Virus genome (UHGV): UHGV-0183130
Reading direction: 5' to 3' (one strand)
Length of the DNA: 40,647 nt
Source of the DNA: a virus
Shown here: piece after piece, positions 1 through 40,647 of the stretch
Layout of the letters: each line of letters starts with the position of its first letter
How positions within the stretch are numbered: the stretch's first letter is position 1
Notes under the pieces: generated by a model
Told to the model about the DNA's origin: nothing
The model's database searches: none
Seen by the model: only the letters and a program-made list of their open reading frames with translations
Program-made: the position numbers and the translations under genes

Positions 1-3000
1 AAATGCAAACTGGCCACTGTCAGCGTAAAATTTGCCATGTAATTCAGCGTTTCCATTTTTATCAATGCGCCAGCCTGTTGAACCCGCTACGAAGTTATTC
101 GACTGGATAAAATCACCAATTTTGGCATTGGTGATACTGCCATTCTGAATAAACGCATCGCTGATAAACACCTGACCATTAACAACAGCAAAGGGTGAAT
201 ATTGCGTATCACCGCTGCCACTCATCAGGACGAACTGATTGGCGTTAAATCCGACACGAGTGACTACCGGCTTACCCGCCTCCGCCAGCACCGCAATCGA
301 CATTCCGGCGTTATACATCACACCGTTAATCCGGACCCCAGTTTTGAGGGTGTAAATCGCAGAGGCTCCGGTAGCATCAACCACGGCAGTAAGCTTGTCC
401 TCCAGTGCGGCAGTTACATTATTGAACTGCGCCTTCACCTGCGTCGACATTTCAGCCATGGCCTTATCGACCTGCGCAATGGTCGTTTTAACCACCAGAA
501 TATCCGCGCGTACCTCGCCGTACTGCGCCCACTGATGTTCCACGGTTGCATGGTTGGCCAGCGCGTTCTGCCATGCGGCTTCGAGGTTGGTATCAATGTC
601 GCCTGTCAGGCGGTCACCGTCTGCAGACGTCAGGAAGTCATCAGCAATATCGCCCAGGTAGTCGTCAGCATTCGCGTTGGATACACCACGAACCCAGTCG
701 GTCCAGCCTGATTCATTACCCGTTCTGTCAACCAGCTGCGCGCGGTACCAGAACTCCTGTCCCGCCTTCAGTCCCAGTTGGGTGTATTCGGCTGACGGAT
801 AAGGCACATCCGACAGCAATAGAGGATTAGAGAAATCACTGTTCGCGGTGTACTGAATTTCCGTTTTCAGCGTATCCCCGGTGTTAGCCGGGAATCCCCA
901 GTTCAGGCGAATCCCCCAGTTGATCGGCGTTGTCGCAAAGCCGACAGGTTTCGGTGGATTTCCCACCTTGCCCGTCAGCGTTTTCTCTTCGGAGTAGCCC
1001 CAGCCAGAGGAAATTTCAGCGGCATTAATGGCACGCACACGCACGAGGTAGCGCCCGGCATAAATACCCGATACATCAAATGAGGTGGTGGAGCTGCGCG
1101 GCACGTTTACCCAGTTACCATCATTGCGGCGCCACTGTGCCTCGTAGGCGATAGCATTCTGCGCCTGGTCCCAGCTCACACGCATGGTTTCGACGCTGAT
1201 ATTCTGCTGCACCACTGAAAACGAGCTGATCACAATGTTAGCCGGCGGCGACTGGTTACCAGGCGGGATTACACTCACGGGCCGCTGGTCAATGATGGCT
1301 CCGGTATCGATACGGGCATATTTATCCGGGTCATGCCATGCGCCGGTAATAGAGAAAGTGCCATCATCATTATCGGAGACGCTGACAACTCGATACTGCT
1401 GGGCGTAGAGTTCATCTGACTCAACCACCCATACAGCTTCGGCCTGTGGTGTCTCACTGTATGCCGTGGTGACTGTGACTGATTCCCCATTAATCGCCTG
1501 AATAGTCCTGCTCTGTGACGCACCGGAGGGAAGATTGATAATAAGGCGATCGCCTGCTGCTGCATCAACTACGCGGTCAAGTTTTATCACGCGACCGTTA
1601 ACAGCACTGATGCGGCCACCCATAACTTTGCCGGACAGAAGCTCGTCTGACACGGCGATGATGTATCCCGGCTGCGGAATGTTTCCGTCCAGGCCAACAT
1701 CAAACGAAACAACACGATCCTTATTGTTGGTGAGAATACCCCAGCGCCCCTTTCGGTTCGCTTCTGATTGACGGGTACAACCGATGGCTGTCATTTCCAG
1801 CTGATTAAATCCGTACCGGGCCACCAGAGGCTGCTCAAATACTGGCTCCATCGCATCCGCATAAGCGTTACCCGGATCAGACCAGGAAACCAGCGCGGTG
1901 GTATACCGCGTTTTTGTCGTGCTGCTGGAATAGGTAAAGCGTCCGTCGATAACGTTAGCGCGGGTGTAAGCGTAATCCACATCTCTCGGCATATCGGCAA
2001 GCGCAACAATCTGATCACCGCCCCAGTACGTCATACCCCGGAATATAGCCGCAAAGTCACGCAGCACAGTGTAAGCGTCATTCCTGTCCTGAACATAGAC
2101 GTTACAGGTATAGCGTGGCTCTGTCCCGCTTCCACCCTTTCCATCCGGTACCGGCTGATCGCAATACTGCGATACCTGGTACAACGTCCATTTATCGATG
2201 TTGGCTGCACTCAGGCGATTACCCAGACCAAAGCGATCGGTAATAACCAGATCGTAAAATATCCACGCCGGGTTATCGGTCCAGGCCCACTTAAACGCGC
2301 CCTGCCATGTACCACTATAAGTCCGCGTATCGGGGTCATAGTTATCAGGCACTCGGATCACCCGGCCACGTGGTTCACAGGATATCTGTGGAATCGAACC
2401 ATTGAACTGACTTGAGTCGAATTCGATGTACAGCAGCGCGGTGTTCGGATAGCGCAACTTGGCATCAATCACCTCCGTGAAGCTTTGCAGCGTCATCGTG
2501 TCGCCGATCTTGGCGCTGTTTGCGTCAGCGTTAATCTTACGCAGTCGGATTGTCCAGGTGCTGCCAGCCTGCGGTAAATCAATACGGTGGCTGCGCTCAT
2601 AACCAGACGTCGTTTTGCCGGTTACGCTGGTATTAAGAACGGTTTGCCAGGTCCCACCATCAGTTTGCAGGTCTATTGCATAATTGATGGAATACCCTAC
2701 CAGATCGCCGTTGTCCTCCTGCTTAAACAGAGAAGGCCATTTCAGTCGCAGGCGAACGGCTGATAGTTGGGTGTTGGTGAAAGTACGCGTCCAGGCTGTT
2801 GCGCTTGATACTTCAGTTCCAACGTTGATTTCGTTTTCGGTACCGGGAATGCCCTGAATGTAATTTTGTGCCTGAGTTCCCGCGCGAAATTCCCACGTCA
2901 CGCCGCTAAAGTTTTTGGTGCCATCGGAGTTTTCCAACGCCGTGCCGTCCAGGTAGATATTTTTTCCGGTTAATTGCCCTGCAAATTCCCCTTCCCCAAG

Positions 3001-3114
3001 CGCAACGAGGATTTTGGCCTTCGCTACAGATTGCAGATCATCAGGCTGTTCGGTAGGGGTTCGTGAACTGGAACTGCCGCCCTTGCGGCCTTTAATCGGG
3101 ATTGCTGTAGCCAT
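1..3114 (-). CDS. J: Tail tip / host specificity protein J (central tail fibre), partial: C-terminal part lies beyond window start
   Basis: Hand translation of minus strand from ATG at 3114 gives an open frame to position 1 (about 1038 codons, no stop), beginning MATAIPIKGRKGGSSSSRTPTEQ and containing blocks resembling lambda gpJ (e.g. YPNTALLYIEFDSSQFNG, TCNVYVQDR). Not in ORF track because it has no in-window stop. Follows I as in lambda. Confidence 0.85.
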   Translation of the reverse strand, partial: MATAIPIKGRKGGSSSSRTPTEQPDDLQSVAKAKILVALGEGEFAGQLTGKNIYLDGTALENSDGTKNFSGVTWEFRAGTQAQNYIQGIPGTENEINVGTEVSSATAWTRTFTNTQLSAVRLRLKWPSLFKQEDNGDLVGYSINYAIDLQTDGGTWQTVLNTSVTGKTTSGYERSHRIDLPQAGSTWTIRLRKINADANSAKIGDTMTLQSFTEVIDAKLRYPNTALLYIEFDSSQFNGSIPQISCEPRGRVIRVPDNYDPDTRTYSGTWQGAFKWAWTDNPAWIFYDLVITDRFGLGNRLSAANIDKWTLYQVSQYCDQPVPDGKGGSGTEPRYTCNVYVQDRNDAYTVLRDFAAIFRGMTYWGGDQIVALADMPRDVDYAYTRANVIDGRFTYSSSTTKTRYTTALVSWSDPGNAYADAMEPVFEQPLVARYGFNQLEMTAIGCTRQSEANRKGRWGILTNNKDRVVSFDVGLDGNIPQPGYIIAVSDELLSGKVMGGRISAVNGRVIKLDRVVDAAAGDRLIINLPSGASQSRTIQAINGESVTVTTAYSETPQAEAVWVVESDELYAQQYRVVSVSDNDDGTFSITGAWHDPDKYARIDTGAIIDQRPVSVIPPGNQSPPANIVISSFSVVQQNISVETMRVSWDQAQNAIAYEAQWRRNDGNWVNVPRSSTTSFDVSGIYAGRYLVRVRAINAAEISSGWGYSEEKTLTGKVGNPPKPVGFATTPINWGIRLNWGFPANTGDTLKTEIQYTANSDFSNPLLLSDVPYPSAEYTQLGLKAGQEFWYRAQLVDRTGNESGWTDWVRGVSNANADDYLGDIADDFLTSADGDRLTGDIDTNLEAAWQNALANHATVEHQWAQYGEVRADILVVKTTIAQVDKAMAEMSTQVKAQFNNVTAALEDKLTAVVDATGASAIYTLKTGVRINGVMYNAGMSIAVLAEAGKPVVTRVGFNANQFVLMSGSGDTQYSPFAVVNGQVFISDAFIQNGSITNAKIGDFIQSNNFVAGSTGWRIDKNGNAELHGKFYADSGQFAF

Positions 3115-3168
3115 ATTGCGCCCATAAAAAAAGCCACCATAAGGTAGCCTGAAAGGAAGATTATTTTG

Positions 3169-3759
3169 TTATTGCTGGTCTTCGACGTATATACCAGCAG
3201 AGATGATCGCCCCGCCAATACGCCTGCGTCCGTATAGAAGCGGAACTGGATTACCCTGAGCAGCAGTGTTAGTTACACCACCGAATGCATACGAAGCCCG
3301 ATTTTCGGCATCCTGTTTGCTGGCAAGTCCTGCTGGCTGTGGCGAAAGCATTTGGATTACGCCTCCAGCCATTAATGCAACACCGGGTGCGACCAATGCC
3401 ATACTTGCACCGCCAGTAAAACCTGACAAAGCGTAGCCAGCTACAACAAGGACGGCACCTAATATGGTTTGTAACAGGCCAGCTTTTTTACTACCAATAA
3501 CTACTGGCACGATCCGGATCACTTCACCTGTCGCCGGAAAGCCTAAATCATCTTCCCCAATATTTTTCTTTCCTCGAAAAACTGCATATGTCAGACCGCG
3601 CTGTTTACTTGAATTCATGAAGGCCTCAAACCCTTTCACTGTTGCAGCTAGCGCTCGACAGGCTTCTCGGGTTGAGCTAATTAAACGATGATGCGTCTTA
3701 CCAAAGGTTTTGCCAAGAATCCCGCTCAGTTCAATTTGGGTCATAACTTCTTGCTGCAT
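3169..3759 (-). CDS. I: Tail assembly protein I
   Basis: C-terminal region (LLQTILGAVLVVAGYALSGFTGG...NPVPLLYGRRRIGGAIISAGIYVEDQQ) matches lambda gpI pattern. Start moved to ATG at 3759 (MQQEVMTQ) preceded by GGAGAAGAG SD. Confidence 0.8.
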   Translation of the reverse strand: MQQEVMTQIELSGILGKTFGKTHHRLISSTREACRALAATVKGFEAFMNSSKQRGLTYAVFRGKKNIGEDDLGFPATGEVIRIVPVVIGSKKAGLLQTILGAVLVVAGYALSGFTGGASMALVAPGVALMAGGVIQMLSPQPAGLASKQDAENRASYAFGGVTNTAAQGNPVPLLYGRRRIGGAIISAGIYVEDQQ

Positions 3760-3770
3760 ACTCTTCTCCA

Positions 3771-3796
3771 ATAAAAAAGCCACCCGGAGGTGGCCA
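3771..3796 (-). terminator. Rho-independent terminator after the lipoprotein gene
   Basis: On minus strand: GCCACC-UCCG-GGUGGC hairpin followed by UUUUUUAU; sits between lipoprotein stop (3815) and I start. Confidence 0.55.
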
Positions 3797-3814
3797 TTTA
3801 TAAAATGACTCGAA

Positions 3815-4240
3815 CTATATGGTTGATGCTCTGATATCAAGTCCGGAATTAGTATCTCCGGTGATGCGGAATTTTTGATGTTCACGAGCATTGATCTGCG
3901 TGGCAGTCTCTTTGAGTGGTTGTCCGACCTGCATTCCACATAATCCTTTACCTTTTGAATCGCCAGATATTCCTAGAATATGTCGGCCGGATGTAACATT
4001 GATATCGATCGTTTCTCCCGTATCAATTCTTGCATAGGATTTTCCATCAATAGTTACTTCTACAAAGCATCCACCACCAGCAAACCATCCTTGATCTCGT
4101 GTAATTGTTATCACCGAGTCACCAGCCCCCTTCAGCAATACACGTTCAGATGGTACTTGTTTTGCAACGGTAGAATTCACCGCCGTGGTTGAACACCCAG
4201 CAACGCTAAGCGCAATTAGAAGCAGCAAAGTCTTTTTCAT
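3815..4240 (-). CDS. Predicted lipoprotein (accessory/moron gene)
   Basis: Start at ATG 4240 gives MKKTLLLLIALSVAGCSTTAV: signal peptide with lipobox VAGC; SD-like GGTGA upstream; own terminator downstream. Confidence 0.6.
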   Translation of the reverse strand: MKKTLLLLIALSVAGCSTTAVNSTVAKQVPSERVLLKGAGDSVITITRDQGWFAGGGCFVEVTIDGKSYARIDTGETIDINVTSGRHILGISGDSKGKGLCGMQVGQPLKETATQINAREHQKFRITGDTNSGLDIRASTI

Positions 4241-4350
4241 ATCCCTATCACCTTTGATTAATTTGCCAAAAGAGTAGCAGGGATCCGGTAACGACAAAAC
4301 CCGCAGTTAAGCGGGTTGGGATAGCAAAAACATTTTAACTGCTTTGAAAT

Positions 4351-5094
4351 TTATGCCACATCAGCACCATGAATCAGATGGCGCAACGCATCAATTCCGT
4401 TAGTGTTGTACCGGAACGCTTCAACCTGTTTACTTGAGTAGGCCGACTTGTCCAGAAAGAACTTGCCATGCGCTTCTGTCTTCAGCTTGTGTGTGTTAGC
4501 AACGCGTCCAATTTTCTGAGCAGAAACCCCCAGCATCTCCCCCACCTCACTCGCAGTGTGGTAATGCTCCTCGATAACAGGTAACGGGATGGCGTCATAA
4601 CCAATAAGCGGATTAATCAACGATGCCGTGAGCACCTGATGTGCCATCGGATCCAATCTAGGAAGCAGAGTAATGATTTCCCGCGCGCTCGCGATATTCT
4701 TCTCCAATGCCTGGGCTTTCAACTGTTCTGCCTTAGCCAATCGGTACTCAGTGATACCTGTGTTGCTTTTTGGCATCGCTGGTAATACCTGCATATCTTC
4801 CAGCTTATCAACCAGAGAACGTCGAACGGCTTTCGATTCACGAGCGGCTACTCGGAGGGCTTGCTTGATAGACATTGTAATTACTTCAATGTCTTGACCA
4901 TTTTTACGACCTACACTTTTTGTGTAGGTCTCCCCTTCAAGCTCATCAACAACCTTCTCAATGAACTTGTTATTTCGGACAGCCGGCTCACCGCATTGCT
5001 TTCGCGCAGCATTCACCATCTCCAGCAAGTACTGGCTATCAATGGTTTTCTCGGTGACATTAGCGCTATTTACTGCTAAATTTAATGAAGTCAT
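4351..5094 (-). CDS. Phage antirepressor-like protein (ANT/KilA-C type C-terminal domain)
   Basis: 247 aa ORF; C-terminal segment HYHTASEVGEMLGVSAQKIGRVANTHKLKTEAHGKF resembles the conserved C-terminal domain of phage antirepressors; adjacent to Arc/Mnt-like regulators. Confidence 0.5.
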   Translation of the reverse strand: MTSLNLAVNSANVTEKTIDSQYLLEMVNAARKQCGEPAVRNNKFIEKVVDELEGETYTKSVGRKNGQDIEVITMSIKQALRVAARESKAVRRSLVDKLEDMQVLPAMPKSNTGITEYRLAKAEQLKAQALEKNIASAREIITLLPRLDPMAHQVLTASLINPLIGYDAIPLPVIEEHYHTASEVGEMLGVSAQKIGRVANTHKLKTEAHGKFFLDKSAYSSKQVEAFRYNTNGIDALRHLIHGADVA

Positions 5095-5171
5095 TGGTTG
5101 GACCCTTATGACAGATTTATGGATAGCCGATAGCCCTAACTATCGGCTTTTCTATTTGCAGCATTGCAAAT

Positions 5172-5840
5172 TCAGTAGATTCTTGGCCTTTCTCCTTCCT
5201 GAAGCTGTAGTTCAGCATGAGTCTTAATCATGTACATAAACGCGGCCCCATCATTGAAACGATCGTGAAGACGGCCTGCGAGCGGAGACTCAATCGCCCT
5301 CAACGCTGGCTCTATCTGGTTAAACCATGCTTCACACATAATCTCGAAATAATCGAACATTGCGTTTGCATTGTGGGCGTGGACTTCTCGATCGCTGAGC
5401 ATCTTCGGTACTGGAAAGTTAATAGATACCTCACGGTCCAGAATGTCTAACACCCAGTGTCGGAATTCTTTAGCAACCGGAGTTCTGGCAAACATAGCGA
5501 CCATGTGTGCGCCACGTAGAGAAAAAACCCTAGTTTCCTGATGCCCACCAGGGGTGGTCAACTTGACCACCCTTGTCATTTTTTCTGTAAACTCATCAAT
5601 ATGACGAGCAAAAATTCGCTGAACAGCTTTATCGTCTGCATATTGAAGCGCGTAACCAATCTGATTAGCGGTCAGCCAGATGCCATCGATATCAGGAGCC
5701 GGCTGCAGAGAAATGCCATGGAAGTTCAGCTCTTCTTTCGTTACACTGTTCATGTCGATATTTCCTGCCAAGGATTTCTTCGATAAGAAACCCAGGGTGT
5801 TCGCGCACTCCTGGGTTTCACTGTTTTTATGCTTGTTCAC
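5172..5840 (-). CDS. Phage antirepressor-like protein (AntA/Bro-N-like N-terminal region)
   Basis: 222 aa ORF (track start is GTG at 5840 with GGGGGGAAG SD; alternative ATG at 5753). Segment ELNFHGISLQPAPDIDGIWLTANQIGYALQY resembles antirepressor N-domains. Directly downstream of the Arc-like gene, as ant follows arc in P22 immI. Confidence 0.5.
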   Translation of the reverse strand: MNKHKNSETQECANTLGFLSKKSLAGNIDMNSVTKEELNFHGISLQPAPDIDGIWLTANQIGYALQYADDKAVQRIFARHIDEFTEKMTRVVKLTTPGGHQETRVFSLRGAHMVAMFARTPVAKEFRHWVLDILDREVSINFPVPKMLSDREVHAHNANAMFDYFEIMCEAWFNQIEPALRAIESPLAGRLHDRFNDGAAFMYMIKTHAELQLQEGERPRIY

Positions 5841-5994
5841 TCTTCCCCCCTTCTAATCCGTACGCTTTCCTCAACTGATAGATGAGCTCAGTATTGAACT
5901 GACGGCACTCATCTTCCCCATTTCTCTCTATCGCCAACCGGACATCTTCAGGAAATCGAACCTTACGCTGGTACATATCTTTAGCTTTTTCCAT
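5827..5994 (-). CDS. Arc-like ribbon-helix-helix repressor
   Basis: Start at ATG 5994 (SD GGAGGGG) gives 55 aa MEKAKDMYQRKVRFPEDVRLAIERNGE..., size and pattern like P22 Arc. The longer track ORF would read through the operator palindromes. Confidence 0.6.
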   Translation of the reverse strand: MEKAKDMYQRKVRFPEDVRLAIERNGEDECRQFNTELIYQLRKAYGLEGGKSEQA

Positions 5995-6007
5995 AACCCC
6001 TCCAATT

Positions 6008-6075
6008 ATGCCCCACGGTGGGACACATAAAGTGTCACACCGTGCGTCATTGATGTCAACCCCACCGTGGGGCAT
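6008..6075. promoter_or_regulatory. Operator region between divergent Arc-like and Mnt-like genes
   Basis: Perfect 15-bp inverted repeat ATGCCCCACGGTGGG (6008-6022) / CCCACCGTGGGGCAT (6061-6075), each holding an 11-bp palindrome (CCCACGGTGGG, CCCACCGTGGG), flanking a central near-palindrome GACACATAAAGTGTC. Confidence 0.5.
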
Positions 6076-6113
6076 AATTTACATAATGTGAACTTTTTGA
6101 GTGAGGCAACCAA

Positions 6114-6557
6114 ATGAGCAGAGAAGATCCTCAACTAAGAATAAGATTACCAATTGAATTAAAAGAAAAAATTGAAGATGCAGCAAAATCCAATAACCGC
6201 TCTATGAATGCTGAAATAGTTCAACGTCTCGACAACAGCTTCCTTAGCGAATTACGTGAAGATGAAGTAATTTCTGCTCAAGATGCAATTCAACTTGTTG
6301 AAAAAGCGAGGGATGAACTCTCTGAAATAATATTCAAAAGGACTTTTTCAGAGATCAACAAAAAGGTACGGATTGGTCATTCCACATTCCATATTCATCT
6401 CAGCGATCTTGAGTTGGACGGACTTAGTGACGATGATTTCAACACTGTTTTCAAAAAAACTTTTAGTCGCCTAAAAGAGTTAGGTTACGAAGTCTGGGAA
6501 AAGACTTGGGATGCGGATGGTTTTGGGGTGGAAATTCCAGGGGAACAGTCCACCTAA
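6114..6557 (+). CDS. Mnt-like ribbon-helix-helix repressor with C-terminal extension
   Basis: N-terminus MSREDPQLRIRLPIELKEKIEDAAKSNNRSMNAEIVQRLDNSF parallels P22 Mnt; 147 aa, AT-rich; divergent from the Arc-like gene. Confidence 0.6.
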   Translation: MSREDPQLRIRLPIELKEKIEDAAKSNNRSMNAEIVQRLDNSFLSELREDEVISAQDAIQLVEKARDELSEIIFKRTFSEINKKVRIGHSTFHIHLSDLELDGLSDDDFNTVFKKTFSRLKELGYEVWEKTWDADGFGVEIPGEQST

Positions 6558-6563
6558 ATGGGC

Positions 6564-7274
6564 TTAAGCTAGAGTCTTATAGCGAAGTACCTTCATTGTT
6601 CTTTCTTGCCAGTAGCCGCCGTATGGCACACGTTGGCTGAGGTGCCCATACAGGTGATGCAACAGCATGTTACCTTCCAGTAGAATTCCCGCGTGATTCC
6701 ACTTATTGGCCTGGACCTGCATGATAACCATATCACCTGGCTGCGGTACGCCACTGAATTCACGGAATCCGCATTCATACCAGCAATCGTGGTAGAAGTT
6801 TTCGGGATAACTGTCTTCCCACCAGGGATAATCCACGCGGTAATCCGTCAGCTCAATGCCATGCGTTTGCCGGAAATAGCTCATCACCAGCCCCCAGCAA
6901 TCGAAATGACCGAGCACAAATGGGCGCTCAAGTAGCGGCAACTCGCCCCGCGGCTGAATGGTACGCAGATCCCCCTCCGGCCAGCTGAGGATATGCCACG
7001 GAAGTAACGTAGCGTCACACTGTGCCTTATCCAGTTCGCTCGGCTGTGTCGTTGCGTCCGGGTGACTGTGGACAATGGCAATCACTGTTCCCCAGTCTTC
7101 GGCAGCGGCATAATCTTCCGGCGACAGGTGGAAATGCTCTGTCGGATCGGTTGCCAGATTACGGCAAGGAATGTACCGCTGCACCCTGCTTTTTTGCACC
7201 ACTACGCCGCAGCATTCGCGGGGATATTCAGAAGCGGCATGCGCCATAATGGCGTCGATAATTTTCTGACGCAT
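6564..7274 (-). CDS. K: Tail assembly protein K
   Basis: 236 aa; lambda position between L and I; strong resemblance to gpK including the HSHP motif region (AIVHSHPDATTQPSELD). Confidence 0.85.
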   Translation of the reverse strand: MRQKIIDAIMAHAASEYPRECCGVVVQKSRVQRYIPCRNLATDPTEHFHLSPEDYAAAEDWGTVIAIVHSHPDATTQPSELDKAQCDATLLPWHILSWPEGDLRTIQPRGELPLLERPFVLGHFDCWGLVMSYFRQTHGIELTDYRVDYPWWEDSYPENFYHDCWYECGFREFSGVPQPGDMVIMQVQANKWNHAGILLEGNMLLHHLYGHLSQRVPYGGYWQERTMKVLRYKTLA

Positions 7275-7275
7275 A

Positions 7276-8031
7276 TCAACTCCTGATCAGGGATGTGCCA
7301 GGGAAACCACCGAACGGCAACTCGTTCCCCTCGCCATGCCTCAATTTGCACGCGGTGAGCGTGCCGTTACATTCATCGCGCGAAGGATCGGTAACAGGAT
7401 TATTAAGTTTGTCGAAATAGCGAGTTCCGGCGTAGTCACAACCATCACCGGAGCGGTATTTGTTACGGATGCACCAGGTACAAAGCGAATGTAACTGGCG
7501 CGTCGGGATCATCAGCCCCTGCAGGTCCATCGGACTGGACAACGTAAACGCCACCACCTCGTTGGTTTCAGTGCTCTTGGCGTCTATGTAAAACACCTTC
7601 AGCTTTTCCTGCTGAGGATCCCCAGACGGGTTGCCCTCCGGATAGTTTTTCGCATCCAGATACTGCGCCAGTGTGTCATGAATGGTGACCTTTGCCTGCA
7701 GCAGGTCATCATAAGCAAGACACAGCGCCGTAATGGAACTATCCAGGTTAGCGACCGAGAGCGTTGGCTGCGCACTGGTCCCGTCGGTCGCAGTCTCAAT
7801 TCCCTCTATCTGGCAGGGCCAGGCTTTATATTCCTGCCCCTGCCACCAGATCGATTTCGCCGGTAGCTTATTTTCATCTCCACCAGCAGCGGCAATTTCA
7901 TCGGGAGTGTGGGCAATATTGTGGGCGTGGAAGCGGAGAACGTCGGAAACACCAAATGCGGTGCCATCGACATCAAAAAGCCGGACAACATTGCCCGGCT
8001 CAAGTTTCTGATAATCACTGTTTAAGCTCAT
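7276..8031 (-). CDS. L: Minor tail protein L
   Basis: 251 aa; C-terminal cysteine cluster (CTWCIRNKYRSGDGCDYAG...CNGTLTACKLRHG) like lambda gpL; position between M and K. Confidence 0.85.
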   Translation of the reverse strand: MSLNSDYQKLEPGNVVRLFDVDGTAFGVSDVLRFHAHNIAHTPDEIAAAGGDENKLPAKSIWWQGQEYKAWPCQIEGIETATDGTSAQPTLSVANLDSSITALCLAYDDLLQAKVTIHDTLAQYLDAKNYPEGNPSGDPQQEKLKVFYIDAKSTETNEVVAFTLSSPMDLQGLMIPTRQLHSLCTWCIRNKYRSGDGCDYAGTRYFDKLNNPVTDPSRDECNGTLTACKLRHGEGNELPFGGFPGTSLIRS

Positions 8032-8375
8032 GGTGCAAACGCCTGTTCAAAGGTGGCTGATACGGTTTCCACTGTTTTACTTTTGGTGACGCGCTGCAGG
8101 CTTTCTGCCTCAACGCGCCACAGCGCAAGATCACCGCCTGGCGGGGTAAACGAAAATGATTTCGTCTTATGGCGCCGCAGGAAAGCATAAATATCCCGGA
8201 CGGTTTGCGGTTCGCCGGTAAATGAAAACTCATAACTTAGCGTTTCATCATTCAGCCCGGCACCTGAAACCTGCTTATAGCCATCACCAAACTGCGCCGT
8301 ACGGACGGTATCCTTACTTTTCAGGGTCGGCTGGCTGGATGCTTTAATCCGCCACGCAAAATGCTCGATCGCCAT
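8028..8375 (-). CDS. M: Minor tail protein M
   Basis: 115 aa, lambda gpM size and position immediately after the tape measure gene. Confidence 0.8.
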   Translation of the reverse strand: MAIEHFAWRIKASSQPTLKSKDTVRTAQFGDGYKQVSGAGLNDETLSYEFSFTGEPQTVRDIYAFLRRHKTKSFSFTPPGGDLALWRVEAESLQRVTKSKTVETVSATFEQAFAP

Positions 8376-8378
8376 TGC

Positions 8379-10895
8379 TTACCTCTGTTTTGTTGCATTC
8401 CAGATAATGCCTCCGGGTCGGACCTCTCTGGTGATACCTTCCCTGATGGAACTGTTGATCACCTGCTGATAGGCTTTCCCCAGCGCATCGCCGTTTCCTT
8501 TCTGCTGACCGGAATCCCCCTGGCCTGTTGTAACCGAAACCGGTGCATACACGCTGACACCAAAAGGAGAAGCAACGCCAGCGCCACTCCCCCCGACCAG
8601 GCCACCAGTCGCATAACCACGCATCATGCGATAAAGGTTGCCGACACCGATTCGGTTGGTGGCTTCCTGCGTAAAGACAAACTCTCCACGGTGCACCACA
8701 CCTGCAGGCTCATACTTACCGCCGGTCCCGGTAAAACCACCGCCAGCAAAACCCAGCGCAGAAGTGGCAGAACTGACCAGGCCAGCCATGGCCTGCTTCA
8801 TCAGGATCTGCGTCAGCATCGACAACGTGGAACGGGTGAAATCTGCCCAGTTTGCTTTCCCAGTCGTCAGCATATCGGCCATATTCTGGCTGATACCATC
8901 GAATGTGGCTGAAGCAGCGGACTTCATCGAACCATAGGCATCAGCTGCTGAATCGGCATAGTCAGCCCACGCTGATTTCGCCCCGGCCTGCCAGTTGCCA
9001 CGTAGCTCGTCCTGCGCGGCATAATATTTCTTCAGTGCATCCAGTTCGTTCTGATAACCCTGATCGGTGTCCGTACCGCCGGCATTCATCCAGCCCTGCC
9101 GCAGCTGTGCCTCTTCGTTTTGCCGCTGCGCGCCGCGACTGCTCATGCTGCCCCCGGCCACAAGCGCTCGTGTTTTCTCCCCAATCTGGGTAACGTACTT
9201 CTGCGAGCTGTCCTGCAGGCGGTTTAACCGTTCCTGGGCAACAATCTGATCGCCCAACCGGGCATTCACTTCGGCCCGCGCCAGTACCTCGTCTTTGTTC
9301 GCCAGCACCGATTTTTCATCGGCGGTCAGCGCGCGCTTTTTGGCGGCCTCTTCCAGCACCGAAAAGCGGGATTGCTGTTTCCACAATTCCAGCCGCTGCT
9401 GGCTGATGGTATCCGTGATGCTCTTATGCTCCTGCAGAGTGCGTAACTGCGCCTCCAGCTCCAGCGTCTGTGCGCTGGCAGTATCGACACTTTTTACACC
9501 TGCAGGTGTTTTTACCGCTGAAGGGGCTTTGGGTTTCTTCAGCGAGTCGTCGTATTCTTTTTTCGCAGCTTCCAGATTGATGTTGTAGTCAGCCTGGAGG
9601 ATCCGTCCGTCTTTCAGCGCCTTGTTCAGTTCATTCTGACGGGCCGTGTACTTCTCCAGCGCAGTCTGCGTCTTTGCATAATTCGACTGCGCCTGCGCGG
9701 CATACTTCTGGCGGTCAGATTCAATCACTGCCTCGCGGGCGGCGTTATCCTCAGTGGCCTTTGCCACACTGGCCTGCTGCTGAGCCATTTCCAGTGCAAG
9801 GCGGGCAGACTCCCGATCGTTCCAGTAGCTGGCGCGCGCATCATCATTGACATAAGAATCACCTTTACGCAGATTCCAGATTTCATCCGCCCGCTTAAAG
9901 GCCGCTTCCGCTTTGGCAACCATCTCCTGCGTGGTGTCAGGCCGCCCAATATCGAGCGCCGCATCCCACATCGATTTAAAGGCACGCTTCAGGCTGTCGG
10001 CAGCAGTCTCAATCGACCCCATATTGTCGCGCAGGCTCTTTGTCTGTTCGCGAAAACCGTTCGTCGCCGCATCATTAGCTGCCTGTAGAGCCCCGGCCTC
10101 ATCCCCGGCACGCTGCAGTTGCGCCACATAAGCAATCTGTTCCGCGGTAACGTTGTGGAACTGTTGCGCCATAGCAATAAGGCCTGAAGTCGGATCATTC
10201 GTCAGTTTGCCAAATGCCGCTGCCACCTTGTCGACCGGCACGCCCGACGCATCGGTGAACTTCGCTACCGCCTGACTCATCTCATCGAACCGGGCACCGG
10301 CACGCACTCCGGCGTTGACCAGCTCCGTCAGCGCGCTGCTGGTCTGGTTAAACGTGAGTCCCGCCTGCTCGCCGGATTTCGCCAGCACCAGCATGCGGTT
10401 TGAGGTCAGCCCGGCAGTGTTACCGGACAGGACCAGCGTTTTGTTGAAATCAGACAGCGTGGACGAGCCCTGATACCAGGCGTAAACCACCGCTCCAGTG
10501 GCGGCAGCCAGCGCGCCAACACCTACCATCACCGGCGATATGGTGCCCAGCAACGCCCGAAAGGTCGGAATAATACCGCCGAAGGAGTCTTTCACCTGAC
10601 CGCCCTGCTGCAGCAGGATAAGCCACGGACTCTGCCCACCGGCCAGCTGGGTGGCAATATCCGTAAACTGCGCAGGCAGCATACGCATCGCCGCGTTGTA
10701 CTGTCCTACAGAAATGCCGGCCTTCTTCGCGGCGCTCTCCTGGCGGGTAAATGACTGCTGCACCTTCAGCGCCGAGTCATTCGCTGCGTCACCCGTCTGC
10801 TTAAACTGCCTTTTTACGTACTCCATCTGCTCGTTGAACTTTGACGAATTAACGTCAAGGTTAACGACCAGGTCACCCACTGCCGTCTGGGCCAT
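8379..10895 (-). CDS. H: Tail length tape measure protein H
   Basis: About 838 aa; start moved to ATG 10895 (MAQTAVGDLVV, SD AGGAGG), paralleling lambda gpH MAEPVGDLVV; many conserved blocks (AGISVGQY..AAMRMLPAQFTD..QSPWLILLQQGGQVKDSFGG). Confidence 0.9.
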   Translation of the reverse strand: MAQTAVGDLVVNLDVNSSKFNEQMEYVKRQFKQTGDAANDSALKVQQSFTRQESAAKKAGISVGQYNAAMRMLPAQFTDIATQLAGGQSPWLILLQQGGQVKDSFGGIIPTFRALLGTISPVMVGVGALAAATGAVVYAWYQGSSTLSDFNKTLVLSGNTAGLTSNRMLVLAKSGEQAGLTFNQTSSALTELVNAGVRAGARFDEMSQAVAKFTDASGVPVDKVAAAFGKLTNDPTSGLIAMAQQFHNVTAEQIAYVAQLQRAGDEAGALQAANDAATNGFREQTKSLRDNMGSIETAADSLKRAFKSMWDAALDIGRPDTTQEMVAKAEAAFKRADEIWNLRKGDSYVNDDARASYWNDRESARLALEMAQQQASVAKATEDNAAREAVIESDRQKYAAQAQSNYAKTQTALEKYTARQNELNKALKDGRILQADYNINLEAAKKEYDDSLKKPKAPSAVKTPAGVKSVDTASAQTLELEAQLRTLQEHKSITDTISQQRLELWKQQSRFSVLEEAAKKRALTADEKSVLANKDEVLARAEVNARLGDQIVAQERLNRLQDSSQKYVTQIGEKTRALVAGGSMSSRGAQRQNEEAQLRQGWMNAGGTDTDQGYQNELDALKKYYAAQDELRGNWQAGAKSAWADYADSAADAYGSMKSAASATFDGISQNMADMLTTGKANWADFTRSTLSMLTQILMKQAMAGLVSSATSALGFAGGGFTGTGGKYEPAGVVHRGEFVFTQEATNRIGVGNLYRMMRGYATGGLVGGSGAGVASPFGVSVYAPVSVTTGQGDSGQQKGNGDALGKAYQQVINSSIREGITREVRPGGIIWNATKQR

Positions 10896-11238
10896 AGCGA
10901 ACACCTCCTGAAATGCCCTCGGCCTTTGCCATCAGCACAGCGTCACCAGGTTCATCATCGGCAATATCCTCCGCAGAAGGTGAAAGCAGGCTGAAGCTGG
11001 CAGGGGTTGATGTGGTTTTGGGGTCAAGCGCGGTAATGACGATATGCATCAGCGAGGAAAAATGTGCATCCAGTTGCGCATCATTAAAAAAATTGTCCTG
11101 GTAGAACGTTCGCCAGTCGGCGTATTCCGTTGACGACATACCAGCAAGCATGGCGCGCCAGTCCGGGCGGCGAAATTCACGCGCCAGTTTCAGGACGAAT
11201 GTCAGCTCGCTGGCGAGGACTTTTCCAGACTGACCGGC
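10873..11238 (-). CDS. T: T segment of tail assembly chaperone GT, reached from G by programmed -1 frameshift
   Basis: The -1 frame relative to G is open from 11238 to the stop at 10873 and overlaps the last 12 codons of G; candidate slip site GGAAAAG at 11220-11226. G/GT frameshifting is conserved in lambda-like tails. Confidence 0.7.
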   Translation of the reverse strand, partial: AGQSGKVLASELTFVLKLAREFRRPDWRAMLAGMSSTEYADWRTFYQDNFFNDAQLDAHFSSLMHIVITALDPKTTSTPASFSLLSPSAEDIADDEPGDAVLMAKAEGISGGVRYGPDGSG

Positions 11239-11609
11239 TCAGTCACAGCGATATCCTCTGGATCATTCGCTTCCTGCAGCGGCACCATGCCGGATAACAG
11301 CTTCACGCTGTACTCTGCAGCGGAAACAATCTCCAGCGGCCAGGTCATCAGCACTTCATTCTGGATCTGCTCAACGTCTTCTTTCGGTGTTTTGTGCGTC
11401 CCTTTCAGGGGATGTCCATGCCATAAAGACATGGCCACCAGCAGTGCGCCGGATTTAATCGTCATATCCATCGCCGCCTGCATGTCGGCATCGGTGATAC
11501 TTTCCAGCGTCTTCAGGTGTTCAAGATGCTCAATACGCTGCAGCGCCGACAGTTCGTAGAGCGTGACGGTCTTGCCGTTGCGTTCGAACGGCTCACTTTT
11601 TAAAAACAT
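11202..11609 (-). CDS. G: Tail assembly chaperone G
   Basis: 135 aa MFLKSEPFERNGKTVTLYELSALQRIEHL... closely parallels lambda gpG. Confidence 0.85.
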   Translation of the reverse strand: MFLKSEPFERNGKTVTLYELSALQRIEHLEHLKTLESITDADMQAAMDMTIKSGALLVAMSLWHGHPLKGTHKTPKEDVEQIQNEVLMTWPLEIVSAAEYSVKLLSGMVPLQEANDPEDIAVTEPVSLEKSSPAS

Positions 11610-11645
11610 GGGTTACTCCGGAAAGCGGGGCCACAGCCCCGGAAG

Positions 11646-12383
11646 TCAGGAAACGGTGACTTTACAGGTCGCGACAAAAAGCCCGTCGTTGGTCATCACG
11701 ATAATGTCGGCGGTTCCGGCGGCAATGCCGGTTACTGTCAGAACCGTACCGGCGACAGTCACTGTGGCTTTACCTGCATCCGTGGTGGTGGCCCGGAAAG
11801 ATGGATCGCTTGCGCTGGCTGGCGCCACGGTGACATTCAGCGTGGTGGTGGCAGCAACCGCAACGGTGGTGGTCGATTTATCCAGGCTGACGCCGGTTAC
11901 GGCAATCGCTGCAGCAGCGCTGTCTTCAGCAAGACCTGGTTTGCCGTTGTTGCTGATCTTGACAGAACGGGTAATGGTGTCTTTTGCCGTCACCGTTTTA
12001 CCCAGGCTGCTTACCCAGCCACGGAACACATCGATGGCGCCATTCGGGTATTTGATTTTGTACGCCAGCACGGTACCGTCATCAAACCAGCGAACCAGAT
12101 CCTGCTGCCCGCTCTCGGCAGGTTTCCAGGCCAGCGTAAAACTGGCCTCCCCCGCCGATTTCTGCCCCTGCGCGGTAGCAGTCCAGTCGGCATCTTCGTC
12201 GTCCAGATAGGTGTCGTCGTTTGATTCGGCAGTCAGTTCACCGGGCTGCAGGTCTTTAATCTTTGCCAGGCGCGTCCAGTCAACATCCGATAATGGGTTG
12301 GCGAAGGGGTTACCCGATCCGGAATAAATCCAGAGCGTGGTGGTGGCACCCTTTACCGGCGCCAGTGGGTTTGGTGTAGTCAT
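11646..12383 (-). CDS. V: Major tail protein V
   Basis: 245 aa; N-terminus MTTPNPLAPVKGATTTLWIYSGSGNPFANPLSDVDWTRLAK parallels lambda gpV; C-terminal Ig-like region. Confidence 0.9.
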   Translation of the reverse strand: MTTPNPLAPVKGATTTLWIYSGSGNPFANPLSDVDWTRLAKIKDLQPGELTAESNDDTYLDDEDADWTATAQGQKSAGEASFTLAWKPAESGQQDLVRWFDDGTVLAYKIKYPNGAIDVFRGWVSSLGKTVTAKDTITRSVKISNNGKPGLAEDSAAAAIAVTGVSLDKSTTTVAVAATTTLNVTVAPASASDPSFRATTTDAGKATVTVAGTVLTVTGIAAGTADIIVMTNDGLFVATCKVTVS

Positions 12384-12390
12384 TACGTCC

Positions 12391-12789
12391 TCACATTTCG
12401 TAAGTAATGGAATATTTCAGATCAGCCGAACTCCAGAGCCCAAGATCGTCATCGCGCTGGTAGTCATATCCCTGCTGCACCATGTTATTGATCAGGAGGG
12501 AAAGTCCTGGCACATTGCCAAGCACCGGATAAATACGTGACTCCATCCAGTCATCGAGCTCGGAATCGGGTACCTGCGCCGGTAAAAAGATTTCGATATG
12601 CAGCGTGGCCTGCCAGATATCAGCATCCAGTTCTTCGCCGGTATACCCGGCATCCGTCAGGAAGACAGCGACCGCCGGAAAATCCCCCTCCTCCAGTACC
12701 GCTGGACGTCCGTCAAAATAGAGTGCGTCTTTACCAATATGGCTCTCCAGCGCATCAATAATCGCCTTTCTAATATCAGTGTGTTTCAT
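12391..12789 (-). CDS. U: Tail terminator protein U
   Basis: 132 aa; MKHTDIRKAIIDALE...FDGRPAV...FPAVAV parallels lambda gpU almost throughout. Confidence 0.85.
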   Translation of the reverse strand: MKHTDIRKAIIDALESHIGKDALYFDGRPAVLEEGDFPAVAVFLTDAGYTGEELDADIWQATLHIEIFLPAQVPDSELDDWMESRIYPVLGNVPGLSLLINNMVQQGYDYQRDDDLGLWSSADLKYSITYEM

Positions 12790-13340
12790 CGTTTCAGAAT
12801 CAGCCTGAGTTGGTTTTTAAGGGATGCCCGAAGTTCTTTAGGCATATCCGATTCCATGAGCTTCGGCAGCTCATCTTTAAATGCGGTCGTCAGTGGCGCT
12901 GCCAGTGGAATGCTGACCACTTCGATCGGATAGCGGGGTCTGGATGTCCGTCGCATCACATGCCAGCGACCATTTTCCAGTTGTTGAATAAAGGCCCCGG
13001 GGAAACGAAAAGGGCCAATACGCAACACACTATTGGCCCCGTTTTTGTCCCGTTTTCTGCGGGATAACCGTACGCTGGCGGTACCGAGCTTTATCGCGGG
13101 CAGGTTGCCCCGGTTCACGCGGATCATTGCCATCGGCTTTTTCGCCGTGGCGCGTTTTATCCTCGCGCGTTGTTTTACCAGCTTGCGTGGCACCCGCGTA
13201 TCTTTCGAGACAACGGCAACGCTTCGGCTGACTGCCCGGGTGGCGACACGGTTAACAGCCTGCGCCGAGGCCCGCGGAACCGCCGTATTGCTGATGCTGT
13301 TCAGGTTTGCTATAGCCTGTTCAAGCCCTTTTAAAGACAT
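12786..13340 (-). CDS. Z: Tail completion protein Z
   Basis: 184 aa; MSLKGLEQAIANLNSI...AVPRASAQAVNRVA parallels lambda gpZ. Confidence 0.85.
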   Translation of the reverse strand: MSLKGLEQAIANLNSISNTAVPRASAQAVNRVATRAVSRSVAVVSKDTRVPRKLVKQRARIKRATAKKPMAMIRVNRGNLPAIKLGTASVRLSRRKRDKNGANSVLRIGPFRFPGAFIQQLENGRWHVMRRTSRPRYPIEVVSIPLAAPLTTAFKDELPKLMESDMPKELRASLKNQLRLILKR

Positions 13341-13349
13341 AGTTTTCCC

Positions 13350-13703
13350 TTAACGGCGCCGGGTCGCTGCGGGAGGAGAACCCGTACCAAGCCAGATATG
13401 GCAGGAGCCACAGTCATCAGGACCAATACGATCAACCCAGAAAGGTTTTCCGTTAATATCCAGCGTGTCCAGCCGCGCCAGCTGCCCAATCGTTGCTGAT
13501 TTCACAAACAACGACGGGCTGGTCCCCTCGACACGGATGCCGGGTGTGGCGTAACCGATATTTTCCGGATCATCGAAAACACCACTCAACGTGACGCCAG
13601 AAATCGCGCCGGACGTTACCGTTGCAGAAGTCCCCATAACCTGCCGAATAGTGTCATCGGCCTGTGTTATTGCAGCATCAAAAAGGTTATCGAAATCAGC
13701 CAC
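13350..13703 (-). CDS. FII: Head-tail joining protein FII
   Basis: 117 aa; MADFDNLFDAAI...PDDCGSCHIWLG parallels lambda gpFII; apparent GTG start with AGGGGG SD. Confidence 0.85.
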   Translation of the reverse strand: MADFDNLFDAAITQADDTIRQVMGTSATVTSGAISGVTLSGVFDDPENIGYATPGIRVEGTSPSLFVKSATIGQLARLDTLDINGKPFWVDRIGPDDCGSCHIWLGTGSPPAATRRR

Positions 13704-13714
13704 ACAGCCCCCTG

Positions 13715-14119
13715 CTAGTACTCGCGGACCAGTCCGAGTGCAACCAGGCTGTCCGCATCCGCTTGTGTCACGCGGATCACGGTCCCCGCTTCCACAATAG
13801 ATACCCGTTCATCGCGGGTCGCGTGCAGCGCCTCAATGTGCAGCGTGGCCAGCGTTTCGACGGCCATCAGCGCGCTATCTGTTCTGCCGCTTAACACAGT
13901 ATCCACTGGCGGCACGGGTTCTGCGGCGCCGGTGGATGCACTACCATCACTTACGCCACCATTTTCAACACTATCGGTATCAGTGCCGTCATTCAGTTCT
14001 TCCTCCAGCTCTGCAATGCGCATAGAGAGCTCCTGAATGGTGCCACTGGTATTCACTTCCCGACCAAGCTGCGCGCCAAGCTCATTAAGCCGCGCAATCA
14101 ACTTTTCTTTTTCTGTCAT
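13715..14119 (-). CDS. FI: DNA packaging / head assembly protein FI
   Basis: 134 aa; MTEKEKLIARLNELGAQL... and C-terminal LHIEALHATRDE resemble lambda gpFI. Confidence 0.8.
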   Translation of the reverse strand: MTEKEKLIARLNELGAQLGREVNTSGTIQELSMRIAELEEELNDGTDTDSVENGGVSDGSASTGAAEPVPPVDTVLSGRTDSALMAVETLATLHIEALHATRDERVSIVEAGTVIRVTQADADSLVALGLVREY

Positions 14120-14164
14120 AAGAACAACTCCGGAACAGGGCCCCGCAGGGCCACAGAATGGACA

Positions 14165-15190
14165 TCAGGCGAGTTTGACAGACACGAACGCATCCGGGTC
14201 AGCCAGCAGCATCAGTGGTGCAGACTGGATCATGGTGAACTCACGCGCCGGATCGCCTGTCTGTACCCAGTTTTTCGGATAACGCGTGGAAGCGTTAATG
14301 CCTTCACGCTGGGCATCAACATCCTGAATGCAGCCGTAGGTGCGCAAACCGCGCGCCTGGGTATTACCCAGCACCATGCTCAAATCCGGCAGGTAGTTCT
14401 TTTTGGTGTCGTCTTCAATGTATTGCCCGGAGTAAACGACAATGGCCACATCGCCATACATTCCCTTATAGGAGACCGCTTCACCCAGATCCTTCAGCGC
14501 CGTTTCCAGTTCAGAGTTAGAACCGCGACGGGTGTCGAGCTTCTCTTTTACCGCTTTGAATGAACGGAACAACGCCCAGCCCTTCGGATCAAAGACGATA
14601 ATATTGACCACGCCGCTGGCGTTCAGCGCATAGGTTTCAATATCGTCAGTGGGATCATAGGTTTCTTTGTCGCGGGTGCTCCATGCCGCAGCACCTGCCT
14701 GGATGATGTTGTTTCCGGCACTGCGTCCCATATCCACCTCAACCGGTTCAAACGCTTCGCCGGTCATGGTGTATTTACCGTTGAGAACAGCAGCCACAGC
14801 CTGTTTCTCTTCCACCTGAGCAATCGCCAGTTCTTCATCCTTCATGTTCTGCAGGATAATGCGACGGCGGCGGTAGGCCGGGTCAGCCAGATTTTGCGGG
14901 TCTTCATCCGGCAGGCGGCGCAGCGTCATCTGCGGGTTTACCTCGTGCTTGGGCTTGACGTAACCCGGCGTAAACTCTGACGTTGCGCCGCCGCGGGAGC
15001 GGATAACCTTGCCGGAAATAACAGGCGAGACGTACAGCGCCATGTTGACCATGCCCGGAATTTGCGACAGATACACCTTCTCAGTGCTGAAAGGGTAGCT
15101 TTCACGGAAGAAGATACGCAGGAAAAGCGGATCGAACTTGAATTTCTTCTCATTGACCGCCAGCAGTTGGGCCGTTGTGTAAATTGACAT
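14165..15190 (-). CDS. E: Major capsid protein E
   Basis: Start moved to ATG 15190 (MSIYTTAQLLAVNEKKFKFDPLFLR, SD AGGAAAC), 341 aa, near-colinear with lambda gpE; the longer track ORF start is upstream of the SD. Confidence 0.9.
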   Translation of the reverse strand: MSIYTTAQLLAVNEKKFKFDPLFLRIFFRESYPFSTEKVYLSQIPGMVNMALYVSPVISGKVIRSRGGATSEFTPGYVKPKHEVNPQMTLRRLPDEDPQNLADPAYRRRRIILQNMKDEELAIAQVEEKQAVAAVLNGKYTMTGEAFEPVEVDMGRSAGNNIIQAGAAAWSTRDKETYDPTDDIETYALNASGVVNIIVFDPKGWALFRSFKAVKEKLDTRRGSNSELETALKDLGEAVSYKGMYGDVAIVVYSGQYIEDDTKKNYLPDLSMVLGNTQARGLRTYGCIQDVDAQREGINASTRYPKNWVQTGDPAREFTMIQSAPLMLLADPDAFVSVKLA

Positions 15191-15202
15191 AGATGTTTCC
15201 TG

Positions 15203-15226
15203 TAAAAAAAGCCGCGATGGCGGCTT
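15203..15226 (-). terminator. Terminator-like hairpin plus U-tract between D and E
   Basis: On minus strand AGCCGC-CAUC-GCGGCU followed by UUUUUUU, immediately upstream of the E ribosome-binding site. Confidence 0.4.
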
Positions 15227-15257
15227 CTGTGGATGATGGTTAGTATTAAGTCGGATG

Positions 15258-15590
15258 TCAGACGATACTGATGGCTGTACCTGCGAATGCGTTGCGTTTG
15301 ATGTGTTCATCCGTCACCGCATCCGGCCAGAGCACATCTTCAATACGGAAAGAGCCGGACTTATAGAATGCCAGCTCAGTGCTGCTCTGGTCGGCAGACA
15401 CCGCCAGAACGCCACAGGCAGCCCCAGCATGCTGGCCATCCCAGACGGTCAGCTTGCCGGAAGTGGCATCCAGCATCAGAGGCGTCATCGCCGGTACTGC
15501 TTTCGTCAGTTCACCAGGTGCAAAACCGGTATGCGCCGGATCACTGTTCCCGAGGGGCTGATTGTGCGTAAATTGTTCAGTGTTAGACAT
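15258..15590 (-). CDS. D: Head decoration protein D
   Basis: 110 aa; ...GNSDPAHTG...AMTPLMLD...FAGTAISIV parallels lambda gpD. Confidence 0.9.
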
Positions 15591-15599
15591 ATTGACCTC

Positions 15600-16937
15600 T
15601 TAAACAGGCGTATTTAACAAATCGTCACCCGCTTCGGCAGAAGCGCTACCTGCCGTTACGGTGCCGGGTGCGGTTTCCATCAGACGATCCAGCGCGGTAT
15701 CCGTACGCGCCTGGGCACTCTGAGGAGCCGCGGCAAGGATGCGCTGGGCACTTTCCACCGTCATCCCTGGCGTTTCCGCCAGCGCGCGCGCCTGTGATTC
15801 ACGCCCTTTCGCCTCTTCACAGTTCAGGATCCCCATAATGCGACCGTTTTCGGCTGCGACCGCCGCTGCCAGCTGGCTGCTGATATCAACAGTTGCACCC
15901 GCTGCAGGGTCAGTAACGACCGCAGCAGGCACGTCAACGGTGGTCACGGTCTGGTCAGCAGATGCTGCTGGTTGAGTGGTATCTGCGGATGCAGTAGTAC
16001 CTTTCATGCTTCCTCCTCGGGAAATCATCGTTCGTTTGTTAATTGCATCGCGCATAACGTTCAGCGCATCCATGTTGTTGACCAGCTGCTCCGCCAGGCC
16101 GTTGTCTACTGATTCCTGGCCTGAAAACACAGCGGCTTCAGTATCAAGAACGGCCTGAACCGACATGCCGGTATAACCCGCCACCTTTTCAGCGAACATC
16201 TGCCGGGTAGCGTCGATACGCGCCTGAAAATCTGCACGTACCTCTTTGGGTAATTTCTCGTAGGGGTTCCCGTCCACCTTGTGATCGCCGCTGTAAATCA
16301 ACGTGACCTCAACGCCGCTGGTTTTAAGGGCGGCGCCGTAATTGCTGTGGGCCATCATGACCCCGATGGATCCAGTTCTGGCCGTCTGCGTCACAAGCCG
16401 ACGCGATGCCGCACTGGCAATCAGCTGGCCAGCGCTGCAGTTCATATCGTTGGCTAACGCCCATATGGGTTTGATATCCCGCATGCGGGCGATGATGTCC
16501 GCACAGTCAAAGGCACCCGCCACCATTCCACCTGGCGTATCCATATCCAGAAGAATGCCGTCTACACCCGGGTCACTGATGGCCTGCTGGAGGCGCGCGA
16601 TGATGCCGTTGTACCCCGTCATCCCCGAATACGGCTGGAGTGAGCGGGTTTTACTGACCAGCGTCCCGGAAACAGGCAGCACTGCGATACCATCAGTGAT
16701 CTGGTAGCTTCGCGCCGGCTTTGGCCCCATTTCCTCATCATCACCAAAGAGTGCCAGCGGTTCAGCCATCTGCTCTGCGCCAAGCGTAACGCCCGACACG
16801 GTGTCGGTCAGACGGGTGATACCTAACTGGCCAGCGAGCGCGCAAAAGAAAACCCGCGCATAGGCGGGTTCAAGTAAAAGCGGCTCATTGAAAGCCATAC
16901 TGGCAATGTGCGGGAGATTACGCAGCTCTGGCGTCAT
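15600..16937 (-). CDS. C: Head maturation protease C (S49 family) with nested scaffold (Nu3-equivalent) C-terminal region
   Basis: Start moved to ATG 16937 ([30 protein letters not shown]); long conserved core (LLDMDTPGGMVAGAFDCADIIARMRDIKPIWALANDMNCSAGQL) parallels lambda gpC; C-terminus ENGRIMGILNCEEAKGRE matches the Nu3 region. Confidence 0.9.
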   Translation of the reverse strand: MTPELRNLPHIASMAFNEPLLLEPAYARVFFCALAGQLGITRLTDTVSGVTLGAEQMAEPLALFGDDEEMGPKPARSYQITDGIAVLPVSGTLVSKTRSLQPYSGMTGYNGIIARLQQAISDPGVDGILLDMDTPGGMVAGAFDCADIIARMRDIKPIWALANDMNCSAGQLIASAASRRLVTQTARTGSIGVMMAHSNYGAALKTSGVEVTLIYSGDHKVDGNPYEKLPKEVRADFQARIDATRQMFAEKVAGYTGMSVQAVLDTEAAVFSGQESVDNGLAEQLVNNMDALNVMRDAINKRTMISRGGSMKGTTASADTTQPAASADQTVTTVDVPAAVVTDPAAGATVDISSQLAAAVAAENGRIMGILNCEEAKGRESQARALAETPGMTVESAQRILAAAPQSAQARTDTALDRLMETAPGTVTAGSASAEAGDDLLNTPV

Positions 16938-18510
16938 CGGTCCCCTCCTCATTCGATTTTTTCAGTCCAGACTCAAAGGCCGAAGCCGCCCACGCTGGCG
17001 GTTTAAGTCCCGCAGCGCGGCGCTCCATCGTTTCACGAACCTGCTGGGCAAAGATTTCCTGATAGTCTTCCCCGCGTTTGGCGCATTCCTTCTCATAGGT
17101 GCTCAGCCCCGCCTCAATGAGCATGACGGCCTCCTGCACCTCCTTCAGTCCGTCAATGGCCATTCGCCCGGAGCCGATCCAGTCAGCATTTCCCCAGGCG
17201 CTTCTCGCCTCCTGAAAACTGAACCGGGCTTTAGACGGTAATGTCACTACCCGGCGAACAATGGCCTCTTCCAGCCAGCATAAAAACATCTGACAGGCCT
17301 GGCGGGAGGCAACAAATTTGCGACGCCCCATAAAGTACGCCCAGGACTCGTTAGCACTGGCGCGGGCGGTGGAATAACTCATCTGCGAATAGTTGCGAGA
17401 GAGTTGCTCATATGACACACCCAGCCCTGCAGCAATGTAGCGCAGCAATGATTGTTCAAACGTCGAATAGCCGTTATCAGTATCCTGCGCTGACTGAAGA
17501 TTCAGGGAGTCGCCCGGCATCAGATGCGGCACCTTCGCGCCGCCGAGACGAACCGGCGCCGCGGTATAGTACGAGGCCATCTCCCCCAGCCAGCCGGTCA
17601 TCTTGCTTTGCTGCTCTTTACTGTCTGAGCCAAGAATAAAGTCCATCGCGGTTTGCGTATCCAGCTCACTTTCAATCGTGGCGGCATACATCGCCTTGAC
17701 AATCGCGCTCTGGAGCTGCGTATTCTGCAGCGTATCGAGCATTTTCATTTGCTCCATGACGCTGTAAAACACGTTGGCACCGCGTGTCTGCCCATCTTCC
17801 AGGGGTTCAAATACGTGGATAAAGGAAGGCCGCCCGCCGGGCAGTTCACGCGGAATATAGGTCCACTTCTGCGCCATCCACCCCGGATAGCCATCCTCGC
17901 TGACGTAATATCCCAGCGCGGCGCCACTGTCATTTGTTCTGACACCTGCCCGACAGTTTCGCGTGTCTCCGGCGTTATTGGGGTTGCTGATGCGTTTTGG
18001 GCTCACCATTTTGAACTGTGTGCGGAAAAGACGCGTGGAATCACTGTCCCAGGTGGCCTGTGCACATAACTCACCGTTAAACGCATGCATGGAAACACCT
18101 TCACGGATCATCATGGTGAATGTACGCTTACGTTCCGCATCAATGCAGCAGCAATCGTCCTCCGCAAATTCTTTCCAGGCCGCCTCAACTTCACGGGAGA
18201 ACGCCCGGGCCTCTTCCTCCCCAATGCCCAGAAAACGCCAGCTGGGCCGATAACTGAGTCGGAAAAACGACCCGACAATGTGATCCTGGTGGAGCTGTAC
18301 CGCGTTTGCCGCATAGCCGTTATTGCGGACCAGATCGTCAGCGCGCGCGTTACCACGGGAAAAATTAGGCAATAACGCAGCATCTGCGCTTTCACTCGGT
18401 GGGTTCCAGGCGCGGAGCTGACCGCCAAAGCCACCAGCACCGCCATGATATCCGGCATAATCCCGCAGAGCGGTTTTACCGTCCGGTCCTAACAAAGCAG
18501 GTGTTTTCAT
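16918..18510 (-). CDS. B: Portal protein B
   Basis: 530 aa, lambda gpB size and position, overlapping the C start. Confidence 0.9.
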
Positions 18511-18713
18511 GCGTAAAATCCTGCCGGTCCCCGGCGTCGTGGAGTGGTGCCAACCTGTGACTCAAGTTCGGCAATGTATTTCTTCAGGTCACTGACTGAA
18601 GTCGCAGTGAACTCAACCCGCCGGCCGTCTTTCTGCACCGTTGCCACCCGCTTTCCCATCATGAGGTCATGCAACGCAGCGCGGGCGGCATCCAGATCAG
18701 TCTGTGTCGCCAT
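18507..18713 (-). CDS. W: Head-tail joining protein W
   Basis: 68 aa; [43 protein letters not shown] is near-identical to remembered lambda gpW. Confidence 0.85.
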
Positions 18714-20635
18714 TATTCATCTCCAGATAATGCCCGGGCATAATCAGCCAGGGTTTTGTTATTGGTCCGGCTCCCCTCTTCCTCCTGCAGGCTCGCGAGC
18801 AGTGAATCAAGATTCAGTTGCCATCGCGAAATACTGATCCGCAGGGCCGCCAGCGCATAAACGAAGCAGTCCAGCGCTTCATTTCGTCGCTTTTTGCTGT
18901 CCCAGACGATTTTCTTACGCCCGTCCACCCATTTTTCAACCTGCTCCTCAGCAGTCAGTTGCTGAGCCTCAGCCAGATCGTAAATTTCGGGGTTATTGGG
19001 AAAATGCACGGCTCCGGCAAGAGGTTCACTCCCTTCCGGCTGAAGTGTGAAGCGGTTATAAATCTGCTCCTTTGCGGTATCAGTCCCCACTTCCGTCAGA
19101 TAAACGCCGTTCTTGTTGCGTTTACGCGGCATATTCGCGACGGGCTTACCGTAAACGGAAGCCCCTTTAATCGGGATCACGCGAAACAGGCCATGCTTTT
19201 TTGAGCGATTGTAGACAATGGTCGGGTCAATACCGCCGATATCCCAGCAGATACGGGATACCGACATTTCCACGCCATTCTTTCGGGAGTAGGTTTTGTT
19301 AATCGCCTCGTCCACCCTGACGAGGGTCGCTTCATCATCATGACGGCCCATAATGATTTGCCGGTCAATCAGCCAGCTTTCCTCTCCGGGTCCCCATCCC
19401 CAGACGCGCATTTCATATCGATCCAGCTGGGAGTCAATCCCGGCTGTCAGATAAGCAACACGATCCGGTACGGATGCCCCGAAAAACTCTTTGCGTTCGG
19501 CCATGAGCTCCGCGTCAGGCCGTTCACCAATTTTAGGCTCCCATGTTTCGCCCAGCGTAGTGTTCACGAAGGTTTTACGCTTTCCGGTATCCCCTTTCGT
19601 TTTTAGCCAGTCTTTGACGATCTGTACCCAGGTGGTAAATGGGCTGTATGCCGTCCAGATGTGAAACGTCACGCTGTCCGGCGGGTCGATTTCTGTGCCT
19701 GTTGATGAAAACCAGGATAAACCATCGCGCGTCCAGATCCCGGTGGTGTCGCAGATGTAACGAGCTTCAGTGAAATCCAGCTCCTGCTGCTTAATGACGC
19801 AGGCATTATGTTCACACAGGTAAAAGACGCTGGAGGGTTCGCCCGGTGTCCATTTGAACCCGAACGGGGTTTCTTTGTCGCCGAACTTAAGGTACTGCTC
19901 TTCACCACAGTGCGGACAGGCAACATGAAAGCGCATGAAATGCCCGGACTCGCTGGCAGCACGCTCAATCTGGCAGGTCCCCTTTGTTTTTGGCGTTGAG
20001 CCACGAATAGATTTAGGCCAGACAGAGCCCTCAATACGTTTATCACCCAGAAACGTCGGGGAACCCTCTTTCTCAATATCCTCATCAAAAGCAGCGAGTT
20101 CGTCATAGCCGGCAACATCCACTGACTTTTCGCGATAGTTTTTCGCCGCCTTACCCCCCAGACACCAGAACCCGCGACCGTTGGAGAAGCGTTTCATACT
20201 GAGCGTATTGTCCCGGTGCTTTTTGCCATACCAGGGGGCCAGCGCCAGAAGTGACGGAATATCACGGATCGTGGGTTCAACATGCGACTTCATGAAGTTT
20301 TCGGCGTCACCATCCGTGGGCAGCCAGATAAGGGAATTTCGCTGCTTGTGCTGTATAAAATACGCATAAACACCCAGCAACATTTTTGAATAGCCAACAC
20401 GGGCAGACTTAACAACGTTAACTTCACGAATGTAGTCGTTACCCATCGCATTCATGATCGCGCGCTGAAATGGCAATGTTTCCCAGCGCCCTTCCTGGTA
20501 GGCCGACTCTTTGGGGAGATAGTAATTATCGTCTGCCCATTCAACCGCCGTTTGCGGCTCAGGTCGGTACAGCGAAAGTAGACCCGCGCGCGCAGAGTGC
20601 TGCAGCCCCTTAACCTGACTGTTCGATATATTCAC
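18713..20635 (-). CDS. A: Terminase large subunit A
   Basis: 640 aa starting MNISNSQV (GTG start overlapping Nu1, as in lambda); extensive near-identity to lambda gpA blocks. Confidence 0.9.
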
Positions 20636-21155
20636 TCAGCAACCCCGGTATTATTTCATCCAGCGCAGCTGCTTTGTTCATGGCTTTAATGATGTCCTTC
20701 TTGAGGAAATCAATATGTCGGTTTTCCAGCTCCGGGAAGCGCCGCTGAACAGACAGAGCAACTCCATCAAGAATGCTGGCTACTTCTCCGGCCATCCGCG
20801 ACAGCACGAACGTGCAGAATGCGGTTTCCACCACCTCAGCGGAATCTTTTGCATTTTTTAGTTCCTGGGCGTCAGCCTGTGCCCGGGTGAGGCGATGACG
20901 CTCATAGTCAATCGTACCAGGCTGAAGGTCGGATTCCGATGCAAGACGAAGGTCTTCCACCTCCTTCCGTAATTTCTCATTCTCAATCGCCGCGTCGCGT
21001 GCGGAATACCATTCAATAGCCGCGGAAGATTCATAGAGGACCTCATTACCTTTTCCGCCGCCACGTGCTACAGGCATTCCCTGATCCTGCCAGTTCTGAA
21101 TGGTTCGCACGCTGACCCCAAATATTTCAGAAAGACGCTTTTTGTTGACCTCCAT
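20610..21155 (-). CDS. Nu1: Terminase small subunit Nu1
   Basis: 181 aa MEVNKKRLSEIFGVSVRTIQNWQDQGMPV..., close to lambda Nu1 along its length. Confidence 0.9.
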   Translation of the reverse strand: MEVNKKRLSEIFGVSVRTIQNWQDQGMPVARGGGKGNEVLYESSAAIEWYSARDAAIENEKLRKEVEDLRLASESDLQPGTIDYERHRLTRAQADAQELKNAKDSAEVVETAFCTFVLSRMAGEVASILDGVALSVQRRFPELENRHIDFLKKDIIKAMNKAAALDEIIPGLLSEYIEQSG

Positions 21156-21159
21156 AGCT

Positions 21160-21400
21160 CACTCCATGCACAAAAACAGAGAAAGGAAACGCCCTCTGGC
21201 TATTTAGCCGTTTTTAAGGCTTATCATTTCCTTTCTTTTCAGGGGGTGTTTACAGTTAAAACAATGAATTAGCGAGAAGAAGAACGGAAACGGCAAATGC
21301 CTGAAAATTTTCATAAATAGCGAGAATCTGCGCGGTCGCCGCCCCGTAACGGAGCGGATCGCTGGAAAGGACCCGCAAACGATAATAAATATCAATTTCA
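21160..21400. other. cos site (cosB - cosN - cosQ), lambda type
   Basis: Reverse complement of 21300-21344 reads GGGCGGCGACCGCGCAGATTCTCGCTATTTATGAAAATTTTCAG, close to the lambda left end; 12-nt cohesive-end equivalent at 21333-21344; cosB-like sequence toward Nu1 and cosQ-like GCGGGTCCTTTCC...GTTACG on the other side. Confidence 0.8.
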
Positions 21401-21496
21401 CAATTCGATTTATAAGCTATCCCTATAATGATTCTCTTAGCGTATGCACAATTAAATGGGCACATCACATTTAGTGCCCTTAGGTTTTCTTCTAGA

Positions 21497-22000
21497 TTAC
21501 TTTGCTTTAAGAACGCTTTTTGATTCTTTAACTAAATCTTCCAGAAGTTTATTTGTCAACGATAAGAGATGTTCTTCAGCATCATCTGTATCTAACCCCT
21601 GAAAATTAACTTCATAGTCAACCTTATCTTCTCGTTTCAAATAATCAGTTAGAAGTTTTGATACTGATTCAGTAACCAGCAAGGGGCCGATATTGCTATA
21701 TTTTACTATTAAATCTTTTGCCTCAGCAGCTGAGATTTGTAATTTACTAAGTTTCTCAGCACTCAATTTGATAAAGTTTGGATATTCATCTGGACCTAAT
21801 CGTTGATACTCTTTCAAATCAGAATAATAATCTTGTAGAACCTTTACCTGATAAATTGCATTAGTTAATTCAATAAGGGCCCCTGCTCTCTTCTCCCACC
21901 ACTTTTCACTATAAAAACGTTTTAAAGCAAATAACATTGCAATCCATGCACCAAGTCCACCCGCTACTACAGAGATCACTAATTGGTAAATATAATTCAT
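21497..22000 (-). CDS. Hypothetical membrane-anchored protein, AT-rich cargo gene
   Basis: 167 aa, N-terminal hydrophobic helix IYQLVISVVAGGLGAWIAMLFAL then a charged helical region; SD GAGG before ATG; local GC roughly 35-38 percent versus about 52 percent in phage core. Confidence 0.5.
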   Translation of the reverse strand: MNYIYQLVISVVAGGLGAWIAMLFALKRFYSEKWWEKRAGALIELTNAIYQVKVLQDYYSDLKEYQRLGPDEYPNFIKLSAEKLSKLQISAAEAKDLIVKYSNIGPLLVTESVSKLLTDYLKREDKVDYEVNFQGLDTDDAEEHLLSLTNKLLEDLVKESKSVLKAK

Positions 22001-22420
22001 GATAGCCTCGCATATTTATACTGTGACTATTCTGCATGATTTTGACTAATCAGTACATATCAACCATTCTTTCCGGATGACCGCGCTAATGATATCGAGA
22101 CAATCCCTACAGATTAGTCTGCTCCCTATGGAATTTTTCTCTTCCACATTTCCTTCAGTACAGGGGGAGTTATTGTGCATTATCTCAGGCGCTCAGTGAA
22201 TGCCTCTGTAATGGCAGCCTGTGTAACAAACAACCTACCGTTCAATGGCTGAGCGACCTGCTATCACGATGGCAGTCATCATGGAAAAACCCCATATTTT
22301 CTATAATTAATAAGAAAATCATGACATAAGTCATTGAAATACTGATTGCTCATTGTAACTTGGATTTATCTCCCCACTTCCCTATTGCGCTATTGTTGGC
22401 GTAATTAGGAGAAGCTATAA

Positions 22421-22846
22421 ATGACTGGTAAAACAATTAATCTGCAATTTGATGGGTATTGGCGTGAAGCCAATAAGAGTGGCGTTCCAGATCAGTCAGG
22501 AATCTACTGCGTATACGCATGCAAAGCTGTTACTAATGGCTCCAAGACAACACTCGAAATTCGTAAGTTGATTTATATCGGCGAATCATCGAACGTCCGA
22601 TCCCGTGTGGCCACGCACGACAGGCTGGGTGACTGGAATGAACATTTAATGGTCGGTGAGACTCTCTGCTATTCCGTCGCTACTATTACTGGAAAAGATG
22701 ATCGGGTGCGCGCAGAAGCTGCATTGATTAACAAAATGACTCCCCCTGCAAATAGCGAGTATACGGGTGAATTCCCTTACAACGAAACCACTGTTAACTG
22801 CTCTGGGGAAACTTCGCATTTGCTTTCCACATTAACCGTTGGTTAA
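22421..22846 (+). CDS. Putative GIY-YIG-like nuclease domain protein
   Basis: 141 aa; SGIYCVY ... KLIYIGESSNVRSRVATH ... RVRAEAALINKMTPPAN fits GIY / YIG / Arg / Glu / Asn motif order, though the GIY-YIG spacing is longer than canonical. Opposite strand to flanking late genes. Confidence 0.45.
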   Translation: MTGKTINLQFDGYWREANKSGVPDQSGIYCVYACKAVTNGSKTTLEIRKLIYIGESSNVRSRVATHDRLGDWNEHLMVGETLCYSVATITGKDDRVRAEAALINKMTPPANSEYTGEFPYNETTVNCSGETSHLLSTLTVG

Positions 22847-22880
22847 CTCTTTAAAATGGCTGGCTAAGTCTAGCGGCCAT

Positions 22881-23042
22881 TCACTTCAAACATTGCTGCC
22901 TGATGTAATCCTGTAAGTAACTCACTTGCCCGGTGATGGTGCTGATTCGCTCTCTGAGGGTGAAATAATCCCGTTTAGCGGCGTCAGTAAGTCGGGGGCT
23001 ATTGCCATCATCCTTACCGATGATATTGTCTGTTTCACTCAC
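22881..23042 (-). pseudogene. Remnant of an Rz (i-spanin) 3' end
   Basis: In-frame minus translation [43 protein letters not shown] matches the Rz C-terminus; about 54 bp at 22945-22998 is a near-repeat of 24061-24114 inside the intact Rz; no N-terminal part. Confidence 0.55.
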
Positions 23043-23165
23043 TCAGTAGTTAGTATGGTTCTGCATTGTCCCTTCACTAATGTCGTGCTGCGATGTAATT
23101 TCACGGAGGGCCATCACTCCGGCACAGTACGCCGCCCCGATGACCTCCCAGTCCGGCTTGCTCAT
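23043..23165 (-). CDS. Small ORF (40 aa) with HTH-like sequence resembling terminase small-subunit N-termini; possibly a gene remnant
   Basis: MSKPDWEVIGAAYCAGVMALREITSQHDISEGTMQNHTNY; AGGA-type SD upstream; ends with stop directly followed in frame by the Rz remnant. Confidence 0.3.
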   Translation of the reverse strand: MSKPDWEVIGAAYCAGVMALREITSQHDISEGTMQNHTNY

Positions 23166-23251
23166 GCTTCTTTCCTATTAAAGTAATCCCATTGATGACC
23201 TATGGTAAGACGGAAGTAAACCTGTCATCTATGCTACCGAGGAGATTCTCG

Positions 23252-23440
23252 ATGGACGAAACAATTACTGAAAATGCTATTAAGCAAGCATATAGCGTTA
23301 CCATCATGCAGCTTTTTAATGTCTATCTAAATTCAGCAAACGATCCCAACGCATCAGCAAGATTTCAGGAAGGGCTTCGTCTTGCGATACAAGTCCGAGA
23401 TGCCTGCTTGCAAATCGCCTCCCAAAACCATGCGCCATGA
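23252..23440 (+). CDS. Hypothetical small protein (AT-rich cargo)
   Basis: ATG with GAGGAG SD; 62 aa; first of three tandem same-strand small ORFs; 4-nt overlap with next ORF. Confidence 0.3.
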   Translation: MDETITENAIKQAYSVTIMQLFNVYLNSANDPNASARFQEGLRLAIQVRDACLQIASQNHAP

Positions 23441-23685
23441 ATTCATTAGCGGCCTATTCAAAAACTACCATTACGATGGGTCTGCCCATGGTTATGGCAA
23501 CGCAGAAAGGTAATAGAATAAGAGTTAATCCCCTGACCTTACCAAACCAGCGGCCCACCCTAATTAGCTCGATTACTTTGAATACAACTTTTGTGTTTAG
23601 GCAACCTCAAAAATCATACAAACATATCACCCACGCTGATAAAAAAACAATCCAAAATAAAATCTCATTTACATCACTGGAGTAA
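23437..23685 (+). CDS. Hypothetical small protein (AT-rich cargo)
   Basis: 82 aa ORF overlapping the previous stop (ATGA); no recognisable family. Confidence 0.25.
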   Translation: MNSLAAYSKTTITMGLPMVMATQKGNRIRVNPLTLPNQRPTLISSITLNTTFVFRQPQKSYKHITHADKKTIQNKISFTSLE

Positions 23686-23690
23686 CAACC

Positions 23691-23936
23691 ATGCCTAACT
23701 GTGAACTTTTAACCGAAACCGGCGTTGATAACTTTGCCATTGTTATCAAATTTCTATCAGAAAACAACCTTATAGATGAAGCAGTTAATTATTTAAAAAA
23801 CAATGGCCATACAAATATTAGAGTCAGCATCGAAGCTGTTGAAGACATACAGAAATTCTTATCCGAAAAATATCCATCATCCTCATCAAGCAAAGCTGAT
23901 GCCATAATTAATTGCAGTCATAGCCATTGCAGTTAA
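23691..23936 (+). CDS. Hypothetical small protein (AT-rich cargo)
   Basis: 81 aa ORF with GGAG SD; acidic, Ser-rich C-terminus; no recognisable family. Confidence 0.3.
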   Translation: MPNCELLTETGVDNFAIVIKFLSENNLIDEAVNYLKNNGHTNIRVSIEAVEDIQKFLSEKYPSSSSSKADAIINCSHSHCS

Positions 23937-23996
23937 TTACTAACGCTATGCCAACTAATATTGAATAACTAATCAGACAGCGAAATAGGTGACAAG

Positions 23997-24461
23997 TCAT
24001 TTTAAATTCTGCGCACTGACATATTCTTGTAATCCGGCAAGTTGCTTGGTGACAGTTTCTATTCGCTCTCTGAGAGTGAAATAATCCCGTTGAGCGGTGT
24101 CAGTAAGTCTGGGGCCGGTTGCATCATCCATGCTGGCGGTGTCGGTGGTTTGACGCACTTTATTGCAGGCGGCTGCAACGCGCAGCTGCTTGCGCCCAGA
24201 CTCAACATCGCCACGTAGACCGCTAATGGTGTTTTTCGCATCAGCTAACTCCTTCGTATATTTGGCATCCAGTGCAGCGACATCGCGCTGGCGGGTTTGC
24301 ATGTCGGTGATAGTAACGTTAGCTAGGCTGAGCTTTTCAGTTGCTTTGTTGCGTTGGTCTTTGTAGGTGATCGCGTTGTCGCGGTAGTGGTTAACGGCCC
24401 AGCCTAGAGATAAGATTATGCAGATGATCACAGTAATGATGATGTTTGTTAGTCGACTCAC
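23997..24461 (-). CDS. Rz: Spanin inner-membrane subunit Rz
   Basis: 154 aa; [16 protein letters not shown]...[20 protein letters not shown] parallels lambda Rz; GTG start overlapping endolysin stop. Confidence 0.85.
24059..24241 (-). CDS. Rz1: Spanin outer-membrane lipoprotein Rz1, embedded in Rz in +1 frame
   Basis: 60 aa with signal peptide and lipobox (LGASSC), proline-rich [17 protein letters not shown] and C-terminal TPLNGIIS, as in lambda Rz1. Confidence 0.75.
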
Positions 24462-25006
24462 CGGTCAATCCCCCAGCACGTCAGCGCACTTTCTTGATCG
24501 CGCCGCTCGACCTGCCCATAGCACCCATTTTTCTGGCCTTTGGTCAGACGACAGTCGCGGCCGCCGTCTTTAATCCACCAGCGGATCGCTTCACAGGCGC
24601 CTTTACGGTCACCAGCGTTAATGCGCTTATAGAACGTAGAAGGGAAACATTTTCCGGGGCCGATGTTGTAAGGACAAAATGACGCAATACCCGCTTTCTG
24701 TGGTTCGGTCAGTGGTACTTTGATATTTCGCTCAACCCACGCCAGCGCCTTGTCGCGTTCTATGGCGTTCACCTTGGCGCATTTCTCAGCAGACAGCTTC
24801 ATGCCCTGAACTACTGGCTTACCATCAACCATCGTGGCGCCACGGCAAATAGTCCAGATTCCGCCGCCGTCGCGATATGCTGTCAGGCTGTTACCCTCTT
24901 TCTCATCCAGAAACTGATCGAGAATCACGGGCGCGGAAGCCCCCGCAAGAATCAAACCAACGACCGCTGCGCTCAGTTTATTCTTCAGCTTTGGTGGCAT
25001 AGCCAT
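24458..25006 (-). CDS. Endolysin, T4-lysozyme family (GH24) with N-terminal signal-anchor-release-like segment
   Basis: Gly/Ala-rich weakly hydrophobic N-terminus [19 protein letters not shown] then E-x8-D-x5-T catalytic spacing ([16 protein letters not shown]); resembles phage 21-type SAR endolysins. Confidence 0.8.
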
Positions 25007-25256
25007 TGCGCCGATCCTCCCGTTCTTTCCAGCGGAAATACCAGTTCACTGCACAAGTGATAACTGTGCATGCGATACCGACAATAATTGCCCAGTCGCT
25101 CAGGCTTAACCCTGCAATTCTGTCGGCCAGCATCCAGGACACCTCTTTTGCTGTTTTAGCTGTTTCGGCATATGCCTTCGCTGATACACCGCAGCCGGCA
25201 AGCGTGGTTCCTGATCCATATGAAAGTCTGCTGTAAATGGTGCTCATTCTGGTCAT
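24978..25256 (-). CDS. Holin, pinholin-like, possible dual start (MTRM)
   Basis: 92 aa with two hydrophobic segments, the first Gly/Ser/Ala-rich; C-terminus [15 protein letters not shown] resembles the phage 21 pinholin tail; SD GGAGG; overlaps endolysin start. Confidence 0.7.
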   Translation of the reverse strand: MTRMSTIYSRLSYGSGTTLAGCGVSAKAYAETAKTAKEVSWMLADRIAGLSLSDWAIIVGIACTVITCAVNWYFRWKEREDRRNGYATKAEE

Positions 25257-25360
25257 AGCCCTACCTCCGATTATTCGGATGGCGCTGTGTGATGAAAGGG
25301 TCAGGCTTCACGGGCTGGATTTATCAACAATATGTATCGTGGATGATTCCCGTGAGCCTG

Positions 25361-25390
25361 AAATAAAAAAGCCCCGGCGAATGCCAGGGC
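25361..25390 (-). terminator. Rho-independent terminator upstream of the lysis cassette (tR'-like)
   Basis: On minus strand GCCCUGGC-AUUC-GCCGGGGC (8-bp stem with one G-U) followed by UUUUUUAUUU. Confidence 0.6.
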
Positions 25391-25915
25391 TGGTAAATCT
25401 CAAATTTAAATATCAAAGGGATTTCGTTTTAGCTCCAGAGCTTCCTGTTGTCGCCAATGCAACCAGGTTGGTTTTAATGACTTAGCCTTCTCTGATGATG
25501 AGCAAGTTTTTTGGTATAGGTATTCAGTCATACTTATACCAACCTTGGTATCTGGAAATACCCCATGGTATGTGCCGTCAGGATCCTGATGATTGGATAC
25601 GAATAACAATTGCACAAAAGTATTCATACCTTCATTAGACAAATAACAAGAATGAATAAAACGTAGGGTATGAAAATGGTGACTATCTAAATTAACCATG
25701 ATGCTCTCCATGTGGAGTTTATAGCACTCATGTGCACATCACCCGGCGGGTGAAGGGCAAATTTTAACCTTTCCCCTCAGTTTCATCCAACAACAATAAT
25801 AAAACCCGCTCATCGGCGGGTTTATAAAATTTTGGCAACATATCAAATATGCTTAAAATATGGCTTATTTTGTTGCATTTTGCAAGCGCGTTTGAAGGAG
25901 ATAGTGAAATTTACT

Positions 25916-26605
25916 TCACATTTCTGCCACTTTGAGGGCTTCTTCTTCCTCATAGTATTCAAGAGCCATTGCCAACGCAGATTCATCAAGCTGGGTAAAA
26001 GCGGCCTTTAACCCAGCCCAGTGCCATGAATAGACACGCAACCATGTCGAACGGTCAACGCTAACCATGCGGGCCAACGCTGCACCAGCATAGTCTTTAT
26101 AGGTTTCATTATTTCTGTTTGCGGCAATTTCCTGCCCTGCCAGCCATACCAGACCTATCAGTTTCTTTACTACACGCTCCTGAAGCGAGTTTTCACCCAG
26201 GCATTTCTGATAAGTTTTCCAGACGTATTCACACATCATCACCTGGTGCTTATAGCTAAGGTCAAAACCGTAGCAGTACCGCAACCAGGCCTGCTGGTAT
26301 CCACTAAGCGCGGACACTGCCCTACGCCACGGCGCGGACTCAAATTCCGCATCTTTTATCGGCGGCATTGGCCTGCGGCGGCTGCGTGTTTCCAGCACAT
26401 ACAGTGGCGCGGAAAGCGAGTTAACAAAGCGTGGCCCCTTCTCTCCTTCGAGTTCGACGAGATGAATTCCACGGCGCGGGGTGGCATTTTTGTCTGCTGG
26501 TGGGTGTTCACTGAAAGCCTCAAGCTGCCCTTTTGTTCCCCCAGAGAGGTCAGGTAGCGCGCGGCGCAATTCTATTCTTACAAAATTCAGGTCTTGTTGA
26601 TTCAT
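25916..26605 (-). CDS. Putative late-gene antiterminator (Q-like, QuuQ-type), assigned mainly by position
   Basis: About 229 aa from ATG 26605; sits between the DUF968-like gene and the lysis cassette, matching the ydfU - quuQ - holin order recalled from E. coli Qin prophage; not similar to lambda Q itself. Confidence 0.45.
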   Translation of the reverse strand: MNQQDLNFVRIELRRALPDLSGGTKGQLEAFSEHPPADKNATPRRGIHLVELEGEKGPRFVNSLSAPLYVLETRSRRRPMPPIKDAEFESAPWRRAVSALSGYQQAWLRYCYGFDLSYKHQVMMCEYVWKTYQKCLGENSLQERVVKKLIGLVWLAGQEIAANRNNETYKDYAGAALARMVSVDRSTWLRVYSWHWAGLKAAFTQLDESALAMALEYYEEEEALKVAEM

Positions 26606-26626
26606 GCTTCTTTGCGCTCCATACAC

Positions 26627-27622
26627 TTAAGCTTTCGCAATTACGCCGATCGCCAGCGCCCGATCCATAAAACGCAGTAGCAGCTCAAGCTGCGTACCAT
26701 GCTTCTGCTCGAATGCTGGTACATCGGCGTGTAACTCGTCGTGGCACTCTCTGCACAGAGGGATCACGAAGAGGTCATGGGCTTTTGTTGCTGTACCACC
26801 CATACCGTGCCCTACGATATGGTGCGGATCATCTGCTGGCCGTCGGCAACACTCACAGGGTTGTGTTTTAACCCAGCGGGTGTACGTCTCATTTATCCAG
26901 CGGCGTCGCTTTGGCCTGAGCATGAAAGATTCTGGAGACTCCGGATCAACAGAGAGCGTGAGGATCTTCTTCGCCTTCTCCTGCACGAGGCTGGTTGCAG
27001 ACGCTGAAGGCACAATGTCGCTTTCCCTCATGACAGAGCGGATGTTCTCATCCGGGAGGCGCAGCCCTTTGTGCGCAACGCTTTCCGGAATAACATCAGC
27101 CAGGTCGTTTCTGACCATCCACCAGCACAGTTCCGGAAGCGTCAGGATATGCGACTCGGGAAAACCAGAATCACGCCGAATGACTTCCAGAATCCAGGAT
27201 ACCAGGTTTCCTGCCGCTATACCTGCAAGCTGTTCGGTATGCTGCCCCGACAAAGTGTGATCGCAATGCCAGCACAGGCGAATGCTTCCTGGTGGGTGCC
27301 GCATTGTTGTGAAGTTCTTGTCGTGCCACGATGAATGTGGCCACTGGCATTCAAACCGAGAACTCAGCCACTGCTCAAGGGAAGGAAGCCCACCGGCACG
27401 CTGAATAACCCGCTCATTCCCGAAGACCTGCCGCATTACCGGATCATCAGCCAGCGGCTGAATGGCTGCCGGAACAGCCCCGGTACTGAATGACGCCATT
27501 TCTTCTGGTTCAGGTTCGAGCAGAACGCGACCACGCATGAAGAGGTGCATCAGTTCCGCGCCGGGACGAAACAACACAATCCCCATACGATGGGCTACTT
27601 CAGGAGTTAACAAAGCCCTCAC
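26627..27622 (-). CDS. DUF968-family phage protein (YdfU-like) with C-terminal Cys/His cluster
   Basis: 331 aa; C-terminus CECCRRPADDPHHIVGHGMGGTATKAHDLFVIPLCRECHDELH looks like an HNH/zinc-finger type motif; GTG start overlapping Rha stop (GTGA). Confidence 0.5.
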   Translation of the reverse strand: MRALLTPEVAHRMGIVLFRPGAELMHLFMRGRVLLEPEPEEMASFSTGAVPAAIQPLADDPVMRQVFGNERVIQRAGGLPSLEQWLSSRFECQWPHSSWHDKNFTTMRHPPGSIRLCWHCDHTLSGQHTEQLAGIAAGNLVSWILEVIRRDSGFPESHILTLPELCWWMVRNDLADVIPESVAHKGLRLPDENIRSVMRESDIVPSASATSLVQEKAKKILTLSVDPESPESFMLRPKRRRWINETYTRWVKTQPCECCRRPADDPHHIVGHGMGGTATKAHDLFVIPLCRECHDELHADVPAFEQKHGTQLELLLRFMDRALAIGVIAKA

Positions 27623-28305
27623 GCCGCCTGCCCCCCTGCAATATGTTCAGCCCACAAACCACCAATCCAGCGTACTCCCTTGGCAGTGAAACGCGTCTGG
27701 CTAAATGCGTGATTGGATGTGTTCGATGTTCCCGTCTTAACTTCAAATCTTCCTGCGGAAATGTGCTGCGCCATAGGGGTAAGTGTGCCGCCGAGGCGAT
27801 ACAGGATATTGCGTTCAATAAGGAACAGGCGGAACTCAGTTTCTTTTGCGTTGAGCAATTTGGCTACCTGCCGGAATGACATGGAGCCTTTTGCAGAGCA
27901 ATAACGATCAACAAACTCCACTTTTGGCGCCGCAGCTGCCAGCTGGATGGTCAGTTGCTCTTTCTGCTCGGCTAAATCAGCAGCCAGGCGAAGCGCTTCC
28001 GGCAATGAGCGGGGAACACTGACACTCTGCCCTTCTTCCAGTTCCTGCCACCGATCAACAACCGCAGCGGTAAATTCTGGTGACAGTCTGGCAACAATCA
28101 CCAGAGAGTCGCGTTTGTTAAAACGATACTCCTGGTAAACATTGCCGTTATGCTCAAAATCGAACTGCGCCAACGGCGCGGTTAAAATTCCCGCAGCAAC
28201 AAGACGCTCAGCCGAGCGTTTCACGTCACTGTGTTTACTCTGAACCAGATCCGCAATATCACGGCTGGACATTGTTACTACACCATTCACGATTAACTGG
28301 CTCAT
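27619..28305 (-). CDS. Rha-family phage regulatory protein / antirepressor
   Basis: Start at ATG 28305 (SD GGAG); N-terminus LIVNGVVTMSSRDIADLVQSKHSDVKRSAERL fits Rha N-domains; C-terminal half resembles antirepressor C-domains. Confidence 0.6.
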   Translation of the reverse strand: MSQLIVNGVVTMSSRDIADLVQSKHSDVKRSAERLVAAGILTAPLAQFDFEHNGNVYQEYRFNKRDSLVIVARLSPEFTAAVVDRWQELEEGQSVSVPRSLPEALRLAADLAEQKEQLTIQLAAAAPKVEFVDRYCSAKGSMSFRQVAKLLNAKETEFRLFLIERNILYRLGGTLTPMAQHISAGRFEVKTGTSNTSNHAFSQTRFTAKGVRWIGGLWAEHIAGGQAA

Positions 28306-28318
28306 ACTTTTCTCCATA

Positions 28319-28705
28319 TCAGGCGGCTGCACCCGCCGGTTCATATCTGCTGATCGTTATCTCTACCCGACCTTTCGGCACTACGGGTCCCCATTCCACC
28401 AGCATGCGCTTAATCTGGCTGTCGTCTTCCCAGACACCCGCATGCGTCAGCGCGTCAAACAGGGCTTTGTTGTAATTATCGATATCCCGGCGGCGCGCAT
28501 CCGGCGGGTACAGAGTGATTTCTACCGCTGCCAGTTCAGTCGATGGCTTCGGGAGACGTCGTAATTGCTCAATGATCGCCACGCAGGCAGCGCTCTGGTA
28601 TTTACGGCCATCAGCGCTAATGAGGTGACGACCGGCCAGCGGCCCCTTGTTAGGGGCGCGCCAGTAGGTGTTCACGCTCGGAGGGAACGGGAGCACAAGT
28701 TTCAT
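28319..28705 (-). CDS. rusA: Holliday junction resolvase RusA
   Basis: Start at ATG 28705 (SD AGGAGG): MKLVLPFPPSVNTYWR ... DARRRDIDNYNKALFDALTHAGVWEDDSQI parallels E. coli RusA. Confidence 0.75.
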   Translation of the reverse strand: MKLVLPFPPSVNTYWRAPNKGPLAGRHLISADGRKYQSAACVAIIEQLRRLPKPSTELAAVEITLYPPDARRRDIDNYNKALFDALTHAGVWEDDSQIKRMLVEWGPVVPKGRVEITISRYEPAGAAA

Positions 28706-30591
28706 GCCACCTCCTGATGTTGCACTGCACACAGTTCCGGAAGATTTGCCTCCACCAGCGCCCTGGCGAATGGTGGTGGTACCGCATTACCACAGCGGGC
28801 TACCTGCTTATCTTTTGCATAGCGATTTCCACGGTAGTCCTGATCAATAACGTATCCATCCGGGAAGCCCTGCGCTTTGTAGAGTTCATGCGGCTGCAAC
28901 ATGCGCATTCCGATATCAACGATCTGGTATTTAACCCCATCGATCGTTACCAGCCATTCATCGTCACTTTCCCCGCAATACGTCTCGAGAAATGTGCGTA
29001 CCTCACCCACGTGTTGGCCACCAGAGGTGATTGTTGGCATGGGCACATCAAGACGTTGCCCGTCGCGGCATGTTCCACGCAGTTTCACCAAATGAGAGGC
29101 AACAACCGCATGATGATCGACAGTGGTCACTGAGTGTGCGGGTTCATCCATACTGACACCCGGTCCCGTATAGTTACCGCCGTAGTGTTTAGCCAGAAAC
29201 GCGCCCACCAATTGTGATTTACCTCCACCACCAGCTGTAATTGTGGCGCTCGGTTCGTCTGCCCGGTGGCCGACGCTGGCCCCAAACTGGCGGGCTATCA
29301 CTGGCGCAACAAGACAGGCGCGGGATTGCTTCATAATGGTATGAGCAGGTTTATCCAGCGGGCGCGGTTTAGCCTGGTATTCACTACCACCATTACCCGC
29401 CAGGAATGGCGTCAGTGCAGCCTCAACAATCCCGAGTGCATGCCCATTCCCACCCGGGCGTTTTGACGTGCCAGCGGTTACCGTCGGGACAGGTTCGGTA
29501 ACGGGCTGCCCGGTTGCCCCAGTGCGGAATTTTGTCAGGTGTGGAACAGCTAACGCGTAACCGTGGGTTTTAGTAATAGTTTGCAAAGGCTCGTCCAGCT
29601 TCTGACCACGGAAACAGTCGTAACTCGTTTTGGTGCTGGTGTGATTGCACTTCACGATAAACGGCGACGCACTTTCGATAACAAAGCGCTGTATGCCGCG
29701 CGCGATCCGCTTCAGCGTGTTCTCCGCCAGCGTTTTTTTGCGGTCGAAGATGGACAGGGCCGGAACATTCCAGTCGATACATTCCGCAGCGGTACGCCAT
29801 GGCATCAGCCTGCCGCTCTGCACCTCCAGAGACTTAGGATCCCCATGGGTAACTGCAGGCCACTGGATTGGGCAGCCATCGCAGCGCATAACCATGAAGA
29901 AGCGTTTGCGGATCGTCGGCGCGCCGTAATCACACGCGCGTAGTTCGCGATAATCAACATCATATCCAAGCCCATCCACCAGCTTTTGCGCCTGCTCGCT
30001 ACCTCTTTCGATAGACAGAAACTCACAAACCTCAGCCAGTGCCGGGTGATCAGCAGGAATACCAGTGGATAGCATGCCGACAAATGCCTCAAATGTTTCA
30101 CCAGCTCGTGCCGGATCCGGACGCTGCGCATCATAAGGCGGTATAACTGGGCCAACAAATGCAGCCAAATCATCCCCCACCAGATTGGGATTTTGTGGCT
30201 CAGCTGGTAATAGCGGTCCCCACGTTTTGAACTCTTCCACGTTCTCCAGCATCATCACGCGCGGTCGCTTTGCCAGTGCCCAACGCAGAACAATCCAGGC
30301 CAGACCGCGTATCTCTTTTTTCACAGGCTTGGCGCCTTTTGCCTTCGAGAAGTGTCGGCAGTCCGGGCTAAACCATGCCAGGCCGACAGGATTACCTCCG
30401 GTGGCGGCTACCGGATCCACGTCAAATACGGATTCGCAGTAATGCAGTGTTTCCGGGTGATTCGTCTTGTGCATCGCAATGGCGTTTTCGTCGTGGTTGA
30501 TCGCAATATCCACGCTGCGTCCGATCGCCAGTTCAATACCCGTTGATGCGCCACCGCCACCAGCAAAGTTATCAACGATAATCTCACGCAT
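28702..30591 (-). CDS. DNA (cytosine-5)-methyltransferase, orphan, with large extra region
   Basis: 629 aa; motif I-like DNFAGGGGASTG, PC-motif-like SPDCRHFSKAKG, ENV motif (MLENVEEF); no adjacent restriction endonuclease candidate. Confidence 0.7.
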   Translation of the reverse strand: MREIIVDNFAGGGGASTGIELAIGRSVDIAINHDENAIAMHKTNHPETLHYCESVFDVDPVAATGGNPVGLAWFSPDCRHFSKAKGAKPVKKEIRGLAWIVLRWALAKRPRVMMLENVEEFKTWGPLLPAEPQNPNLVGDDLAAFVGPVIPPYDAQRPDPARAGETFEAFVGMLSTGIPADHPALAEVCEFLSIERGSEQAQKLVDGLGYDVDYRELRACDYGAPTIRKRFFMVMRCDGCPIQWPAVTHGDPKSLEVQSGRLMPWRTAAECIDWNVPALSIFDRKKTLAENTLKRIARGIQRFVIESASPFIVKCNHTSTKTSYDCFRGQKLDEPLQTITKTHGYALAVPHLTKFRTGATGQPVTEPVPTVTAGTSKRPGGNGHALGIVEAALTPFLAGNGGSEYQAKPRPLDKPAHTIMKQSRACLVAPVIARQFGASVGHRADEPSATITAGGGGKSQLVGAFLAKHYGGNYTGPGVSMDEPAHSVTTVDHHAVVASHLVKLRGTCRDGQRLDVPMPTITSGGQHVGEVRTFLETYCGESDDEWLVTIDGVKYQIVDIGMRMLQPHELYKAQGFPDGYVIDQDYRGNRYAKDKQVARCGNAVPPPFARALVEANLPELCAVQHQEVA

Positions 30592-31465
30592 GGGTTACCC
30601 CCTGCATGCTGCCGACAAGACCACGCGCAATTGTGATAATTTCGCTGGTGGCCGTTCGTTCCAGCCAGAGTTGATTGATGTTGGCTTTCAGCTTGTTCTG
30701 CTGAGCCTCACTCAATACGTCAACGCCTTCCACCTGGTTAAACACCAGACCAACCTCGAGAGGCCAGATACGTGACTCAGTTTCCGATGGTATGACTGGC
30801 TCCTGGGGTGCTCGCATTGCAATTGTCGGCTCTTTGCCAACAGCGAATTGAGCCAGCGCCATAAATGCCCGACCTTTTGCCTCCAGTTCTGTGCGGTTGA
30901 TATAGCTGAACCGCTCACCACGCCATGACTTATCGAATACAGCTATGGCACCGGCAAAAAACGCGCTGGTGGGCTTCTGTTTTTCGTCAGCAGGTACAAA
31001 CCACACTGGCAGATCGAACCCAATGCGCCCGCGAATGAATACAATGTGATCGGCATCTTCCGGCCACCACGTTTCACTTGGCGCGGCTTTTATCAGGAAT
31101 ACATAGCGACCGCCCTTCTCGCACTGGGCTGCTGCGTACTTCATGATGTGCGTCATACCAGTGATCGCCTGTTTCTCGTGGTACTGCGAACGGCTATACG
31201 GTGGGTTGCCATAACCTGCGCCACCCAGTTCTGCCAGACGTTCAGACCAGTCCTGGGTCAGCGCGTTATCTTCGGCGGTGTACCATGCCGGGCATTTCGC
31301 GTTGTCGTCGTCAGCAAACAAATCCAGAACTAATGGACCAAATAGCGCGTTGATCCCCCAAAACAGCAGATCCGGTGTTCGCCACTGATCGCCAACTTCT
31401 TTCAATTCGTGAGCTGGTTTACTGCGCAGTTCTGCCAGCGACTGGCAATATTTATTTGGCATCAT
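30584..31465 (-). CDS. Phage-type DNA N6-adenine methyltransferase (Dam-like), orphan
   Basis: 293 aa; catalytic NPPY motif (GYGNPPYSRSQ); overlaps downstream MTase start by 8 nt. Confidence 0.65.
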   Translation of the reverse strand: MMPNKYCQSLAELRSKPAHELKEVGDQWRTPDLLFWGINALFGPLVLDLFADDDNAKCPAWYTAEDNALTQDWSERLAELGGAGYGNPPYSRSQYHEKQAITGMTHIMKYAAAQCEKGGRYVFLIKAAPSETWWPEDADHIVFIRGRIGFDLPVWFVPADEKQKPTSAFFAGAIAVFDKSWRGERFSYINRTELEAKGRAFMALAQFAVGKEPTIAMRAPQEPVIPSETESRIWPLEVGLVFNQVEGVDVLSEAQQNKLKANINQLWLERTATSEIITIARGLVGSMQGVTHA

Positions 31466-32328
31466 GAGCGGAACCCCGAATGTTCTGGAAGTGAGTAGTC
31501 AACATTTTGGAAGCTTGCGCGGCTGGCTGAGTTAGCCGTCCATTTACCGTTAACGCGCTCAGGTCGCCCAGCGGCAGACCATTTGGTCGCGCTTTGCAGG
31601 TAACCAGGGAAGTTTTTTGGAATAAACAGAGTTGCCGGACGGAGATATTGAGCCTGCTCGCTATCACGCCAATCAGCGTTTTTGTAATCCACCACAAGGC
31701 ACAGATCATCAACAGTGAACCGTTCCCGCAGACGGGCACGAATGTTCTCCAGCGACGTGCTGCATACCTGATAGCGTGAACCAGTTGTCTGGTTCAGGTA
31801 AGACAAAACCTGTCTGGCCTGATCAGTAATCACAATCTCAGGGTCGGGTTGCGCCGCAACCGGACAAGAGGGTTTTGAAGTTACTTGTGGATCTTGTGTT
31901 GATTTTACTGACGGATCCCCGCCAGATTCTGACGGGTCAAAACCGCCGTTTTTGCCAGATTTCGACGGGTCAGTTTTTGAGGCGTCAAATTTTGATGCGT
32001 CAGATTTTGACGTGTCAGAATCTGACAGTTGAGAAAATGCGGCAGCCTGAAGTTTCGCCACATTCAGGCGGTACACGTTCGAAGCATTACGGTTACCATT
32101 ACGGCGCTGTGTGCGCGTGAGCCAGCCATCTTTTTCAAGCTTTGCGATTGCCGTTCTGATAGTGCTCGGCCCTGCGCCAAGCTGGCGAGCAATAGTTTCA
32201 ATGGACGGCCAGCACACACCTTCATCGCTGCTGAAATCAGCAAGGCGAGCCATGATCGCGACACTAGACAACTTCATGCCCGACGCTGCGCAACCATCCC
32301 ATACGTAGCCGGTTAATTTAGTGCTCAT
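31462..32328 (-). CDS. Replication initiation protein (lambda O-like), iterons inside its coding sequence
   Basis: 288 aa; N-terminal winged-HTH-like region, repetitive linker (SDSDTSKSDASKFDASKTDPSKSG) encoded by DNA iterons, conserved-looking C-terminal domain. Confidence 0.65.
   Translation of the reverse strand: MSTKLTGYVWDGCAASGMKLSSVAIMARLADFSSDEGVCWPSIETIARQLGAGPSTIRTAIAKLEKDGWLTRTQRRNGNRNASNVYRLNVAKLQAAAFSQLSDSDTSKSDASKFDASKTDPSKSGKNGGFDPSESGGDPSVKSTQDPQVTSKPSCPVAAQPDPEIVITDQARQVLSYLNQTTGSRYQVCSTSLENIRARLRERFTVDDLCLVVDYKNADWRDSEQAQYLRPATLFIPKNFPGYLQSATKWSAAGRPERVNGKWTANSASRASFQNVDYSLPEHSGFRS
31900..32030. repeat. Origin iterons (putative ori) within the O-like gene
   Basis: Six to seven tandem copies of a roughly 15-17 bp unit related to AGATTTTGACGNGTC (e.g. 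ccagattctgacgggtc, ccagatttcgacgggtc, aaattttgatgcgtc, agattttgacgtgtc, agaatctgacag). Confidence 0.6.
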
Positions 32329-32337
32329 GATCGTCCG

Positions 32338-32664
32338 TTATCTCCCTGAACTTTTGCCTGAAATGCTCAAGTGGGCTGAAGCATTCGTGCGGGTAGCCAT
32401 CACGCAGATAGATAACGCGCTGTGTTTCTGGCTCCCAGCGGATAACACGGACTGGCACTCCGCGGTTGTCTTTGAACCTTCGATTAAGTTCGCGCACAGG
32501 CGTTTTGCCCTCCGGTTGTAGACCCCCACAATTGAAACCGCCCTACTGTGGTTACACGGAACCCAGCGGTTTGATAATCTGCGTTCATACCGAAACAACG
32601 GAGTACCCGAAACCGGGATCATCCTGAGTTGCGGTAGACGGTCAAAAGCCGTTAAACTGCTCAT
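32338..32664 (-). CDS. Hypothetical ORF between the CII-position gene and the O-like gene (uncertain)
   Basis: 108-codon minus ORF from ATG 32664, 6 nt after the upstream stop, ending 10 nt before the O-like ATG; atypical Ser/Arg-rich composition, weak SD; competing plus-strand ORF 32321-32521. Confidence 0.25.
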   Translation of the reverse strand: MSSLTAFDRLPQLRMIPVSGTPLFRYERRLSNRWVPCNHSRAVSIVGVYNRRAKRLCANLIEGSKTTAECQSVLSAGSQKHSALSICVMATRTNASAHLSISGKSSGR

Positions 32665-32669
32665 GCGGA

Positions 32670-33221
32670 TTATTTCTCCATACTCGAAGAGTTGTTCGCC
32701 AAGGCGCCCGGAGCTGCACACTCGCGGGCGTCACTCTTTTCAGCGACACAAAAAACTCGATACAGAAGCGTTACGTGCTCCTGGAACTTAGCGATAACCT
32801 GATAGCTGTTTTCCTCAATCTGACCACGCTCATCTGCGTCAATTACCCCATCAGCCGTGGCTTTACGTACAAAATTCGAATGACGGCCTATCCATTCGAT
32901 GGACTCCATCAGGCGCTGATTTATATCGGCGTTATCCAGATCATCAACATCTGCCAGTGGTACAAATACGCCCTGAGAATGGCGCGCAACGGCATCAGCG
33001 ATATGAGTTGAACCACCAGCACGTTGTAAAACCATTGCCCAGCCCAGTGGGAAGATCTGGTCGCCGTCAACACGAAGGCGGTTAAACAATGCGTTCTCTG
33101 TCACGCCCAACCATTCCGCCGCCTCGGCATAACCACCAGGTAGATCGGTGATCGTTTTTTTTATCGCCGCTACCAGCCAGGCTGGCTGACGTTCGACTTT
33201 CCAAATAGGTTCGTTACCCAC
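32670..33221 (-). CDS. CII-position HTH regulatory protein (YdaT/CII-like), function uncertain
   Basis: 183 aa immediately after cro; GTG start with AAGGAG SD; HTH-like segment GGYAEAAEWLGVTENALFNRLR. Confidence 0.4.
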   Translation of the reverse strand: MGNEPIWKVERQPAWLVAAIKKTITDLPGGYAEAAEWLGVTENALFNRLRVDGDQIFPLGWAMVLQRAGGSTHIADAVARHSQGVFVPLADVDDLDNADINQRLMESIEWIGRHSNFVRKATADGVIDADERGQIEENSYQVIAKFQEHVTLLYRVFCVAEKSDARECAAPGALANNSSSMEK

Positions 33222-33243
33222 GGCTTACTCCTTTTTCCTGTGG

Positions 33244-33447
33244 TTACTGGTTAGCAGATACGCCTGTAACCTTGTGATATAGGGATGCGTCATACTTAAG
33301 TTTCCCATTAGTAATTCTCTCTATTACGAAGGCTTGCTTCTCAGGGATGACCTTTCCCCAACGACATACGGCAGGGTGTGAGATATTCAAAGCAACAGCG
33401 GTTTTAGAGATACCGCCAAAATGCTTTACGACTTCGGACTTATACAT
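33244..33447 (-). CDS. cro: Cro-like HTH repressor
   Basis: 67 aa, divergent from cI across the operator region; HTH-like SKTAVALNISHPAVCRWGK; SD GGAGG. Confidence 0.65.
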   Translation of the reverse strand: MYKSEVVKHFGGISKTAVALNISHPAVCRWGKVIPEKQAFVIERITNGKLKYDASLYHKVTGVSANQ

Positions 33448-33539
33448 AGTTCCTCCGGTGTGATGAATGAACCAAAGGTAACAAAAGGTACATTAAATAG
33501 CAAACAACAGTTACAAGCAAAGGGTGTAACATTGGTTAC
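33448..33539. promoter_or_regulatory. Right operator / divergent promoter region (OR, pR and pRM candidates)
   Basis: Contains AAAGGTAACAAAAGGTACATT (33474-33494), a motif repeated twice downstream of cI, and perfect palindrome GTAACATTGGTTAC (33526-33539) abutting the cI ATG (short-leader cI message possible). Confidence 0.55.
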
Positions 33540-34199
33540 ATGAAAACAGAGATGAAAGACCGCATCAGATCCAGACGAATCCAGCTGGATATAACCCAAT
33601 TAGCACTGGCTAAAAAGCTTGGTGTAAGCCGTGTATCGGTTACAAAATGGGAAAACGGCACGACAAAGCCTGATGGTGAGAACCTTCACCAGTTGGCTCA
33701 GGCTCTATCAACAACACCAGAGTGGATACTCTATGGAAGCGGTGATGAGGCCATTGACGACACGCGCGTCGTGCCTTTTTTGAAACCCCCTGTAGCTGTA
33801 CCGATCATATCGGCAGTTCAAGCCGGTTTATGGACGGATAGCTATGCCTGCTCAAGACTTACAGACGTGATTTCCTGGACTCAAACAACTGCAAATGTAT
33901 CGGATGAAGCGTTTGGGTTAGTAGTCCGCGGTGAGTCGATGACTAACCCGCAAGGACTTCCATCTATACCAGAAGGTTCTATTGTTATAGTCGAGCCCCA
34001 TTATGGGCAGCTTGATGATCTATATGGGAAAATAGTCGTTGCTATATTGGATGGGACATCAGAAGCAACGGTTAAAAAATTAGTTTGGGATAGCCCCTAC
34101 TCATACCTAATGCCACTGAATCCGTTATTTAAGCCAATCCAAATTGATGGTAACTGTCGCATTGTCGGAAAAGTTGTACAAATCACTCAAAACATTTAA
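33540..34199 (+). CDS. cI: CI-like repressor (HTH_XRE N-domain plus LexA/S24 autopeptidase C-domain)
   Basis: 219 aa; N-terminal HTH (ITQLALAKKLGVSRVSVTKWENG), C-terminal S24 features (VRGESM serine region, KK pair); divergent from cro. Confidence 0.85.
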   Translation: MKTEMKDRIRSRRIQLDITQLALAKKLGVSRVSVTKWENGTTKPDGENLHQLAQALSTTPEWILYGSGDEAIDDTRVVPFLKPPVAVPIISAVQAGLWTDSYACSRLTDVISWTQTTANVSDEAFGLVVRGESMTNPQGLPSIPEGSIVIVEPHYGQLDDLYGKIVVAILDGTSEATVKKLVWDSPYSYLMPLNPLFKPIQIDGNCRIVGKVVQITQNI

Positions 34200-34213
34200 T
34201 CCCTTCAAAATTA

Positions 34214-34240
34214 AGAGCCGAGCATAGCCTCGGCTTTTTT
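34214..34240 (+). terminator. Rho-independent terminator after cI
   Basis: AGAGCCGAG-CAUAGC-CUCGGCU hairpin (7-bp stem) followed by UUUUUU, 15 nt after the cI stop. Confidence 0.65.
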
Positions 34241-34244
34241 ACAT

Positions 34245-34340
34245 TCCCAAAGGTAACATAAAGTACATTACTCGCTTGACCGCAAAGGTAACTAAAGGTA
34301 CATTTAAATCATCAAACGTAATCATTGGTACGTTTGGTGA
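34245..34340. promoter_or_regulatory. Left operator region (OL) with candidate pL
   Basis: Two further copies of the OR motif (AAAGGTAACATAAAGTACATT 34249-34269; AAAGGTAACTAAAGGTACATT 34284-34304) plus GTAATCATTGGTAC; candidate -35 TTGACC (34276-34281) and -10 TACATT (34299-34304) with 17-bp spacer. Confidence 0.5.
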
Positions 34341-34367
34341 GGATAACAAATGCCTTGTACCACTATT

Positions 34368-34415
34368 CTGGCGGCCCGGTGTTTTCCCACTTGTCCGGTA
34401 ACCGCCAGCCTTTTT
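34368..34415 (+). promoter_or_regulatory. Structured leader hairpin with U-tract just downstream of candidate pL
   Basis: CTGGCGG (34368-34374) pairs with CCGCCAG (34402-34408) around an inner CCGG/CCGG stem, followed by CCTTTTTC; lies inside a doubtful 77-aa ORF (34350-34583). Confidence 0.4.
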
Positions 34416-34579
34416 CAAGGCACAACAGAAAAGGGCATCACCGGGCGACGGGCTCATAACCCAATCCACCCGGGCAAAAAGAAAGCGGTCTCTGCAAGCC
34501 GCCGACCAATGCAGGTGCCCTTCTCTGTTGTGTATGGAGAAAGTTCGGCGGTTGCAGCCGCCTTAACGAGGGTAAAACC

Positions 34580-34951
34580 ATGAGTAATGACCGCATGACC
34601 GTAGTGCCAGATTTTCTTGGCGAACTGGATGCCGGCGTGTTCATGAACAAAATCGCGGCAGCACTTAATACTACCGCGCTTGGCGTTCTGAACAACGGCA
34701 ACAAAGGCAAAGTAGTCCTCACATTTGATTTTGAGCGTATGGGTAATTCCGTTGAAGAGAAGCGCGTGAAGATCAAGCACAAGCTGAACTACAGCACCCC
34801 GACACCGCGTGGTAAAGCCTCCGAAGAGGACACAACCGAAACCCCGATGTGGGTCAACAAAGGCGGGAAGCTAACCATCCTGCAGGAAGATCAGGGTCAG
34901 CTGTTCGGGATCACTGGCGCGGTGGATGGAAAGCTTAAAGCGGCACAGTGA
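34580..34951 (+). CDS. Hypothetical early protein (YfdP-like by size and position)
   Basis: 123 aa, SD GAGGG; first convincing gene of the early-left operon; no N-like arginine-rich motif recognised. Confidence 0.5.
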   Translation: MSNDRMTVVPDFLGELDAGVFMNKIAAALNTTALGVLNNGNKGKVVLTFDFERMGNSVEEKRVKIKHKLNYSTPTPRGKASEEDTTETPMWVNKGGKLTILQEDQGQLFGITGAVDGKLKAAQ

Positions 34952-35007
34952 TCCGCAACAACAAACTCACTGATACCACTTTGATCATCAGTTAATAAGG
35001 AATTTTT

Positions 35008-35835
35008 ATGTCTCAGTTAGACAGCGGTACCTTCAAGCAGGTCAAAGACCTGGTTCTTTCAGGTTATCACCTGAATGATATTCATGGCCTGGCTTGCCCG
35101 ACCGCATTGCTGCCAGATGGTACTGGCGTTGAAAGCCTTGAGCGCTTTTCTCTGGAGCGTTTCCGCTTTCGTGGCGCAATGACCACAACCAGTATTGACG
35201 ACTTCGCACGTTATTCTAAAGGTTACGCCAGCGACAGTGAGCCAGCTCGTTGCTTCATTGACGCTGACAATATGACCGCCCGTTCAGTGTTCAACATCGG
35301 CACCCTGGATAATCCCGGTCACGCCGATAACGTTGCTTCAATCACCCTGAAGAAAACCGCCCCGTTCCGCGCGTTACTGCAGATCGATGGTCAACGTCTG
35401 AAGCAAAAGCAAATTGCTGAATGGCTGGAAGACTGGAGTGATTACCTGCTGGCGTTTGATGCCGATGGTAATACGATGCAGATTTCCCAGGCGGCTCAGG
35501 CAGTGCGTCGTATCACCATTCAACAAGCAACCCAGCAGGACCATGAAACTAGTGATTTCGCTGGTAAAAAATCCCTGATGCAAAGCGTTGAAGCAAGCAG
35601 CAAAGACGTAATGCCTGTGGCATTCGAGTTCAAATGTGTGCCGTATGAAGGTCTGGGCGAACGCCGCTTTAGCTTGCGTAACAGCCTGCTGACCAGCGAT
35701 GAACCCTGCTTTGTTCTGCGCATCATCCAACTTGAAGCCCAGGAAGAAGAGATCGCCAACGAATTCCGCGATTTGCTGATCAGCAAGTTCGACGGTGAAT
35801 CAGTGGAAACTTTCATCGGTAACTTTAAAGCCTAA
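35008..35835 (+). CDS. DUF2303-family protein (YfdQ-like)
   Basis: 275 aa with AAGGA SD; size and neighbourhood (before an HD-domain YfdR-like gene) match the yfdQ-yfdR pair recalled from E. coli prophage CPS-53. Confidence 0.5.
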   Translation: MSQLDSGTFKQVKDLVLSGYHLNDIHGLACPTALLPDGTGVESLERFSLERFRFRGAMTTTSIDDFARYSKGYASDSEPARCFIDADNMTARSVFNIGTLDNPGHADNVASITLKKTAPFRALLQIDGQRLKQKQIAEWLEDWSDYLLAFDADGNTMQISQAAQAVRRITIQQATQQDHETSDFAGKKSLMQSVEASSKDVMPVAFEFKCVPYEGLGERRFSLRNSLLTSDEPCFVLRIIQLEAQEEEIANEFRDLLISKFDGESVETFIGNFKA

Positions 35836-35847
35836 TTGCTCTGCATT

Positions 35848-35871
35848 AAATCCCCGGCGCCGCGGGGATTT
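35848..35871 (+). terminator. Strong hairpin (possible terminator/attenuator) after the YfdQ-like gene
   Basis: AAAUCCCCGG-CGCC-GCGGGGAUUU, 10-bp stem, followed by AUUG; weak U-tract, so termination efficiency is uncertain. Confidence 0.45.
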
Positions 35872-35963
35872 ATTGAAGCGTAATTCCATTAATTATCGCC
35901 AACCGGCGAGGGATTCGTGCAACCAAAATCTGCGCGGTGCAGCGCGCCAATATGGAGAAAACC

Positions 35964-36503
35964 ATGAGCTACATTCAGACATTATCCGGCAAACATTTTA
36001 ATTACCTCGATATCCAACAGGACGATATCGTGATCGAAGATATCGCTACCGCGTTGTCTCATATCTGCCGCTTTGCTGGGCATCTTCCTGAGTTTTACAG
36101 CGTCGGCCAGCATAGCGTTTTAACCAGCCATCTCGTTCCGCAGGAGTTTGCATTAGAAGCACTGCTTCATGATGCCGCCGAAGCATACCTGCAGGATATC
36201 CCCTCACCGCTTAAGCGCCTGTTACCGGATTACCAGGTGATCGAAGCTCGCGTAGACGCTGCTATTCGCCAGAAATTTGGCCTTCCTATGGAGCAACACC
36301 CAACCGTGAAATATGCCGATCTGGTGATGCTCGCCAGCGAACGCCGCGATTTTGAAATTGACGAAGGTTCCGTGTGGCCATGCCTCAATGGCGTTGTCCC
36401 GACGGACCTATTCATCATCAACCCAGTTCGTCCAGGCCAGTCATACGGCATGTTCATAAATCGCTTTAATGAGTTGATGGAGCAGCGCCAATGTGCCGCA
36501 TGA
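35964..36503 (+). CDS. HD-domain phosphohydrolase (YfdR-like 5'-deoxynucleotidase)
   Basis: Start at ATG 35964 (SD GGAG): MSYIQTLSGKHFNYLD...ICRFAGH...LLHDAAEAY fits HD-domain metal-binding His/Asp pattern and remembered YfdR. Confidence 0.6.
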   Translation: MSYIQTLSGKHFNYLDIQQDDIVIEDIATALSHICRFAGHLPEFYSVGQHSVLTSHLVPQEFALEALLHDAAEAYLQDIPSPLKRLLPDYQVIEARVDAAIRQKFGLPMEQHPTVKYADLVMLASERRDFEIDEGSVWPCLNGVVPTDLFIINPVRPGQSYGMFINRFNELMEQRQCAA

Positions 36504-36667
36504 AGGTAAAAGAACTCGTAGCGGAGGCTTTTGCCTCCGTTGCTGAATTGCCACCAAAGCATGCACCGCTTATGCGCGAAGTCGCCACCAGACTGGACAC
36601 TACGTTCGCAGCATTAAAAGAGTCTCTGGTGCAACTGGAACAGGAACGTAAAGGTAAAACGCCATGA
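36500..36667 (+). CDS. Small ORF (55 aa), translationally coupled on both sides
   Basis: ATG overlaps the YfdR-like stop (ATGA) and its stop overlaps the next ATG (ATGA); MKVKELVAEAF...; below the ORF-track length cut-off. Confidence 0.3.
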   Translation: MKVKELVAEAFASVAELPPKHAPLMREVATRLDTTFAALKESLVQLEQERKGKTP

Positions 36668-36918
36668 CCGTATTTGAATATCTCCAGGCTCATCCGAATA
36701 CCACCAGCGGTGAAATCGCCAAAGGTATGAACAAAACTACGCCAGCGGTCGCCGGAGCATTATCGCAACTCTATGGCACAGGCCGGATCGTGAAGTCTGG
36801 TGTTCGCAAGGGCATTCCAACATACCGTGTTAACGATATGCCGTTTGGGTGTAGTAACAGCCTAACCATGATGTTTAACCAGCTATTGAATAGAGCCAGA
36901 CAGGGAAGCGCGCTATGA
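36664..36918 (+). CDS. Small winged-helix DNA-binding protein (MarR-like wHTH)
   Basis: 84 aa; FEYLQAHPNTTSGEIAKGMNKTTPAVAGALSQLYGTGRIV is a typical wHTH recognition-helix/wing layout; coupled (ATGA) to flanking ORFs. Confidence 0.45.
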   Translation: MTVFEYLQAHPNTTSGEIAKGMNKTTPAVAGALSQLYGTGRIVKSGVRKGIPTYRVNDMPFGCSNSLTMMFNQLLNRARQGSAL

Positions 36919-37991
36919 GCAAATCGAGTATGGAGTATTACTTCGAGTTCCCTGCCTCTCGCGGCTTGCAGGGGGATACGCTTATTCTTTTGATGAACGT
37001 TCCAGGACGAACCCTATCCCGCGTACTGGCATCTGATAATTACGGACACACGCTTGAGCGTTCTCAGCGTGAACTCAATAAATCACGCGTAAAAAATTTT
37101 TACGAATACCTAGTGGCAGCTGCTGAAAATAAGGAGCCTTTCATCATCCCACCACTGGTTGGTAACTGTGCTTCACATGTGGAGTTTGAAGAGTTCGGCA
37201 ATACAAACGTAGGCGTTGTTCGGTTCCCAATGGACGCAGAAATTAAACTTTTTGATGGGCAACATCGTGGTGCAGGTATAACCATGTTCTGCAGAGAATA
37301 CGATACACCCCTGTTTGTACCTTTGATGATGACTCTGCAACTACCACTGAAGACACGCCAGCAATTTTTCTCTGATATCAATAACAACGTATCTAAGCCT
37401 TCTGCAGCAATAAATATGGCTTATAACGGCAGGGATCAGGTTGCCCAGACAATGGTGTCATTCCTCTCCACTCACTCAGTGTTCTCCGAGATCACCGATT
37501 TTGAACACAGCGTGGTTCCGGCAAAAAGTGACCTCTGGATTAGTTTTAAGGCCGTTGGTGATGCAACTGCTAAATTCGCGGGTAACGGGGACGATGCGCT
37601 GTCTACTGGCGATATTTATGACCTTTGGGAAGCGTGGCTGAAGCTGACGGCTATTGATGGTATCCGACACGGTGTATCACCAGCTGAATACAAGCGAGAT
37701 TACATCCAATTCCATGCGGTGATGATCAATGCGTTTGGCTATGCAGTCCAGGAACTACTGAGGCGTCGCCCTGCGCATATCATCGTGCAGATGATCGAAG
37801 AACTGGTAACAAAAGCCACAATGACCGAGCTGGAAGACTTCTTCCTTATCTCTTCATGGGATGGTGTTTGTGCTGATGCCAGCAAAGAAAGAGCCACGGT
37901 AATTGCCAGCGTTCCGGCACAGAAAGCTGCAGCACAAAGGCTTGCAATGGCTATCACAGCAGGGACATTCGCAATGGAGGCAGCCCAATGA
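36915..37991 (+). CDS. DGQHR-domain protein (DndB-like / ParB-like fold)
   Basis: 358 aa with the signature FDGQHRGAGI; coupled by ATGA overlaps to the wHTH gene upstream and the Ea22-like gene downstream. Confidence 0.6.
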   Translation: MSKSSMEYYFEFPASRGLQGDTLILLMNVPGRTLSRVLASDNYGHTLERSQRELNKSRVKNFYEYLVAAAENKEPFIIPPLVGNCASHVEFEEFGNTNVGVVRFPMDAEIKLFDGQHRGAGITMFCREYDTPLFVPLMMTLQLPLKTRQQFFSDINNNVSKPSAAINMAYNGRDQVAQTMVSFLSTHSVFSEITDFEHSVVPAKSDLWISFKAVGDATAKFAGNGDDALSTGDIYDLWEAWLKLTAIDGIRHGVSPAEYKRDYIQFHAVMINAFGYAVQELLRRRPAHIIVQMIEELVTKATMTELEDFFLISSWDGVCADASKERATVIASVPAQKAAAQRLAMAITAGTFAMEAAQ

Positions 37992-38458
37992 CAGCACTCA
38001 ACAAACAGGCGCTGCGCCAAACAGCAGAGAAAGCCACCCAGGGCGAATGGTGGTCCGATGTTGTCGAAACTGACGGTGAATACGGCGAGGGTGAAGACAG
38101 AGCGTCTGGATACCACTCATACGCGGTTTACGTCGGTAGCGAGTCATTGCTCGACATGACCAATTCCACAGCAGCGTGCATTCACGAAGAGTTGGATCAC
38201 GATTACCACATGGCTTGGGATGAGACAGCCAAACGCAACGCAGAATTCATCGCCGCCGCTAACCCTGCCACTGTGCTGGCGCTGCTGGATGAGCTGGAAA
38301 TTGCAGAGAAGCGCATAGCAGAACTGGTGGCGCGGACCGTGACGCTGCCGACGCCGTACCCGAAAGGTTACGGGCTAGTTTCTGATAAATATAACTTTGC
38401 ACTGGAAGAATGTGCCGACGCAATCCGCGCCGCTGGCATTGGCGTGAAGGGGGAATGA
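37988..38458 (+). CDS. Ead/Ea22-like protein
   Basis: 156 aa; C-terminal AANPATVLALLDELEIAEKRIAEL resembles the conserved motif of Ea22-family phage proteins. Confidence 0.45.
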   Translation: MTALNKQALRQTAEKATQGEWWSDVVETDGEYGEGEDRASGYHSYAVYVGSESLLDMTNSTAACIHEELDHDYHMAWDETAKRNAEFIAAANPATVLALLDELEIAEKRIAELVARTVTLPTPYPKGYGLVSDKYNFALEECADAIRAAGIGVKGE

Positions 38459-38931
38459 TGGCAGAGCAAATAATTTTGGATGTGTGTTGTGGCTCCCGCA
38501 TGTTCTGGTTCAACAAGCAGGACACCCGCGCCGTGTTCACTGATATCCGCGCCGAAGAGCACGAACTGTGCGACGGTCGCCGCCTGGTTATCAGTCCAGA
38601 CCTGATTGCCGACTTTCGTTCATTGCCGTTCGCTGATTCTTCTTTTCCGGTTGTGGTGTTTGACCCGCCGCACCTGGAACGCGTGGGCCAGTCTGCCTGG
38701 ATGGGTAAAAAGTACGGGCGATTGAACAAAAAAACGTGGCGTTCTGATTTGCGCGCCGGTTTCAAAGAAGCGTTTCGGGTGCTGTGGCCACGCGGCGTGC
38801 TTATTTTCAAATGGAACGAAACACAAATCCCAGTTAGCCAGATTCTGGCTCTTACAGATGTGAAACCTGCAATTGGTCAGCGTACCGGGAAGAACGACAA
38901 AACCCACTGGATTATCTTTGTGAAGGACTAA
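38455..38931 (+). CDS. Small amino-methyltransferase-like protein (DPPH motif), putative DNA methyltransferase (YfdM-like)
   Basis: SAM-binding-like ILDVCCGSRMF and catalytic-type VVVFDPPH motif; ATG overlaps upstream stop (ATGA). Confidence 0.55.
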   Translation: MMAEQIILDVCCGSRMFWFNKQDTRAVFTDIRAEEHELCDGRRLVISPDLIADFRSLPFADSSFPVVVFDPPHLERVGQSAWMGKKYGRLNKKTWRSDLRAGFKEAFRVLWPRGVLIFKWNETQIPVSQILALTDVKPAIGQRTGKNDKTHWIIFVKD

Positions 38932-38934
38932 CCC

Positions 38935-39237
38935 ATGACAACTAACAACCACCCGGCGCACGGTCCTGTATCACTCGATCGCCTGCACCAGATACACGAA
39001 ATACTCAGCAAAGCAGTAGCACAAAGCGACGGCGGTAATCTCGGCTACGCAATGGCTGATGCTGTGAAGGTGATTGATGGGGCTATTGCGGCGTTTGATG
39101 CTGAGCCTGTGGCTGACGTCGTGGCATGGTCATCGCCGAACGAGGAAAGAACCTGCGATATCCGATGGCGTCATCACGATGTTGCGCCTGGTCCGCTCTA
39201 TGCTGTCCCACTTATGCCAACCAGCAGTAAATTATAA
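38935..39237 (+). CDS. Hypothetical protein
   Basis: 100 aa ORF with GAAGGA SD between the methyltransferase-like gene and xis; no recognisable motif. Confidence 0.4.
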   Translation: MTTNNHPAHGPVSLDRLHQIHEILSKAVAQSDGGNLGYAMADAVKVIDGAIAAFDAEPVADVVAWSSPNEERTCDIRWRHHDVAPGPLYAVPLMPTSSKL

Positions 39238-39278
39238 TTTTGTAAGCCCGGGTGCAGCCGGGTTGTATGGAGAAAATA

Positions 39279-39515
39279 ATGTCGCGAATGATCCCTTTAC
39301 TTGACTGGGCAAAAGAGGAATTTGGAGAGCAAGCACCAAGTGAACGCATATTGAAAAAATATGCAAAGGGAAAAATGATGGCTCCTCCAGCAATTAAGGT
39401 TGGTCGCTGCTGGATGGTTGATCGTAATGCCCGATTTGTAGGAATGCTTGCAGAACCGAAAATTCCGACTTCGGCCAGCCCAAGATTACAACGGATAATT
39501 GCTGATGGCTGCTAG
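39279..39515 (+). CDS. xis: Excisionase-like protein
   Basis: About 78 aa from ATG 39279 (SD GGAG); immediately upstream of and overlapping int; KVGRCWMVDRNARFVG fits small excisionase DNA-binding proteins. Confidence 0.5.
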   Translation: MSRMIPLLDWAKEEFGEQAPSERILKKYAKGKMMAPPAIKVGRCWMVDRNARFVGMLAEPKIPTSASPRLQRIIADGC

Positions 39516-40647
39516 ACCACGCACTCACAAAATACCAATCCCTAACCTGTACTGCAAATTGGATAAGCGCACCGGTAAGGTATATTGGCAATATAAACAT
39601 CCTATTTCAGGTCGTTTTCACAGCCTTGGAACCGATGAATCCGAGGCTAAACAAGTCGCCACAGAAGCTAACATAATCATAGCTGAACAGCGAACTAGGC
39701 AGATCTTGAGCGTGAATGATCGCCTGGCACGGATGAAAGGCAGGCGCACTGATATTACGGTTACTGAGTGGCTCGATAAATACATAGGCATTCAGGAGGA
39801 AAGGCTTAAAAATAACGAGCTTAAACCAAACTCCTTTCTTCAAAAAGGTAAGCCTGTCCGTTTATTCAGAGAACACTGCGGCCTGCAGCATCTAAAGGAT
39901 ATTTCAGCTCTCGATATTGCAGAAATAACTGATGCCATTAAAGCCGAAGGCCACAATCGCATGGCTCAGGTAGTTAGAATGGTGCTCATCGATGTTTTTA
40001 AAGAGGCGCAACATGCCGGACACGTTGCCCCCGGATACAATCCGGCGCAAGCCACTAAGCAACCGAGAAATAGAATAACAAGGCAGCGTCTTTCCTTTGA
40101 TGAATGGAGTGTTATTTATAAGACGGCGGAACAGCAGCAGCCTTATCTTCAGTGTGGCATGTTATTAGCCCTAATCACTGGTCAGCGTCTTGGTGATATA
40201 TGCAATATGAAATTCACCGATGTATGGGATGACATGCTCCATATCGAGCAGGAAAAAACAGGTTCTCGTCTGGCTATTCCGTTAGATCTTAGATGCGAGG
40301 TGCTGGGCCTCACTCTCAGGGATGTTATTTCAAAATGTCGGGATGCGGTTGTCAGTAAATATCTTGTCCATTTCAGGCACACCACATCCCAGGCCAATAG
40401 AGGTGATCGAGTGTCGAGCAGCTGCCTGACATCCACTTTTAAAAAAGCCAGAGACAAAAGCGGCCTAGAGTGGAAAAACGGTACGCCCCCAACTTTCCAT
40501 GAACAGCGTTCTTTATCGGAGCGACTGTATCGTGAACAGGGTCTGGATACTCAGAAACTGCTGGGGCACAAGTCCAGAAAAATGACGGATAAGTATAACG
40601 ACGATCGAGGGAAAGACTGGGTCGTTGTTGGGGTAAAAACGGGGTAA
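39505..40647 (+). CDS. int: Tyrosine integrase, lambda Int family
   Basis: C-terminal catalytic region parallels lambda Int (ITGQRLGDICNMKFTDV, PPTFHEQRSLSERLY, LLGHKS, DKYNDDRGKDW); track ORF begins at TTG 39499, first ATG at 39505; stop codon is the last three bases of the window. Confidence 0.85.
   Translation: MAARPRTHKIPIPNLYCKLDKRTGKVYWQYKHPISGRFHSLGTDESEAKQVATEANIIIAEQRTRQILSVNDRLARMKGRRTDITVTEWLDKYIGIQEERLKNNELKPNSFLQKGKPVRLFREHCGLQHLKDISALDIAEITDAIKAEGHNRMAQVVRMVLIDVFKEAQHAGHVAPGYNPAQATKQPRNRITRQRLSFDEWSVIYKTAEQQQPYLQCGMLLALITGQRLGDICNMKFTDVWDDMLHIEQEKTGSRLAIPLDLRCEVLGLTLRDVISKCRDAVVSKYLVHFRHTTSQANRGDRVSSSCLTSTFKKARDKSGLEWKNGTPPTFHEQRSLSERLYREQGLDTQKLLGHKSRKMTDKYNDDRGKDWVVVGVKTG

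Follow-up and report, generated by a model that had tools for sequence, protein, structure and literature searches.

The stretch analysed here, 40,647 nt of a lambdoid prophage (UHGV virus genome UHGV-0183130; referred to below as the window), contains a lipoprotein gene that has an intrinsic terminator of its own and directly precedes tail gene I. This arrangement was the core of the original prediction and is confirmed, positions 3771-4240 covering exactly the gene and the terminator. The locus is one instance of a catalogued lipoprotein family in a recognised cargo slot, and its reading as a moron is largely right. The function favoured here, at a probability of roughly 0.45, is that of an autonomously transcribed outer-membrane lipoprotein protecting the lysogen or the progeny from lambda-like siphophages after receptor binding.

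Genomic setting of the lipoprotein gene

All late genes of the window lie on the minus strand, and the host of this lambda/HK97-like prophage is probably a Citrobacter. Tail tip protein I (196 aa, 3169..3759, minus strand) is recognised by PHROG 32 (E 8e-76), with a match to Pfam Lambda_tail_I (E 1e-4) that falls slightly under the gathering score. Gene J, on the same strand, starts at an ATG at 3114 and runs off the end of the window. Tail assembly protein K, identified in the Pfam search by JAB and NlpC/P60 domains, is encoded at 6564..7274 (minus strand), and the tape-measure gene lies at 8379-10904 (minus strand); the late genes also include M, L, holin, endolysin, Rz and the large terminase. 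The window further encodes a Q-like antiterminator (25916-26626, minus strand) and a CI-like repressor (33540-34199, plus strand), and the lipoprotein gene is part of the late operon that depends on Q.

Between K and the lipoprotein gene, Pfam and PHROG searches delineate a P22 immI-like module with genes on both strands (4351..6557). It comprises a divergent Arc/Mnt-like gene on the plus strand (6114-6557) and three minus-strand genes: one Arc-like (5827-6075), one of the Bro-N/Ant type (5172-5840) and one for a second anti-repressor-like, Ant-like protein (4351-5094). A terminator-like hairpin found in the terminator scan (4298..4317, minus strand) closes the Ant operon. Just upstream of the Q-like gene, the minus strand at 26627-28344 encodes an HNH endonuclease-like protein (PHROG 96) and an Ant-like anti-repressor (PHROG 63), and because of this further Ant-like gene the prophage encodes three Ant-type proteins. 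From the lysis genes to the terminase (21200-23990), the ORFs have no PHROG assignment or one to an unknown group, and this interval is probably another cargo region; an opposite-strand ORF of 141 aa within it (22421-22846, plus strand; YCVY...IYIGES...R) resembles a small GIY-YIG-type domain.

A second terminator-like hairpin, AGGCTACC-TTAT-GGTGGCTT followed by a T-run, is located between I and J (3124..3150, minus strand). Gene I is consequently bracketed by two similar terminators, and HK75 also has an annotated terminator at its I-J junction. In five related loci (L014, L020, L021, L024 and L031), I and J are separated by extra DNA of about 0.3-1.2 kb, pointing to a second cargo slot at this junction.

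A widespread family of predicted outer-membrane lipoproteins

The lipoprotein gene, called as an ORF at 3815..4240 on the minus strand (ATG at 4240-4238, stop TAG at 3817-3815), encodes 141 aa. At the N-terminus of the product, MKKTLLLLIALSVAGC, a basic n-region is followed by a hydrophobic core and then by the lipobox V-A-G-C. The signal peptide consists of residues 1-15, MKKTLLLLIALSVAG|C16, with VAGC at residues 13-16, and the lipobox fits the pattern [LVI][ASTVI][GAS]C of signal peptidase II substrates. The signal peptide and lipobox anticipated in the original prediction are thus present, and all 62 diverse family members compared have the cysteine. The codon of Cys16 occupies 4195-4193, and the +2 residue is Ser, not Asp. 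Under the enterobacterial +2 rule, Ser at this position predicts Lol-dependent sorting to the outer membrane. The product is thus predicted to undergo export and lipidation at Cys16 and, with Ser at +2, to reach the outer membrane, on its periplasmic side.

The protein matches PHROG 890 ("lipoprotein") over nearly its entire length (E 6.2e-43; residues 1-140 aligned to positions 1-135 of the 136 in the profile). Forty close homologs were found, and a protein 99% identical to it is recorded from Citrobacter freundii. In a profile search of 1.84 billion representatives (E up to 0.001), the PHROG 890-type family amounts to 1327 clusters at 50% identity, and nearly all of the best 150 of these 1327 clusters are about 140 aa in size. 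On the strength of the profile match, the close homologs and the size of the family, the gene is real and no chance ORF. The family is widespread and already catalogued, and its function is at the level of prediction; a literature search found no experiment on any member.

Apart from Cys16, two further cysteines, Cys58 and Cys101, are conserved in at least 90% of the 62 diverse members, which fits a periplasmic disulfide. The AF2 model of the protein (pLDDT 83) is predicted as a generic transthyretin-like beta-sandwich. No match was obtained in Pfam (E up to 0.01), NCBIfam or the PADLOC anti-phage models. Weak matches to DUF2846 (Pfam) occur in 12 of 62 distant relatives, the best at E 1.9e-5, and none in the window lipoprotein itself. 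Bd1399, the one structure tied to the DUF2846 name in the literature, was reassigned by its authors to DUF4360, and kinship with DUF2846 is accordingly regarded as weak. Profile searches of PDB sequences with the lipoprotein matched signal peptides alone. For T5 Llp (PDB 8a60), chain 8a60_B matches the signal peptide only (E 0.58) and is absent from the top fold matches. No homology to Cor, T5 Llp or lambda Bor was detected in the Pfam, PHROG, PDB sequence and fold searches.

A conserved terminator separates the lipoprotein gene from gene I

The terminator scan identified an intrinsic terminator at 3773..3795 (minus strand), with the stem GGCCACC / GGTGGC(T), the loop TCCG and a run of six T. 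The hairpin itself, at 3795-3778, begins 19 nt past the lipoprotein stop codon, and 14 nt separate the end of the terminator from the ATG of gene I (3759). In 40 of 41 related loci (39 fetched loci and the window), the spacer between the two genes contains a GC-rich hairpin; L027 is the sole locus without it, and the hairpin of L002 has an interrupted T-run. At least 8 different stem sequences occur among these loci. An alignment of 24 distinct sequences, built around the hairpin, has 97.5% of its cells paired, and four of the seven pairs are changed on both sides; one pair, for instance, occurs as G-C 12 times, as A-U 9 times and as U-A twice. The covariation score obtained from this hairpin-centred alignment was reached by none of 500 shuffles. 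Since the same spacer is occupied in 40 of the 41 loci and the stem covaries across 24 sequences, the hairpin is no chance structure, and its stem is kept through compensatory changes.

A putative promoter and a weak leader hairpin precede the gene

Upstream of the lipoprotein gene, 39 nt from its ATG, lies the extended -10-like motif TGCTACTCT (4271..4279, minus strand), a putative promoter of its own. In the window, the hexamer of this motif is weak and there is no clear -35. Of about 16 independent upstream contexts, 9 have a TGnTAnnnT sequence beginning 29-39 nt before the lipoprotein ATG; the background expectation is 0.05% at each position, or about 1.3% over 26 nt. In the K-adjacent loci, the motif reads TGCTAACCT and overlaps the K stop codon, and HK75 carries TGATACTAT at an equal distance before its alternative cargo gene. 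A generic sigma-70 scan of the region remained at chance level. A promoter-like match at 4359-4332 was rejected as a promoter of the lipoprotein gene, being located upstream of the Ant-operon terminator.

From the recurrence of this motif, a promoter of the extended -10 type is a plausible candidate for the gene. Together, the conserved terminator and the recurrent motif point to an autonomous transcription unit. A conserved terminator would otherwise be useless in a Q-antiterminated operon, which argues for unantiterminated transcription starting upstream of it.

The 5' leader also contains a weak hairpin, CTTTTGG / TCAAAGG (4251..4272, minus strand), with arms at 4272-4266 and 4257-4251. Its 3' arm holds the Shine-Dalgarno sequence AAGGTGA, and its 5' arm, a pyrimidine stretch, overlaps the -10-like motif. 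Such a hairpin is present in many of the related loci. In K-adjacent relatives, where it abuts the K stop codon, the inner pairs are changed on both sides (CCTTTCG/CGAAAGG, CCTTTGT/ACAAAGG and CCTTC/GAAGG); the comparison is based on folding each leader by itself, since MAFFT did not bring the two arms into register. The energy is modest (-6.5 kcal/mol, z -0.3 in the window), and the comparison of relatives lends moderate support to a hairpin that occludes the Shine-Dalgarno sequence. If real, it would be confined to late, read-through transcripts and be missing from those started at the gene's own promoter, so that translation could be controlled differently in the two.

The lipoprotein gene is fixed next to gene I and variable in its distance from K

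Homologous loci were collected from 33 viral contigs, from phages mEp390, 5400 and phiAH14a and from genomic or metagenomic loci, and K, L, M, I and the Ant module were mapped onto them with tblastn. The set of 41 related loci (39 fetched loci and the window; L001-L035, L037, L039, L041, L042 and L052) spans Enterobacteriaceae and Pseudomonas. In all 41, a homolog of the lipoprotein (31-100% identity) is located 34-65 nt upstream of I. The distance from K to the lipoprotein gene is 36 nt in most loci and ranges from 36 nt to 3.1 kb; the other values are 0.3, 0.5, 0.8, 1.0, 1.4, 1.7, 2.3 and 3.1 kb, and 2.3 kb is found in the window and in L003-L006. The Ant module is present in L003, L004 and L006, is partial and carries a variant second Ant in L005, and is missing from most relatives, in which K abuts the lipoprotein gene. 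The variable insertion point, as judged from these comparisons, is the interval between K and the lipoprotein gene. It is therefore the 2.2-kb Mnt/Arc/Ant/Ant module that was inserted here, and relative to the nearest relatives the lipoprotein gene is the resident element.

A wider comparison gives the complementary picture. HK75, HK446, mEpX1 and others align with the window over K and I (about 80% nucleotide identity in matched stretches) and lack the lipoprotein gene. In these HK97-like phages, the K-I slot holds an unrelated 74-aa membrane protein of the HK022 gp20 type ("YebO family"), followed by a terminator. Relative to HK75, HK446, mEpX1 and lambda, sequence comparison marks the lipoprotein gene as optional cargo and the slot as a moron slot. 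The proposal of a moron inserted in the late operon therefore stands in part: it agrees with the absence of the gene from the collinear HK75 and HK446, where another gene fills the slot, but does not describe the nearest relatives, among which the lipoprotein gene is resident and the Ant module is the insertion.

Remote family members (28-30% identity) occupy other sites: in SSU5-like phage-plasmids they neighbour a repressor gene, in a P2-like phage the homolog follows gpD, and a further setting is chromosomal. In Salmonella phage SSU5 (97429-97851), the homolog is 30% identical and adjoins the repressor gene. The homolog of SSU5-like phage-plasmids appears in 419 plasmid records from Escherichia, Enterobacter, Klebsiella, Salmonella and Yersinia, 62 of them from Yersinia, including Y. 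pestis plasmids. In the LF82/Cyrano transcriptome, a hypothetical gene near the repressor of an SSU5-like phage-plasmid is listed as expressed 723-fold (PMC9928086); mapping did not link it to the lipoprotein homolog, and it is left out of the argument.

Pseudomonas satellites carry gene I and the lipoprotein gene

Ten satellite-like islands of Pseudomonas (L043-L051 from Pseudomonas genomes, and L056, phage phiAH14b; an example is L051, 3192-4914) contain one or two homologs of I with a lipoprotein gene of PHROG 890 immediately after them, and lack K, L, M and J. Some of the islands encode a P4-like primase or helicase, a DUF2280 terminase-like protein, or both. Variable genes further downstream include an invertase, a DUF2971 protein and an 842-aa protein. 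Across the islands the lipoprotein is conserved (70-90% identity) and the adjacent I is variable (38-83%). For the satellite phiAH14b and its helper phiAH14a, I and the lipoprotein constitute the only homology (PMC4936722). PhiAH14a (NC_074659) has a second copy of I, p32, which is 79% identical to p84 and lies outside the tail operon, in the early/lysogeny arm and on the other strand (PMC4936722).

Divergence of the lipoprotein follows I and is independent of the end of J

Among the phage loci, the divergence of the lipoprotein tracks that of I (rho 0.76; 0.79 for the C-terminal half of I) more than that of K (0.60). In partial Mantel tests, the correlation of the lipoprotein with I given K is 0.60 (p 5e-4), and that with K given I is 0.13 (not significant). 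The junction between the lipoprotein gene and I is never broken, and linkage alone could therefore explain this co-divergence. In the satellites, no co-divergence of the lipoprotein and I is seen (rho 0.08, p 0.3), and a specific (cognate) recognition pair is accordingly not claimed.

The receptor-binding end of J behaves differently. The lipoproteins of L021 and L022 are 88% identical and their J C-termini 17%; the corresponding values are 91% and 36% for L014 and L019, and 80% and 26% for L015 and L034. By these sequence comparisons, the type of lipoprotein is independent of the receptor-binding end of J, which argues against receptor masking in the manner of Cor or Llp.

Proposed function and alternatives

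In the favoured reading, the cassette in the K-I slot would be ordered as an extended -10-type promoter, a Shine-Dalgarno sequence, the 141-aa lipoprotein gene and an intrinsic terminator. In the lysogen, transcription would proceed from the cassette's own promoter, the terminator keeping the transcript out of I and J; during lytic growth, Q-modified polymerase would read through the terminator. A disulfide-stabilised beta-sandwich at the periplasmic face of the outer membrane would act as a binding module, and the step blocked would be the entry of the tail-tip plug I and the C-terminus of the tape-measure protein at the outer membrane/periplasm. Masking of a specific receptor is probably not involved. 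Lambda gpI is a trimeric tail-tip plug bound to a C-terminal fragment of the tape-measure protein, and it has been proposed that, once LamB is bound, hydrophobic helices of gpI enter the outer membrane (PMC11101478, PMC12617516). A lipoprotein on the periplasmic face would be well placed to hinder this insertion step. There are precedents for phage exclusion by a tail-module lipoprotein, in mEpimmI Lpp (PMC11893012), and for exclusion of siphophages after adsorption by a prophage lipoprotein, in Ltp (PMC3952083).

A narrower version of post-adsorption exclusion makes the lipoprotein and I a functional pair, in which the lipoprotein would intercept the incoming I, or its complex with the tape-measure C-terminus, the satellites' own I would evade the helper's lipoprotein and their own lipoprotein would exclude rivals. 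This extension is viewed as unlikely. If true, it would constitute a new exclusion mechanism at outer-membrane penetration and a new reason for a satellite to carry a tail-tip gene.

The proximity of the lipoprotein gene to J, the central fibre gene one gene away, would also suit a blocker of the Cor/Llp type, inactivating the outer-membrane receptor of the phage's own J and so preventing adsorption to lysogens and debris. Such a role was proposed by the phiAH14 authors (PMC4936722) and has precedents in Cor of phi80 and N15, Llp of T5 and the Lpp proteins of mEpimmI (PMC11893012), but the pairing of lipoproteins 80-91% identical with J C-termini 17-36% identical makes it an unlikely explanation. 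Alternatively, the product may be a Bor/TraT-like factor for host fitness or virulence (serum resistance, adhesion or envelope robustness) with no role between phages. An outer-membrane lipoprotein moron in an enterobacterial prophage would fit this description, as would the remote homolog on SSU5-like phage-plasmids, Yersinia pestis plasmid records included, and the mEp390 annotation, which names a Y. pestis CO92 lipoprotein as similar. A host factor is nonetheless improbable, given that there is no Pfam Bor match, that the same family and arrangement recur in phages and satellites of environmental and Antarctic Pseudomonas, and that the invariant coupling to tail gene I is left unexplained.

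Two further explanations assign the gene to the lytic phase or to the virion. As a late 'lytic conversion' protein translated in coupling with K, the lipoprotein would alter the envelope of the dying cell so that debris does not trap progeny. The gene does lie in the late operon on the same strand, and in most relatives it starts 36 nt past the K stop, with an abutting hairpin that occludes the Shine-Dalgarno sequence and would allow coupling. For a purely late gene, however, the conserved terminator and the promoter-like motif would be superfluous, and in the window K is 2.3 kb away, which makes coupling to it impossible, and the hairpin is weak (z -0.3). A purely late role is thus doubtful to a similar degree as a host factor, although expression may be dual, late and from the gene's own promoter. 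Very improbable, finally, is a component of tail assembly or structure required by I: the gene always adjoins I and is paired with it in satellites, but a Sec/Lsp-exported lipoprotein cannot enter cytoplasmic tail assembly, and lambda, HK75, HK446, mEpX1 and others are functional with similar K and I and without the lipoprotein gene. The papers on the tail-assembly defences Tai and Tab report no involvement of I or of lipoproteins.

Significance and comparison with known systems

The K-I slot of lambda/HK97-like tails emerges as a framed cassette site made up of a promoter-like motif, a cargo gene and a terminator. In Enterobacteriaceae and Pseudomonas alike, the lipoprotein family goes with gene I and not with the receptor-binding end of J, and I and the lipoprotein are what a group of Pseudomonas satellites has in common with its helpers. 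If entry is blocked after receptor binding, the lipoprotein would make the passage of lambda-like tails through the outer membrane accessible to genetics, a step that recent cryo-EM is only beginning to describe.

The moron concept is that of Hendrix and colleagues. Lambda Bor, with which the gene had originally been compared, is also a lipoprotein encoded by a lambdoid prophage moron, and its gene too has transcription signals of its own, which in the window are the terminator and the putative promoter. It differs in its location near the lysis genes and in its role in serum resistance, and has no sequence relationship to the window lipoprotein (no Pfam match), so that the comparison is reduced to an analogy. 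Ltp of Streptococcus thermophilus phage TP-J34 is also a prophage lipoprotein and excludes siphophages after adsorption (PMC3952083). Unlike the window lipoprotein, it has a Gram-positive host and a helical-repeat fold, and its gene is located in the lysogeny module and not in the tail operon. Its target, according to work by Bebeacua et al. in 2013, is reportedly the tape-measure protein.

Cor (phi80, N15 and HK022), Llp (T5) and Lpp021/Lpp010 (mEpimmI) are likewise small lipoproteins of the outer membrane whose genes lie within or beside the tail genes, and for which phage exclusion is expected or shown (PMC11893012). None showed homology to the window lipoprotein. These proteins match the receptor of their phage, whereas lipoproteins of the window type are independent of the receptor-binding end of J. 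HK022 gp20 and HK75 gp18 have a common frame with the window. The K stop comes first, then TGnTAnnnT at about 36 nt from the ATG, a small ORF for an envelope-targeted product, a terminator of the AACCACC...GGTGGTT type and I. Their cargo is unrelated: a 74-aa single-pass membrane protein of the RefSeq YebO family, and no lipoprotein.

The closest counterparts are homologs of the PHROG 890 type in Pseudomonas sp. ANT_H14, AH14a_p83 of the helper and AH14b_p21 of the satellite, and gp17 of mEp390, which are 31-37% identical to the window lipoprotein over about 91-100% of its length. All three have, like the window, the lipobox, a size of about 140 aa and the adjacency to tail gene I. The arrangements differ in that the satellite order is I and then the lipoprotein gene, while in the window the lipoprotein gene precedes I, and in that the mEp390 lipoprotein gene abuts K, while in the window the Ant module lies between them.

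Follow-up and report, generated by a model that had tools for sequence, protein, structure and literature searches.

The window, by which we mean the whole 40,647-nucleotide (40.6-kb) stretch of DNA analysed here, carries a lambda-like prophage (Citrobacter/Salmonella) whose tail genes K and I are separated by an AT-rich insert of ~2.8 kb (3778-6560). The insert has a GC content of 0.385-0.475 compared with 0.53-0.57 in K, L and M, in agreement with the AT-richness relative to the flanking tail genes reported in the initial annotation, and the four ORFs named there (6114-6557 on the + strand; 5827-6075, 5172-5840 and 4351-5094 on the - strand) were all recovered. The module sits inside the late operon with K on one side and I on the other; its arc-like and ant genes lie on the tail-gene strand, co-oriented with late transcription, and its mnt-like gene is antisense to it (Table 1). 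DNA homology to HK97/HK022-type phages spans 6591-7390 and stops at ~6591, close to the 3' end of K. At the other side, the insert ends at ~3778, beyond a lipoprotein gene that encodes a signal sequence and Cys (MKKTLLLLIALSVAGC) and whose product is called 'Lipoprotein', 141 aa, in public genomes; the product of tail gene I is called as 196 aa in identical prophages. We know of no genes between K and I in lambda. HK97 has a 321-bp gap with an annotated terminator at this position, and the K-I junction is therefore a known place for inserted genes.

Table 1. Features of the K-I insert and of the tail genes that flank it
Feature	Position	Strand	Evidence or detail
Tail gene I, left flank	3169-3759	-	phrog_32 'tail assembly protein' 2e-75; Pfam Lambda_tail_I
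Terminator-like site beyond lipoprotein gene	3795-3778	-	Consensus scan
Lipoprotein gene, 141 aa, extra inserted gene in the same insert	3815-4240	-	phrog_890 'lipoprotein' 1e-42
Terminator-like hairpin, 3' of 247-aa gene	4298-4317	-	Consensus scan
Second cargo gene, 247 aa, KilA-N/APSES-like N-domain and shuffled C-domain	4351-5094	-	phrog_1726 'anti-repressor' 9e-77
Candidate second antisense RNA, 'sar2'	5054-5155 (promoter and RNA); RNA ~5089-5155	+	Promoter and terminator scans
First antirepressor-type gene, Bro-N and P22_AR_C-like, 193 aa (ORF to 5840, 222 aa)	5172-5753	-	Bro-N 7e-9; phrog_245
sar-type antisense RNA, two hairpins and U-run	5754-5829	+	Rfam sar RF00262, 31.2 bits, E 0.002, full length
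Arc-like ribbon-helix-helix repressor, 55 aa	5827-5994	-	Pfam Arc E 0.0039; phrog_228 'Arc-like repressor' 1e-4
Operator-like site 1, GCCCCACGGTGGGAC, over predicted arc/ant transcript start (O_mnt position in P22)	6010-6024	.	Exact CCACGGTGG core
Pant-like promoter, TTGACA (6059-6054), 17-bp spacer, extended -10 TGtGACACT (hexamer 6036-6031)	6031-6059	-	Read from sequence
Operator-like site 2, GTCACACCGTGCGTC, within Pant-like spacer (O_arc position in P22)	6034-6048	.	Sequence
Promoter-like site for mnt-like gene, TTGATG-17-CATAAT	6050-6078	+	Consensus scan
Operator-like site 3, ACCCCACCGTGGGGC, in spacer of the mnt-like gene's promoter	6059-6073	.	Exact core match
Long-form Mnt-like ribbon-helix-helix repressor, 147 aa	6114-6557	+	Pfam Arc 3e-14; phrog_1388 5e-67
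Tail gene K, right flank	6564-7274	-	Prok-JAB 1.6e-22 and NlpC/P60 1.3e-21; phrog_30 1e-133

The best PDB match of the 147-aa protein is P22 Mnt (1mnt, E 5.6e-7, residues 3-79), in an alignment that takes in Mnt residues 2-72, nearly the whole chain, and the two proteins share 30% identity over 86 aligned positions. Together with the Pfam Arc match, this supports its earlier description as a Mnt-like ribbon-helix-helix (RHH) repressor. The predicted structure consists of the RHH region, a long helix (55-87) and a small alpha/beta C-terminal domain (88-142), which gave no informative fold match and is almost confined to the protein's own family. The same protein also has weak Pfam matches to the FitA-like, HicB and TacA antitoxin RHH families and a weak match to Csa3 in the PADLOC/defence model search, and its N-terminus hits PHROG families with the label 'partition protein ATPase'.

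The gene for the Arc-like protein most likely starts at 5994, and not at 6075; a GGAGG ribosome site lies at 5998-6002, and public genomes call the product 'Arc family', 55 aa. Its Pfam Arc score of 17.4 bits is below the gathering cut-off of 20.4, and it shares 24% identity with P22 Arc (BLASTP E 1e-5 in a single pairwise comparison). The size of the protein, its position and its R-x-P...N-x-E motif fit Arc, and on the sequence evidence the homology of the small ORF to Arc appears weak but consistent.

The divergent mnt-like and arc-like genes are separated by 119 bp containing three sites with a CAC(C/G)GTG core. Sites 1 and 3 form the left and right arms, respectively, of a perfect 19-bp inverted repeat and are the only two exact copies of CCAC(C/G)GTGG (CCACSGTGG) in the 40.6 kb. 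Site 3 is kept in all related loci, save for single-base changes at or beside the central position, and the -10 and -35 of the mnt-like promoter in which it lies are kept in Citrobacter, Kluyvera, Yersinia, Rouxiella, Dryocola, Morganella and Mixta loci. The opposing Pant-like promoter, with its weak -10, is absent from the list of a simple promoter scan; its hexamers are kept across genera (GACAAT in Yersinia and Morganella), and P22 Pant has the same layout, TTGACA-17-TATATT. Site 2 is invariant in most related loci, and Mixta has a symmetrical variant of site 1, GTCACACGGTGTGAC. In P22, O_mnt (AGGTCCACCGTGGACCT, core CCACCGTGG) lies 6 nt from the Pant -10, the same distance as site 1, and the order and spacing of O_mnt, O_arc and the Pant -35 are the same as in the control region of the module. 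Promoter hexamers and operator-like sites are thus conserved across seven genera. Judged by these comparisons, the control region is homologous to that of P22 immI and not merely analogous, with the operators being predicted. Site 2 resembles sites 1 and 3 and not the P22 Arc operator, so that the two repressors may divide their tasks differently than in P22.

A sar-type RNA exactly fills the gap between the arc-like gene and the first ant gene. It runs antisense to the junction of these two genes as well as to the Bro-N gene's AGGAAA ribosome site, and a Psar-like -10, TACACT, lies at 5742-5747. The score of the RNA does not reach the gathering score of Rfam sar (43 bits), which suggests that the sequence has diverged past the boundary of the curated family; related loci score 26.9-34.3 bits and P22 itself, with its genuine sar at the equivalent place, 97.8. 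A purpose-built model (R1), constructed from the window's type of sar, found one copy per related module examined, P22 sar included. The fold z-score of the RNA is -5.9. When covariation was counted on the model-fitted alignment, which is biased towards the structure, 95.5% of cells were paired and 12 of 23 pairs had changes on both sides; 0 of 500 shuffles were as high and slid controls gave 34-55%. Compensatory changes therefore appear to maintain both sar hairpins.

For the Bro-N gene, 5753 is the most likely start (193 aa), which adjoins the sar 5' end as in P22, and the N-terminal extension of the 222-aa ORF is probably the sar terminator hairpin read as codons. The ORF matches phrog_245 'anti-repressor Ant' with an E value of 9e-39. 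In the Pfam search its N-domain is Bro-N, with P22_AR_N missing, and P22_AR_C is found at 3.8e-4 and 20.9 bits, under the Pfam cut-off of 22.4. The 'Rha' protein of the JEP4 immI region, 39% identical to the Bro-N protein, contains Bro-N and a clear P22_AR_C (2e-13). Comparison with P22 Ant gave no significant pairwise alignment, and homology between the two proteins appears to be partial and at the domain level only.

For the 247-aa protein we found no Pfam family and no PDB sequence match, and its structure model is poor; its N-domain resembles the DNA-binding APSES/KilA-N fold, and its 'anti-repressor' label is a PHROG annotation. Pfam ANT was found in none of 27 members of its family, hhalign gave no match to the window's own Rha+ANT protein, and there was no significant pairwise similarity to P22 Ant. 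Signs of a KilAC/ANT type are a weak phrog_130 match (0.0024) and one source name, 'Antirepressor protein C-termin...', and relatives of the cargo proteins are annotated 'KilA protein' or 'Rha protein'. The initial annotation had described both cargo genes as antirepressor-like: domains and PHROG labels (Bro-N, phrog_245, phrog_1726) speak for this, but significant similarity to P22 Ant does not extend to either. Domain searches did not assign the RHH proteins and the downstream genes to unrelated families. Position, family labels and domains are what suggest antirepressor activity for both cargo proteins.

The ribosome site of the 247-aa gene is covered by the candidate RNA sar2, which follows a promoter, GTGACA-17-TGcTAAATT, at 5054-5082. 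Its 5' hairpin carries an anti-start-codon and an anti-Shine-Dalgarno sequence, a terminator (5125-5148) is followed by a U-run, and the fold z-score is -3.9. Across 51 distinct relatives both promoter and terminator persist: TG and a TAnAnT -10 occur in 51/51 and the GTGACA -35 in 47/51, although the N-terminal peptides differ (24 kinds). All 38 distinct sar2 variants fold into two hairpins and a U-run, and compensatory changes occur in three of the nine pairs of the terminator stem. No Rfam family is found on the + strand at this locus, and we consider sar2 a candidate for a previously undescribed antisense RNA.

In all eight of the occurrences listed, the identical insert lies between K and I, although the prophages differ in their head modules, of which there are three; Y. 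pestis and Kluyvera have it there as well. More generally, prophages of Enterobacterales commonly carry the cassette, whether at K-I junctions, in P22-like phages or in other places, and many genomes of Citrobacter and Salmonella encode the exact module proteins. The cargo varies: in TL-2011b and Mixta, genuine P22_AR_N (+/- P22_AR_C) Ant homologues lie behind the same mnt-like/arc-like/sar cassette, as do P22-Ant-like genes in two further loci (L134 and L137), and in another two (L004 and L007) the Bro-N gene is missing or its slot is filled by a different gene.

Taken together, the Mnt homologue and the probable Arc homologue, the Mnt-type operator cores, the sar-type RNA and the topology support the P22 immI logic (mnt / arc-ant) first proposed for this locus. 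The biology of Mnt, Arc, sar and Ant in P22 and the concept of the 'ant moron' have been described (PMC2629481, PMC12111858), and we think it likely that the insert is an immI-type 'ant moron', i.e., a self-regulated antirepressor cassette homologous to P22 immunity I, residing in a late (tail) operon. In a lysogen, the Mnt-like repressor would be made from its own promoter and would bind the operators with a CCAC(C/G)GTGG core; with site 1 covering the leftward Pant-like start and site 3 lying in the mnt-like promoter, the arc-ant operon would be silent. When phage DNA enters a cell without the Mnt-like protein, the Pant-like promoter would fire and give a burst of the Arc-like, Bro-N/P22_AR_C and 247-aa KilA-like proteins, after which the Arc-like protein, with site 2 as its likely target, would turn the promoter off. 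By pairing, the sar and sar2 RNAs would each block the ribosome site of a different cargo gene and limit its translation, also when the message is the Q-antiterminated late transcript, which has to run through the insert on its way to I and J. The cargo proteins may bind CI/C2-type repressors (HTH and S24, like the prophage's own CI) and lift immunity, so that the phage could grow on immune lysogens or cross-induce co-resident prophages. The sequence analysis directly shows the homologies of the genes, how operators and promoters are laid out and conserved, how the antisense RNAs are structured and conserved, and that the insert recurs. The assignment of repressors to sites, the timing of expression, the action of the RNAs and, above all, the antirepressor activity and its targets are set out here as we infer them.

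The setting in the prophage adds two further elements. A third antirepressor-like gene, given as 27619-28305 in the initial annotation, is indeed present at 27619-28344 (-) and encodes Phage_pRha and ANT/KilAC domains. The CI of the prophage (33540-34199) has HTH and S24 domains; visual inspection of its translation shows Ala-Gly, GESM and TVKKL-type motifs, and with these and the S24 domain it looks self-cleavable, so that an antirepressor would be unnecessary for SOS induction. It is tempting to speculate, although we rate this as rather unlikely, that the module is an immI variant with two layers unseen in P22, namely a dedicated antisense RNA for each antirepressor-type gene (with sar2 as a new RNA family travelling with the KilA-like gene) and a Mnt C-domain that senses a signal, ligand or protein, and that it works as an SOS-independent switch inducing this or co-resident prophages in Citrobacter, Salmonella and Yersinia.

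Control could be of the immI type while the cargo, as Bro-N, KilA-N and Rha-type proteins, consists of DNA-binding regulators, host-killing 'Kil', anti-defence or exclusion factors, a minor but real possibility in our assessment. Toxicity of such a cargo would explain why two repressors and two antisense RNAs keep it under tight control, and the lack of significant pairwise similarity of either protein to P22 Ant, the absence of Pfam and PDB sequence matches and the APSES/KilA-N-like N-domain of the 247-aa protein, the 'KilA' and 'Rha' labels of relatives and a self-cleavable-looking CI are all compatible with it. However, the family in the first slot has the P22 antirepressor C-terminal domain, clear in the JEP4 homologue, a genuine P22_AR_N-type Ant fills this slot in otherwise homologous cassettes, and neither cargo protein matches any PADLOC defence model. 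It is very unlikely that the insert is a decaying, non-functional remnant of illegitimate recombination, passive in the tail operon, as every ORF is intact, numerous genomes of Citrobacter and Salmonella encode the exact proteins, different genera retain the operators and promoters, both sar hairpins are held by compensatory changes and the sar2 promoter is retained in all 51 distinct variants. The AT-rich composition does look foreign, the Bro-N gene is absent or replaced in some relatives, and degraded ant morons are known in P22-like phages (PMC2629481).

An origin of the RHH proteins in a toxin-antitoxin or partition system, and not in an immunity region, is suggested by the antitoxin-family and 'partition protein ATPase' matches of the 147-aa protein and seems to us highly improbable: those matches span the generic RHH motif only, P22 Mnt itself is labelled 'partition protein ATPase' in some records, and the best solved relative is Mnt, with a sar RNA and Mnt-type operators present. 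No toxin or ParA domain is adjacent; the neighbours are Bro-N and KilA-like genes, which gave no toxin or defence model match. Finally, the cargo could be a LexA-controlled antirepressor of the Gifsy/186/N15 type, coupling induction to the SOS response. Salmonella Gifsy antirepressor genes lie outside the immunity region (PMC3121763), and a section title of that paper describes their products as small proteins; related prophages have dinI and umuD near tail fibre genes. As there is no LexA box (CTGT-N8-ACAG) anywhere in the 40.6-kb window and Mnt-type sites occupy the control region, we regard LexA control as extremely improbable and disfavour it together with the toxin-antitoxin/partition origin.

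The locus shows the P22 immunity I circuit to be portable, with repressors, predicted operators and antisense RNA travelling together, beyond P22-like podoviruses and into tail operons of the lambda type in prophages of Citrobacter, Salmonella, Kluyvera and Yersinia pestis. Such cassettes can let a phage override the immunity of resident prophages or cross-induce them, with consequences for how stable prophages are and how genes are transferred in Enterobacterales of clinical relevance. The locus also provides a long-form Mnt repressor, with its extra domain of no informative fold match, and, in sar2, a concrete candidate for a new family of small antisense RNAs. Public annotations are inconsistent on gene starts, which we correct here for the Arc-like protein (55 rather than 82 aa) and for the Bro-N protein (given as 193 or 222 aa).

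The closest known system is P22 immI (the 'ant moron'; Villafane et al., 2008, PMC2629481), which shares with the module divergent mnt and arc-ant units with a homologous Mnt and a probably homologous Arc repressor, a Mnt-type CCAC(C/G)GTGG core over the Pant transcript start at 6 nt from the -10, a further site in the Pant spacer, a sar that occupies the arc-ant junction and extends with its 5' end right up to the start codon of ant, and the succession of late gene, opposite-strand mnt, co-oriented arc-ant and next late gene. In contrast, P22 is a podovirus with its cassette at the gene 16-tailspike junction, whereas the module lies at the K-I junction of a lambda-type siphovirus, where Mnt is a 147-aa long form with an additional C-terminal domain, the spacer of the mnt promoter contains a third operator-like site and an additional ~25 bp separates the start sites. 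What occupies the O_arc position resembles the Mnt-type sites and not the Arc operator of P22, Bro-N takes the place of P22_AR_N as the N-domain of Ant, and a second cargo gene with its own predicted antisense RNA follows, and then a lipoprotein gene. With Rfam sar (RF00262), the sar-type RNA has in common a length of 68-76 nt, a 5' hairpin loop with an anti-Shine-Dalgarno sequence, a terminator hairpin, a U-run and the antisense position.

Domain-shuffled phage regulators of the KilA / Bro / Rha / ANT kind were reportedly described by Iyer, Koonin and Aravind in 2002. Like them, the 247-aa protein has a C-domain that is fused elsewhere to KilA-N, Bro-N or Rha N-domains; unlike them, it lacks a Pfam KilA-N or ANT match. 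The antirepressor genes of Gifsy, 186 (Tum) and N15 (AntC) also lie far from the immunity region, and LexA-controlled antirepressors can act in trans on the repressors of other prophages (PMC3121763). The module differs from these in having no LexA box, with RHH repressors and antisense RNA as the predicted control. To our knowledge, the Gifsy/186/N15 antirepressor proteins are unrelated to its cargo proteins. Also close to the module are the immI region of the P22-like phage JEP4 (MT740315) and the related region of Klebsiella phage KP12. Unlike the module, the JEP4 cassette is at the canonical podovirus site, between gene 16 and the tailspike gene; the repressor opposite it is c2-like (HTH+S24), and a short mnt lies farther downstream. 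In both phages, however, a Bro-N/P22_AR_C 'Rha' protein (39% identity) is followed by a 'KilA' protein with 64-68% identity to the 247-aa protein, a sar-type RNA follows the small arc gene, and a sar2 promoter and terminator precede the KilA gene.

The prophage is lambdoid: its tail genes lie on the minus strand in the order V, G/T, H, M, L and then K, followed leftward by I and J. The initial annotation had placed divergent Mnt-like and Arc-like ribbon-helix-helix repressors and two antirepressor-like genes between K and I, and every reading frame that it listed there is present with exactly the boundaries reported. Both repressor genes match Pfam Arc, the arc-like gene below the gathering score. 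The module had also been called AT-rich, and this was borne out by a GC content of 0.385-0.475 in the insert versus 0.53-0.57 in the tail genes alongside. Similarity to the DNA of HK97/HK022-type phages covers 6591-7390 and stops near the 3' end of K. The elements of the insert are collected in the table.

Genes, RNA elements and predicted operators at the K-I junction
Feature	Coordinates	Strand	Evidence or sequence
Tail gene K	6564-7274		Prok-JAB + NlpC/P60
mnt-like ORF	6114-6557	+	Pfam Arc, E 3e-14
Site 3 (predicted operator)	6059-6073		ACCCCACCGTGGGGC; CAC(C/G)GTG core
Site 2 (predicted operator)	6034-6048		GTCACACCGTGCGTC; CAC(C/G)GTG core
Site 1 (predicted operator)	6010-6024		GCCCCACGGTGGGAC; CAC(C/G)GTG core
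arc-like ORF	5827-6075	-	Pfam Arc, E 0.0039, under gathering score
sar RNA match	5755-5822	+	Rfam RF00262
Bro-N ORF (first cargo)	5172-5840	-	Bro-N, E 7e-9; weak P22_AR_C; phrog_245 'anti-repressor Ant', E 9e-39
sar2 terminator-like hairpin + U-run	5125-5148 onwards	+
sar2 5' hairpin	between promoter and terminator	+	GUCAU...AUGAC
sar2 promoter-like site	5054-5082	+	GTGACA-17-TGcTAAATT
247-aa ORF (second cargo)	4351-5094	-	phrog_1726 'anti-repressor', E 9e-77; no Pfam family
Lipoprotein gene	3778-4240	-	141 aa; phrog_890; own terminator-like hairpin
Tail gene I	3169-3759		left of insert, then J

The 147-aa product of the mnt-like gene is a long-form Mnt (phrog_1388). Its closest solved relative is P22 Mnt (1mnt, E 5.6e-7), nearly the whole chain of which is matched by residues 3-79, and the two proteins are 30% identical over 86 aligned positions. 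In the structural model the ribbon-helix-helix helices are followed by a long helix (residues 55-87), at the place of the oligomerisation helix of Mnt, and by an additional small alpha/beta C-domain (residues ~88-142 in the model; residues 85-147 are encoded by 6366-6554, +). A fold search with this C-domain gave no informative match, and only 11 proteins among 1.8 billion cluster representatives contain it; those inspected resemble full-length or truncated members of the same repressor family. The arc-like gene most likely starts at 5994, downstream of a GGAGG ribosome site, and would then encode 55 aa, as called in public genomes. Aligned end-to-end, this protein and P22 Arc are 24% identical (E 1e-5 in a single pairwise comparison), and the R-x-P...N-x-E motif is retained.

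In the 119 bp that separate the two repressor genes, 6004-6022 and 6061-6079 form a perfect 19-bp inverted repeat, and a third site resembles its arms. The exact 9-mer CCAC(C/G)GTGG has two copies in the 40.6-kb window, both of them in this control region. In matching orientation, the P22 control region reads arc, AGGTCCACCGTGGACCT, ATAGTAGAGTGCTTCTATCAT, TGTCAA (the -35 of the arc/ant promoter Pant) and mnt, where we take AGGTCCACCGTGGACCT to be the known Mnt operator and ATAGTAGAGTGCTTCTATCAT the known Arc operator. The P22 promoter consists of TTGACA, a 17-bp spacer holding O_arc, TATATT, six bases and O_mnt; the minus strand of the window carries TTGACA, a 17-bp spacer holding site 2, the extended -10 TGtGACACT, six bases and site 1. 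Because the order matches, site 1 corresponds to O_mnt by position and sequence and site 2 to O_arc by position, the sequence of site 2 being unlike the P22 Arc operator. Site 3, in contrast, is without a counterpart in P22; it lies within the spacer of a rightward promoter, TTGATG-17-CATAAT. The hexamers and sites are kept in Kluyvera, a second Citrobacter, Yersinia pestis, Rouxiella, Dryocola, Morganella and Mixta, and site 1 is variable across these genera yet symmetrical, its Mixta form being GTCACACGGTGTGAC. We infer the assignment of the Mnt-like and Arc-like proteins to individual sites. Two further candidates were rejected. The left-hand CATAAT (6005-6010) lacks a -35, is not conserved across genera and, if taken for a second leftward promoter, would start transcription inside the ribosome site; the palindrome GACAC-N5-GTGTC (6022-6036), considered as an operator, shows no conservation of its left half.

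When 3000-7500 was compared with Rfam, a single match stood out, a sar RNA antisense to the junction of the arc-like and Bro-N genes, which spans the full model at 31.2 bits (E 0.002; gathering score 43). The genuine sar of P22 (97.8 bits) fills the arc-ant junction identically, with its 5' end adjoining the ant start codon, and sub-threshold sar matches occupy the equivalent place in three related loci. Since MAFFT misaligned the 5' stem of the sar-type RNAs, we used a covariance model (R1) built from four window-type sequences. R1 detected exactly one copy per related module examined, antisense and beside the arc-like gene, and found the sar of P22 (E 6e-4) as well as those of JEP4, KP12, TL-2011b, Y. 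pestis, Morganella and Mixta. In the resulting 14-sequence alignment, whose fitting by the model is a caveat for the covariation counts, 95.5% of cells pair and 12 of the 23 pairs have changes on both sides. Sliding the pairing partners by 1-3 columns lowered pairing to 34-55%, and none of 500 shuffles reached the observed values on four of five measures (2/500 on the fifth). Against shuffles, the fold of the window RNA itself is better by 5.9 standard deviations, and a conserved -10-like TACACT (5742-5747) stands where P22 has TATACT.

The position of sar bears on the start of the Bro-N gene, which is annotated publicly as 193 or 222 aa, with 5754-5840 as the stretch in dispute. The 222-aa reading was suggested by a seemingly conserved 'KCANT' N-terminal peptide and was rejected, as this stretch is the sar terminator hairpin. 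The residues ETQECANTLGF are codons encoded by the hairpin, and the conservation of the peptide thus mirrors RNA structure rather than protein. As the N-terminal extension is the hairpin read as codons, the gene most likely starts at ATG 5753, with an AGGAAA ribosome site, and encodes 193 aa. Elsewhere in the window, a candidate RNA consisting of a hairpin and U-run (32664-32742, +) opposes the 3' end of the cII-like gene (32670-33221, -) in antisense, in the layout of lambda OOP RNA; it matches the R1 sar model weakly (21.8 bits, E 0.03) and has a fold z-score of -2.5.

A second antisense RNA ahead of the 247-aa gene, here called sar2, is a well-supported prediction from sequence. The predicted RNA (~67 nt) has a fold 3.9 standard deviations better than that of shuffles; the loop of its 5' hairpin includes the complement of the ribosome site of the 247-aa gene, and the stem spans the start codon. 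We compared 80 viral contigs with a homologue of this gene, which yielded 51 distinct versions of the region. In all 51 the -10 element (TG + TAnAnT) stands at a constant distance from the start codon; 47 have GTGACA as the -35 and 4 have TCGACG, and the N-terminal peptide overlapping the promoter takes 24 different forms. Each of the 38 distinct RNA variants folds into a pair of hairpins with a U-run, and 3 of the 9 pairs of the terminator stem show compensatory changes. MAFFT with RNAalifold recovered the terminator only; the 5' hairpin was missed because the 5' hairpins are of at least three unalignable types. As the U-run is confined to the antisense strand, it is not the terminator of a cargo mRNA. 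The Rfam search of 3000-7500 gave no family on the plus strand at sar2, and the R1 sar model did not detect the site.

With respect to the cargo proteins, the domains of P22 Ant are P22_AR_N and P22_AR_C. The first cargo protein of the window combines Bro-N with a P22_AR_C match slightly under threshold, and its homologue in the immI region of the P22-like phage JEP4 (39% identical) has Bro-N and a clear P22_AR_C (E 2e-13). Homologous mnt-like/arc-like/sar cassettes in TL-2011b and Mixta carry a genuine P22_AR_N-type Ant in the first slot, and P22-Ant-like genes precede the 247-aa gene in some viral contigs. As both types occur in homologous cassettes, the first slot is interchangeable between P22-type and Bro-N-type proteins with a common Ant C-domain, which supports a predicted functional equivalence of the Bro-N-type cargo to P22 Ant. 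Neither cargo protein aligned significantly with P22 Ant in pairwise BLASTP.

An antirepressor role is less certain for the 247-aa protein, for which Pfam and PDB sequence searches returned no match. For its family, a PDB profile search and a Pfam scan of 27 members gave chance-level matches only. The C-terminal 138 residues are found elsewhere fused to KilA-N, Bro-N or Rha N-domains, and the Bro-N-type and 247-aa genes are adjacent in ~70 of the 80 viral loci. The AlphaFold model is of poor quality (pLDDT 54, unmodelled from residue 160), and we used its N-domain match alone. A separate Rha-family gene had been claimed as well, and 27619-28344 indeed encodes Phage_pRha and ANT/KilAC; the profile of the 247-aa family did not match this protein (probability 0.5%). 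Adjoining it and RusA in the early region are two neighbouring DNA methyltransferase genes (28702-31465, -), one of 629 aa with a C-5 cytosine methylase domain and the other of 293 aa and Dam-type (N6-adenine).

A search for near-identical DNA in phage and E. coli genome collections returned the K/L tail genes only (~80% identity), with the insert absent, so that E. coli is not the source of the window. Exact-protein look-up points to the Citrobacter freundii complex or Salmonella instead: many genomes of the C. freundii complex and of Salmonella enterica encode the proteins of the insert, labelled only 'Arc family DNA-binding protein', 'Bro-N domain-containing protein' or 'hypothetical protein', and the exact Mnt-like protein has 177 blocks indexed in the assembly collection. 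Among the matches listed, the order K, mnt-like, arc-like, (Bro-N), 247-aa, lipoprotein, I, J was found in 8 of 8, and the prophages at those eight places carry three head modules, of lambda E/D type, HK97 type and ClpP-fused Gifsy-2 type. The Bro-N gene is missing in one locus and a different 214-aa gene takes the slot in another. Given this recurrence and the slot differences among loci, the insert acts like a mobile unit whose first cargo slot varies.

Cassettes of this kind lie at the K-I junction in this window, in related loci (L093-L095, L099, L104, L112, L113, L118), in Kluyvera and in Y. pestis; in other tail clusters, upstream of the K homologue; in P22-like phages, at the canonical gene 16-tailspike position; and beside unrelated tail or baseplate genes. 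In HK97 (locus L173, 1153-1473) the K-I gap measures 321 bp and contains an annotated putative terminator; its protein numbers skip from Gp19 (K) to Gp21 (I), and gp22 and gp23 are morons between I and J. The HK97 gap with its terminator and the I/J morons mark both junctions as known, recurrent insertion points. The lambdoid prophage of Y. pestis NCTC5923 (locus L014, 4629-8114) combines a mnt-like/arc-like/sar cassette with a 364-aa Bro-N gene at the K-I junction, and has an IS200-type element between tail genes L and M (9458-9581; Rfam STnc490, 152 bits). In JEP4 (locus L001, 3287-6219), an arc-sar-Bro-N-sar2-KilA operon stands opposite a c2-like HTH+S24 repressor, not Mnt, and a short mnt lies farther downstream; the c2-like-repressor-facing arrangement also occurs in L098, L103, L116, L171 and L172. 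JEP4-type loci are the same cargo wired differently. The lipoprotein gene of the window lies between the antirepressor genes and I, and the lipoproteins that other K-I inserts carry in this position, including that of Y. pestis (L014, 3621-3971), are unrelated to it or only 30-35% identical. Lying beside tail-tip genes, it is a candidate moron for receptor blocking or superinfection exclusion.

By homology to P22 (PMC2629481, PMC12111858), the Mnt-like protein would keep the leftward Pant-like promoter off in the lysogen. In an infected cell without Mnt-like protein, a burst of Arc-like and cargo proteins would ensue, to be ended by the Arc-like protein. For their part, sar and sar2 may curb translation of both cargo genes, also when the message is the antiterminated late transcript, which has to traverse the insert if I and J are to be expressed. 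The cargo, in turn, may inactivate CI/C2-type repressors. The CI of the prophage (33540-34199) contains HTH_3 and Peptidase_S24, and Ala-Gly, GESM and TVKKL-type motifs were recognized by eye in its translation. As this CI looks self-cleavable, the cargo more likely serves anti-immunity on infection or prophage cross-talk than SOS induction.

There is a small chance that the cargo has another function under immI-type control, as a DNA-binding regulator, in Kil-type toxicity or in anti-defence; PADLOC and NCBIfam gave neither a defence system nor a named family for any cargo protein. A toxin-antitoxin, partition or LexA-type system is not supported, and the whole window contains no LexA box. 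The insert is unlikely to be a decayed remnant, since its reading frames are intact, the cassette is conserved and RNA base pairs covary. An immI-type antirepressor cassette is the reading that we prefer. The cassette is common in public genomes and therefore not rare biology; in the literature searched, however, no immI-type module is described at a lambda-type K-I junction, nor a long-form Mnt or second antisense RNA. The most testable new element is sar2. The immI region, or 'ant moron', is well known from P22-like phages (PMC2629481), and the topology of the window is that of P22: a late gene stands on either side, mnt is transcribed against the late genes, and arc and ant run in their direction.

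What the first reader, a model, noticed from the sequence alone, without database searches (positions are those of the whole stretch)
6008..6075. Triple-palindrome operator between the divergent RHH repressor genes
Two perfect 15-bp inverted copies (ATGCCCCACGGTGGG / CCCACCGTGGGGCAT), each an 11-bp palindrome, flank a third near-palindrome (GACACATAAAGTGTC) within 68 bp. The layout suggests cooperative or competitive binding by the two RHH repressors, and the long inverted repeat could also form a cruciform or RNA hairpin.
Basis: seen in the sequence. Interest (0 to 1): 0.5.

Follow-up and report, generated by a model that had tools for sequence, protein, structure and literature searches.

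The report
Three-site repressor operator of antirepressor module
This 70-bp stretch is the on/off control region of a prophage "antirepressor" cassette related to the phage P22 immI region: three copies of one repressor-binding palindrome sit on two back-to-back promoters, an ordinary kind of element in a layout not yet described.

Summary
The inverted repeat is real. It is 19 nt and perfect (6004-6022 / 6061-6079), the longest in the window, against at most 13 nt in 100 shuffles. The conserved third element is another copy of the same operator at 6034-6048.

All three sites fit GnCnCAC-N-GTGnGnC. O_L (6010-6024) lies at about +1 of the predicted arc/ant promoter. O_M (6034-6048) lies in that promoter's spacer. 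O_R (6059-73) lies in the spacer of the predicted mnt-like promoter.

- In 70 distinct homologous regions from Enterobacterales prophages the invariant positions stay fixed. The variable positions (±4, ±6) are never compensated, so this is a protein site, not a hairpin or cruciform.
- In distant lineages all three sites change together to a different palindrome, along with the DNA-reading residues of the ribbon-helix-helix (RHH) proteins.
- The core CCAC-N-GTGG and the position of O_L match the phage P22 Mnt operator. A sar-like antisense RNA and two antirepressor genes complete an immI-type module inside a lambdoid tail operon.

Which repressor occupies which site is inferred, not shown. Verdict: a new variant of a known kind, of moderate interest.

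The parts
6010..6024 (.). O_L: operator copy GCCCCAC-G-GTGGGAC (centre 6017). It covers about +1 to +15 of the predicted arc/ant promoter (Pant) transcript, just upstream of the arc-like ribosome-binding site.
   Evidence: Zero-mismatch match to GNCNCACNGTGNGNC. It is conserved in 70 distinct homologous regions with invariant positions ±1, 2, 3, 5, 7. It has the same core (CCAC-N-GTGG) and the same position, 14-15 nt after the -10 box, as the phage P22 Mnt operator.
6034..6048 (.). O_M: operator copy GTCACAC-C-GTGCGTC (centre 6041). It lies in the 17-bp spacer of the predicted Pant promoter and overlaps its TGT extended -10 box.
   Evidence: Found as inverted repeat I2 and as a zero-mismatch consensus match. 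It is nearly invariant across homologues. In Xenorhabdus the same sequence replaces O_L, alongside the same Mnt-like DNA-reading N-terminus.
6059..6073 (.). O_R: operator copy ACCCCAC-C-GTGGGGC (centre 6066). It fills the spacer of the predicted mnt-like promoter (Pmnt) and abuts its -10 box.
   Evidence: One mismatch to the consensus. It is 96-100% conserved, and the O_M-O_R spacing is 25 bp in 70 of 70 regions.
6004..6022 (.). Left arm of the 19-nt perfect inverted repeat (AATTATGCCCCACGGTGGG). It consists of most of O_L (6010-6022) plus 6 nt of outer flank (6004-6009).
   Evidence: Perfection over 19 nt is specific to this window; 3 other regions reach 18 nt.
6061..6079 (.). Right arm of the 19-nt perfect inverted repeat (CCCACCGTGGGGCATAATT). 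It consists of O_R plus the Pmnt -10 box.
6050..6078 (+). Predicted promoter of the mnt-like gene (Pmnt): TTGATG (6050-6055), 17-bp spacer, CATAAT (6073-6078). Predicted transcription start near 6085.
   Evidence: This is the only sigma-70 consensus hit in 5700-6700. Both hexamers are conserved across homologues. The start site has not been mapped.
6031..6059 (-). Predicted promoter of arc-like/ant (Pant): TTGACA (6059-6054), 17-bp spacer ending in TGT (6039-6037), then GACACT (6036-6031). Predicted transcription start near 6024. Its -35 box overlaps the Pmnt -35 box by 2 bp.
   Evidence: Read directly from the sequence. The layout matches P22 Pant, TTGACA-17-TATATT followed by the Mnt operator. 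The -35 box and the GACACT/GACAAT -10 box are conserved. The consensus scan did not call it because the -10 box matches only 3 of 6 positions.
5827..5994 (-). arc-like RHH gene (55 aa, MEKAKDMYQRKVRFP...). Its ribosome-binding site GGAGG is the reverse complement of 5999-6003.
   Evidence: ORF list. Pfam Arc scores 18.9 bits, below the 20.4 cut-off. PHROG 'Arc-like repressor' E = 5e-5. hhalign aligns it to the Mnt-like RHH domain at 74.5% probability, in register. Public records call it an Arc family protein.
6114..6557 (+). mnt-like repressor gene (147 aa): an N-terminal RHH domain plus a C-terminal domain of about 100 aa with unknown fold.
5755..5822 (+). sar-like antisense RNA. It runs across the ant ribosome-binding site (ending 2 nt short of the start codon) and the arc-ant junction, and ends in a terminator hairpin.
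   Evidence: Rfam RF00262 (sar), full-length match at 31.2 bits, below the gathering score of 43; E = 1e-3 to 9e-5. Both stems are kept and the loop is conserved.
5172..5753 (-). ant: antirepressor gene (193 aa) with BRO-N and P22_AR_C domains.
   Evidence: Pfam. PHROG 'anti-repressor Ant' E = 4e-32.
4351..5094 (-). Second antirepressor-family gene (247 aa), downstream on the same strand.
   Evidence: PHROG 1726 'anti-repressor' E = 9e-77.

Best explanation
The element is the bidirectional promoter-operator region of an immI-type secondary-immunity cassette (mnt-like <-> arc-like, sar-like RNA, ant, ant2) inserted as a moron (an independently expressed insert) in the tail operon of a lambdoid prophage.

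It carries three copies of one 15-bp RHH operator, GnCnCAC-N-GTGnGnC:
- O_L lies at about +1 of the arc/ant promoter (Pant).
- O_M lies in the Pant spacer and extended -10 box.
- O_R lies in the spacer of the mnt-like promoter (Pmnt).
- The two -35 boxes overlap back to back.

Proposed mechanism (inferred):
- In the lysogen the Mnt-like repressor binds each palindrome, presumably as a dimer of RHH dimers, as P22 Mnt does on its operator.
- Binding at O_L and O_M keeps Pant, and so the antirepressors, off.
- Binding at O_R limits the repressor's own synthesis.
- The Arc-like protein is made from Pant. Its DNA-reading residues (Q9, K11, R13) nearly match those of the Mnt-like protein (Q7, R9, R11). 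It probably recognises the same sites and shuts Pant (O_M, O_L) and Pmnt (O_R) after a burst, as P22 Arc does through its own operator.

What is shown: the sites, their conservation, and their co-variation with the proteins. What is inferred: the promoter positions, which protein occupies which site, and the regulatory logic.
For: 1. Three consensus sites fall within 64 bp. Only one other one-mismatch hit occurs in 40.6 kb, against 1.43 expected by chance.
2. In 70 distinct homologous regions, positions ±1, 2, 3 and 5 are 96-100% conserved and ±7 is conserved except at the left half of O_R, while the centre base and positions ±4 and ±6 vary. O_M-O_R is always 25 bp, and O_L-O_M is 24-27 bp.
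3. The 27-bp block of O_M plus the two -35 boxes is identical in Proteus, Xenorhabdus, Yersinia, Pantoea, Kluyvera and others.
4. The two half-site flavours (CCCCAC and TCACAC) swap at O_L without any change in the proteins' DNA-reading residues (L161, L162, L171, L031). This indicates one recognition specificity.
5. In distant lineages the same scaffold carries three copies of a different palindrome:
   - L065: AACCAC-N-TTGGTT
   - L153 and L156: CCCCAT-W-ATGGGG
   - L088: GTCTAG-type
   - L128: ACCT-N3-AGGT

   In L065, L064, L153 and L156 the spacings are 27-28 and 25 bp. The Mnt-like beta-strand residues differ in each lineage.
6. L064 keeps CCAC-N-GTGG sites with a Mnt-like protein of the same type, although its Arc is a different, true P22-type protein (PQFNLR).
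7. The P22 Mnt operator AGGTCCACGGTGGACCT shares the 9-bp core and the position 14-15 nt downstream of the Pant -10 box. The best structural relative of the 147-aa protein is P22 Mnt.
8. The DNA-facing residues of the two partner proteins match at 22 of 44 positions over 22 lineages, against 6.4 in shuffled pairings (P < 5e-5).
9. A sar-like RNA and Ant homologues complete the immI gene set.
Against: - No binding or transcription data exist for this family, and no paper in the searched library contains these operator strings.
- The Pant -10 box (GACACT) is weak, and the consensus scan did not call it.
- O_M is much more strongly conserved at positions ±4 and ±6 than O_L. Promoter overlap explains only one of its four deviations, so O_M may have a separate role.
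- In P22, Arc and Mnt have nearly identical beta-strand residues yet bind different operators. Similar reading residues therefore do not prove shared sites.
- The variable O_L-O_M spacing (24-27 bp) argues against rigid cooperative contacts between those two sites.
- The small protein's RHH assignment is below the Pfam cut-off.
Confidence: 0.7

Rival explanations
1. P22-like division of labour. The Mnt-like protein binds only the CCCCAC-type sites (O_L and O_R). The Arc-like protein has its own specificity for the TCACAC/ACGCAC-type site O_M in the Pant spacer, which is the position of the Arc operator in P22.
For: - O_M occupies the Pant spacer exactly as the P22 Arc operator does.
- O_M deviates from O_L and O_R symmetrically at positions ±4 and ±6, and these bases are 92-100% conserved.
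- Only one of the four deviations is explained by the -10 box.
- L031 and Mixta carry a perfect palindrome of the O_M type at O_L.
- The central beta-strand residue differs between the two proteins (K11 against R9).
Against: - O_M fits the same invariant skeleton, GnCnCAC-N-GTGnGnC, with no mismatch.
- Positions ±4 and ±6 are also the tolerant positions in O_L.
- The O_M-type and CCCCAC-type halves interchange and form hybrids at O_L and O_R with unchanged proteins. In L161 and L031, a Mnt-like protein restricted to CCCCAC sites would be left with no site on Pant.
- In other lineages (L065, L153, L156, L143) all three sites are alike.
Confidence: 0.17
2. One reading: two identical outer palindromes for one repressor, plus a distinct central palindrome GACAC-ATAAA-GTGTC (6022-6036) as the operator of the other repressor.
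For: The 5+5 palindrome is present in the window. A similar string, ACATAATGTG, recurs at 6081-6090 (D6).
Against: - The left arm varies without compensation in the closest relatives (GGCAC, GGCGC, GACAT) and is absent in others (aaaataatTGTCAC).
- The right arm is explained as the Pant -10 box.
- The O_L-O_M spacer is the least conserved part of the region.
Confidence: 0.04
3. The 19-nt inverted repeat acts through nucleic-acid structure, as a DNA cruciform or an RNA hairpin, rather than as protein-binding sites.
For: As single-stranded DNA, 5998-6085 folds at -24.6 kcal/mol with a z-score of -6.6.
Against: - The long perfect repeat is seen in 1 of 70 distinct homologous regions (18 nt in 3 more). 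The typical run is 7-9 nt.
- Substitutions at O_L +4 and +6 are compensated in O_R in 0 of 38 and 0 of 21 cases. Within O_L itself they are compensated in 4 of 38 and 1 of 21.
- With the predicted divergent promoters the two arms lie on different transcripts.
- No Rfam family matches the region.
Confidence: 0.03

Closest known systems
Phage P22 immI control region (Pant/Pmnt with the Mnt and Arc operators; mnt, arc, sar, ant)
   Same: - Divergent mnt-type and arc-type RHH genes, with arc followed by ant and an antisense sar-type RNA at the arc-ant junction.
- An Mnt-type palindrome with the identical 9-bp core CCAC-N-GTGG, centred 14-15 nt after the Pant -10 box and just before the arc ribosome-binding site.
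- TTGACA-17-(-10) geometry of Pant, with a repressor site in its spacer.
- A cassette inserted as a moron in the late operon (PMC2629481).
   Different: - There are three copies of one operator type, instead of one Mnt operator plus one unrelated 21-bp Arc operator.
- The promoters are back to back and share only 2 bp of their -35 boxes (predicted start sites about 61 bp apart). In P22 the promoters overlap completely and share one spacer.
- A site in the Pmnt spacer predicts direct negative autoregulation. In P22, Mnt stimulates Pmnt indirectly (own knowledge).
- The Mnt-like protein has a C-terminal domain of about 100 aa with unknown fold, not the short Mnt tetramerisation helix.
- There are two antirepressor genes.
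- The host phage is a lambda/N15-type siphovirus, not a P22-like podovirus.
'ant moron' of P22-like phages (epsilon34, HK620, Sf6, CUS-3 and others; Villafane et al. 2008, PMC2629481)
   Same: A variable, independently expressed cassette inside the late operon, often carrying mnt, arc and ant homologues.
   Different: - It was described for the gene 16-gene 9 interval of P22-like podoviruses. Here it lies between tail genes of a siphovirus, between K and L in one E. coli prophage and after K in this window. It also occurs in the phage TL-2011b.
- The operator layout of these morons was not analysed in that paper.
Phage lambda OR region (OR1-OR2-OR3 between PR and PRM, shared by CI and Cro). 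This is an analogy of mechanism, not homology; the lambda facts are from own knowledge.
   Same: - Three similar palindromic operators lie about 23-25 bp apart, centre to centre, on two back-to-back divergent promoters.
- Two repressors are encoded divergently on either side.
- If the Arc-like and Mnt-like proteins share the sites, the logic is the same: two proteins, one operator set.
   Different: - The proteins are RHH (beta-ribbon readout), not helix-turn-helix.
- The circuit controls an antirepressor, not the lytic early operons.
- Sharing of the sites by both proteins is inferred only.

Membership tests
P22 immI-type module (mnt-arc-sar-ant) | Divergently transcribed mnt-type and arc-type RHH repressor genes, with arc heading an operon that contains ant | tested here: met
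   ORFs at 6114-6557 (+), 5827-5994 (-) and 5172-5753 (-). Pfam Arc, BRO-N and P22_AR_C hits. PHROG Ant hit. The best solved-structure hit of the 147-aa protein is P22 Mnt.
P22 immI-type module (mnt-arc-sar-ant) | An Mnt operator (palindrome with CCAC-G-GTGG core) overlapping the start of the ant promoter transcript | tested here: met
   O_L, GCCCCACGGTGGGAC, is centred 14 nt after the predicted -10 box. In P22, AGGTCCACGGTGGACCT is centred 15 nt after TATATT. The promoter itself is predicted, not mapped.
P22 immI-type module (mnt-arc-sar-ant) | A separate Arc operator (21 bp, TAGA half-sites) in the promoter spacer, different from the Mnt operator | tested here: not met
   The Pant spacer holds O_M, a third copy of the Mnt-type consensus. 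No second conserved palindrome type appears in 70 homologous regions.
P22 immI-type module (mnt-arc-sar-ant) | A sar antisense RNA across the ant ribosome-binding site | tested here: inconclusive
   Rfam RF00262 gives a full-length match at 5755-5822 (+), in the expected place and orientation, with both stems kept. The score is 31.2 bits, below the gathering score of 43.
P22 immI-type module (mnt-arc-sar-ant) | Fully overlapping divergent promoters that share one spacer | tested here: not met
   The predicted promoters are back to back and overlap by only 2 bp in their -35 boxes (6054-6055); each has its own spacer. This rests on consensus prediction only.
P22 immI-type module (mnt-arc-sar-ant) | The repressors bind the operators and repress Pant; Ant inactivates the prophage repressor | not testable with these tools
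   This needs gel-shift or footprinting assays and genetics. A CI-type repressor with an S24 peptidase domain, the likely target of Ant, is encoded at 33540-34199.
Ribbon-helix-helix (Arc/MetJ; Pfam PF03869): 147-aa protein | Significant match to the Arc-like DNA-binding domain, including the beta-strand and the R-S-x-N helix-B cap | tested here: met
   Pfam Arc scores 53 bits against a cut-off of 20.4. It aligns with 1mnt and Arc structures. The AlphaFold2 model has helices at 14-26 and 31-45.
Ribbon-helix-helix (Arc/MetJ; Pfam PF03869): 55-aa protein | Significant match to the Arc-like DNA-binding domain | tested here: inconclusive
   - Pfam Arc scores 18.9 bits, below the 20.4 cut-off.
- PHROG 'Arc-like repressor' gives E = 5e-5.
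- A profile search against solved Arc structures gives E = 0.05-0.13, in register.
- hhalign to the Mnt-like RHH domain gives 74.5% probability.
- The AlphaFold2 monomer has the two helices in the right places, but the N-terminus is modelled at low confidence.
Structured nucleic-acid element (cruciform or RNA hairpin) | Base pairing maintained by compensatory substitutions across homologues | tested here: not met
   Substitutions at O_L +4 and +6 are compensated in O_R in 0 of 38 and 0 of 21 cases. The 19-nt perfect repeat occurs in 1 of 70 regions.
LexA-controlled antirepressor modules (Gifsy phages, N15 antC) | A LexA box (CTGT-N8-ACAG) at the antirepressor promoter | tested here: not met
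   No match with up to one mismatch lies between 5000 and 10000. The 13 hits in the whole window equal the chance expectation of 12.9.

The most novel reading that the evidence does not exclude
The two divergently encoded RHH paralogues (Mnt-like and Arc-like) share one set of three operators. That would make a lambda-OR-like, two-repressor, tripartite-operator switch built from beta-ribbon proteins. The scaffold is old and portable: in many proteobacterial prophage lineages the three palindromes and the DNA-reading residues of both proteins have been re-specified together, while the geometry has been kept (site - site - overlapping -35 boxes - site, last spacing 25 bp). Under this reading, P22, with two different operators, would be the exception rather than the paradigm.
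Probability: 0.35. Interest if true: 0.55.

Novelty: new variant of a known kind. Interest (0 to 1): 0.4.

Why it matters
Antirepressor cassettes decide whether resident prophages are induced, and they can act in trans on other prophages (PMC3121763). Their control is therefore relevant to prophage induction.

P22 immI has been the only studied model of Arc/Mnt control. This family is widespread in Enterobacterales prophages and in at least one sequenced phage, TL-2011b. It uses the same parts with a different wiring: three like operators, separated back-to-back promoters, and probable direct autoregulation.

The natural series of lineages in which operator and reading residues changed together gives a ready-made data set for the RHH recognition code. 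One example is Arg at the central strand position paired with C/C at operator positions -5 and -6, against Lys or Asn paired with A/T. It also gives a set of orthogonal repressor-operator pairs.

Tried and rejected
- **Rfam on 4200-6700.** Nothing matched the operator region itself; only the sar-like match next door was found.
- **Literature.** A search for the operator strings returned only unrelated papers. Searches for immI, Mnt and antirepressor found the 'ant moron' concept but no description of this operator family.
- **Arc-like protein.** The AlphaFold2 monomer has low confidence (pLDDT 64) and models the N-terminus as a helix. That is uninformative for a fold that forms only as an intertwined dimer.
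- **Separating the two repressors genetically.** I searched for loci that have the Arc-like gene without the Mnt-like gene. All 80 loci carried both, so the two could not be told apart this way.
- **Conserved block downstream of the Pmnt -10 box (6079-6098).** I considered it as an Arc-like operator and rejected it. It differs between sub-lineages whose Arc-like reading residues are identical.
- **The palindromic TTGnnGTCAA between O_M and O_R.** I considered it as an operator and rejected it. It stays constant across lineages whose repressor reading residues differ, as expected for two overlapping -35 boxes.
- **LexA box.** None was found.

Full report

The perfect inverted repeat is in fact 19 nt: AATTATGCCCCACGGTGGG at 6004-6022 and CCCACCGTGGGGCATAATT at 6061-6079, with 38 nt between the arms. 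It is the longest short-range inverted repeat in the window. In 100 shuffles of the window the longest was 13 nt. CCCACNGTGGG occurs only at 6012 and 6061. The string GACACATAAAGTGTC is also present at 6022-6036.

**2. Gene context**

- To the left, on the minus strand, lies a 55-aa Arc-like gene (5827-5994). Its ribosome-binding site GGAGG is the reverse complement of 5999-6003.
- It is followed by a BRO-N/P22_AR_C antirepressor gene (5172-5753), a second antirepressor-family gene (4351-5094) and a lipoprotein gene.
- To the right, on the plus strand, lies a 147-aa protein (6114-6557). Its N-terminal 45 residues are an Arc/Mnt ribbon-helix-helix domain (Pfam E = 3e-14). Its best solved relative is the P22 Mnt repressor (1mnt, E = 5.6e-7).
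- Rfam finds a full-length match to sar, the P22 antisense regulator of ant, at 5755-5822 (+). This is exactly across the ant ribosome-binding site and the arc-ant junction. The score, 31.2 bits, is below the gathering score of 43.
- The cassette sits next to tail gene K (6564-7274) in a phage whose structural genes are about 78% identical to N15 and mEp237.
- The window is a complete lambdoid prophage with a CI-type S24 repressor and an integrase.
- The cassette therefore fits the 'ant moron' described for P22-like phages (PMC2629481), here carried in a siphovirus tail operon.

**3. A third copy of the same operator, not a different palindrome**

The repeat search also paired 6008-6026 with 6032-6050 at 84% complementarity (I2). 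The consensus GNCNCACNGTGNGNC matches three places:
- 6010-6024 (O_L, no mismatch)
- 6034-6048 (O_M, no mismatch)
- 6059-6073 (O_R, one mismatch)

Only one other one-mismatch hit occurs in 40.6 kb, and 1.43 are expected by chance. The site centres are 6017, 6041 and 6066.

**4. Conservation within the family**

I collected the region from the phage TL-2011b, E. coli prophages, IMG/VR contigs and 15 species-representative genomes: Proteus, Xenorhabdus, Yersinia pestis, Pantoea, Mixta, Kluyvera, Raoultella and others. Kluyvera cryocrescens is nearly identical to the window. Across 70 distinct sequences:
- Positions ±1, 2, 3 and 5 are 96-100% conserved at all three sites. Position ±7 is conserved except at the left half of O_R.
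- The centre base is free (C, G, T or A).
- Positions ±4 and ±6 vary.
- The O_M-O_R distance is always 25 bp. The O_L-O_M distance is 24-27 bp.

The variable positions are never compensated. When O_L +4 or +6 departs from G, the potential partner in O_R is complementary in 0 of 38 and 0 of 21 cases. Within O_L itself the figures are 4 of 38 and 1 of 21. The 19-nt perfect repeat is unique to this window; 3 others reach 18 nt and the typical run is 7-9 nt. The single strand does fold well in this window (z = -6.6), but that is a by-product of two good copies of a palindrome. Selection acts on base identity, as for a protein site, not on pairing.

Its right arm, AGTGTC, is the reverse complement of a conserved -10 box.

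**5. One specificity for all three sites**

- The two half-site flavours, CCCCAC and TCACAC/ACGCAC, interchange.
  - Xenorhabdus L161 has an exact O_M copy at the O_L position.
  - L162 and L171 have hybrids at O_L, and L161 and L171 also have a hybrid right half at O_R.
  - L031 and Mixta have a perfect GTCACAC-G-GTGTGAC at O_L.
  - All of these carry the same DNA-reading residues in both proteins.
- In distant relatives the scaffold is kept but all three sites carry a different, lineage-specific palindrome. The scaffold is: divergent small RHH gene, site, site, overlapping -35 boxes TTGnnGTCAA, site, mnt-like gene.
  - L065 has AACCAC-N-TTGGTT three times (spacings 28 and 25 bp).
  - L153 and L156 have CCCCAT-W-ATGGGG three times (27 and 25 bp).
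  - L064 has (A/C)CCAC-N-GTGG(T/G) three times (27 and 25 bp).
  - L088 has GTCTAG-type sites.
  - L128 has ACCT-N3-AGGT; L086 carries a similar ACCT...AGGT repeat by eye.
  - L143 has TACATCGTGTA three times.
- The Mnt-like strand residues change in step. QLRIR goes with CC at positions -6 and -5. QMKIR (L065) goes with AA. P22 HFNFR goes with GT.
- L064 keeps CCAC-N-GTGG sites although its Arc is a different, true P22-type protein (LPQFNLR). This ties the sites to the Mnt-like protein.

**6. Promoters (predicted, not mapped)**

On the plus strand, TTGATG (6050-6055), a 17-bp spacer and CATAAT (6073-6078) form the only consensus promoter hit in the region. Both hexamers are conserved. O_R fills the spacer.

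On the minus strand, TTGACA (6059-6054), a 17-bp spacer ending in TGT, and GACACT (6036-6031) line up base for base with P22 Pant:

    P22     TTGACA-tgatagaagcactctac-TATATT-ctcaat-AGGTCCACGGTGGACCT-..GAGGTgaatATG
    window  TTGACA-tcaatgacgcacggtgt-GACACT-ttatgtg-TCCCACCGTGGGGCA-taattGGAGGggttATG

- O_L corresponds in core sequence and position to the P22 Mnt operator.
- O_M sits where P22 has its unrelated Arc operator.
- O_R has no P22 counterpart. In P22 the two promoters overlap completely and share one spacer (annotation). Here only 2 bp of the -35 boxes overlap.

**7. Who binds?**

The Mnt-like protein is the best-supported ligand (sections 5 and 6).

For the Arc-like protein, no second conserved palindrome type exists anywhere in the region. 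The only other constant element, TTGnnGTCAA, stays the same across lineages with different reading residues, so it is a promoter element. hhalign puts Arc-like Q9, K11 and R13 in register with Mnt-like Q7, R9 and R11. Over 22 lineages the DNA-facing residues of the two partner proteins match at 22 of 44 positions, against 6.4 for shuffled pairings (P < 5e-5). In several lineages the strands are almost identical:
- L143: PFGVRM and PFGLRM
- L145: PYGLRM in both
- L088: YNLRL in both
- L138: K(Y/F)IVRF

I therefore think it more likely than not that the Arc-like protein uses the same sites.

Two facts keep this an inference. P22 Arc and Mnt also have similar strands yet bind different operators. 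And O_M is unusually invariant at positions ±4 and ±6; the -10 box explains only one of its four deviations. The rival model, in which O_M is the Arc-like site, keeps about 0.17.

**8. Proposed mechanism**

- In the lysogen the Mnt-like protein, made from Pmnt, occupies O_L and O_M and blocks RNA polymerase at Pant. The two antirepressors are then not made.
- Occupation of O_R caps the repressor's own level.
- The -35 boxes overlap, so clearing polymerase from Pant may also favour Pmnt, as in P22 (own knowledge of P22; inferred here).
- On infection, or on loss of the Mnt-like protein, Pant fires. The Arc-like protein accumulates and shuts Pant, and probably Pmnt through O_R. The sar-like RNA limits ant translation.
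- The variable O_L-O_M distance (24-27 bp) argues against rigid face-of-helix cooperativity between those two sites.

**9. Comparison with known systems, and novelty**

The cassette is an immI-type module by gene content, the O_L operator and the sar-like RNA. It fails two P22 features that I tested: a separate Arc operator, and fully overlapping promoters. It carries no LexA box, unlike the Gifsy and N15 antirepressor controls (PMC3121763). In layout it resembles lambda OR, with three like sites about 24-25 bp apart on back-to-back promoters and two repressors; this is an analogy only.

I found no description of these operators in the searchable literature. Public annotation says only 'Arc family DNA-binding protein'.

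Verdict: a real, strongly constrained regulatory element and a new variant of a known kind. It is of moderate interest, mainly for the portable three-site scaffold and the operator/reading-residue co-variation.

Noticed in passing
window 5755-5822 (+): A sar-like antisense RNA: a full-length match to Rfam RF00262 at 31.2 bits, below the gathering score of 43. It lies across the ant ribosome-binding site and ends in a hairpin plus a T-run. A candidate -10 box, TACACT, is at 5742-5747. The match implies that ant starts at the ATG at 5753, not at the GTG at 5840.
   Followed up: partly
window 5827-6075 (-): The mechanical ORF of the arc-like gene runs 27 codons upstream through all three operators to an ATG that is part of the Pmnt -10 box. 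Many database entries for homologues are 75-84 aa long instead of 55 aa. These are probably over-extended gene calls.
   Followed up: partly
window 6079-6098: The block TTTACATAATGTGAACTTTT in the predicted mnt-like leader is conserved as TTTAC(A/T)TATTGTGAATTTTT in most, but not all, family members. It does not follow the Arc-like reading residues. Its function is unexplained.
   Followed up: partly
[not shown]
   Followed up: partly
L232 (IMGVR_UViG_2808606796_000003): A natural deletion appears to have fused O_L to O_R into a single hybrid site, removing O_M and both -35 boxes. This is consistent with recombination between the repeated operators.
   Followed up: no
L001 (phage TL-2011b) 3259-3303: The mnt-like gene of TL-2011b has an extra G (AAGGGATC, against AAGGATC in E. 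coli prophage L002). This truncates the reading frame after 14 codons, and the record annotates a downstream start. It is either a sequencing error or a phage that lacks the maintenance repressor.
   Followed up: no
L161 (Xenorhabdus bakwenae), L031/L170 (Mixta): In these loci O_L is replaced by an exact or symmetrised copy of O_M (TGTCACACCGTGCGTCAC; GTCACACGGTGTGAC).
   Followed up: yes
window 18726-18745: A 20-bp near-perfect palindrome, GATAATGCCCGGGCATAATC, lies at the junction of the terminase gene and the next head gene. It shares ATGCCC/GGGCAT and the ATAAT flank with the outer halves of the operator but lacks the CAC-N-GTG core.
   Followed up: no
window 4351-5094 (-) and 3815-4240 (-): A second antirepressor-family gene (PHROG 1726, E = 9e-77) and a lipoprotein gene (PHROG 890) follow ant on the same strand. 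They may be co-transcribed from the same promoter.
   Followed up: no
window 33540-34199 (+), 39499-40647 (+): A CI-type repressor with an S24 peptidase domain, and an integrase at the window's right end, which the ORF reaches. The window is a whole lambdoid prophage. The closest genome hit for the cassette is Kluyvera cryocrescens (L163).
   Followed up: no

What the first reader, a model, noticed from the sequence alone, without database searches (positions are those of the whole stretch)
11201..11241. G/GT frameshift window with a non-lambda slippery heptamer
The T frame opens only 12 codons before the G stop, so the -1 shift must occur in 11201-11238. The only A/G-rich candidate is GGAAAAG (11220-11226), whereas lambda as I recall it uses GGGAAAG. 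A GAA codon in the P-site would re-pair poorly after slippage, suggesting a single-tRNA (Lys at AAG) slip.
Basis: partly seen in the sequence, partly recalled or inferred. Interest (0 to 1): 0.4.

Follow-up and report, generated by a model that had tools for sequence, protein, structure and literature searches.

The report
Known N15-type G/GT frameshift site
This is the ordinary tail-chaperone (G/GT) ribosomal frameshift site of a lambda-like prophage; its GGAAAAG slip sequence differs from lambda's by one base but is the common, already annotated form in phages N15, phi80 and Gifsy-2.

Summary
Gene G (11609..11202) overlaps a -1 frame that opens at 11238 and encodes a lambda-T homologue. G_GAA_AAG (11226..11220) is the only slip-prone motif in the 12-codon overlap. 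Lambda has G_GGA_AAG at the homologous position.

The heptamer is not new. N15's GenBank record annotates the same GGAAAAG at the same position as the "slippery sequence for -1 translational frameshift". It also occurs in phi80, HK225, mEp237, Gifsy-2, Fels-1, mEp460 and about 110 prophage loci.

All three heptamer codons show zero synonymous variation across 90 distinct GT sequences, whereas the neighbouring codons vary freely.

The "single-tRNA slip" reading is only partly supported. tRNA-Lys re-pairing (AAG to AAA) is clearly the driver. But heptamer base 1 is an invariant G behind four different preceding codons. Base 1 also equals base 2 in every subfamily (G_G, A_A, C_C). This points to the P-site tRNA re-pairing as well, with a central G·U.

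A side lead is a roughly 75-nt stem-loop starting 5 nt downstream. It is predicted in lambda, N15 and this prophage, but the evidence is mixed.

Verdict: already known, low interest.

The parts
11202..11609 (-). Gene G, tail assembly chaperone (135 aa); zero frame; stop TGA at 11204-11202
   Evidence: ORF and translation. Pfam Phage_TAC_2, E 1.6e-43. PHROG 42.
11220..11226 (-). Slippery heptamer G_GAA_AAG (G 11226; GAA 11225-11223; AAG 11222-11220)
   Evidence: Sequence. It is the only candidate in the overlap. It is invariant in relatives. It is identical to the slippery sequence annotated in N15.
11239..11241 (-). TGA in the -1 frame; the T frame is open from 11238 downstream
10873..11220 (-). 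T segment read in the -1 frame after the shift (VLASELTFVLKLAREF... to stop 10875-10873). The predicted GT fusion is join(11609..11220, 11220..10873), 245 aa
   Evidence: Translation. Pfam Phage_tail_T, E 5.4e-12. PHROG 39. Amino-acid conservation in the -1 frame begins directly at the heptamer, upstream of the first ATG at 11151.
11140..11214 (-). Candidate downstream RNA structure, not established. Outer stem 11214-11205 pairs with 11149-11140 and starts 5 nt after the heptamer. Inner GC stem 11186-11179 pairs with 11158-11151. Apical hairpin 11174-11171 pairs with 11165-11162
   Evidence: Minimum-free-energy fold. Same architecture in 8 relatives and in the RNAalifold consensus. Pair counts. 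The synonymous-codon shuffle is weak for the window itself.
11646..12383 (-). Gene V, major tail tube protein with a C-terminal Ig-like domain (upstream neighbour)
   Evidence: Pfam Phage_TTP_12 and Big_2.
8379..10895 (-). Gene H, tape measure protein (downstream neighbour). The likely start is ATG 10895, behind AGGAGG at 10909-10904, and it overlaps the end of T
   Evidence: Pfam TMP_2 and Tape_meas_lam_C. Sequence.

Best explanation
A small fraction of ribosomes translating gene G shift back one base on G_GAA_AAG (11226..11220, minus strand). They continue in the -1 frame to make a G-T fusion (...VSLEK|VLASELTF...). This is the tail assembly chaperone that links the tape measure protein to the tail tube protein, as in lambda.

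The shift is driven by the A-site tRNA-Lys (anticodon mnm5s2UUU) moving from AAG to the fully cognate AAA. The P-site tRNA-Glu (mnm5s2UUC) moves with it from GAA to GGA, keeping the first and third pairs and a G·U in the middle. This makes it a near-cognate two-tRNA slip rather than a Lys-only slip.

The heptamer is intrinsically weaker than lambda's G_GGA_AAG, so the yield is expected to be low (a few percent or less). A base-paired element starting 5 nt downstream may help.

Shown: gene identities, frame geometry, the uniqueness and evolutionary invariance of the heptamer, and its identity with the annotated N15 site.

Inferred: that the shift occurs, its efficiency, the role of the P-site tRNA, and any stimulator.

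My confidence that this heptamer is the G/GT shift site is about 0.95. The 0.65 given below is for the full statement, including the P-site contribution.
For: - Gene order V-G-T-H, with Pfam Phage_TTP_12 / Phage_TAC_2 / Phage_tail_T / TMP_2.
- The -1 frame is open only from 11238, and G stops at 11204-11202.
- The T-frame amino-acid sequence is conserved from the heptamer onward and upstream of its first ATG.
- GGAAAAG is the only candidate in the overlap.
- It sits at the position of lambda's GGGAAAG and of N15's annotated slippery sequence.
- Among about 120 related loci first collected, GGAAAAG is present in 96, GGGAAAG in 22 and GGCAAAG in 1. It is also present in phi80, Gifsy-2, Fels-1 and mEp460.
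- Comparative footprint: L055 has a -1-frame stop two codons before the heptamer, and L013, L016, L020 and L021 end G one codon after it. The only shared permissible interval is 16 nt (TCT GGAAAAG CCC TGA).
- There are 0 synonymous differences at the three heptamer codons against 654, 1321 and 1518 expected.
- P-site involvement: base 1 is an invariant G behind GCG, CTG, GTG and CCG, and base 1 equals base 2 in the G_G, A_A and C_C subfamilies.
- Literature: A_AAG is the most shift-prone tetramer in E. coli. Tetramer motifs without a stimulator were on average only marginally above the no-motif level. GGGAAAG gives 0.28% unaided and 3.8% with the IS911 stimulators (PMC4066793).
- NNA_AAG motifs and G_GA-type imperfect P-site re-pairing are established classes (PMC5009743).
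Against: - No experiment here shows that the fusion protein is made.
[quoted passage not shown] The P-site contribution may therefore be small.
- G-ending codons (GCG, CTG, GTG, CCG) are the most used codons for their amino acids in this prophage: 35%, 57% and 46% for Ala, Leu and Pro. Part of the base-1 conservation could be codon preference plus shared ancestry.
- One relative (L121) has G_GCA_AAG, where P-site re-pairing would be poor.
Confidence: 0.65

Rival explanations
1. Pure single-tRNA slip. Only tRNA-Lys re-pairs (AAG to AAA), either in the A site or as peptidyl-tRNA in the P site with an empty A site. Bases 1-3 of the heptamer contribute nothing beyond supplying the A before AAG.
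For: A_AAG alone is the best tetramer motif in E. coli, reaching 5.6% with a strong pseudoknot (PMC4066793). Peng et al. treat G_GAA_AAG as a one-tRNA sequence because of the second-position mismatch. L121 keeps A_AAG but has GCA in the P site. NNA_AAG hexanucleotide sites work in IS1222 and B. subtilis cdd.
Against: It does not explain why heptamer base 1, a synonymous site, is invariant G across 57 distinct sequences and four different preceding codons, while neighbouring third positions show all four bases. It does not explain why base 1 tracks base 2 in the AAAAAAG and CCCAAAA subfamilies. The codon after AAG is not conserved (TCC, CCC, TGT, TAC, CAT), which argues against a hungry-codon, empty-A-site route.
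Confidence: 0.25
2. The site is not used. T is made by independent initiation (for example at ATG 11151), or the prophage is decaying and makes no GT.
For: There is an ATG at 11151 in the T frame. No expression data were available.
Against: There is no Shine-Dalgarno-like sequence ahead of ATG 11151. About 23 T-frame codons upstream of that ATG are conserved as protein, with third-position variation. Heptamer invariance would be unexplained. The GT coding region is 100% identical in an independent IMG/VR contig and 93-97% identical in Kluyvera genomes, with intact frames.
Confidence: 0.04
3. The frame change happens elsewhere or by another route: transcriptional slippage on the A4 run, or ribosomal slippage at another position in 11238..11203.
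For: None found.
Against: A run of four A is, from general knowledge of the field, far shorter than the homopolymer runs that support RNA-polymerase slippage. No other in-frame motif in the overlap allows A-site re-pairing. The permissible interval shared by relatives is 16 nt centred on the heptamer.
Confidence: 0.02

Closest known systems
Phage N15 genes 14/15 (GenBank AF064539; misc_feature 10027-10033, 'slippery sequence for -1 translational frameshift')
   Same: Identical heptamer GGAAAAG at the homologous position of homologous G and T genes, in the same V-G-T-H order. The downstream sequence is nearly identical (GCCAGTGAGCTGA...).
   Different: About 69% nucleotide identity over G-T. 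The preceding codon is GCG (Ala) rather than CTG (Leu). The host is different (E. coli linear plasmid prophage versus a Kluyvera-type integrated prophage).
Phage lambda G/GT frameshift at G_GGA_AAG (Levin, Hendrix and Casjens 1993, as cited in PMC5009743 and PMC3296357)
   Same: Homologous genes, same position, same direction of shift and the same A-site codon AAG. The function is known: the G:GT ratio of about 30:1 is critical for tail assembly.
   Different: Heptamer base 3 is G in lambda, which is fully canonical X_XXY_YYZ with a P-site tRNA-Gly. Here it is A, with a P-site tRNA-Glu and a central G·U after the shift. In vitro G_GAA_AAG is less slippery.
phi80, HK225, mEp237, Gifsy-2, Fels-1 and mEp460 G/T pairs
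   Same: The same GGAAAAG heptamer just before the T domain. The Gifsy-2 record annotates the T homologue as part of a frameshift hybrid protein.
   Different: T-domain identity to the window is 46-68%. The Gifsy-type phages have CCG before the heptamer, and G ends one codon after it.
NNA_AAG 'hexanucleotide' sites: IS3 C_CAA_AAG, IS1222 G_CGA_AAG, B. subtilis cdd A_CGA_AAG (Licznar et al. 2003, via PMC5009743)
   Same: tRNA-Lys re-pairs from AAG to AAA, with a P-site NNA codon that cannot re-pair perfectly.
   Different: These are transposase or cellular genes. IS3 uses a strong pseudoknot. Here the P-site re-pairing is better (two Watson-Crick pairs plus G·U), and any stimulator is unproven.
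E. coli dnaX A_AAA_AAG
   Same: A -1 shift on tRNA-Lys at AAG in an enterobacterial host.
   Different: dnaX has a fully canonical heptamer plus a proven upstream Shine-Dalgarno-like element and a downstream stem-loop, and about 50% efficiency. No conserved Shine-Dalgarno-like element is seen here.

Membership tests
Tailed-phage tail assembly chaperone G/GT programmed -1 frameshift (Xu, Hendrix and Duda 2004 class) | Two overlapping ORFs lying between the major tail protein gene and the tape measure gene | tested here: met
   The order V (11646-12383), G (11202-11609), T (10873-11238), H (8379-10895) is all on the minus strand. The Pfam assignments agree.
Tailed-phage tail assembly chaperone G/GT programmed -1 frameshift (Xu, Hendrix and Duda 2004 class) | [quoted passage not shown] | tested here: met
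   The frame offset was verified. Conserved T-frame residues start at the heptamer, 23 codons before the first ATG. No Shine-Dalgarno-like sequence lies ahead of that ATG.
Tailed-phage tail assembly chaperone G/GT programmed -1 frameshift (Xu, Hendrix and Duda 2004 class) | A conserved slippery sequence inside the overlap | tested here: met
   GGAAAAG is unique in the overlap and invariant in relatives.
Tailed-phage tail assembly chaperone G/GT programmed -1 frameshift (Xu, Hendrix and Duda 2004 class) | Sequence homology to lambda gpG and gpT | tested here: met
   Phage_TAC_2 E 1.6e-43 and Phage_tail_T E 5.4e-12. About 66% nucleotide identity to lambda G-T.
Tailed-phage tail assembly chaperone G/GT programmed -1 frameshift (Xu, Hendrix and Duda 2004 class) | A G-T fusion protein is actually made at a low ratio to G | not testable with these tools
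   This needs protein analysis or a reporter assay.
Canonical X_XXY_YYZ slippery heptamer | Bases 1-3 identical (XXX), so that the P-site tRNA re-pairs at its first two positions | tested here: not met
   Bases 1-3 are G, G, A. After the shift the P-site codon is GGA, against a tRNA-Glu anticodon that reads GAA.
Canonical X_XXY_YYZ slippery heptamer | Bases 4-6 identical (YYY), so that the A-site tRNA re-pairs | tested here: met
   AAA followed by G.
A_AAG tetramer / NNA_AAG hexanucleotide motifs (Licznar 2003; Sharma 2014) | An in-frame AAG codon preceded by A | tested here: met
   GAA_AAG is in the G frame.
A_AAG tetramer / NNA_AAG hexanucleotide motifs (Licznar 2003; Sharma 2014) | The host decodes AAA and AAG with a single tRNA-Lys (UUU anticodon) | not tested
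   The host is inferred to be Kluyvera or another member of the Enterobacteriaceae from the nearest relatives. Its tRNA set was not examined, and the window carries no tRNA genes.
A_AAG tetramer / NNA_AAG hexanucleotide motifs (Licznar 2003; Sharma 2014) | A stimulatory element, needed for percent-level shifting on such weak motifs | tested here: inconclusive
   A candidate stem-loop lies 5 nt downstream. It is supported, and weakened and by Sharma et al. Table S8. There is no conserved upstream Shine-Dalgarno-like sequence and no Rfam match.

The most novel reading that the evidence does not exclude
The lambda/N15/Stx/Kluyvera-type G-T genes share an unrecognised frameshift stimulator of about 75 nt. 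Its outer stem of 7-10 bp starts 5-7 nt after the heptamer and pairs the codons for (A/T)(S/G)EL with those for MLAG. It encloses a GC-rich inner stem and an apical hairpin. This element, rather than the heptamer alone, would set the G:GT ratio and would compensate for the weaker G_GAA_AAG.

The literature I could read describes no stimulator for lambda G-T. Sharma et al. 2014 found only a 54-nt hairpin in 51% of gpG cluster members and judged such hairpins probably fortuitous.
Probability: 0.3. Interest if true: 0.45.

Novelty: already known. Interest (0 to 1): 0.15.

Why it matters
The practical value is modest. The result says where to join G and T when annotating this prophage and its many Kluyvera and Enterobacter relatives. 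It also corrects the impression that GGAAAAG is unusual, because it is the commonest slip site in this chaperone family.

Mechanistically, the family is a natural series at one homologous position: G_GGA_AAG, G_GAA_AAG, A_AAA_AAG, C_CCA_AAA and a single G_GCA_AAG. That series could be used to measure how much an imperfect P-site re-pairing costs in vivo.

In the G_GAA_AAG form both slipping tRNAs (Glu and Lys) carry the 2-thiouridine wobble modification. That modification is known to tune lambda's G:GT ratio (PMC3296357). These phages may therefore be even more sensitive to host tRNA thiolation; this is inference only.

If the downstream structure is real, it would explain how lambda reaches about 4% with a heptamer that gives 0.28% unaided.

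Tried and rejected
- Megablast of G-T against the phage and E. coli genome collections found nothing. Distant blastn, tblastn and pattern scans were needed instead.
- Full-text searches for GGAAAAG or 'GAA AAG' with frameshift or slippery found no phage paper. They found only the in vitro study PMC6924986.
- Licznar et al. 2003 and Xu et al. 2013 are not held. The measured value for GAA_AAG in the IS3 context and Levin's deletion data for lambda could therefore not be checked.
- Rfam has no family over 10800-11700.
- No purine-rich Shine-Dalgarno-like element is conserved in the 12 nt upstream of the heptamer that alignment A2 covers, nor is one apparent in the window sequence further upstream.
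- The small local hairpin CUCG-CCAG-CGAG, 2 nt after the heptamer, was considered and rejected as too close and too weak.
- Independent initiation of T, transcriptional slippage on A4 and a hungry-codon route were considered and rejected (see the rival explanations).
- The structure's significance under a protein-preserving null was tested and is weak for the window itself: z -0.44, with 320 of 1000 shuffles folding as well.
- The outer-stem register is not kept in the Gifsy-2, Fels-1 and mEp460 group.

Full report
**Observation.** The tail genes in this part of the window are on the minus strand. Gene G runs 11609..11202 and encodes 135 aa ending VSLEKSSPAS*, with its stop at 11204-11202. Read one base back, the -1 frame has a TGA at 11241-11239. 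It is then open to 10875-10873 and encodes AGQSGKVLASELTFVLKLAREFRRPDWRAMLAGM.... Plus-strand 11220-11226 (cttttcc) is GGAAAAG on the minus strand, phased CTG_GAA_AAG. It is the only in-frame motif in the overlap whose A-site codon could re-pair after a -1 shift.

**Chance.** Taken alone the motif is unremarkable. GGAAAAG occurs 9 times in the window against 6.4 expected. An in-frame NNA_AAG would turn up in about 7% of 12-codon stretches of this prophage's genes.

**What it is.** The neighbours are a lambda-type tail tube protein V (Phage_TTP_12 plus Big_2) and a tape measure protein H (TMP_2, Tape_meas_lam_C). The two overlapping ORFs match Phage_TAC_2 (lambda gpG) and Phage_tail_T (lambda gpT).
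- The region is only 66-69% identical in DNA to lambda and N15 and has no near-identical match among phage or E. coli records.
- The closest genomes are Kluyvera prophages, at 93-97% amino-acid identity. One IMG/VR contig encodes an identical GT.
- The rest of the window is a lambdoid prophage, with a CI-like repressor and a lambda-type integrase.

**Comparison.**
- In an alignment with lambda, N15, mEp237 and HK225 the heptamer sits exactly where lambda has GCG_GGA_AAG. N15, mEp237 and HK225 have GCG_GAA_AAG.
- The N15 GenBank record (AF064539) carries a misc_feature 'slippery sequence for -1 translational frameshift' at 10027-10033, and that sequence is GGAAAAG.
- Of the roughly 120 related loci first collected, 96 have GGAAAAG, 22 have GGGAAAG (the lambda clade, many of them lambda contamination in unrelated assemblies) and one has GGCAAAG.
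- More distant members of the T family add further cases. phi80, Gifsy-2, Fels-1 and mEp460 have GGAAAAG. Stx2 phages have AAAAAAG. A Vibrio group has CCCAAAA or CCCAAAG. All are at the same place, just before the T domain.
- The 'non-lambda' heptamer is therefore the common, already annotated form.

**Is it under selection?** Yes.
- In 57 distinct sequences the third positions of the four codons upstream of the heptamer each show all four bases. The third positions of the three heptamer codons never vary.
- In a codon alignment of 90 distinct GT sequences, synonymous differences at those three codons are 0 against 654, 1321 and 1518 expected. The six codons before them run at 1.3-2.5 times expectation.
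- In one relative (L055) a -1-frame stop lies two codons before the heptamer. In four others (L013, L016, L020, L021) G ends one codon after it. The only interval open to a shift in all of them is 16 nt centred on GGAAAAG.

**Mechanism.**
- The A-site step is clear. tRNA-Lys moves from AAG to the fully cognate AAA. This is the most shift-prone A-site event in E. coli (Sharma et al. 2014, PMC4066793).
- The P-site tRNA-Glu would move from GAA to GGA, keeping pairs 1 and 3 with a G·U in the middle.
- Peng et al. 2019 used exactly AUG_GAA_AAG against AUG_GGA_AAG in a reconstituted system. They called the former unfavourable because of the second-position mismatch, and it gave mainly zero-frame product (PMC6924986).
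- The comparative data argue that the P site still matters. Heptamer base 1 is a synonymous position, yet it is G behind GCG, CTG, GTG and CCG. In every subfamily base 1 equals base 2 (G_G, A_A, C_C).
- Imperfect P-site triplets such as G_GA, G_GU and C_CA(A) are recognised intermediates between hexanucleotide and heptanucleotide sites (Atkins et al. 2016, PMC5009743).
- I therefore favour a two-tRNA slip with near-cognate P-site re-pairing (0.65) over a Lys-only slip (0.25).
- Caveats: G-ending codons are the preferred ones here, the sequences share ancestry, and one locus (L121) has G_GCA_AAG.

**Efficiency and a possible stimulator.**
- In E. coli reporters GGGAAAG gives 0.28% without a stimulator and 3.8% with the moderate IS911 stimulators. 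Tetramer motifs without a stimulator averaged only marginally above the no-motif level.
- Lambda's native level is about 4%. This suggests that the native context helps, and a weaker heptamer would need help even more.
- The 90 nt after the heptamer fold into a long-range structure (-34.8 kcal/mol, z -2.0). The outer stem GCCAGCGAGC (11214-11205) pairs with GCUUGCUGGU (11149-11140) and starts 5 nt after the heptamer. It encloses a GC stem (11186-11179 with 11158-11151) and an apical hairpin.
- Evidence for the structure:
  - Eight diverse relatives, including lambda and N15, fold the same way on their own, with z from -2.7 to -4.75. RNAalifold finds the same consensus.
  - 93% of cells pair, against 27-52% when the partners are slid.
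  - Pair 28-96 switches A-U to G-C without exception in the main group: 53 against 23 distinct sequences, but at most two independent events.
  - Synonymous conservation is patterned as stems conserved, loops free.
  - The less common codons CTT and GCT sit at outer-stem third positions where pairing needs them. The chance that codon usage alone would make the free third positions pair is about 0.03 for each arm set, computed post hoc.
- Evidence against the structure:
  - With a null that keeps the protein sequence, the window's own fold is not special (z -0.44), and the relatives reach only -1.5 to -2.8.
  - One pair is broken in the Enterobacter and phi80 group, where a shifted register is possible.
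  - The register is lost in Gifsy-2, Fels-1 and mEp460.
  - Part of the 5' arm is also constrained by the G frame.
  - Sharma et al. found only a weak 54-nt hairpin for the gpG cluster and considered such hairpins probably fortuitous.
  - There is no Rfam family and no conserved upstream Shine-Dalgarno-like element.
- I rate the structure as a real stimulator at about 0.3.

**Known or new.** The genes, their arrangement, the recoding event and this exact heptamer at this exact position are all on record: N15, lambda, and the Gifsy-2 annotation 'part of G+G' frameshift hybrid protein'. The site fails the strict X_XXY_YYZ definition at base 3, but it belongs to the documented class of near-canonical and NNA_AAG sites. 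This is an already known feature in one more prophage. Interest is low (0.15). The only part that might be new is the downstream structure, which needs experiments.

**Dead ends** are listed under 'tried and rejected'. In particular, I could not read Levin et al. 1993, Xu et al. 2004 or 2013, or Licznar et al. 2003. My recollection that lambda's G-T site has no described stimulator is therefore unverified.

Noticed in passing
window 11140-11214 (minus strand); alignment A2 columns 25-99: A predicted stem-loop of about 75 nt starts 5 nt after the slip site. It is shared by lambda, N15, Stx, Kluyvera and Enterobacter-type G-T genes. Its stems are conserved at synonymous sites and one base pair covaries (A-U/G-C). 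It is not significant for the window under a protein-preserving shuffle, and it is not kept in Gifsy-type relatives.
   Followed up: partly
window 3815-6557: An island of about 2.7 kb lies between tail genes K (6564-7274) and I (3169-3939). It holds an Arc-like repressor ORF (6114-6557, +), a Bro-N / P22 antirepressor-like ORF (5172-5840, -), an unassigned 247-aa ORF (4351-5094, -) and a lipoprotein-like ORF (3815-4297, -). It looks like an immI-style arc/ant module sitting inside the tail operon.
   Followed up: partly
loci L023-L029, L031-L035, L037-L039, L041 (genome contigs): Assemblies labelled Neobacillus, Oceanobacillus, Kitasatospora, Shewanella, Pseudomonas, Leeuwenhoekiella, Chromatium and others carry G-T DNA that is identical or nearly identical to lambda. 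The contigs are short and low-coverage. This is almost certainly lambda DNA contamination of public assemblies.
   Followed up: no
L121 (IMGVR_UViG_3300048929_000058), locus positions about 1899-1905: This is the only locus among about 250 fetched with GGCAAAG (GCG_GCA_AAG) at the slip site. A_AAG is kept, but P-site re-pairing would be poor. It may be a natural test case or a sequencing error.
   Followed up: no
L228, L240, L242, L253 (Vibrio-phage group) and L055, L013, L016, L020, L021: In some relatives the -1 frame opens exactly at, or two codons before, the heptamer. In others G ends one codon after it. These natural 'deletion maps' pin the shift to the heptamer without any experiment.
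   Followed up: yes
window 10893-10909 (minus strand): The tape measure gene H more likely starts at ATG 10895, 8 nt after AGGAGG (10909-10904), than at the GTG 10904 given by the mechanical ORF list. The H start overlaps the last 7 codons of T.
   Followed up: no
L043 (Shigella flexneri CP182557): The lambda-type G gene is interrupted after 29 codons, and the T region carries a frame disruption. This is a decayed prophage copy.
   Followed up: no

What the first reader, a model, noticed from the sequence alone, without database searches (positions are those of the whole stretch)
21497..23936. AT-rich cargo island between cos and the lysis cassette
This 2.4 kb segment has visibly lower GC than the phage core and holds genes with no lambda counterpart: a membrane-anchored 167-aa protein (minus strand), a GIY-YIG-like 141-aa protein (plus strand) and three tandem small plus-strand ORFs. 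The Rz-to-cos interval is where lambda carries bor, a classic moron position. A single-pass membrane protein plus a small nuclease is a composition typical of abortive-infection or superinfection-exclusion modules.
Basis: partly seen in the sequence, partly recalled or inferred. Interest (0 to 1): 0.7.

Follow-up and report, generated by a model that had tools for sequence, protein, structure and literature searches.

The report
Composite prophage cargo island, two independent genes
The low-GC stretch between the lysis genes and cos of this Citrobacter lambda/phi80-like prophage is a real patchwork cargo region, carrying a small membrane protein and a stand-alone GIY-YIG nuclease that travel independently of each other; the nuclease family looks like an undescribed anti-phage defence gene.

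Summary
Window 21497-23936 is the lowest-GC 2.4-kb stretch (0.407 against 0.515). It lies between Rz (23997-24461, minus) and a phi80-type cosN (21333-21344) of a minus-strand lambdoid prophage of the Citrobacter freundii complex.

It is a composite of accessory ("moron") cassettes plus recombination scars, not one module.

1. The 167-aa gene encodes one transmembrane helix plus a cytoplasmic four-helix bundle. It belongs to a large family with no Pfam model. In most relatives it carries a conserved promoter-like element, and a hairpin follows the gene here and in four aligned relatives. It usually occurs without any nuclease.
3. An Rz C-terminal fragment and a small-terminase N-terminal fragment mark an old illegitimate junction.
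4. Of the three small ORFs, two are plausible genes of unknown function and the middle one is doubtful.

The "membrane protein + nuclease = one Abi/Sie module" reading is not supported. A defence role is plausible for the nuclease and speculative for the membrane protein.

The parts
21333..21344 (-). cosN, the 12-nt cohesive end of phi80/lambda type. It is the left limit of the right chromosome arm that carries the island.
   Evidence: 99% identity of window 21150-21345 to bases 1-195/196 of phage phi80, whose record annotates the first 12 bases as the sticky end. The sequence GGTCGCCGCCC is read directly.
21458..21479 (-). Hairpin (GGGCAC-N10-GTGCCC) followed by ATTTAATT, just downstream of the 167-aa gene. 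Terminator-like.
   Evidence: Read from the sequence. Homologous loci have GC-rich hairpins with T-runs at the same place. It was not picked up by the strict terminator scan.
21497..22000 (-). 167-aa gene. It encodes an N-terminal transmembrane helix (residues about 3-25), an invariant juxtamembrane motif LKRFYSEKWWEKR and a predicted cytoplasmic four-helix bundle. It is co-oriented with the late operon.
   Evidence: phrog_17948 at E 6.7e-21, with no Pfam, NCBIfam or PADLOC family. AF2 pLDDT is 82, all-helical. The superfamily has 1323 representatives at E<=1e-3. dN/dS is about 0.07-0.13 where dS is estimable.
22169..22213 (-). Conserved 45-bp element upstream of the 167-aa gene. It has an imperfect palindrome followed by TGAGATAAT, which resembles an extended -10. 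Promoter-like.
   Evidence: The same element (consensus ...CAGGCAttcactgagTGCCTGtGATAATGCA) lies 31-34 nt before the ATG in at least 8 distinct lineages. In this window it lies 175 nt before the ATG.
22421..22846 (+). 141-aa stand-alone GIY-YIG nuclease gene. It is antisense to the late operon and has a strong Shine-Dalgarno sequence (AGGAG).
22855..22881 (.). Hairpin between the convergent GIY-YIG gene and the Rz remnant. On the minus strand it is followed by TTTTAAAG, so it is probably the old Rz terminator and may work in both directions.
   Evidence: Read from the sequence. A comparable hairpin lies at the same place in the Klebsiella locus L023.
22881..23042 (-). Rz C-terminal remnant (about 45 codons), with an Rz1-like frame at 22922-23038. 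A recombination scar.
   Evidence: PF03245 Phage_lysis at E 1.6e-14, matching positions 85-125 of 126. phrog_13 Rz-like spanin at E 2e-16. 87% identical over 69 bp to the 3' part of the intact Rz.
23043..23165 (-). N-terminal 36-40 codons of a small terminase subunit (pac-type, phrog_1206), fused head-to-tail to the Rz remnant. An illegitimate junction.
   Evidence: phrog_1206 terminase small subunit at E 1.2e-11, positions 4-39 of 207. The start of the Klebsiella prophage terS (MAKPDW...) looks similar to the eye; no alignment was run.
23252..23440 (+). 62-aa ORF (82 aa from the TTG at 23192) with a GAGGAG Shine-Dalgarno sequence. Hypothetical protein, and the last gene of the segment shared between backbones.
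   Evidence: Called in nearly all identical loci. Its 90% cluster has 20 members from Citrobacter and Buttiauxella, all 'hypothetical'. No family hit.
23437..23685 (+). 82-aa ORF, probably not a gene.
   Evidence: Called in 1 of about 12 identical loci. No Shine-Dalgarno sequence and a low-complexity product. Homology with the HK97-like backbone degrades at 23444, with a 1-bp deletion at 23454, and ends at 23501.
23691..23936 (+). 81-aa acidic ORF with a GGAG Shine-Dalgarno sequence and GC 0.34. Hypothetical protein, replaced by other small genes in the HK97-like backbone.
   Evidence: Called consistently. Seen on 57 contigs of the Citrobacter freundii complex, with one Hafnia variant. No phage tblastn hit. 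Only a weak phrog_18434 match at E 0.006.
23997..24461 (-). Intact Rz (i-spanin), the right-hand boundary of the island.
   Evidence: PF03245 on the identical product in L001; the ORF is.

Best explanation
The Rz-to-cos interval of this phi80/lambda-like Citrobacter prophage is an accessory-gene ("moron") hotspot, filled by at least two separate acquisitions and one illegitimate recombination. It holds two well-supported genes that have nothing to do with each other, plus small ORFs and debris.

(1) The 167-aa gene.
- It is a self-contained cassette: a conserved promoter-like element, the gene, then a hairpin.
- It encodes a single-pass inner-membrane protein whose C-terminal four-helix bundle faces the cytoplasm. 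The topology is inferred from the positive-inside rule.
- It is the ancestral occupant of this slot in related phages.
- Its most likely role is a prophage-expressed membrane function that acts on other phages, such as blocking DNA entry at the inner membrane. This is inference by analogy only.

(2) The 141-aa gene.
- It is a minimal GIY-YIG endonuclease (catalytic domain only) with an intact active site, transcribed against the late operon.
- Its family hops sporadically across bacteria and some archaea.
- It sits in prophage accessory slots and defence islands.
- In several phyla it is the gene placed directly under the CapH/CapP DNA-damage-responsive regulators that control immune operons.
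- It is therefore most likely a stand-alone anti-phage (or anti-mobile-element) DNA nuclease. Here it would be expressed from the prophage and silenced by converging late transcription during the phage's own lytic growth. That regulation, the substrate, and how it spares host DNA are all inferred or unknown.

(3) Scars and small ORFs.
- The Rz and terS fragments show that a segment 'Rz - small ORFs - terS' from a pac-type phage was joined into the Rz of a cos-type phage that already carried 'Rz - GIY-YIG - 167-aa gene - cos'.
- The block 21333-23443 later moved nearly unchanged into an HK97-like backbone.
For: Architecture and mosaicism:
- Lowest GC in the window.
- Rz and terS fragments.
- The sister phage L045 has only the 167-aa homologue between Rz and cos.
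- A 2.1-kb block, 21333-23443, is shared with an HNH/Terminase_4/TerL backbone and differs at only 4 positions (22541, 22920, 23262, 23408). Divergence rises sharply outside it.

Independence of the two genes:
- 0 of 80 and 0 of 84 loci show co-occurrence.
- Enterobacter, C. braakii and Rahnella carry the membrane gene alone.
- Klebsiella, Ruminococcaceae, Aeromonas and Ralstonia phage RsoM1USA carry the nuclease alone.

Both are real genes:
- dN is 0.24-0.45 with saturated dS, and dN/dS is 0.07-0.21 where computable.
- Both AF2 models are confident.

Nuclease:
- Invariant catalytic residues and the GIY-YIG fold.
- Found in 74 species genomes over more than 15 phyla, but only 6 viral contigs.
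- In 10 of 79 loci a CapP-like peptidase lies upstream on the opposite strand. PADLOC gives capP E 1e-55 to 1e-63 for five of the six examples scanned (3.5e-32 for the truncated L168 copy) and capH E about 1e-24 for two. capH is directly divergent in L134, L158, L173 and L185.
- Neighbours include DarT+Macro, an Eco29kI restriction-modification pair, SMODS, patatin, Multi_ubiq+ThiF, ThsB-like TIR, caspase-like and SLFN domains.
- CapH/CapP are published regulators of immune operons that respond to DNA damage (bioRxiv 10.1101/2022.04.27.489752).

Membrane protein:
- A conserved upstream element at fixed spacing and a downstream hairpin.
- Relatives sit in three kinds of module boundary in temperate phages: between lysis and packaging genes, upstream of xis/int, and inside the head module.
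Against: - No experiment and no expression data were available.
- The sigma-70 scan of the island finds no more promoter-like sites than shuffles do (6 against 7.6). In the window the conserved element is displaced to 175 nt from the ATG.
- The nuclease matches no known defence family. PADLOC gives only local PDC-S14 matches at E 1.3e-4, and Pfam GIY-YIG scores 18.9 bits, below the 22.6 cut-off.
- CapH/CapP-type regulators (DdrO/IrrE) also control DNA-repair genes, so that association is not specific to immunity.
- Defence enrichment among the neighbours was not compared with a background set.
- A nuclease with no partner or sensor domain has no obvious way to spare host DNA.
Confidence: 0.6

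Rival explanations
1. The membrane protein and the nuclease act together as a two-component abortive-infection or exclusion system, in effect a split version of a membrane-tethered nuclease such as SNIPE (PD-lambda-1).
For: - The two genes are neighbours, transcribed divergently from a shared 420-bp AT-rich spacer.
- They moved together in the 2.1-kb block now found in two phage backbones.
- SNIPE shows that a membrane anchor plus a GIY-YIG nuclease can be a defence (bioRxiv 10.1101/2025.11.03.685801).
Against: - None of 80 loci with relatives of the membrane protein has a GIY-YIG gene within 4 kb. None of 84 GIY-YIG loci has the membrane family.
- Each gene occurs alone in the same slot of other prophages.
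- The joint transfer is recent (the block differs at only 4 positions), so it says nothing about function.
- There is no PADLOC hit to PD-Lambda-1, and no DUF4041.
Confidence: 0.06
2. The 141-aa GIY-YIG protein is a selfish free-standing homing endonuclease. The scars around it are by-products of homing and co-conversion, and it gives the host no benefit.
For: - It is an orphan gene on the opposite strand, wedged between conserved genes. Examples are between tail genes S and V of Ralstonia phage RsoM1USA and between the lysis and terminase genes in Citrobacter and Klebsiella.
- An Rz 3' remnant lies next to it in both Citrobacter and Klebsiella.
- The family is sporadic and highly conserved.
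Against: - It is a single compact domain of 141 aa with no DNA-binding or linker module.
- It is found mostly in chromosomes and rarely in phage genomes: 74 species genomes against 6 of 2.9 million viral contigs, using the same kind of pattern.
- In several phyla it sits under CapH/CapP repression and among defence genes, which is not expected for a homing gene.
- The Rz remnant is explained by recombination in the conserved Rz 3' core.
Confidence: 0.15
3. The GIY-YIG protein is a DNA-damage-induced repair or processing nuclease, working like UvrC-N or Cho. It benefits the lysogen under genotoxic stress rather than acting against phages.
For: - There is a weak NCBIfam match to excinuclease Cho (E 0.002).
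- CapH/CapP are homologues of DdrO/IrrE, which switch on repair genes after DNA damage.
Against: - The neighbours are defence genes and mobile-element genes, not repair operons.
- The family is sporadic and horizontally scattered rather than a conserved core gene.
- There is no UvrB-interacting or C-terminal UvrC module.
Confidence: 0.1
4. The 167-aa membrane protein is an accessory of the lysis pathway, for example a modulator of holin timing or of membrane disruption, rather than a lysogen-expressed moron.
For: - In the close subfamily (46% identity or more) it is always the first gene after the lysis cassette, on the late strand, in lambda-like, DUF1441/gpA and HK97-like backbones.
- It is a small inner-membrane protein, like holins, antiholins and spanins.
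Against: - More distant relatives lie next to xis/int or inside head-assembly modules.
- It has its own conserved upstream element. In L038 and L040 a terminator-like hairpin precedes that element.
- It has very low GC3 (0.24), unlike the lysis genes.
- Lambda and phi80 lyse without it (no hits).
Confidence: 0.12

Closest known systems
Lambda bor / HK97 gp15-type morons (accessory cassettes inserted between conserved phage modules)
   Same: - The island occupies the same kind of place. Bor lies between Rz and cos in lambda (from established knowledge), and HK97 gp15 is annotated as a 'moron product' flanked by a terminator.
- Its composition is deviant, and it is absent from sister phages.
- The 167-aa gene has promoter-like and terminator-like flanks.
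   Different: - There is no sequence similarity to lambda or HK97 genes.
- The island is a stack of several cassettes plus gene fragments, not a single moron.
- Expression from the prophage is untested.
Single-protein GIY-YIG defence nucleases: PD-T4-3 (5hmC-specific restriction enzyme, PDB 9u75), SNIPE/PD-lambda-1, Uzume
   Same: - It has a GIY-YIG catalytic fold with the full residue set.
- It is a single gene in mobile or defence contexts.
- The literature lists these three as GIY-YIG single-gene systems.
   Different: - No PADLOC profile for these families matches at E<=1.
- No PDB relative is found by sequence.
T4 endonuclease II (DenA), a minimal stand-alone GIY-YIG nuclease
   Same: - It shows that a protein this small can be a complete DNA endonuclease.
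   Different: - Identity is only 20%.
- EndoII is a lytic-phage enzyme that degrades unmodified host DNA (from established knowledge).
- The protein here sits in a temperate phage, antisense to the late operon, and its relatives are mostly chromosomal.
CapH/CapP-regulated immune operons (CBASS and others)
   Same: In L134, L158, L173 and L185 a capH-capP pair lies immediately upstream of, and divergent from, the GIY-YIG homologue. This is the published configuration. In L134 the operon continues with Multi_ubiq and an E1-like gene, which resembles the '6e.2' operon mentioned in that paper.
   Different: The window itself has no capH or capP. Here the gene is prophage-borne and its regulation is unknown.
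Inner-membrane superinfection-exclusion proteins (P22 SieA, 162-164 aa)
   Same: It is a small prophage-encoded inner-membrane protein of similar length, in an accessory position (PMC10883804).
   Different: - SieA has three predicted transmembrane helices and a different conserved motif. The 167-aa protein has one helix plus a soluble helical bundle.
- No sequence similarity was detected.
- No exclusion phenotype is known.

Membership tests
Moron (independent accessory transcription unit in a phage genome) | Inserted between conserved modules and absent from closely related phages | tested here: met
   L045 (Nu1 94%, gpA 93% identical) has only the 167-aa homologue between Rz and cos. Phi80 and lambda give no hits.
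Moron (independent accessory transcription unit in a phage genome) | Nucleotide composition different from the surrounding genome | tested here: met
   GC is 0.407 against 0.515, the lowest 2.44-kb window. GC3 is 0.24-0.44 against 0.52-0.62.
Moron (independent accessory transcription unit in a phage genome) | Own promoter and terminator | tested here: inconclusive
   A conserved TGnGATAAT-containing element lies 31-34 nt before the ATG in at least 8 lineages, but 175 nt before it here. Hairpins lie downstream. The generic promoter scan is not above chance.
Moron (independent accessory transcription unit in a phage genome) | Expressed from the repressed prophage | not testable with these tools
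   Needs RNA-seq or reporter fusions in a lysogen.
GIY-YIG nuclease superfamily | GIY...YIG motifs plus catalytic Arg, His/Tyr, Glu and Asn | tested here: met
   GIY at residues 27-29 and YIG at 52-54. R62, H66 and N111 are invariant and E99 is at least 90% conserved in 45 homologues.
GIY-YIG nuclease superfamily | GIY-YIG alpha/beta fold | tested here: met
   [not shown]
GIY-YIG nuclease superfamily | Pfam PF01541 gathering score | tested here: not met
   18.9 bits against a cut-off of 22.6. Some homologues carry a precomputed PF01541 hit. This is a divergent subfamily, not a non-member.
Known GIY-YIG defence systems (PD-T4-3, PD-lambda-1/SNIPE, Uzume) | Match to the system's profile and its domain architecture | tested here: not met
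   [not shown]
Two-gene membrane-protein + nuclease Abi/Sie module | Conserved co-occurrence of the two components across genomes | tested here: not met
   0 of 80 and 0 of 84 loci. Each gene is found alone in the same slot.
Free-standing GIY-YIG homing endonuclease (Seg/Tev-like) | Catalytic domain joined to a DNA-binding domain; site-specific cleavage of the intron-less or empty allele | tested here: not met
   It is a single 141-aa domain with no additional Pfam domain. The cleavage specificity cannot be tested here.
CapH/CapP-regulated immune operon | capH and capP immediately upstream of, and divergent from, the regulated gene | tested here: not met
   They are absent from the window island. 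The feature is met for relatives L134, L158, L173 and L185.
Superinfection-exclusion membrane proteins (SieA, HK97 gp15) | Sequence or profile similarity, or an exclusion phenotype | tested here: not met
   tblastn against phages finds only hypothetical proteins of phages CobraSix and OS31. HK97 gp15 is 62 aa and SieA has three transmembrane helices. The phenotype cannot be tested here.

The most novel reading that the evidence does not exclude
The roughly 140-aa, catalytic-domain-only GIY-YIG protein is the founding example of an undescribed single-protein immune nuclease family.
- The family is scattered across more than 15 bacterial phyla and some archaea.
- In some lineages it is gated by CapH/CapP, and in Enterobacterales it is carried as a prophage moron.
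- Because it has no sensor domain, it would have to tell phage DNA from host DNA in some unconventional way, such as modification, structure, timing or dosage.

A second, weaker novelty is that the 167-aa protein represents a very large family with no Pfam model (more than 1300 clusters at 50% identity). Its members are phage-borne single-pass membrane proteins marked by the motif RFYxEKWWEK, and their role is unknown.
Probability: 0.35. Interest if true: 0.65.

Novelty: new member of a known kind. Interest (0 to 1): 0.45.

Why it matters
Cargo islands in the lysis-to-packaging slot of lambdoid prophages are well known, so the island as such is ordinary.

The value lies in two uncharacterised gene families that it exposes.

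- **The GIY-YIG nuclease.** It is minimal, and in distant phyla it sits under the same DNA-damage switch (CapH/CapP) that controls CBASS and other immune operons. If it is a defence enzyme, it would be one of the smallest known. It would also raise a sharp question: how does a bare catalytic domain avoid killing its host?
- **The membrane protein.** It represents a very large family that temperate phages carry at module boundaries, with no Pfam model and no assigned function.

Both are easy to test by cloning and phage challenge.

The analysis also corrects the tempting inference that neighbouring 'membrane protein + nuclease' genes form one system.

Tried and rejected
- **Near-identical DNA:** megablast of the island against 5,426 complete E. 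coli genomes and 50,697 phage records matched only the cos/Nu1 edge and the Rz core.
- **Known RNA families:** an Rfam scan of 20500-26000 at E<=1 gave nothing relevant, only a sub-threshold Trp-leader match outside the island.
- **Promoters and terminators:** the generic scan was not above shuffles for promoters, so it was not used as evidence.
- **Solved structures by sequence:** the PDB search with the GIY-YIG profile found no true relative.
- **Family libraries for the 167-aa superfamily:** Pfam, PADLOC and NCBIfam scans of 62 members gave no family.
- **Profile search for names:** the profile search returned only 'hypothetical' or a single clearly wrong source label.
- **A misaligned upstream region:** my first alignment upstream of the 167-aa gene placed the window wrongly. 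It was corrected once blastn showed the conserved element at 22169-22213.
- **An RNA hairpin in that element:** some compensatory-looking changes are visible by eye, but I did not test this formally and I do not claim it.
- **The Enterobacter 485-aa neighbour as a glycosyltransferase:** Pfam gives no hit, so the idea is dropped.
- **Literature:** searches for a described small stand-alone GIY-YIG prophage defence gene found none. Only PD-T4-3, SNIPE and Uzume are listed.


Full report
**1. Setting**

The window is an essentially complete lambdoid prophage whose late genes run on the minus strand.
- Integrase lies at 39499-40647 and a CI-like repressor at 33540-34199.
- Q lies at 25916-26626, S at 24978-25256, R at 24458-25006 and Rz at 23997-24461.
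- Nu1 lies at 20610-21155 and gpA at 18713-20635. Their Pfam labels come from identical loci.
- Window 21150-21345 is 99% identical to the first 195-196 bases of phage phi80, whose record marks the first 12 bases as the cohesive end. This places cosN at 21333-21344.
- Source names for the identical proteins point to the Citrobacter freundii complex.

**2.

- GC of 21497-23936 is 0.407, against a window mean of 0.515. It is the lowest 2.44-kb window of all.
- GC3 is 0.24 for the 167-aa gene and 0.31-0.44 for the other ORFs, against 0.52-0.62 for the neighbouring core genes.
- The island is absent from 5,426 complete E. coli genomes and from 50,697 phage records at the DNA level.
- None of the three products searched by tblastn (167, 141 and 81 aa) has a lambda or phi80 counterpart.

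**3. Anatomy: a patchwork**

Reading along the late strand from Rz towards cos, the order is:
- intact Rz;
- three small ORFs on the opposite strand (81 aa, 82 aa, and 62 or 82 aa);
- the first 36-40 codons of a small terminase subunit (phrog_1206, E 1.2e-11);
- fused directly to these, the last 45 or so codons of a second Rz (PF03245, E 1.6e-14), with an Rz1-like frame;
- a hairpin;
- the 141-aa gene on the opposite strand;
- a 420-bp AT-rich spacer;
- the 167-aa gene on the late strand;
- a hairpin, and then cos.

A terS start placed upstream of an Rz end is the reverse of the normal gene order. It can only be an illegitimate junction. A segment 'Rz - small ORFs - terS...' from a pac-type phage was joined into the Rz of a cos-type phage that already carried 'Rz - GIY-YIG - 167-aa gene - cos'.

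Three further observations support this history.
- A sister phage, L045 (Nu1 94% and gpA 93% identical), has only a 65%-identical homologue of the 167-aa gene between its own different Rz and cos.
- The block 21333-23443 recurs in prophages with a quite different packaging module (HNH, Terminase_4, TerL, HK97-type portal). The two copies differ at only 4 positions.
- Outside that block identity falls sharply: 9 differences in the next 56 bp on the left, and 6 on the right, including a 1-bp deletion at 23454. Homology ends at 21277 and 23501. The left edge of the near-identical block is cosN itself.

**4. The 167-aa protein**

*Structure and family*
- Residues 3-25 are hydrophobic. The next 12 residues, KRFYSEKWWEKR, are net positive and almost invariant.
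- AF2 (pLDDT 82) predicts one long helix running from the membrane into a four-helix bundle. By the positive-inside rule the bundle faces the cytoplasm; this is an inference.
- It matches phrog_17948 ('unknown function', E 6.7e-21). No Pfam, NCBIfam or PADLOC family matches.
- Close relatives (54-64% identity) are confined to Citrobacter, Enterobacter, Kluyvera, Pectobacterium and Rahnella.
- A profile search finds 1,323 representative clusters at E<=1e-3. The best 150 listed are mostly 150-200 aa and matched over most of their length, and none of 62 members sampled has a Pfam or PADLOC family.
- Fold searches return only generic helical bundles.

*Where its relatives sit*
- In the close subfamily it is always the first gene after the lysis cassette and just before the packaging genes, on the late strand. 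This holds in lambda-like (Nu1/gpA), DUF1441/gpA and HK97-like backbones, usually with no nuclease nearby.
- More distant relatives (22-33% identity) sit next to xis/int, as in phages CobraSix and OS31.
- About 30 further loci have it inside a head-assembly module.

*Flanking signals*
- A 45-bp element travels with the gene. Its consensus is ...CAGGCAttcactgagTGCCTGtGATAATGCA.
- It ends 31-34 nt before the ATG in at least 8 lineages. In the window it lies at 22169-22213, 175 nt upstream.
- TGnGATAAT at that distance fits an extended -10 promoter with a short leader. This is an inference.
- A hairpin follows the gene.

Together with dN/dS of about 0.07-0.13, this is the profile of a moron. What it does is unknown. 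An exclusion function at the inner membrane is my best guess, by analogy with SieA-type proteins (PMC10883804). A role in lysis is the main alternative.

**5. The 141-aa protein**

*Enzyme*
- The motifs GIY (27-29) and YIG (52-54), and residues R62, H66 and N111, are invariant across 45 homologues. E99 is nearly invariant.
- The AF2 model is very confident (pLDDT 95.4).
- It is a single domain with extra edge strands and no sensor or DNA-binding module.
- The Pfam GIY-YIG score is just under threshold (18.9 against 22.6 bits). No PDB relative is detectable by sequence.

*Distribution*
- The family is compact (35-66% identity) but spread across Enterobacterales, Firmicutes, Acidobacteriota, Planctomycetota, Bacteroidota, Spirochaetota, Nitrospirota, Chloroflexota, Actinomycetota, Thermotogota and others. 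It also reaches Thermoplasmata archaea.
- It was found in 74 of the species genomes scanned, but in only 6 viral contigs.
- In phages it is an orphan on the opposite strand. Examples are the same lysis-to-terminase slot in Klebsiella prophages, beside Acb2 and an unrelated 166/188-aa protein, and between tail genes S and V of Ralstonia phage RsoM1USA.

*Chromosomal neighbours*
- The neighbours are often defence genes: ThsB-like TIR, caspase-like and SLFN; DarT plus Macro, an Eco29kI restriction-modification pair, SMODS, patatin, and Multi_ubiq plus ThiF; and type II and III restriction enzymes and a cyclase.
- In 10 of 79 loci a CapP-like peptidase lies upstream on the opposite strand.
- PADLOC confirmed capP in all six examples scanned: E 1e-55 to 1e-63 for five, and 3.5e-32 for the truncated L168 copy. 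It confirmed capH at E about 1e-24 in the two scanned.
- In L134, L158, L173 and L185 capH is directly divergent from the GIY-YIG gene. In the last three the GIY-YIG gene is the only gene on that side.
- CapH/CapP are published DNA-damage-responsive regulators of immune operons (10.1101/2022.04.27.489752).

This is good guilt-by-association evidence for a stand-alone immune nuclease. It is not proof, because the related DdrO/IrrE pair controls repair genes, and I did not measure a background rate for defence neighbours. The protein is not a member of PD-T4-3, SNIPE or Uzume by profile or by architecture.

**6. The two genes are independent**

- No GIY-YIG homologue lies within 4 kb of any of 80 viral loci that carry relatives of the membrane protein.
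- No relative of the membrane protein lies in any of 84 GIY-YIG loci.
- Their adjacency here, and their joint transfer in the 2.1-kb block, is recent history and not evidence of a shared function.

**7. The small ORFs**

- The 62-aa ORF (23252-23440) has a GAGGAG Shine-Dalgarno sequence, and the 81-aa ORF (23691-23936) has GGAG. Both are called consistently and recur in Citrobacter prophages as 'hypothetical protein'. Neither has a family hit.
- The middle ORF (23437-23685) has no Shine-Dalgarno sequence and an odd composition, and it is called in only one of about a dozen identical loci. It is disrupted by a 1-bp deletion where the HK97-like copies still align. I treat it as non-coding.

**8. 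Verdict**

The finding is real and correctly located, and 'cargo island' is right. The specific functional reading, one Abi/Sie module made of a membrane protein plus a nuclease, is not supported.

The island is an ordinary kind of thing, a moron hotspot. It contains two uncharacterised families. The GIY-YIG nuclease is a credible candidate for a new single-gene defence.

- Confidence in the architecture and the independence of the two genes is high, about 0.85-0.9.
- Confidence that the nuclease is a defence gene is about 0.5.
- Confidence that the membrane protein is an exclusion function is about 0.3.

Noticed in passing
window 21277-21344; L003 6650-6724: The block shared with HK97-like (HNH/Terminase_4/TerL) prophages ends exactly at the lambda/phi80-type cosN. 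Those phages therefore carry a lambda-type cohesive-end sequence upstream of their HNH gene, followed by 56 bp of about 84% identity. It looks like a passenger relic, and it suggests that the exchange involved a cos-cut chromosome end.
   Followed up: partly
window 22169-22213 and homologous loci (e.g. L039 3931-3977): The conserved element upstream of the 167-aa gene contains a 6-bp inverted repeat with a 9-nt spacer. By eye it shows some compensatory-looking changes between lineages (CAGGCA/TGCCTG against GGCGCA/TGCGCC). It could be an operator or an RNA or DNA hairpin. I did not test it with covariation tools, and there is no Rfam match.
   Followed up: partly
window 25257-25915: A second low-GC pocket (0.405) lies between Q and the holin gene, which is the classic pR' downstream cargo slot. 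It holds a 97-101-aa minus-strand ORF (25406-25711) with no family hit. Related prophages carry different genes there (261 aa or 182 aa).
   Followed up: partly
window 5172-6557: A low-GC pocket (0.39-0.40) lies inside the tail region. It holds an Arc-like ribbon-helix-helix gene (6114-6557, plus strand; PF03869, E 3e-14) divergent from a Bro-N / P22 antirepressor-like gene (5172-5840, minus strand). This looks like an immI-type antirepressor module.
   Followed up: partly
window 36915-37991: A DndB-family protein (PF14072, E 5e-47; associated with DNA-sulfur modification) is encoded in the early-left region of the prophage. It is another candidate accessory or defence-related gene.
   Followed up: no
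L023-L026 (Klebsiella prophages), about 5866-6150: In Klebsiella prophages the same lysis-to-terminase slot holds the GIY-YIG homologue together with an Acb2/Tad1-hairpin family gene (an anti-CBASS / anti-Thoeris sponge family) and an HslV-like 166/188-aa protein. The slot is therefore a mixed hotspot of defence and counter-defence genes.
   Followed up: partly
L134 6001-8163: In a Terriglobia genome the GIY-YIG homologue is the first gene of a CapH/CapP-controlled operon, followed by Multi_ubiq and DUF6791-ThiF (E1-like) genes. This resembles the '6e.2' ubiquitin-like operon noted in the CapH/CapP paper. The nuclease may be a component or effector of that system in some lineages.
   Followed up: partly
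L017-L022 (Enterobacter prophages) 5567-7024: In Enterobacter prophages the 167-aa homologue is followed on the same strand by a conserved 485-aa protein with no Pfam match. It may be a lineage-specific partner.
   Followed up: no
window 21256-21468 (minus): A 69-70-aa ORF spanning cosN is called as a gene in several assemblies. In E. coli phi80-like prophages the equivalent is annotated 'Fur-regulated protein'. Because cos cleavage cuts it in two, it is probably spurious or expressed only from the prophage.
   Followed up: no

Follow-up and report, generated by a model that had tools for sequence, protein, structure and literature searches.

A stand-alone GIY-YIG nuclease with an extended hairpin, encoded antisense to the late operon of a Citrobacter prophage: a candidate immune nuclease

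We examined if an open reading frame lying among the late genes of a prophage encodes a GIY-YIG nuclease or only resembles one, and what a nuclease encoded at that position might do. The window, i.e., the whole stretch of DNA that was analysed (40,647 nucleotides; UHGV virus genome UHGV-0183130), had been read beforehand from its letters, and the original prediction for this frame was a stand-alone GIY-YIG-like nuclease that might be a divergent member of the group or might only resemble it. The frame had been placed exactly and is a real gene, running from an ATG at 22421 to a TAA at 22844-22846 and preceded by a ribosome-binding sequence:

22421..22846, + strand: coding sequence of the stand-alone GIY-YIG nuclease, 141 aa
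22407..22411, + strand: Shine-Dalgarno sequence AGGAG, 9 nt 5' of the ATG, read from the sequence

The genes on both sides of the frame are read from the - strand, in keeping with its description as antisense to the late operon: a Nu1-like small terminase (20610-21155) and the large terminase on one side, and Rz (23997-24461) and lysozyme (24458-25006) on the other. Bases 21200-21345 match bases 1-146 of phi80, which contain the phi80 cohesive end; from this match and the flanking genes the window is a lambdoid prophage with its late operon reading from right to left. A 100% identical protein is encoded by Citrobacter braakii prophages, and on each contig examined (8 places shown) its gene has this position in the prophage. 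Two features define the surroundings of the gene:

21346..23996, no strand assigned: low-GC accessory (moron) region of 2.65 kb, from the resident Rz stop to the phi80-like cos
22881..23042, - strand: remnant of an Rz spanin gene (C-terminal 51-53 residues), 55% identical to the resident Rz C-terminus

The GC content is 33-47% within the accessory region, which holds the nuclease gene plus other small ORFs, and 51-55% in its flanks. The nuclease gene is an accessory gene (moron) situated between Rz and cos on the strand opposite to the late operon; of the features expected of a moron it shows the inter-module position, the opposite strand, the low GC and conserved flanks, while the hairpin after the stop codon has no T-run and no convincing sigma-70 promoter was found. 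The position, the opposite-strand orientation and a GC content lower than the flanks are shared with lambda bor, which occupies the equivalent position between Rz and cos, and with other Rz-cos morons. Bor is an outer-membrane lipoprotein, whereas the product encoded here is predicted to be a cytoplasmic nuclease. The Rz remnant is convergent with the nuclease gene, 35 bp from its stop, and is 52% identical to an intact Rz at the equivalent position in locus L123, where the Rz gene converges on the nuclease gene from 39 bp away; the remnant was called as PF03245 in locus L008. It resembles a recombination scar carried along with the cassette, whose acquisition would then have involved recombination within Rz.

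Three further small ORFs lie in the accessory region. The one between the nuclease gene and cos (21497-22000, - strand) encodes 167 aa with an N-terminal TM helix and a helical body, matches PHROG 17948 (unknown function) with an E value of 7e-21, and accompanies the nuclease in all of the Citrobacter prophages; it was considered as a conserved partner and rejected, being not homologous to the 166-aa ORF at the same Klebsiella site. The ORFs at 23192-23440 (+ strand, 82 or 62 aa) and 23691-23936 (+ strand, 81 aa), between the Rz remnant and the resident Rz, had no family match and were called as genes in related contigs (L001); they are probably further morons.

The residues expected of a GIY-YIG enzyme were found in the predicted order, i.e., G27-I28-Y29, Y52-I53-G54, R62, H66, E99 and N111, and the order is conserved across 30 aligned relatives. 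Within that alignment no sequence departs from Y29, Y52, G54, E55, R62, H66 or N111, and at least 90% of the sequences have E99, so that the catalytic Arg and Glu, for which an alignment had been proposed as a check, are both intact. The GIY and YIG motifs had been judged to lie about twice the canonical distance apart, and they do: 23 residues separate the GIY Tyr from the YIG Tyr, compared to 10 in T. maritima UvrC (Y19, Y29) and 11 in E. coli UvrC (the T. maritima residue numbers Y19, Y29, Y43 and N88 were taken from PDB titles of point mutants). The double spacing is a longer beta1-beta2 hairpin, extending over residues 27-56, with GIY on the strand formed by residues 27-39 and YIG on the strand formed by residues 42-56. 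An hhalign comparison with the N-terminus of E. coli UvrC, used here as supporting evidence only, placed 12 extra residues within the hairpin, and it paired GIY with GVY, YIG with YVG, R62 with R42, and H66 with Y46. After the hairpin the register is that of UvrC, the distances Y52-H66 (14) and H66-N111 (45) being identical to Y29-Y43 and Y43-N88 in the T. maritima protein.

Structure prediction, the other check proposed, gave an AF2 model (pLDDT 95, pTM 0.88) in which the GIY-YIG core is present as an alpha/beta fold with a three-stranded sheet flanked by helices. Fold comparison agreed, with figures of 8.3 for the UvrC N-terminal domain, 7.8 for T4 EndoII, 6.9 for the GrxS16 N-terminal domain, 6.8 for Eco29kI, 6.5 for I-TevI and 5.1 for PD-T4-3, and Foldseek returned GIY-YIG agreement from both PDB and viral models. 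The protein is a single compact domain, as the term stand-alone had implied, with no further Pfam domain and no fused DNA-binding module. Its subfamily is marked by the hairpin with its 12 additional residues, by a conserved N-terminal strand bearing an FDGYWRE motif and by a conserved C-terminal PPxNxEY segment that is followed by two strands. Three cysteines of strands beta1 and beta3 (C30, C34 and C83) show little or no variation within the family, which is unusual for GIY-YIG domains; they may form a metal or redox site or may simply pack in the core.

Sequence profiles recognised the protein poorly. Pfam PF01541 scored 18.9 bits against a gathering cut-off of 22.6, with residues 48-106 alone aligned, and a few of the relatives do exceed that threshold; a PHROG "endonuclease" match had an E value of 0.004, and the NCBIfam model for excinuclease Cho (E 0.002, 17 bits vs a cut-off of 367) covered the GIY-YIG core alone. 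A profile search of PDB sequences gave no true match except for a motif-level one to the GrxS16 N-domain, and PDB relatives were recognised by fold comparison only. The sub-threshold Pfam score and the unusual GIY-to-YIG spacing would both be expected if the resemblance were due to chance, or if the ORF were an inactive relic that is not a functional nuclease. Against this, the hairpin insertion accounts for the low score, since it keeps the profile from aligning the GIY strand, the predicted GIY-YIG fold is confident, and the protein is conserved over its full length across phyla (37-68% identity) without loss of any catalytic residue; we regard chance resemblance or decay as extremely unlikely. 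The choice left by the original prediction is settled by the fold and the catalytic residues in favour of a divergent but complete GIY-YIG member; neither a predicted structure lacking the core nor an alignment lacking the catalytic residues, the findings that would have spoken against it, was obtained. It is nearly certain, in our estimation, that the gene is real and forms an accessory cassette running antisense to the late operon, and that its product has a GIY-YIG nuclease fold in which the active site is intact.

The family to which the protein belongs is large. A word-index search with the protein gave 207 matches, and an exhaustive profile search gave 1,101 cluster representatives at E <= 1e-3, 728 of them at E <= 1e-10. 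Cluster representatives from many phyla are 37-68% identical to the window protein, and for the best 150 of the 1,101 nearly all lengths fall between 135 and 160 aa, with alignment from end to end. Genome scans located relatives of 37-66% identity in Proteobacteria, Firmicutes, Bacteroidota, Acidobacteriota, Planctomycetota, Actinomycetota and Nitrospirota, as well as on plasmids of Cyanobacteria and in two Thermoplasmata MAGs. Given so many phyla and such high identity, these genes have probably spread horizontally while under strong purifying selection. At closer range a metagenome scan found 1 identical copy, the rest being distant; E. coli genomes gave no DNA match, and in the phage collection the cos and Rz flanks alone matched known phages. 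The few long relatives have TPR or pentapeptide repeats beside the nuclease, or no recognisable domain; these may be gene-calling fusions, and domain fusions were dropped as a hint to function. The protein is a complete single-domain GIY-YIG nuclease, predicted to cleave DNA, of an uncharacterised and horizontally spread subfamily whose roughly one thousand protein clusters range from Proteobacteria to Firmicutes, Acidobacteria and some archaea. Pfam misses it at the curated threshold, and current defence-finding models miss the nuclease family. No paper on a long-hairpin GIY-YIG family was found in the literature; NCBI already names the protein "GIY-YIG nuclease family protein", a generic label, and for that reason the novelty is modest.

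A perfect TATAAT about 110 bp upstream of the gene had been proposed as its own promoter, near 22305-22310. The following features were found around the gene:

22302..22307, + strand: TATAAT hexamer, 114 bp 5' of the ATG; no -35, at chance frequency, not conserved
22328..22339, + strand: conserved upstream box AAGTCATTGAAA, from the alignment of upstream regions
22377..22414, + strand: predicted leader hairpin in which CUUCCCUA is paired with the Shine-Dalgarno region; -18.9 kcal/mol, z = -5.2
22855..22881, no strand assigned: hairpin 9 nt 3' of the stop, AATGGCTG ... CGGCCATT; -12.4 kcal/mol, z = -3.1

The hexamer does exist, 3 nt from where it had been placed, but its reading as the promoter of the gene did not hold up. 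The best -35 available to it (ATCATG, at 18-nt spacing) has 2/6 matches; the + strand of the 40%-GC, 2.8-kb stretch has 3 TATAAT hexamers where about 2 are expected per strand, and the hexamer is not kept in the upstream regions of relatives. Neither a consensus scan nor a relaxed scan upstream of the nuclease gene gave a credible sigma-70 -35/-10 pair. The hexamer may still act as a promoter, but nothing in the sequence singles it out. About 95 bp of upstream DNA travels with the gene in Enterobacterales, including the AAGTCATTGAAA box (conserved among the upstream regions aligned, i.e., those of the window, L103, L020, L024 and L009) and ATTGCGCTATTGTTGGCGT at 22384-22402. The block conserved with the nuclease gene is 22328-22402 and is distinct from the TATAAT. 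The AAGTCATTGAAA box, at which the travelling DNA starts, includes TTGAAA, which could be a -35-like hexamer.

The inner 6-bp stem of the leader hairpin, GCGCUA (22387-22392) with UGGCGU (22397-22402), is kept in 9 Enterobacterales relatives with G-U pairs and one compensatory pair (Serratia L129), whereas the outer stem that hides the Shine-Dalgarno sequence is strong in the window and weak or absent in relatives (partly kept, 5-9 leaders). Judged by the folding predictions, the hairpin may mask the ribosome-binding site and so damp translation of the nuclease. The hairpin after the stop has no T-run on the + strand, a TTTT following it on the - strand, and it was not listed by a terminator scan; equivalents occur in L009 and L103. 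Rfam, run across 21100-24100, found no known RNA family.

The same arrangement recurs in other phages. At least seven Enterobacterales prophage backbones with unrelated packaging modules have the nuclease gene, in antisense orientation, at the junction of lysis genes and small terminase (the window plus L001-8, L009-12, L017, L123, L125, L127 and L129); the flanking packaging genes are, besides those of the window:

Klebsiella prophage: Terminase_2/6N, nuclease antisense between lysis genes and small terminase
Enterobacter prophage: ParB/TAGT/Terminase_2, nuclease antisense between lysis genes and small terminase
Metagenomic phage: DUF2280 small terminase, nuclease antisense between lysis genes and small terminase
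Pectobacterium prophage: GpA, nuclease antisense between lysis genes and small terminase
Metagenomic prophage: DUF1441, nuclease antisense between lysis genes and small terminase
Serratia prophage: Nu1/GpA, nuclease antisense between lysis genes and small terminase

The leader, the post-stop hairpin and the 3' end of the Rz gene travel with the nuclease gene in Enterobacterales. The P2-like Ralstonia phage RsoM1USA was the sole isolated phage with the nuclease among 50,697 phage records, and there the gene is antisense between the tail genes gpS and gpV. For annotation, the lysis-to-terminase junction of enterobacterial prophages is to be recognised as a repeated host of the nuclease cassette. 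A gene for an Acb2/Tad1-hairpin protein (an anti-CBASS/anti-Thoeris sponge) adjoins the homologue in a Klebsiella prophage (L009 6866-7150, - strand) and in a Serratia prophage (L129 5455-5736, - strand), and so the junction appears to hold both putative defence and anti-defence cargo.

The recurrent position and the wide horizontal spread would both be explained if the gene were a free-standing homing endonuclease, i.e., a selfish gene whose product cuts phages that lack it near the lysis/terminase junction and which is then copied in by repair. The same intergenic position is occupied in unrelated phages, the nuclease is very well conserved across phyla, and a fragment of Rz was transferred along with it, as co-conversion of flanks predicts. 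But the flanks vary (Nu1, Terminase_2, ParB/TAGT, DUF2280, DUF1441, P2 gpS/gpV), which leaves no common target gene for homing, and many copies are chromosomal, outside of phages, or within cassettes of the CapH/CapP type described below. The gene also has its own conserved leader, and its product is one 141-aa domain without a NUMOD, IENR1 or HTH module, its relatives being almost all of the same size; the linker-joined C-terminal DNA-binding modules of the GIY-YIG homing endonucleases (I-TevI, Seg, Mob) are absent from it. We consider homing unlikely.

We surveyed the neighbours of the homologues by calling ORFs in 85 non-redundant homologue loci and clustering them. Recurrent upstream of the nuclease, on the opposite strand, were an HTH protein and an M78 (ImmA/IrrE) peptidase: among the 137 upstream ORFs scanned, Peptidase_M78 was found in 14 and HTH_3 in 12, and PADLOC assigned capP to 14 (best E 2.4e-63) and capH to 10 (best E 5.5e-27) of these same ORFs. 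By phmmer a CapP-like gene was present in 15/85 homologue loci, always upstream and divergent. These 15 loci are from Acidobacteriota, Latescibacterota, Nitrospirota, Bdellovibrionota, Myxococcota, Bacteroidota, and Alpha- and Gammaproteobacteria, and in most of them the nuclease is the sole gene of the divergent unit. The relatives at CapH/CapP loci are 40-51% identical to the window nuclease, and two GACGAnnTCGTC palindromes lie in the intergenic region shared by capH and the nuclease gene. The cassette, in the order capP < capH < | > GIY-YIG, is exemplified by L026 (6635-8477) and was also seen in L034, L051, L055, L061, L081 and others; it occurs in several phyla with varied flanking contexts, has an intergenic region of about 125 bp, and one GACGAnnTCGTC overlaps a TTGACG box.

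CapH is a repressor that is cleaved by the CapP peptidase upon the appearance of ssDNA from DNA damage, and CBASS and other immune operons are under CapH/CapP control (bioRxiv 10.1101/2022.04.27.489752; 10.64898/2026.05.16.725639). In at least 15 homologue loci the architecture is that described for CapH/CapP targets (bioRxiv 10.1101/2022.04.27.489752), with operator-like palindromes; the term "GIY-YIG" was absent from the text of the CapH/CapP papers checked. Unlike these operons, the copy in the window lacks both a CapH/CapP neighbour and a partner gene, so that the link to immunity is by homology and applies to the family, not to the window copy. Other neighbours of homologues were DarT/DarG, Abi_2/AbiD, type III R-M, Hachiman helicase, PD-T7-4 and AbiJ-AAA, and one homologue locus had a patatin-like gene nearby. 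Downstream of the homologues nothing was conserved in the 85 loci beyond a synteny in Halomonas. In Halomonas spp. (L083, L085, L090, L093, L100, L101; approximately 8001-9670) a homologue of about 40% identity overlaps the start of a T2SSE-type ATPase gene by 1-4 bp, in the order ABC-F gene, homologue, T2SSE ATPase, YkuD transpeptidase; this is a stable, chromosomal and operon-like locus, unlike the mobile contexts seen elsewhere.

From the CapH/CapP and defence-gene neighbourhoods of the family, we infer that the most likely role of the nuclease is that of an immune effector. The Halomonas context, which is not defence-island-like, speaks against such a role. The CapH/CapP neighbourhood also fits a role in repair, because CapH and CapP resemble the Deinococcus DdrO/IrrE pair that controls DNA-repair genes and sense ssDNA arising from damage (bioRxiv 10.1101/2022.04.27.489752). 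The protein could thus be a DNA-damage-inducible repair or recombination nuclease, Cho/UvrC-like or Slx1-like, that processes damaged or branched DNA of the host or of the induced prophage, and this would be in line with the stable Halomonas locus, with the weak excinuclease Cho match, and with the UvrC N-terminal domain being the top structural match. That domain (T. maritima 1ycz; also E. coli UvrC/Cho) has the same register of YIG-Tyr, Arg, Tyr/His, Glu and Asn, but UvrC and Cho, as large repair proteins of several domains, depend on UvrB, whereas the window nuclease stands alone, with a hairpin 12 residues longer, a His in place of UvrC Y43, and extra N- and C-terminal strands. It ends at residue 141, the UvrB-interacting region and the C-terminal EndoV-like/HhH domains being absent, and it has no second nuclease domain or partner gene. 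The distribution of the family is patchy across species, in prophages, plasmids and islands and not at core repair loci, and its neighbours are often defence genes. A repair function seems to us rather unlikely.

T4 endonuclease II (DenA, 2wsh) is likewise a stand-alone, phage-encoded GIY-YIG enzyme of about 135 aa, although its sequence is only 20% identical to that of the window nuclease. EndoII acts during the lytic cycle of a virulent phage, whose DNA is modified. The nuclease of the window might, as EndoII does, serve the lytic cycle by nicking or degrading host or competitor DNA, or it might be an anti-defence factor, with which the adjoining Acb2/Tad1-type genes in the Klebsiella and Serratia prophages would agree. 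Unlike EndoII, however, it is encoded by a temperate phage with unmodified DNA and no obvious self-protection, and in all phage contexts seen its gene runs against the late operon, whose transcription would oppose its expression; the family, moreover, is mostly found in cellular genomes, with the one isolated phage mentioned above. We judge a lytic-cycle or anti-defence function very unlikely.

A GIY-YIG nuclease is the sole or main immune effector of PD-T4-3, PD-Lambda-1/SNIPE and Uzume, often on mobile elements (bioRxiv 10.1101/2024.10.26.620412; PMC13190303). PADLOC gave no match of the window protein to the models of these three; its only match was to the candidate PDC-S14 (19 bits, motif-level, residues 42-78). 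PD-T4-3 is larger (248 aa), and SNIPE has a TM segment and DUF4041, whereas the window nuclease has no TM segment, DUF4041, sensor or anchoring domain. The GIY-YIG type II restriction enzymes (Eco29kI, Hpy188I) differ in turn, as no cognate methyltransferase is adjacent to the window nuclease. Two overlapping DNA methyltransferase genes are present at 28702-31465 (- strand), of 629 aa (C5 type) and 293 aa (Dam-like), the types being assigned by positional identity with locus L004; they are about 6 kb from the nuclease gene and are absent from the prophages L003 and L007, which carry the identical nuclease. A restriction-modification reading was rejected because the methylases are distant and are not co-inherited with the nuclease. 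The protein falls outside the homing, UvrC/Cho, restriction, PD-T4-3, SNIPE and Uzume families.

The confirmed part of this account, a GIY-YIG nuclease moron in a prophage, is ordinary, and such novelty as there may be would lie in the candidate immune role and the link to CapH/CapP. Taken as a whole, the explanation that the gene is a GIY-YIG nuclease moron that acts as a prophage-borne immune nuclease has, we think, an even chance of being correct. The orientation of the gene bears on how this might work: since late transcription runs antisense through it, the nuclease would most likely be expressed from the prophage in the lysogen and not during lytic growth, and this step is drawn from orientation only. 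Translation may be kept low by the leader hairpin hiding the ribosome-binding site. The nuclease would then cut DNA via the usual one-metal GIY-YIG mechanism (Tyr/Arg/His/Glu/Asn), and its target could be the DNA of an invading phage (superinfection exclusion) or, upon strong induction, the cellular DNA in an abortive response. The more specific proposal is that of a new single-gene anti-phage effector which is switched by CapH/CapP in chromosomes and carried as an antisense moron in temperate phages, directed against the DNA of superinfecting or induced competitors with the leader hairpin limiting its level; this we advance tentatively, as somewhat less than an even prospect. Were the immune role true, the gene would be among the smallest nuclease-only defence genes known, and the CapH/CapP regulon would gain a new class of cargo. 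The family would also offer a compact model for how a nuclease consisting of the domain only discriminates self from non-self.

A different setting of the homologue was seen in MAGs of Oscillospiraceae and other Eubacteriales (L013, L015, L036, L037; approximately 3950-8080 in L013), where it is located between a large serine recombinase and a 503-aa protein for which no family match was found. The trio of recombinase, homologue and 503-aa protein recurs in different surroundings, which suggests that it is a small mobile unit.
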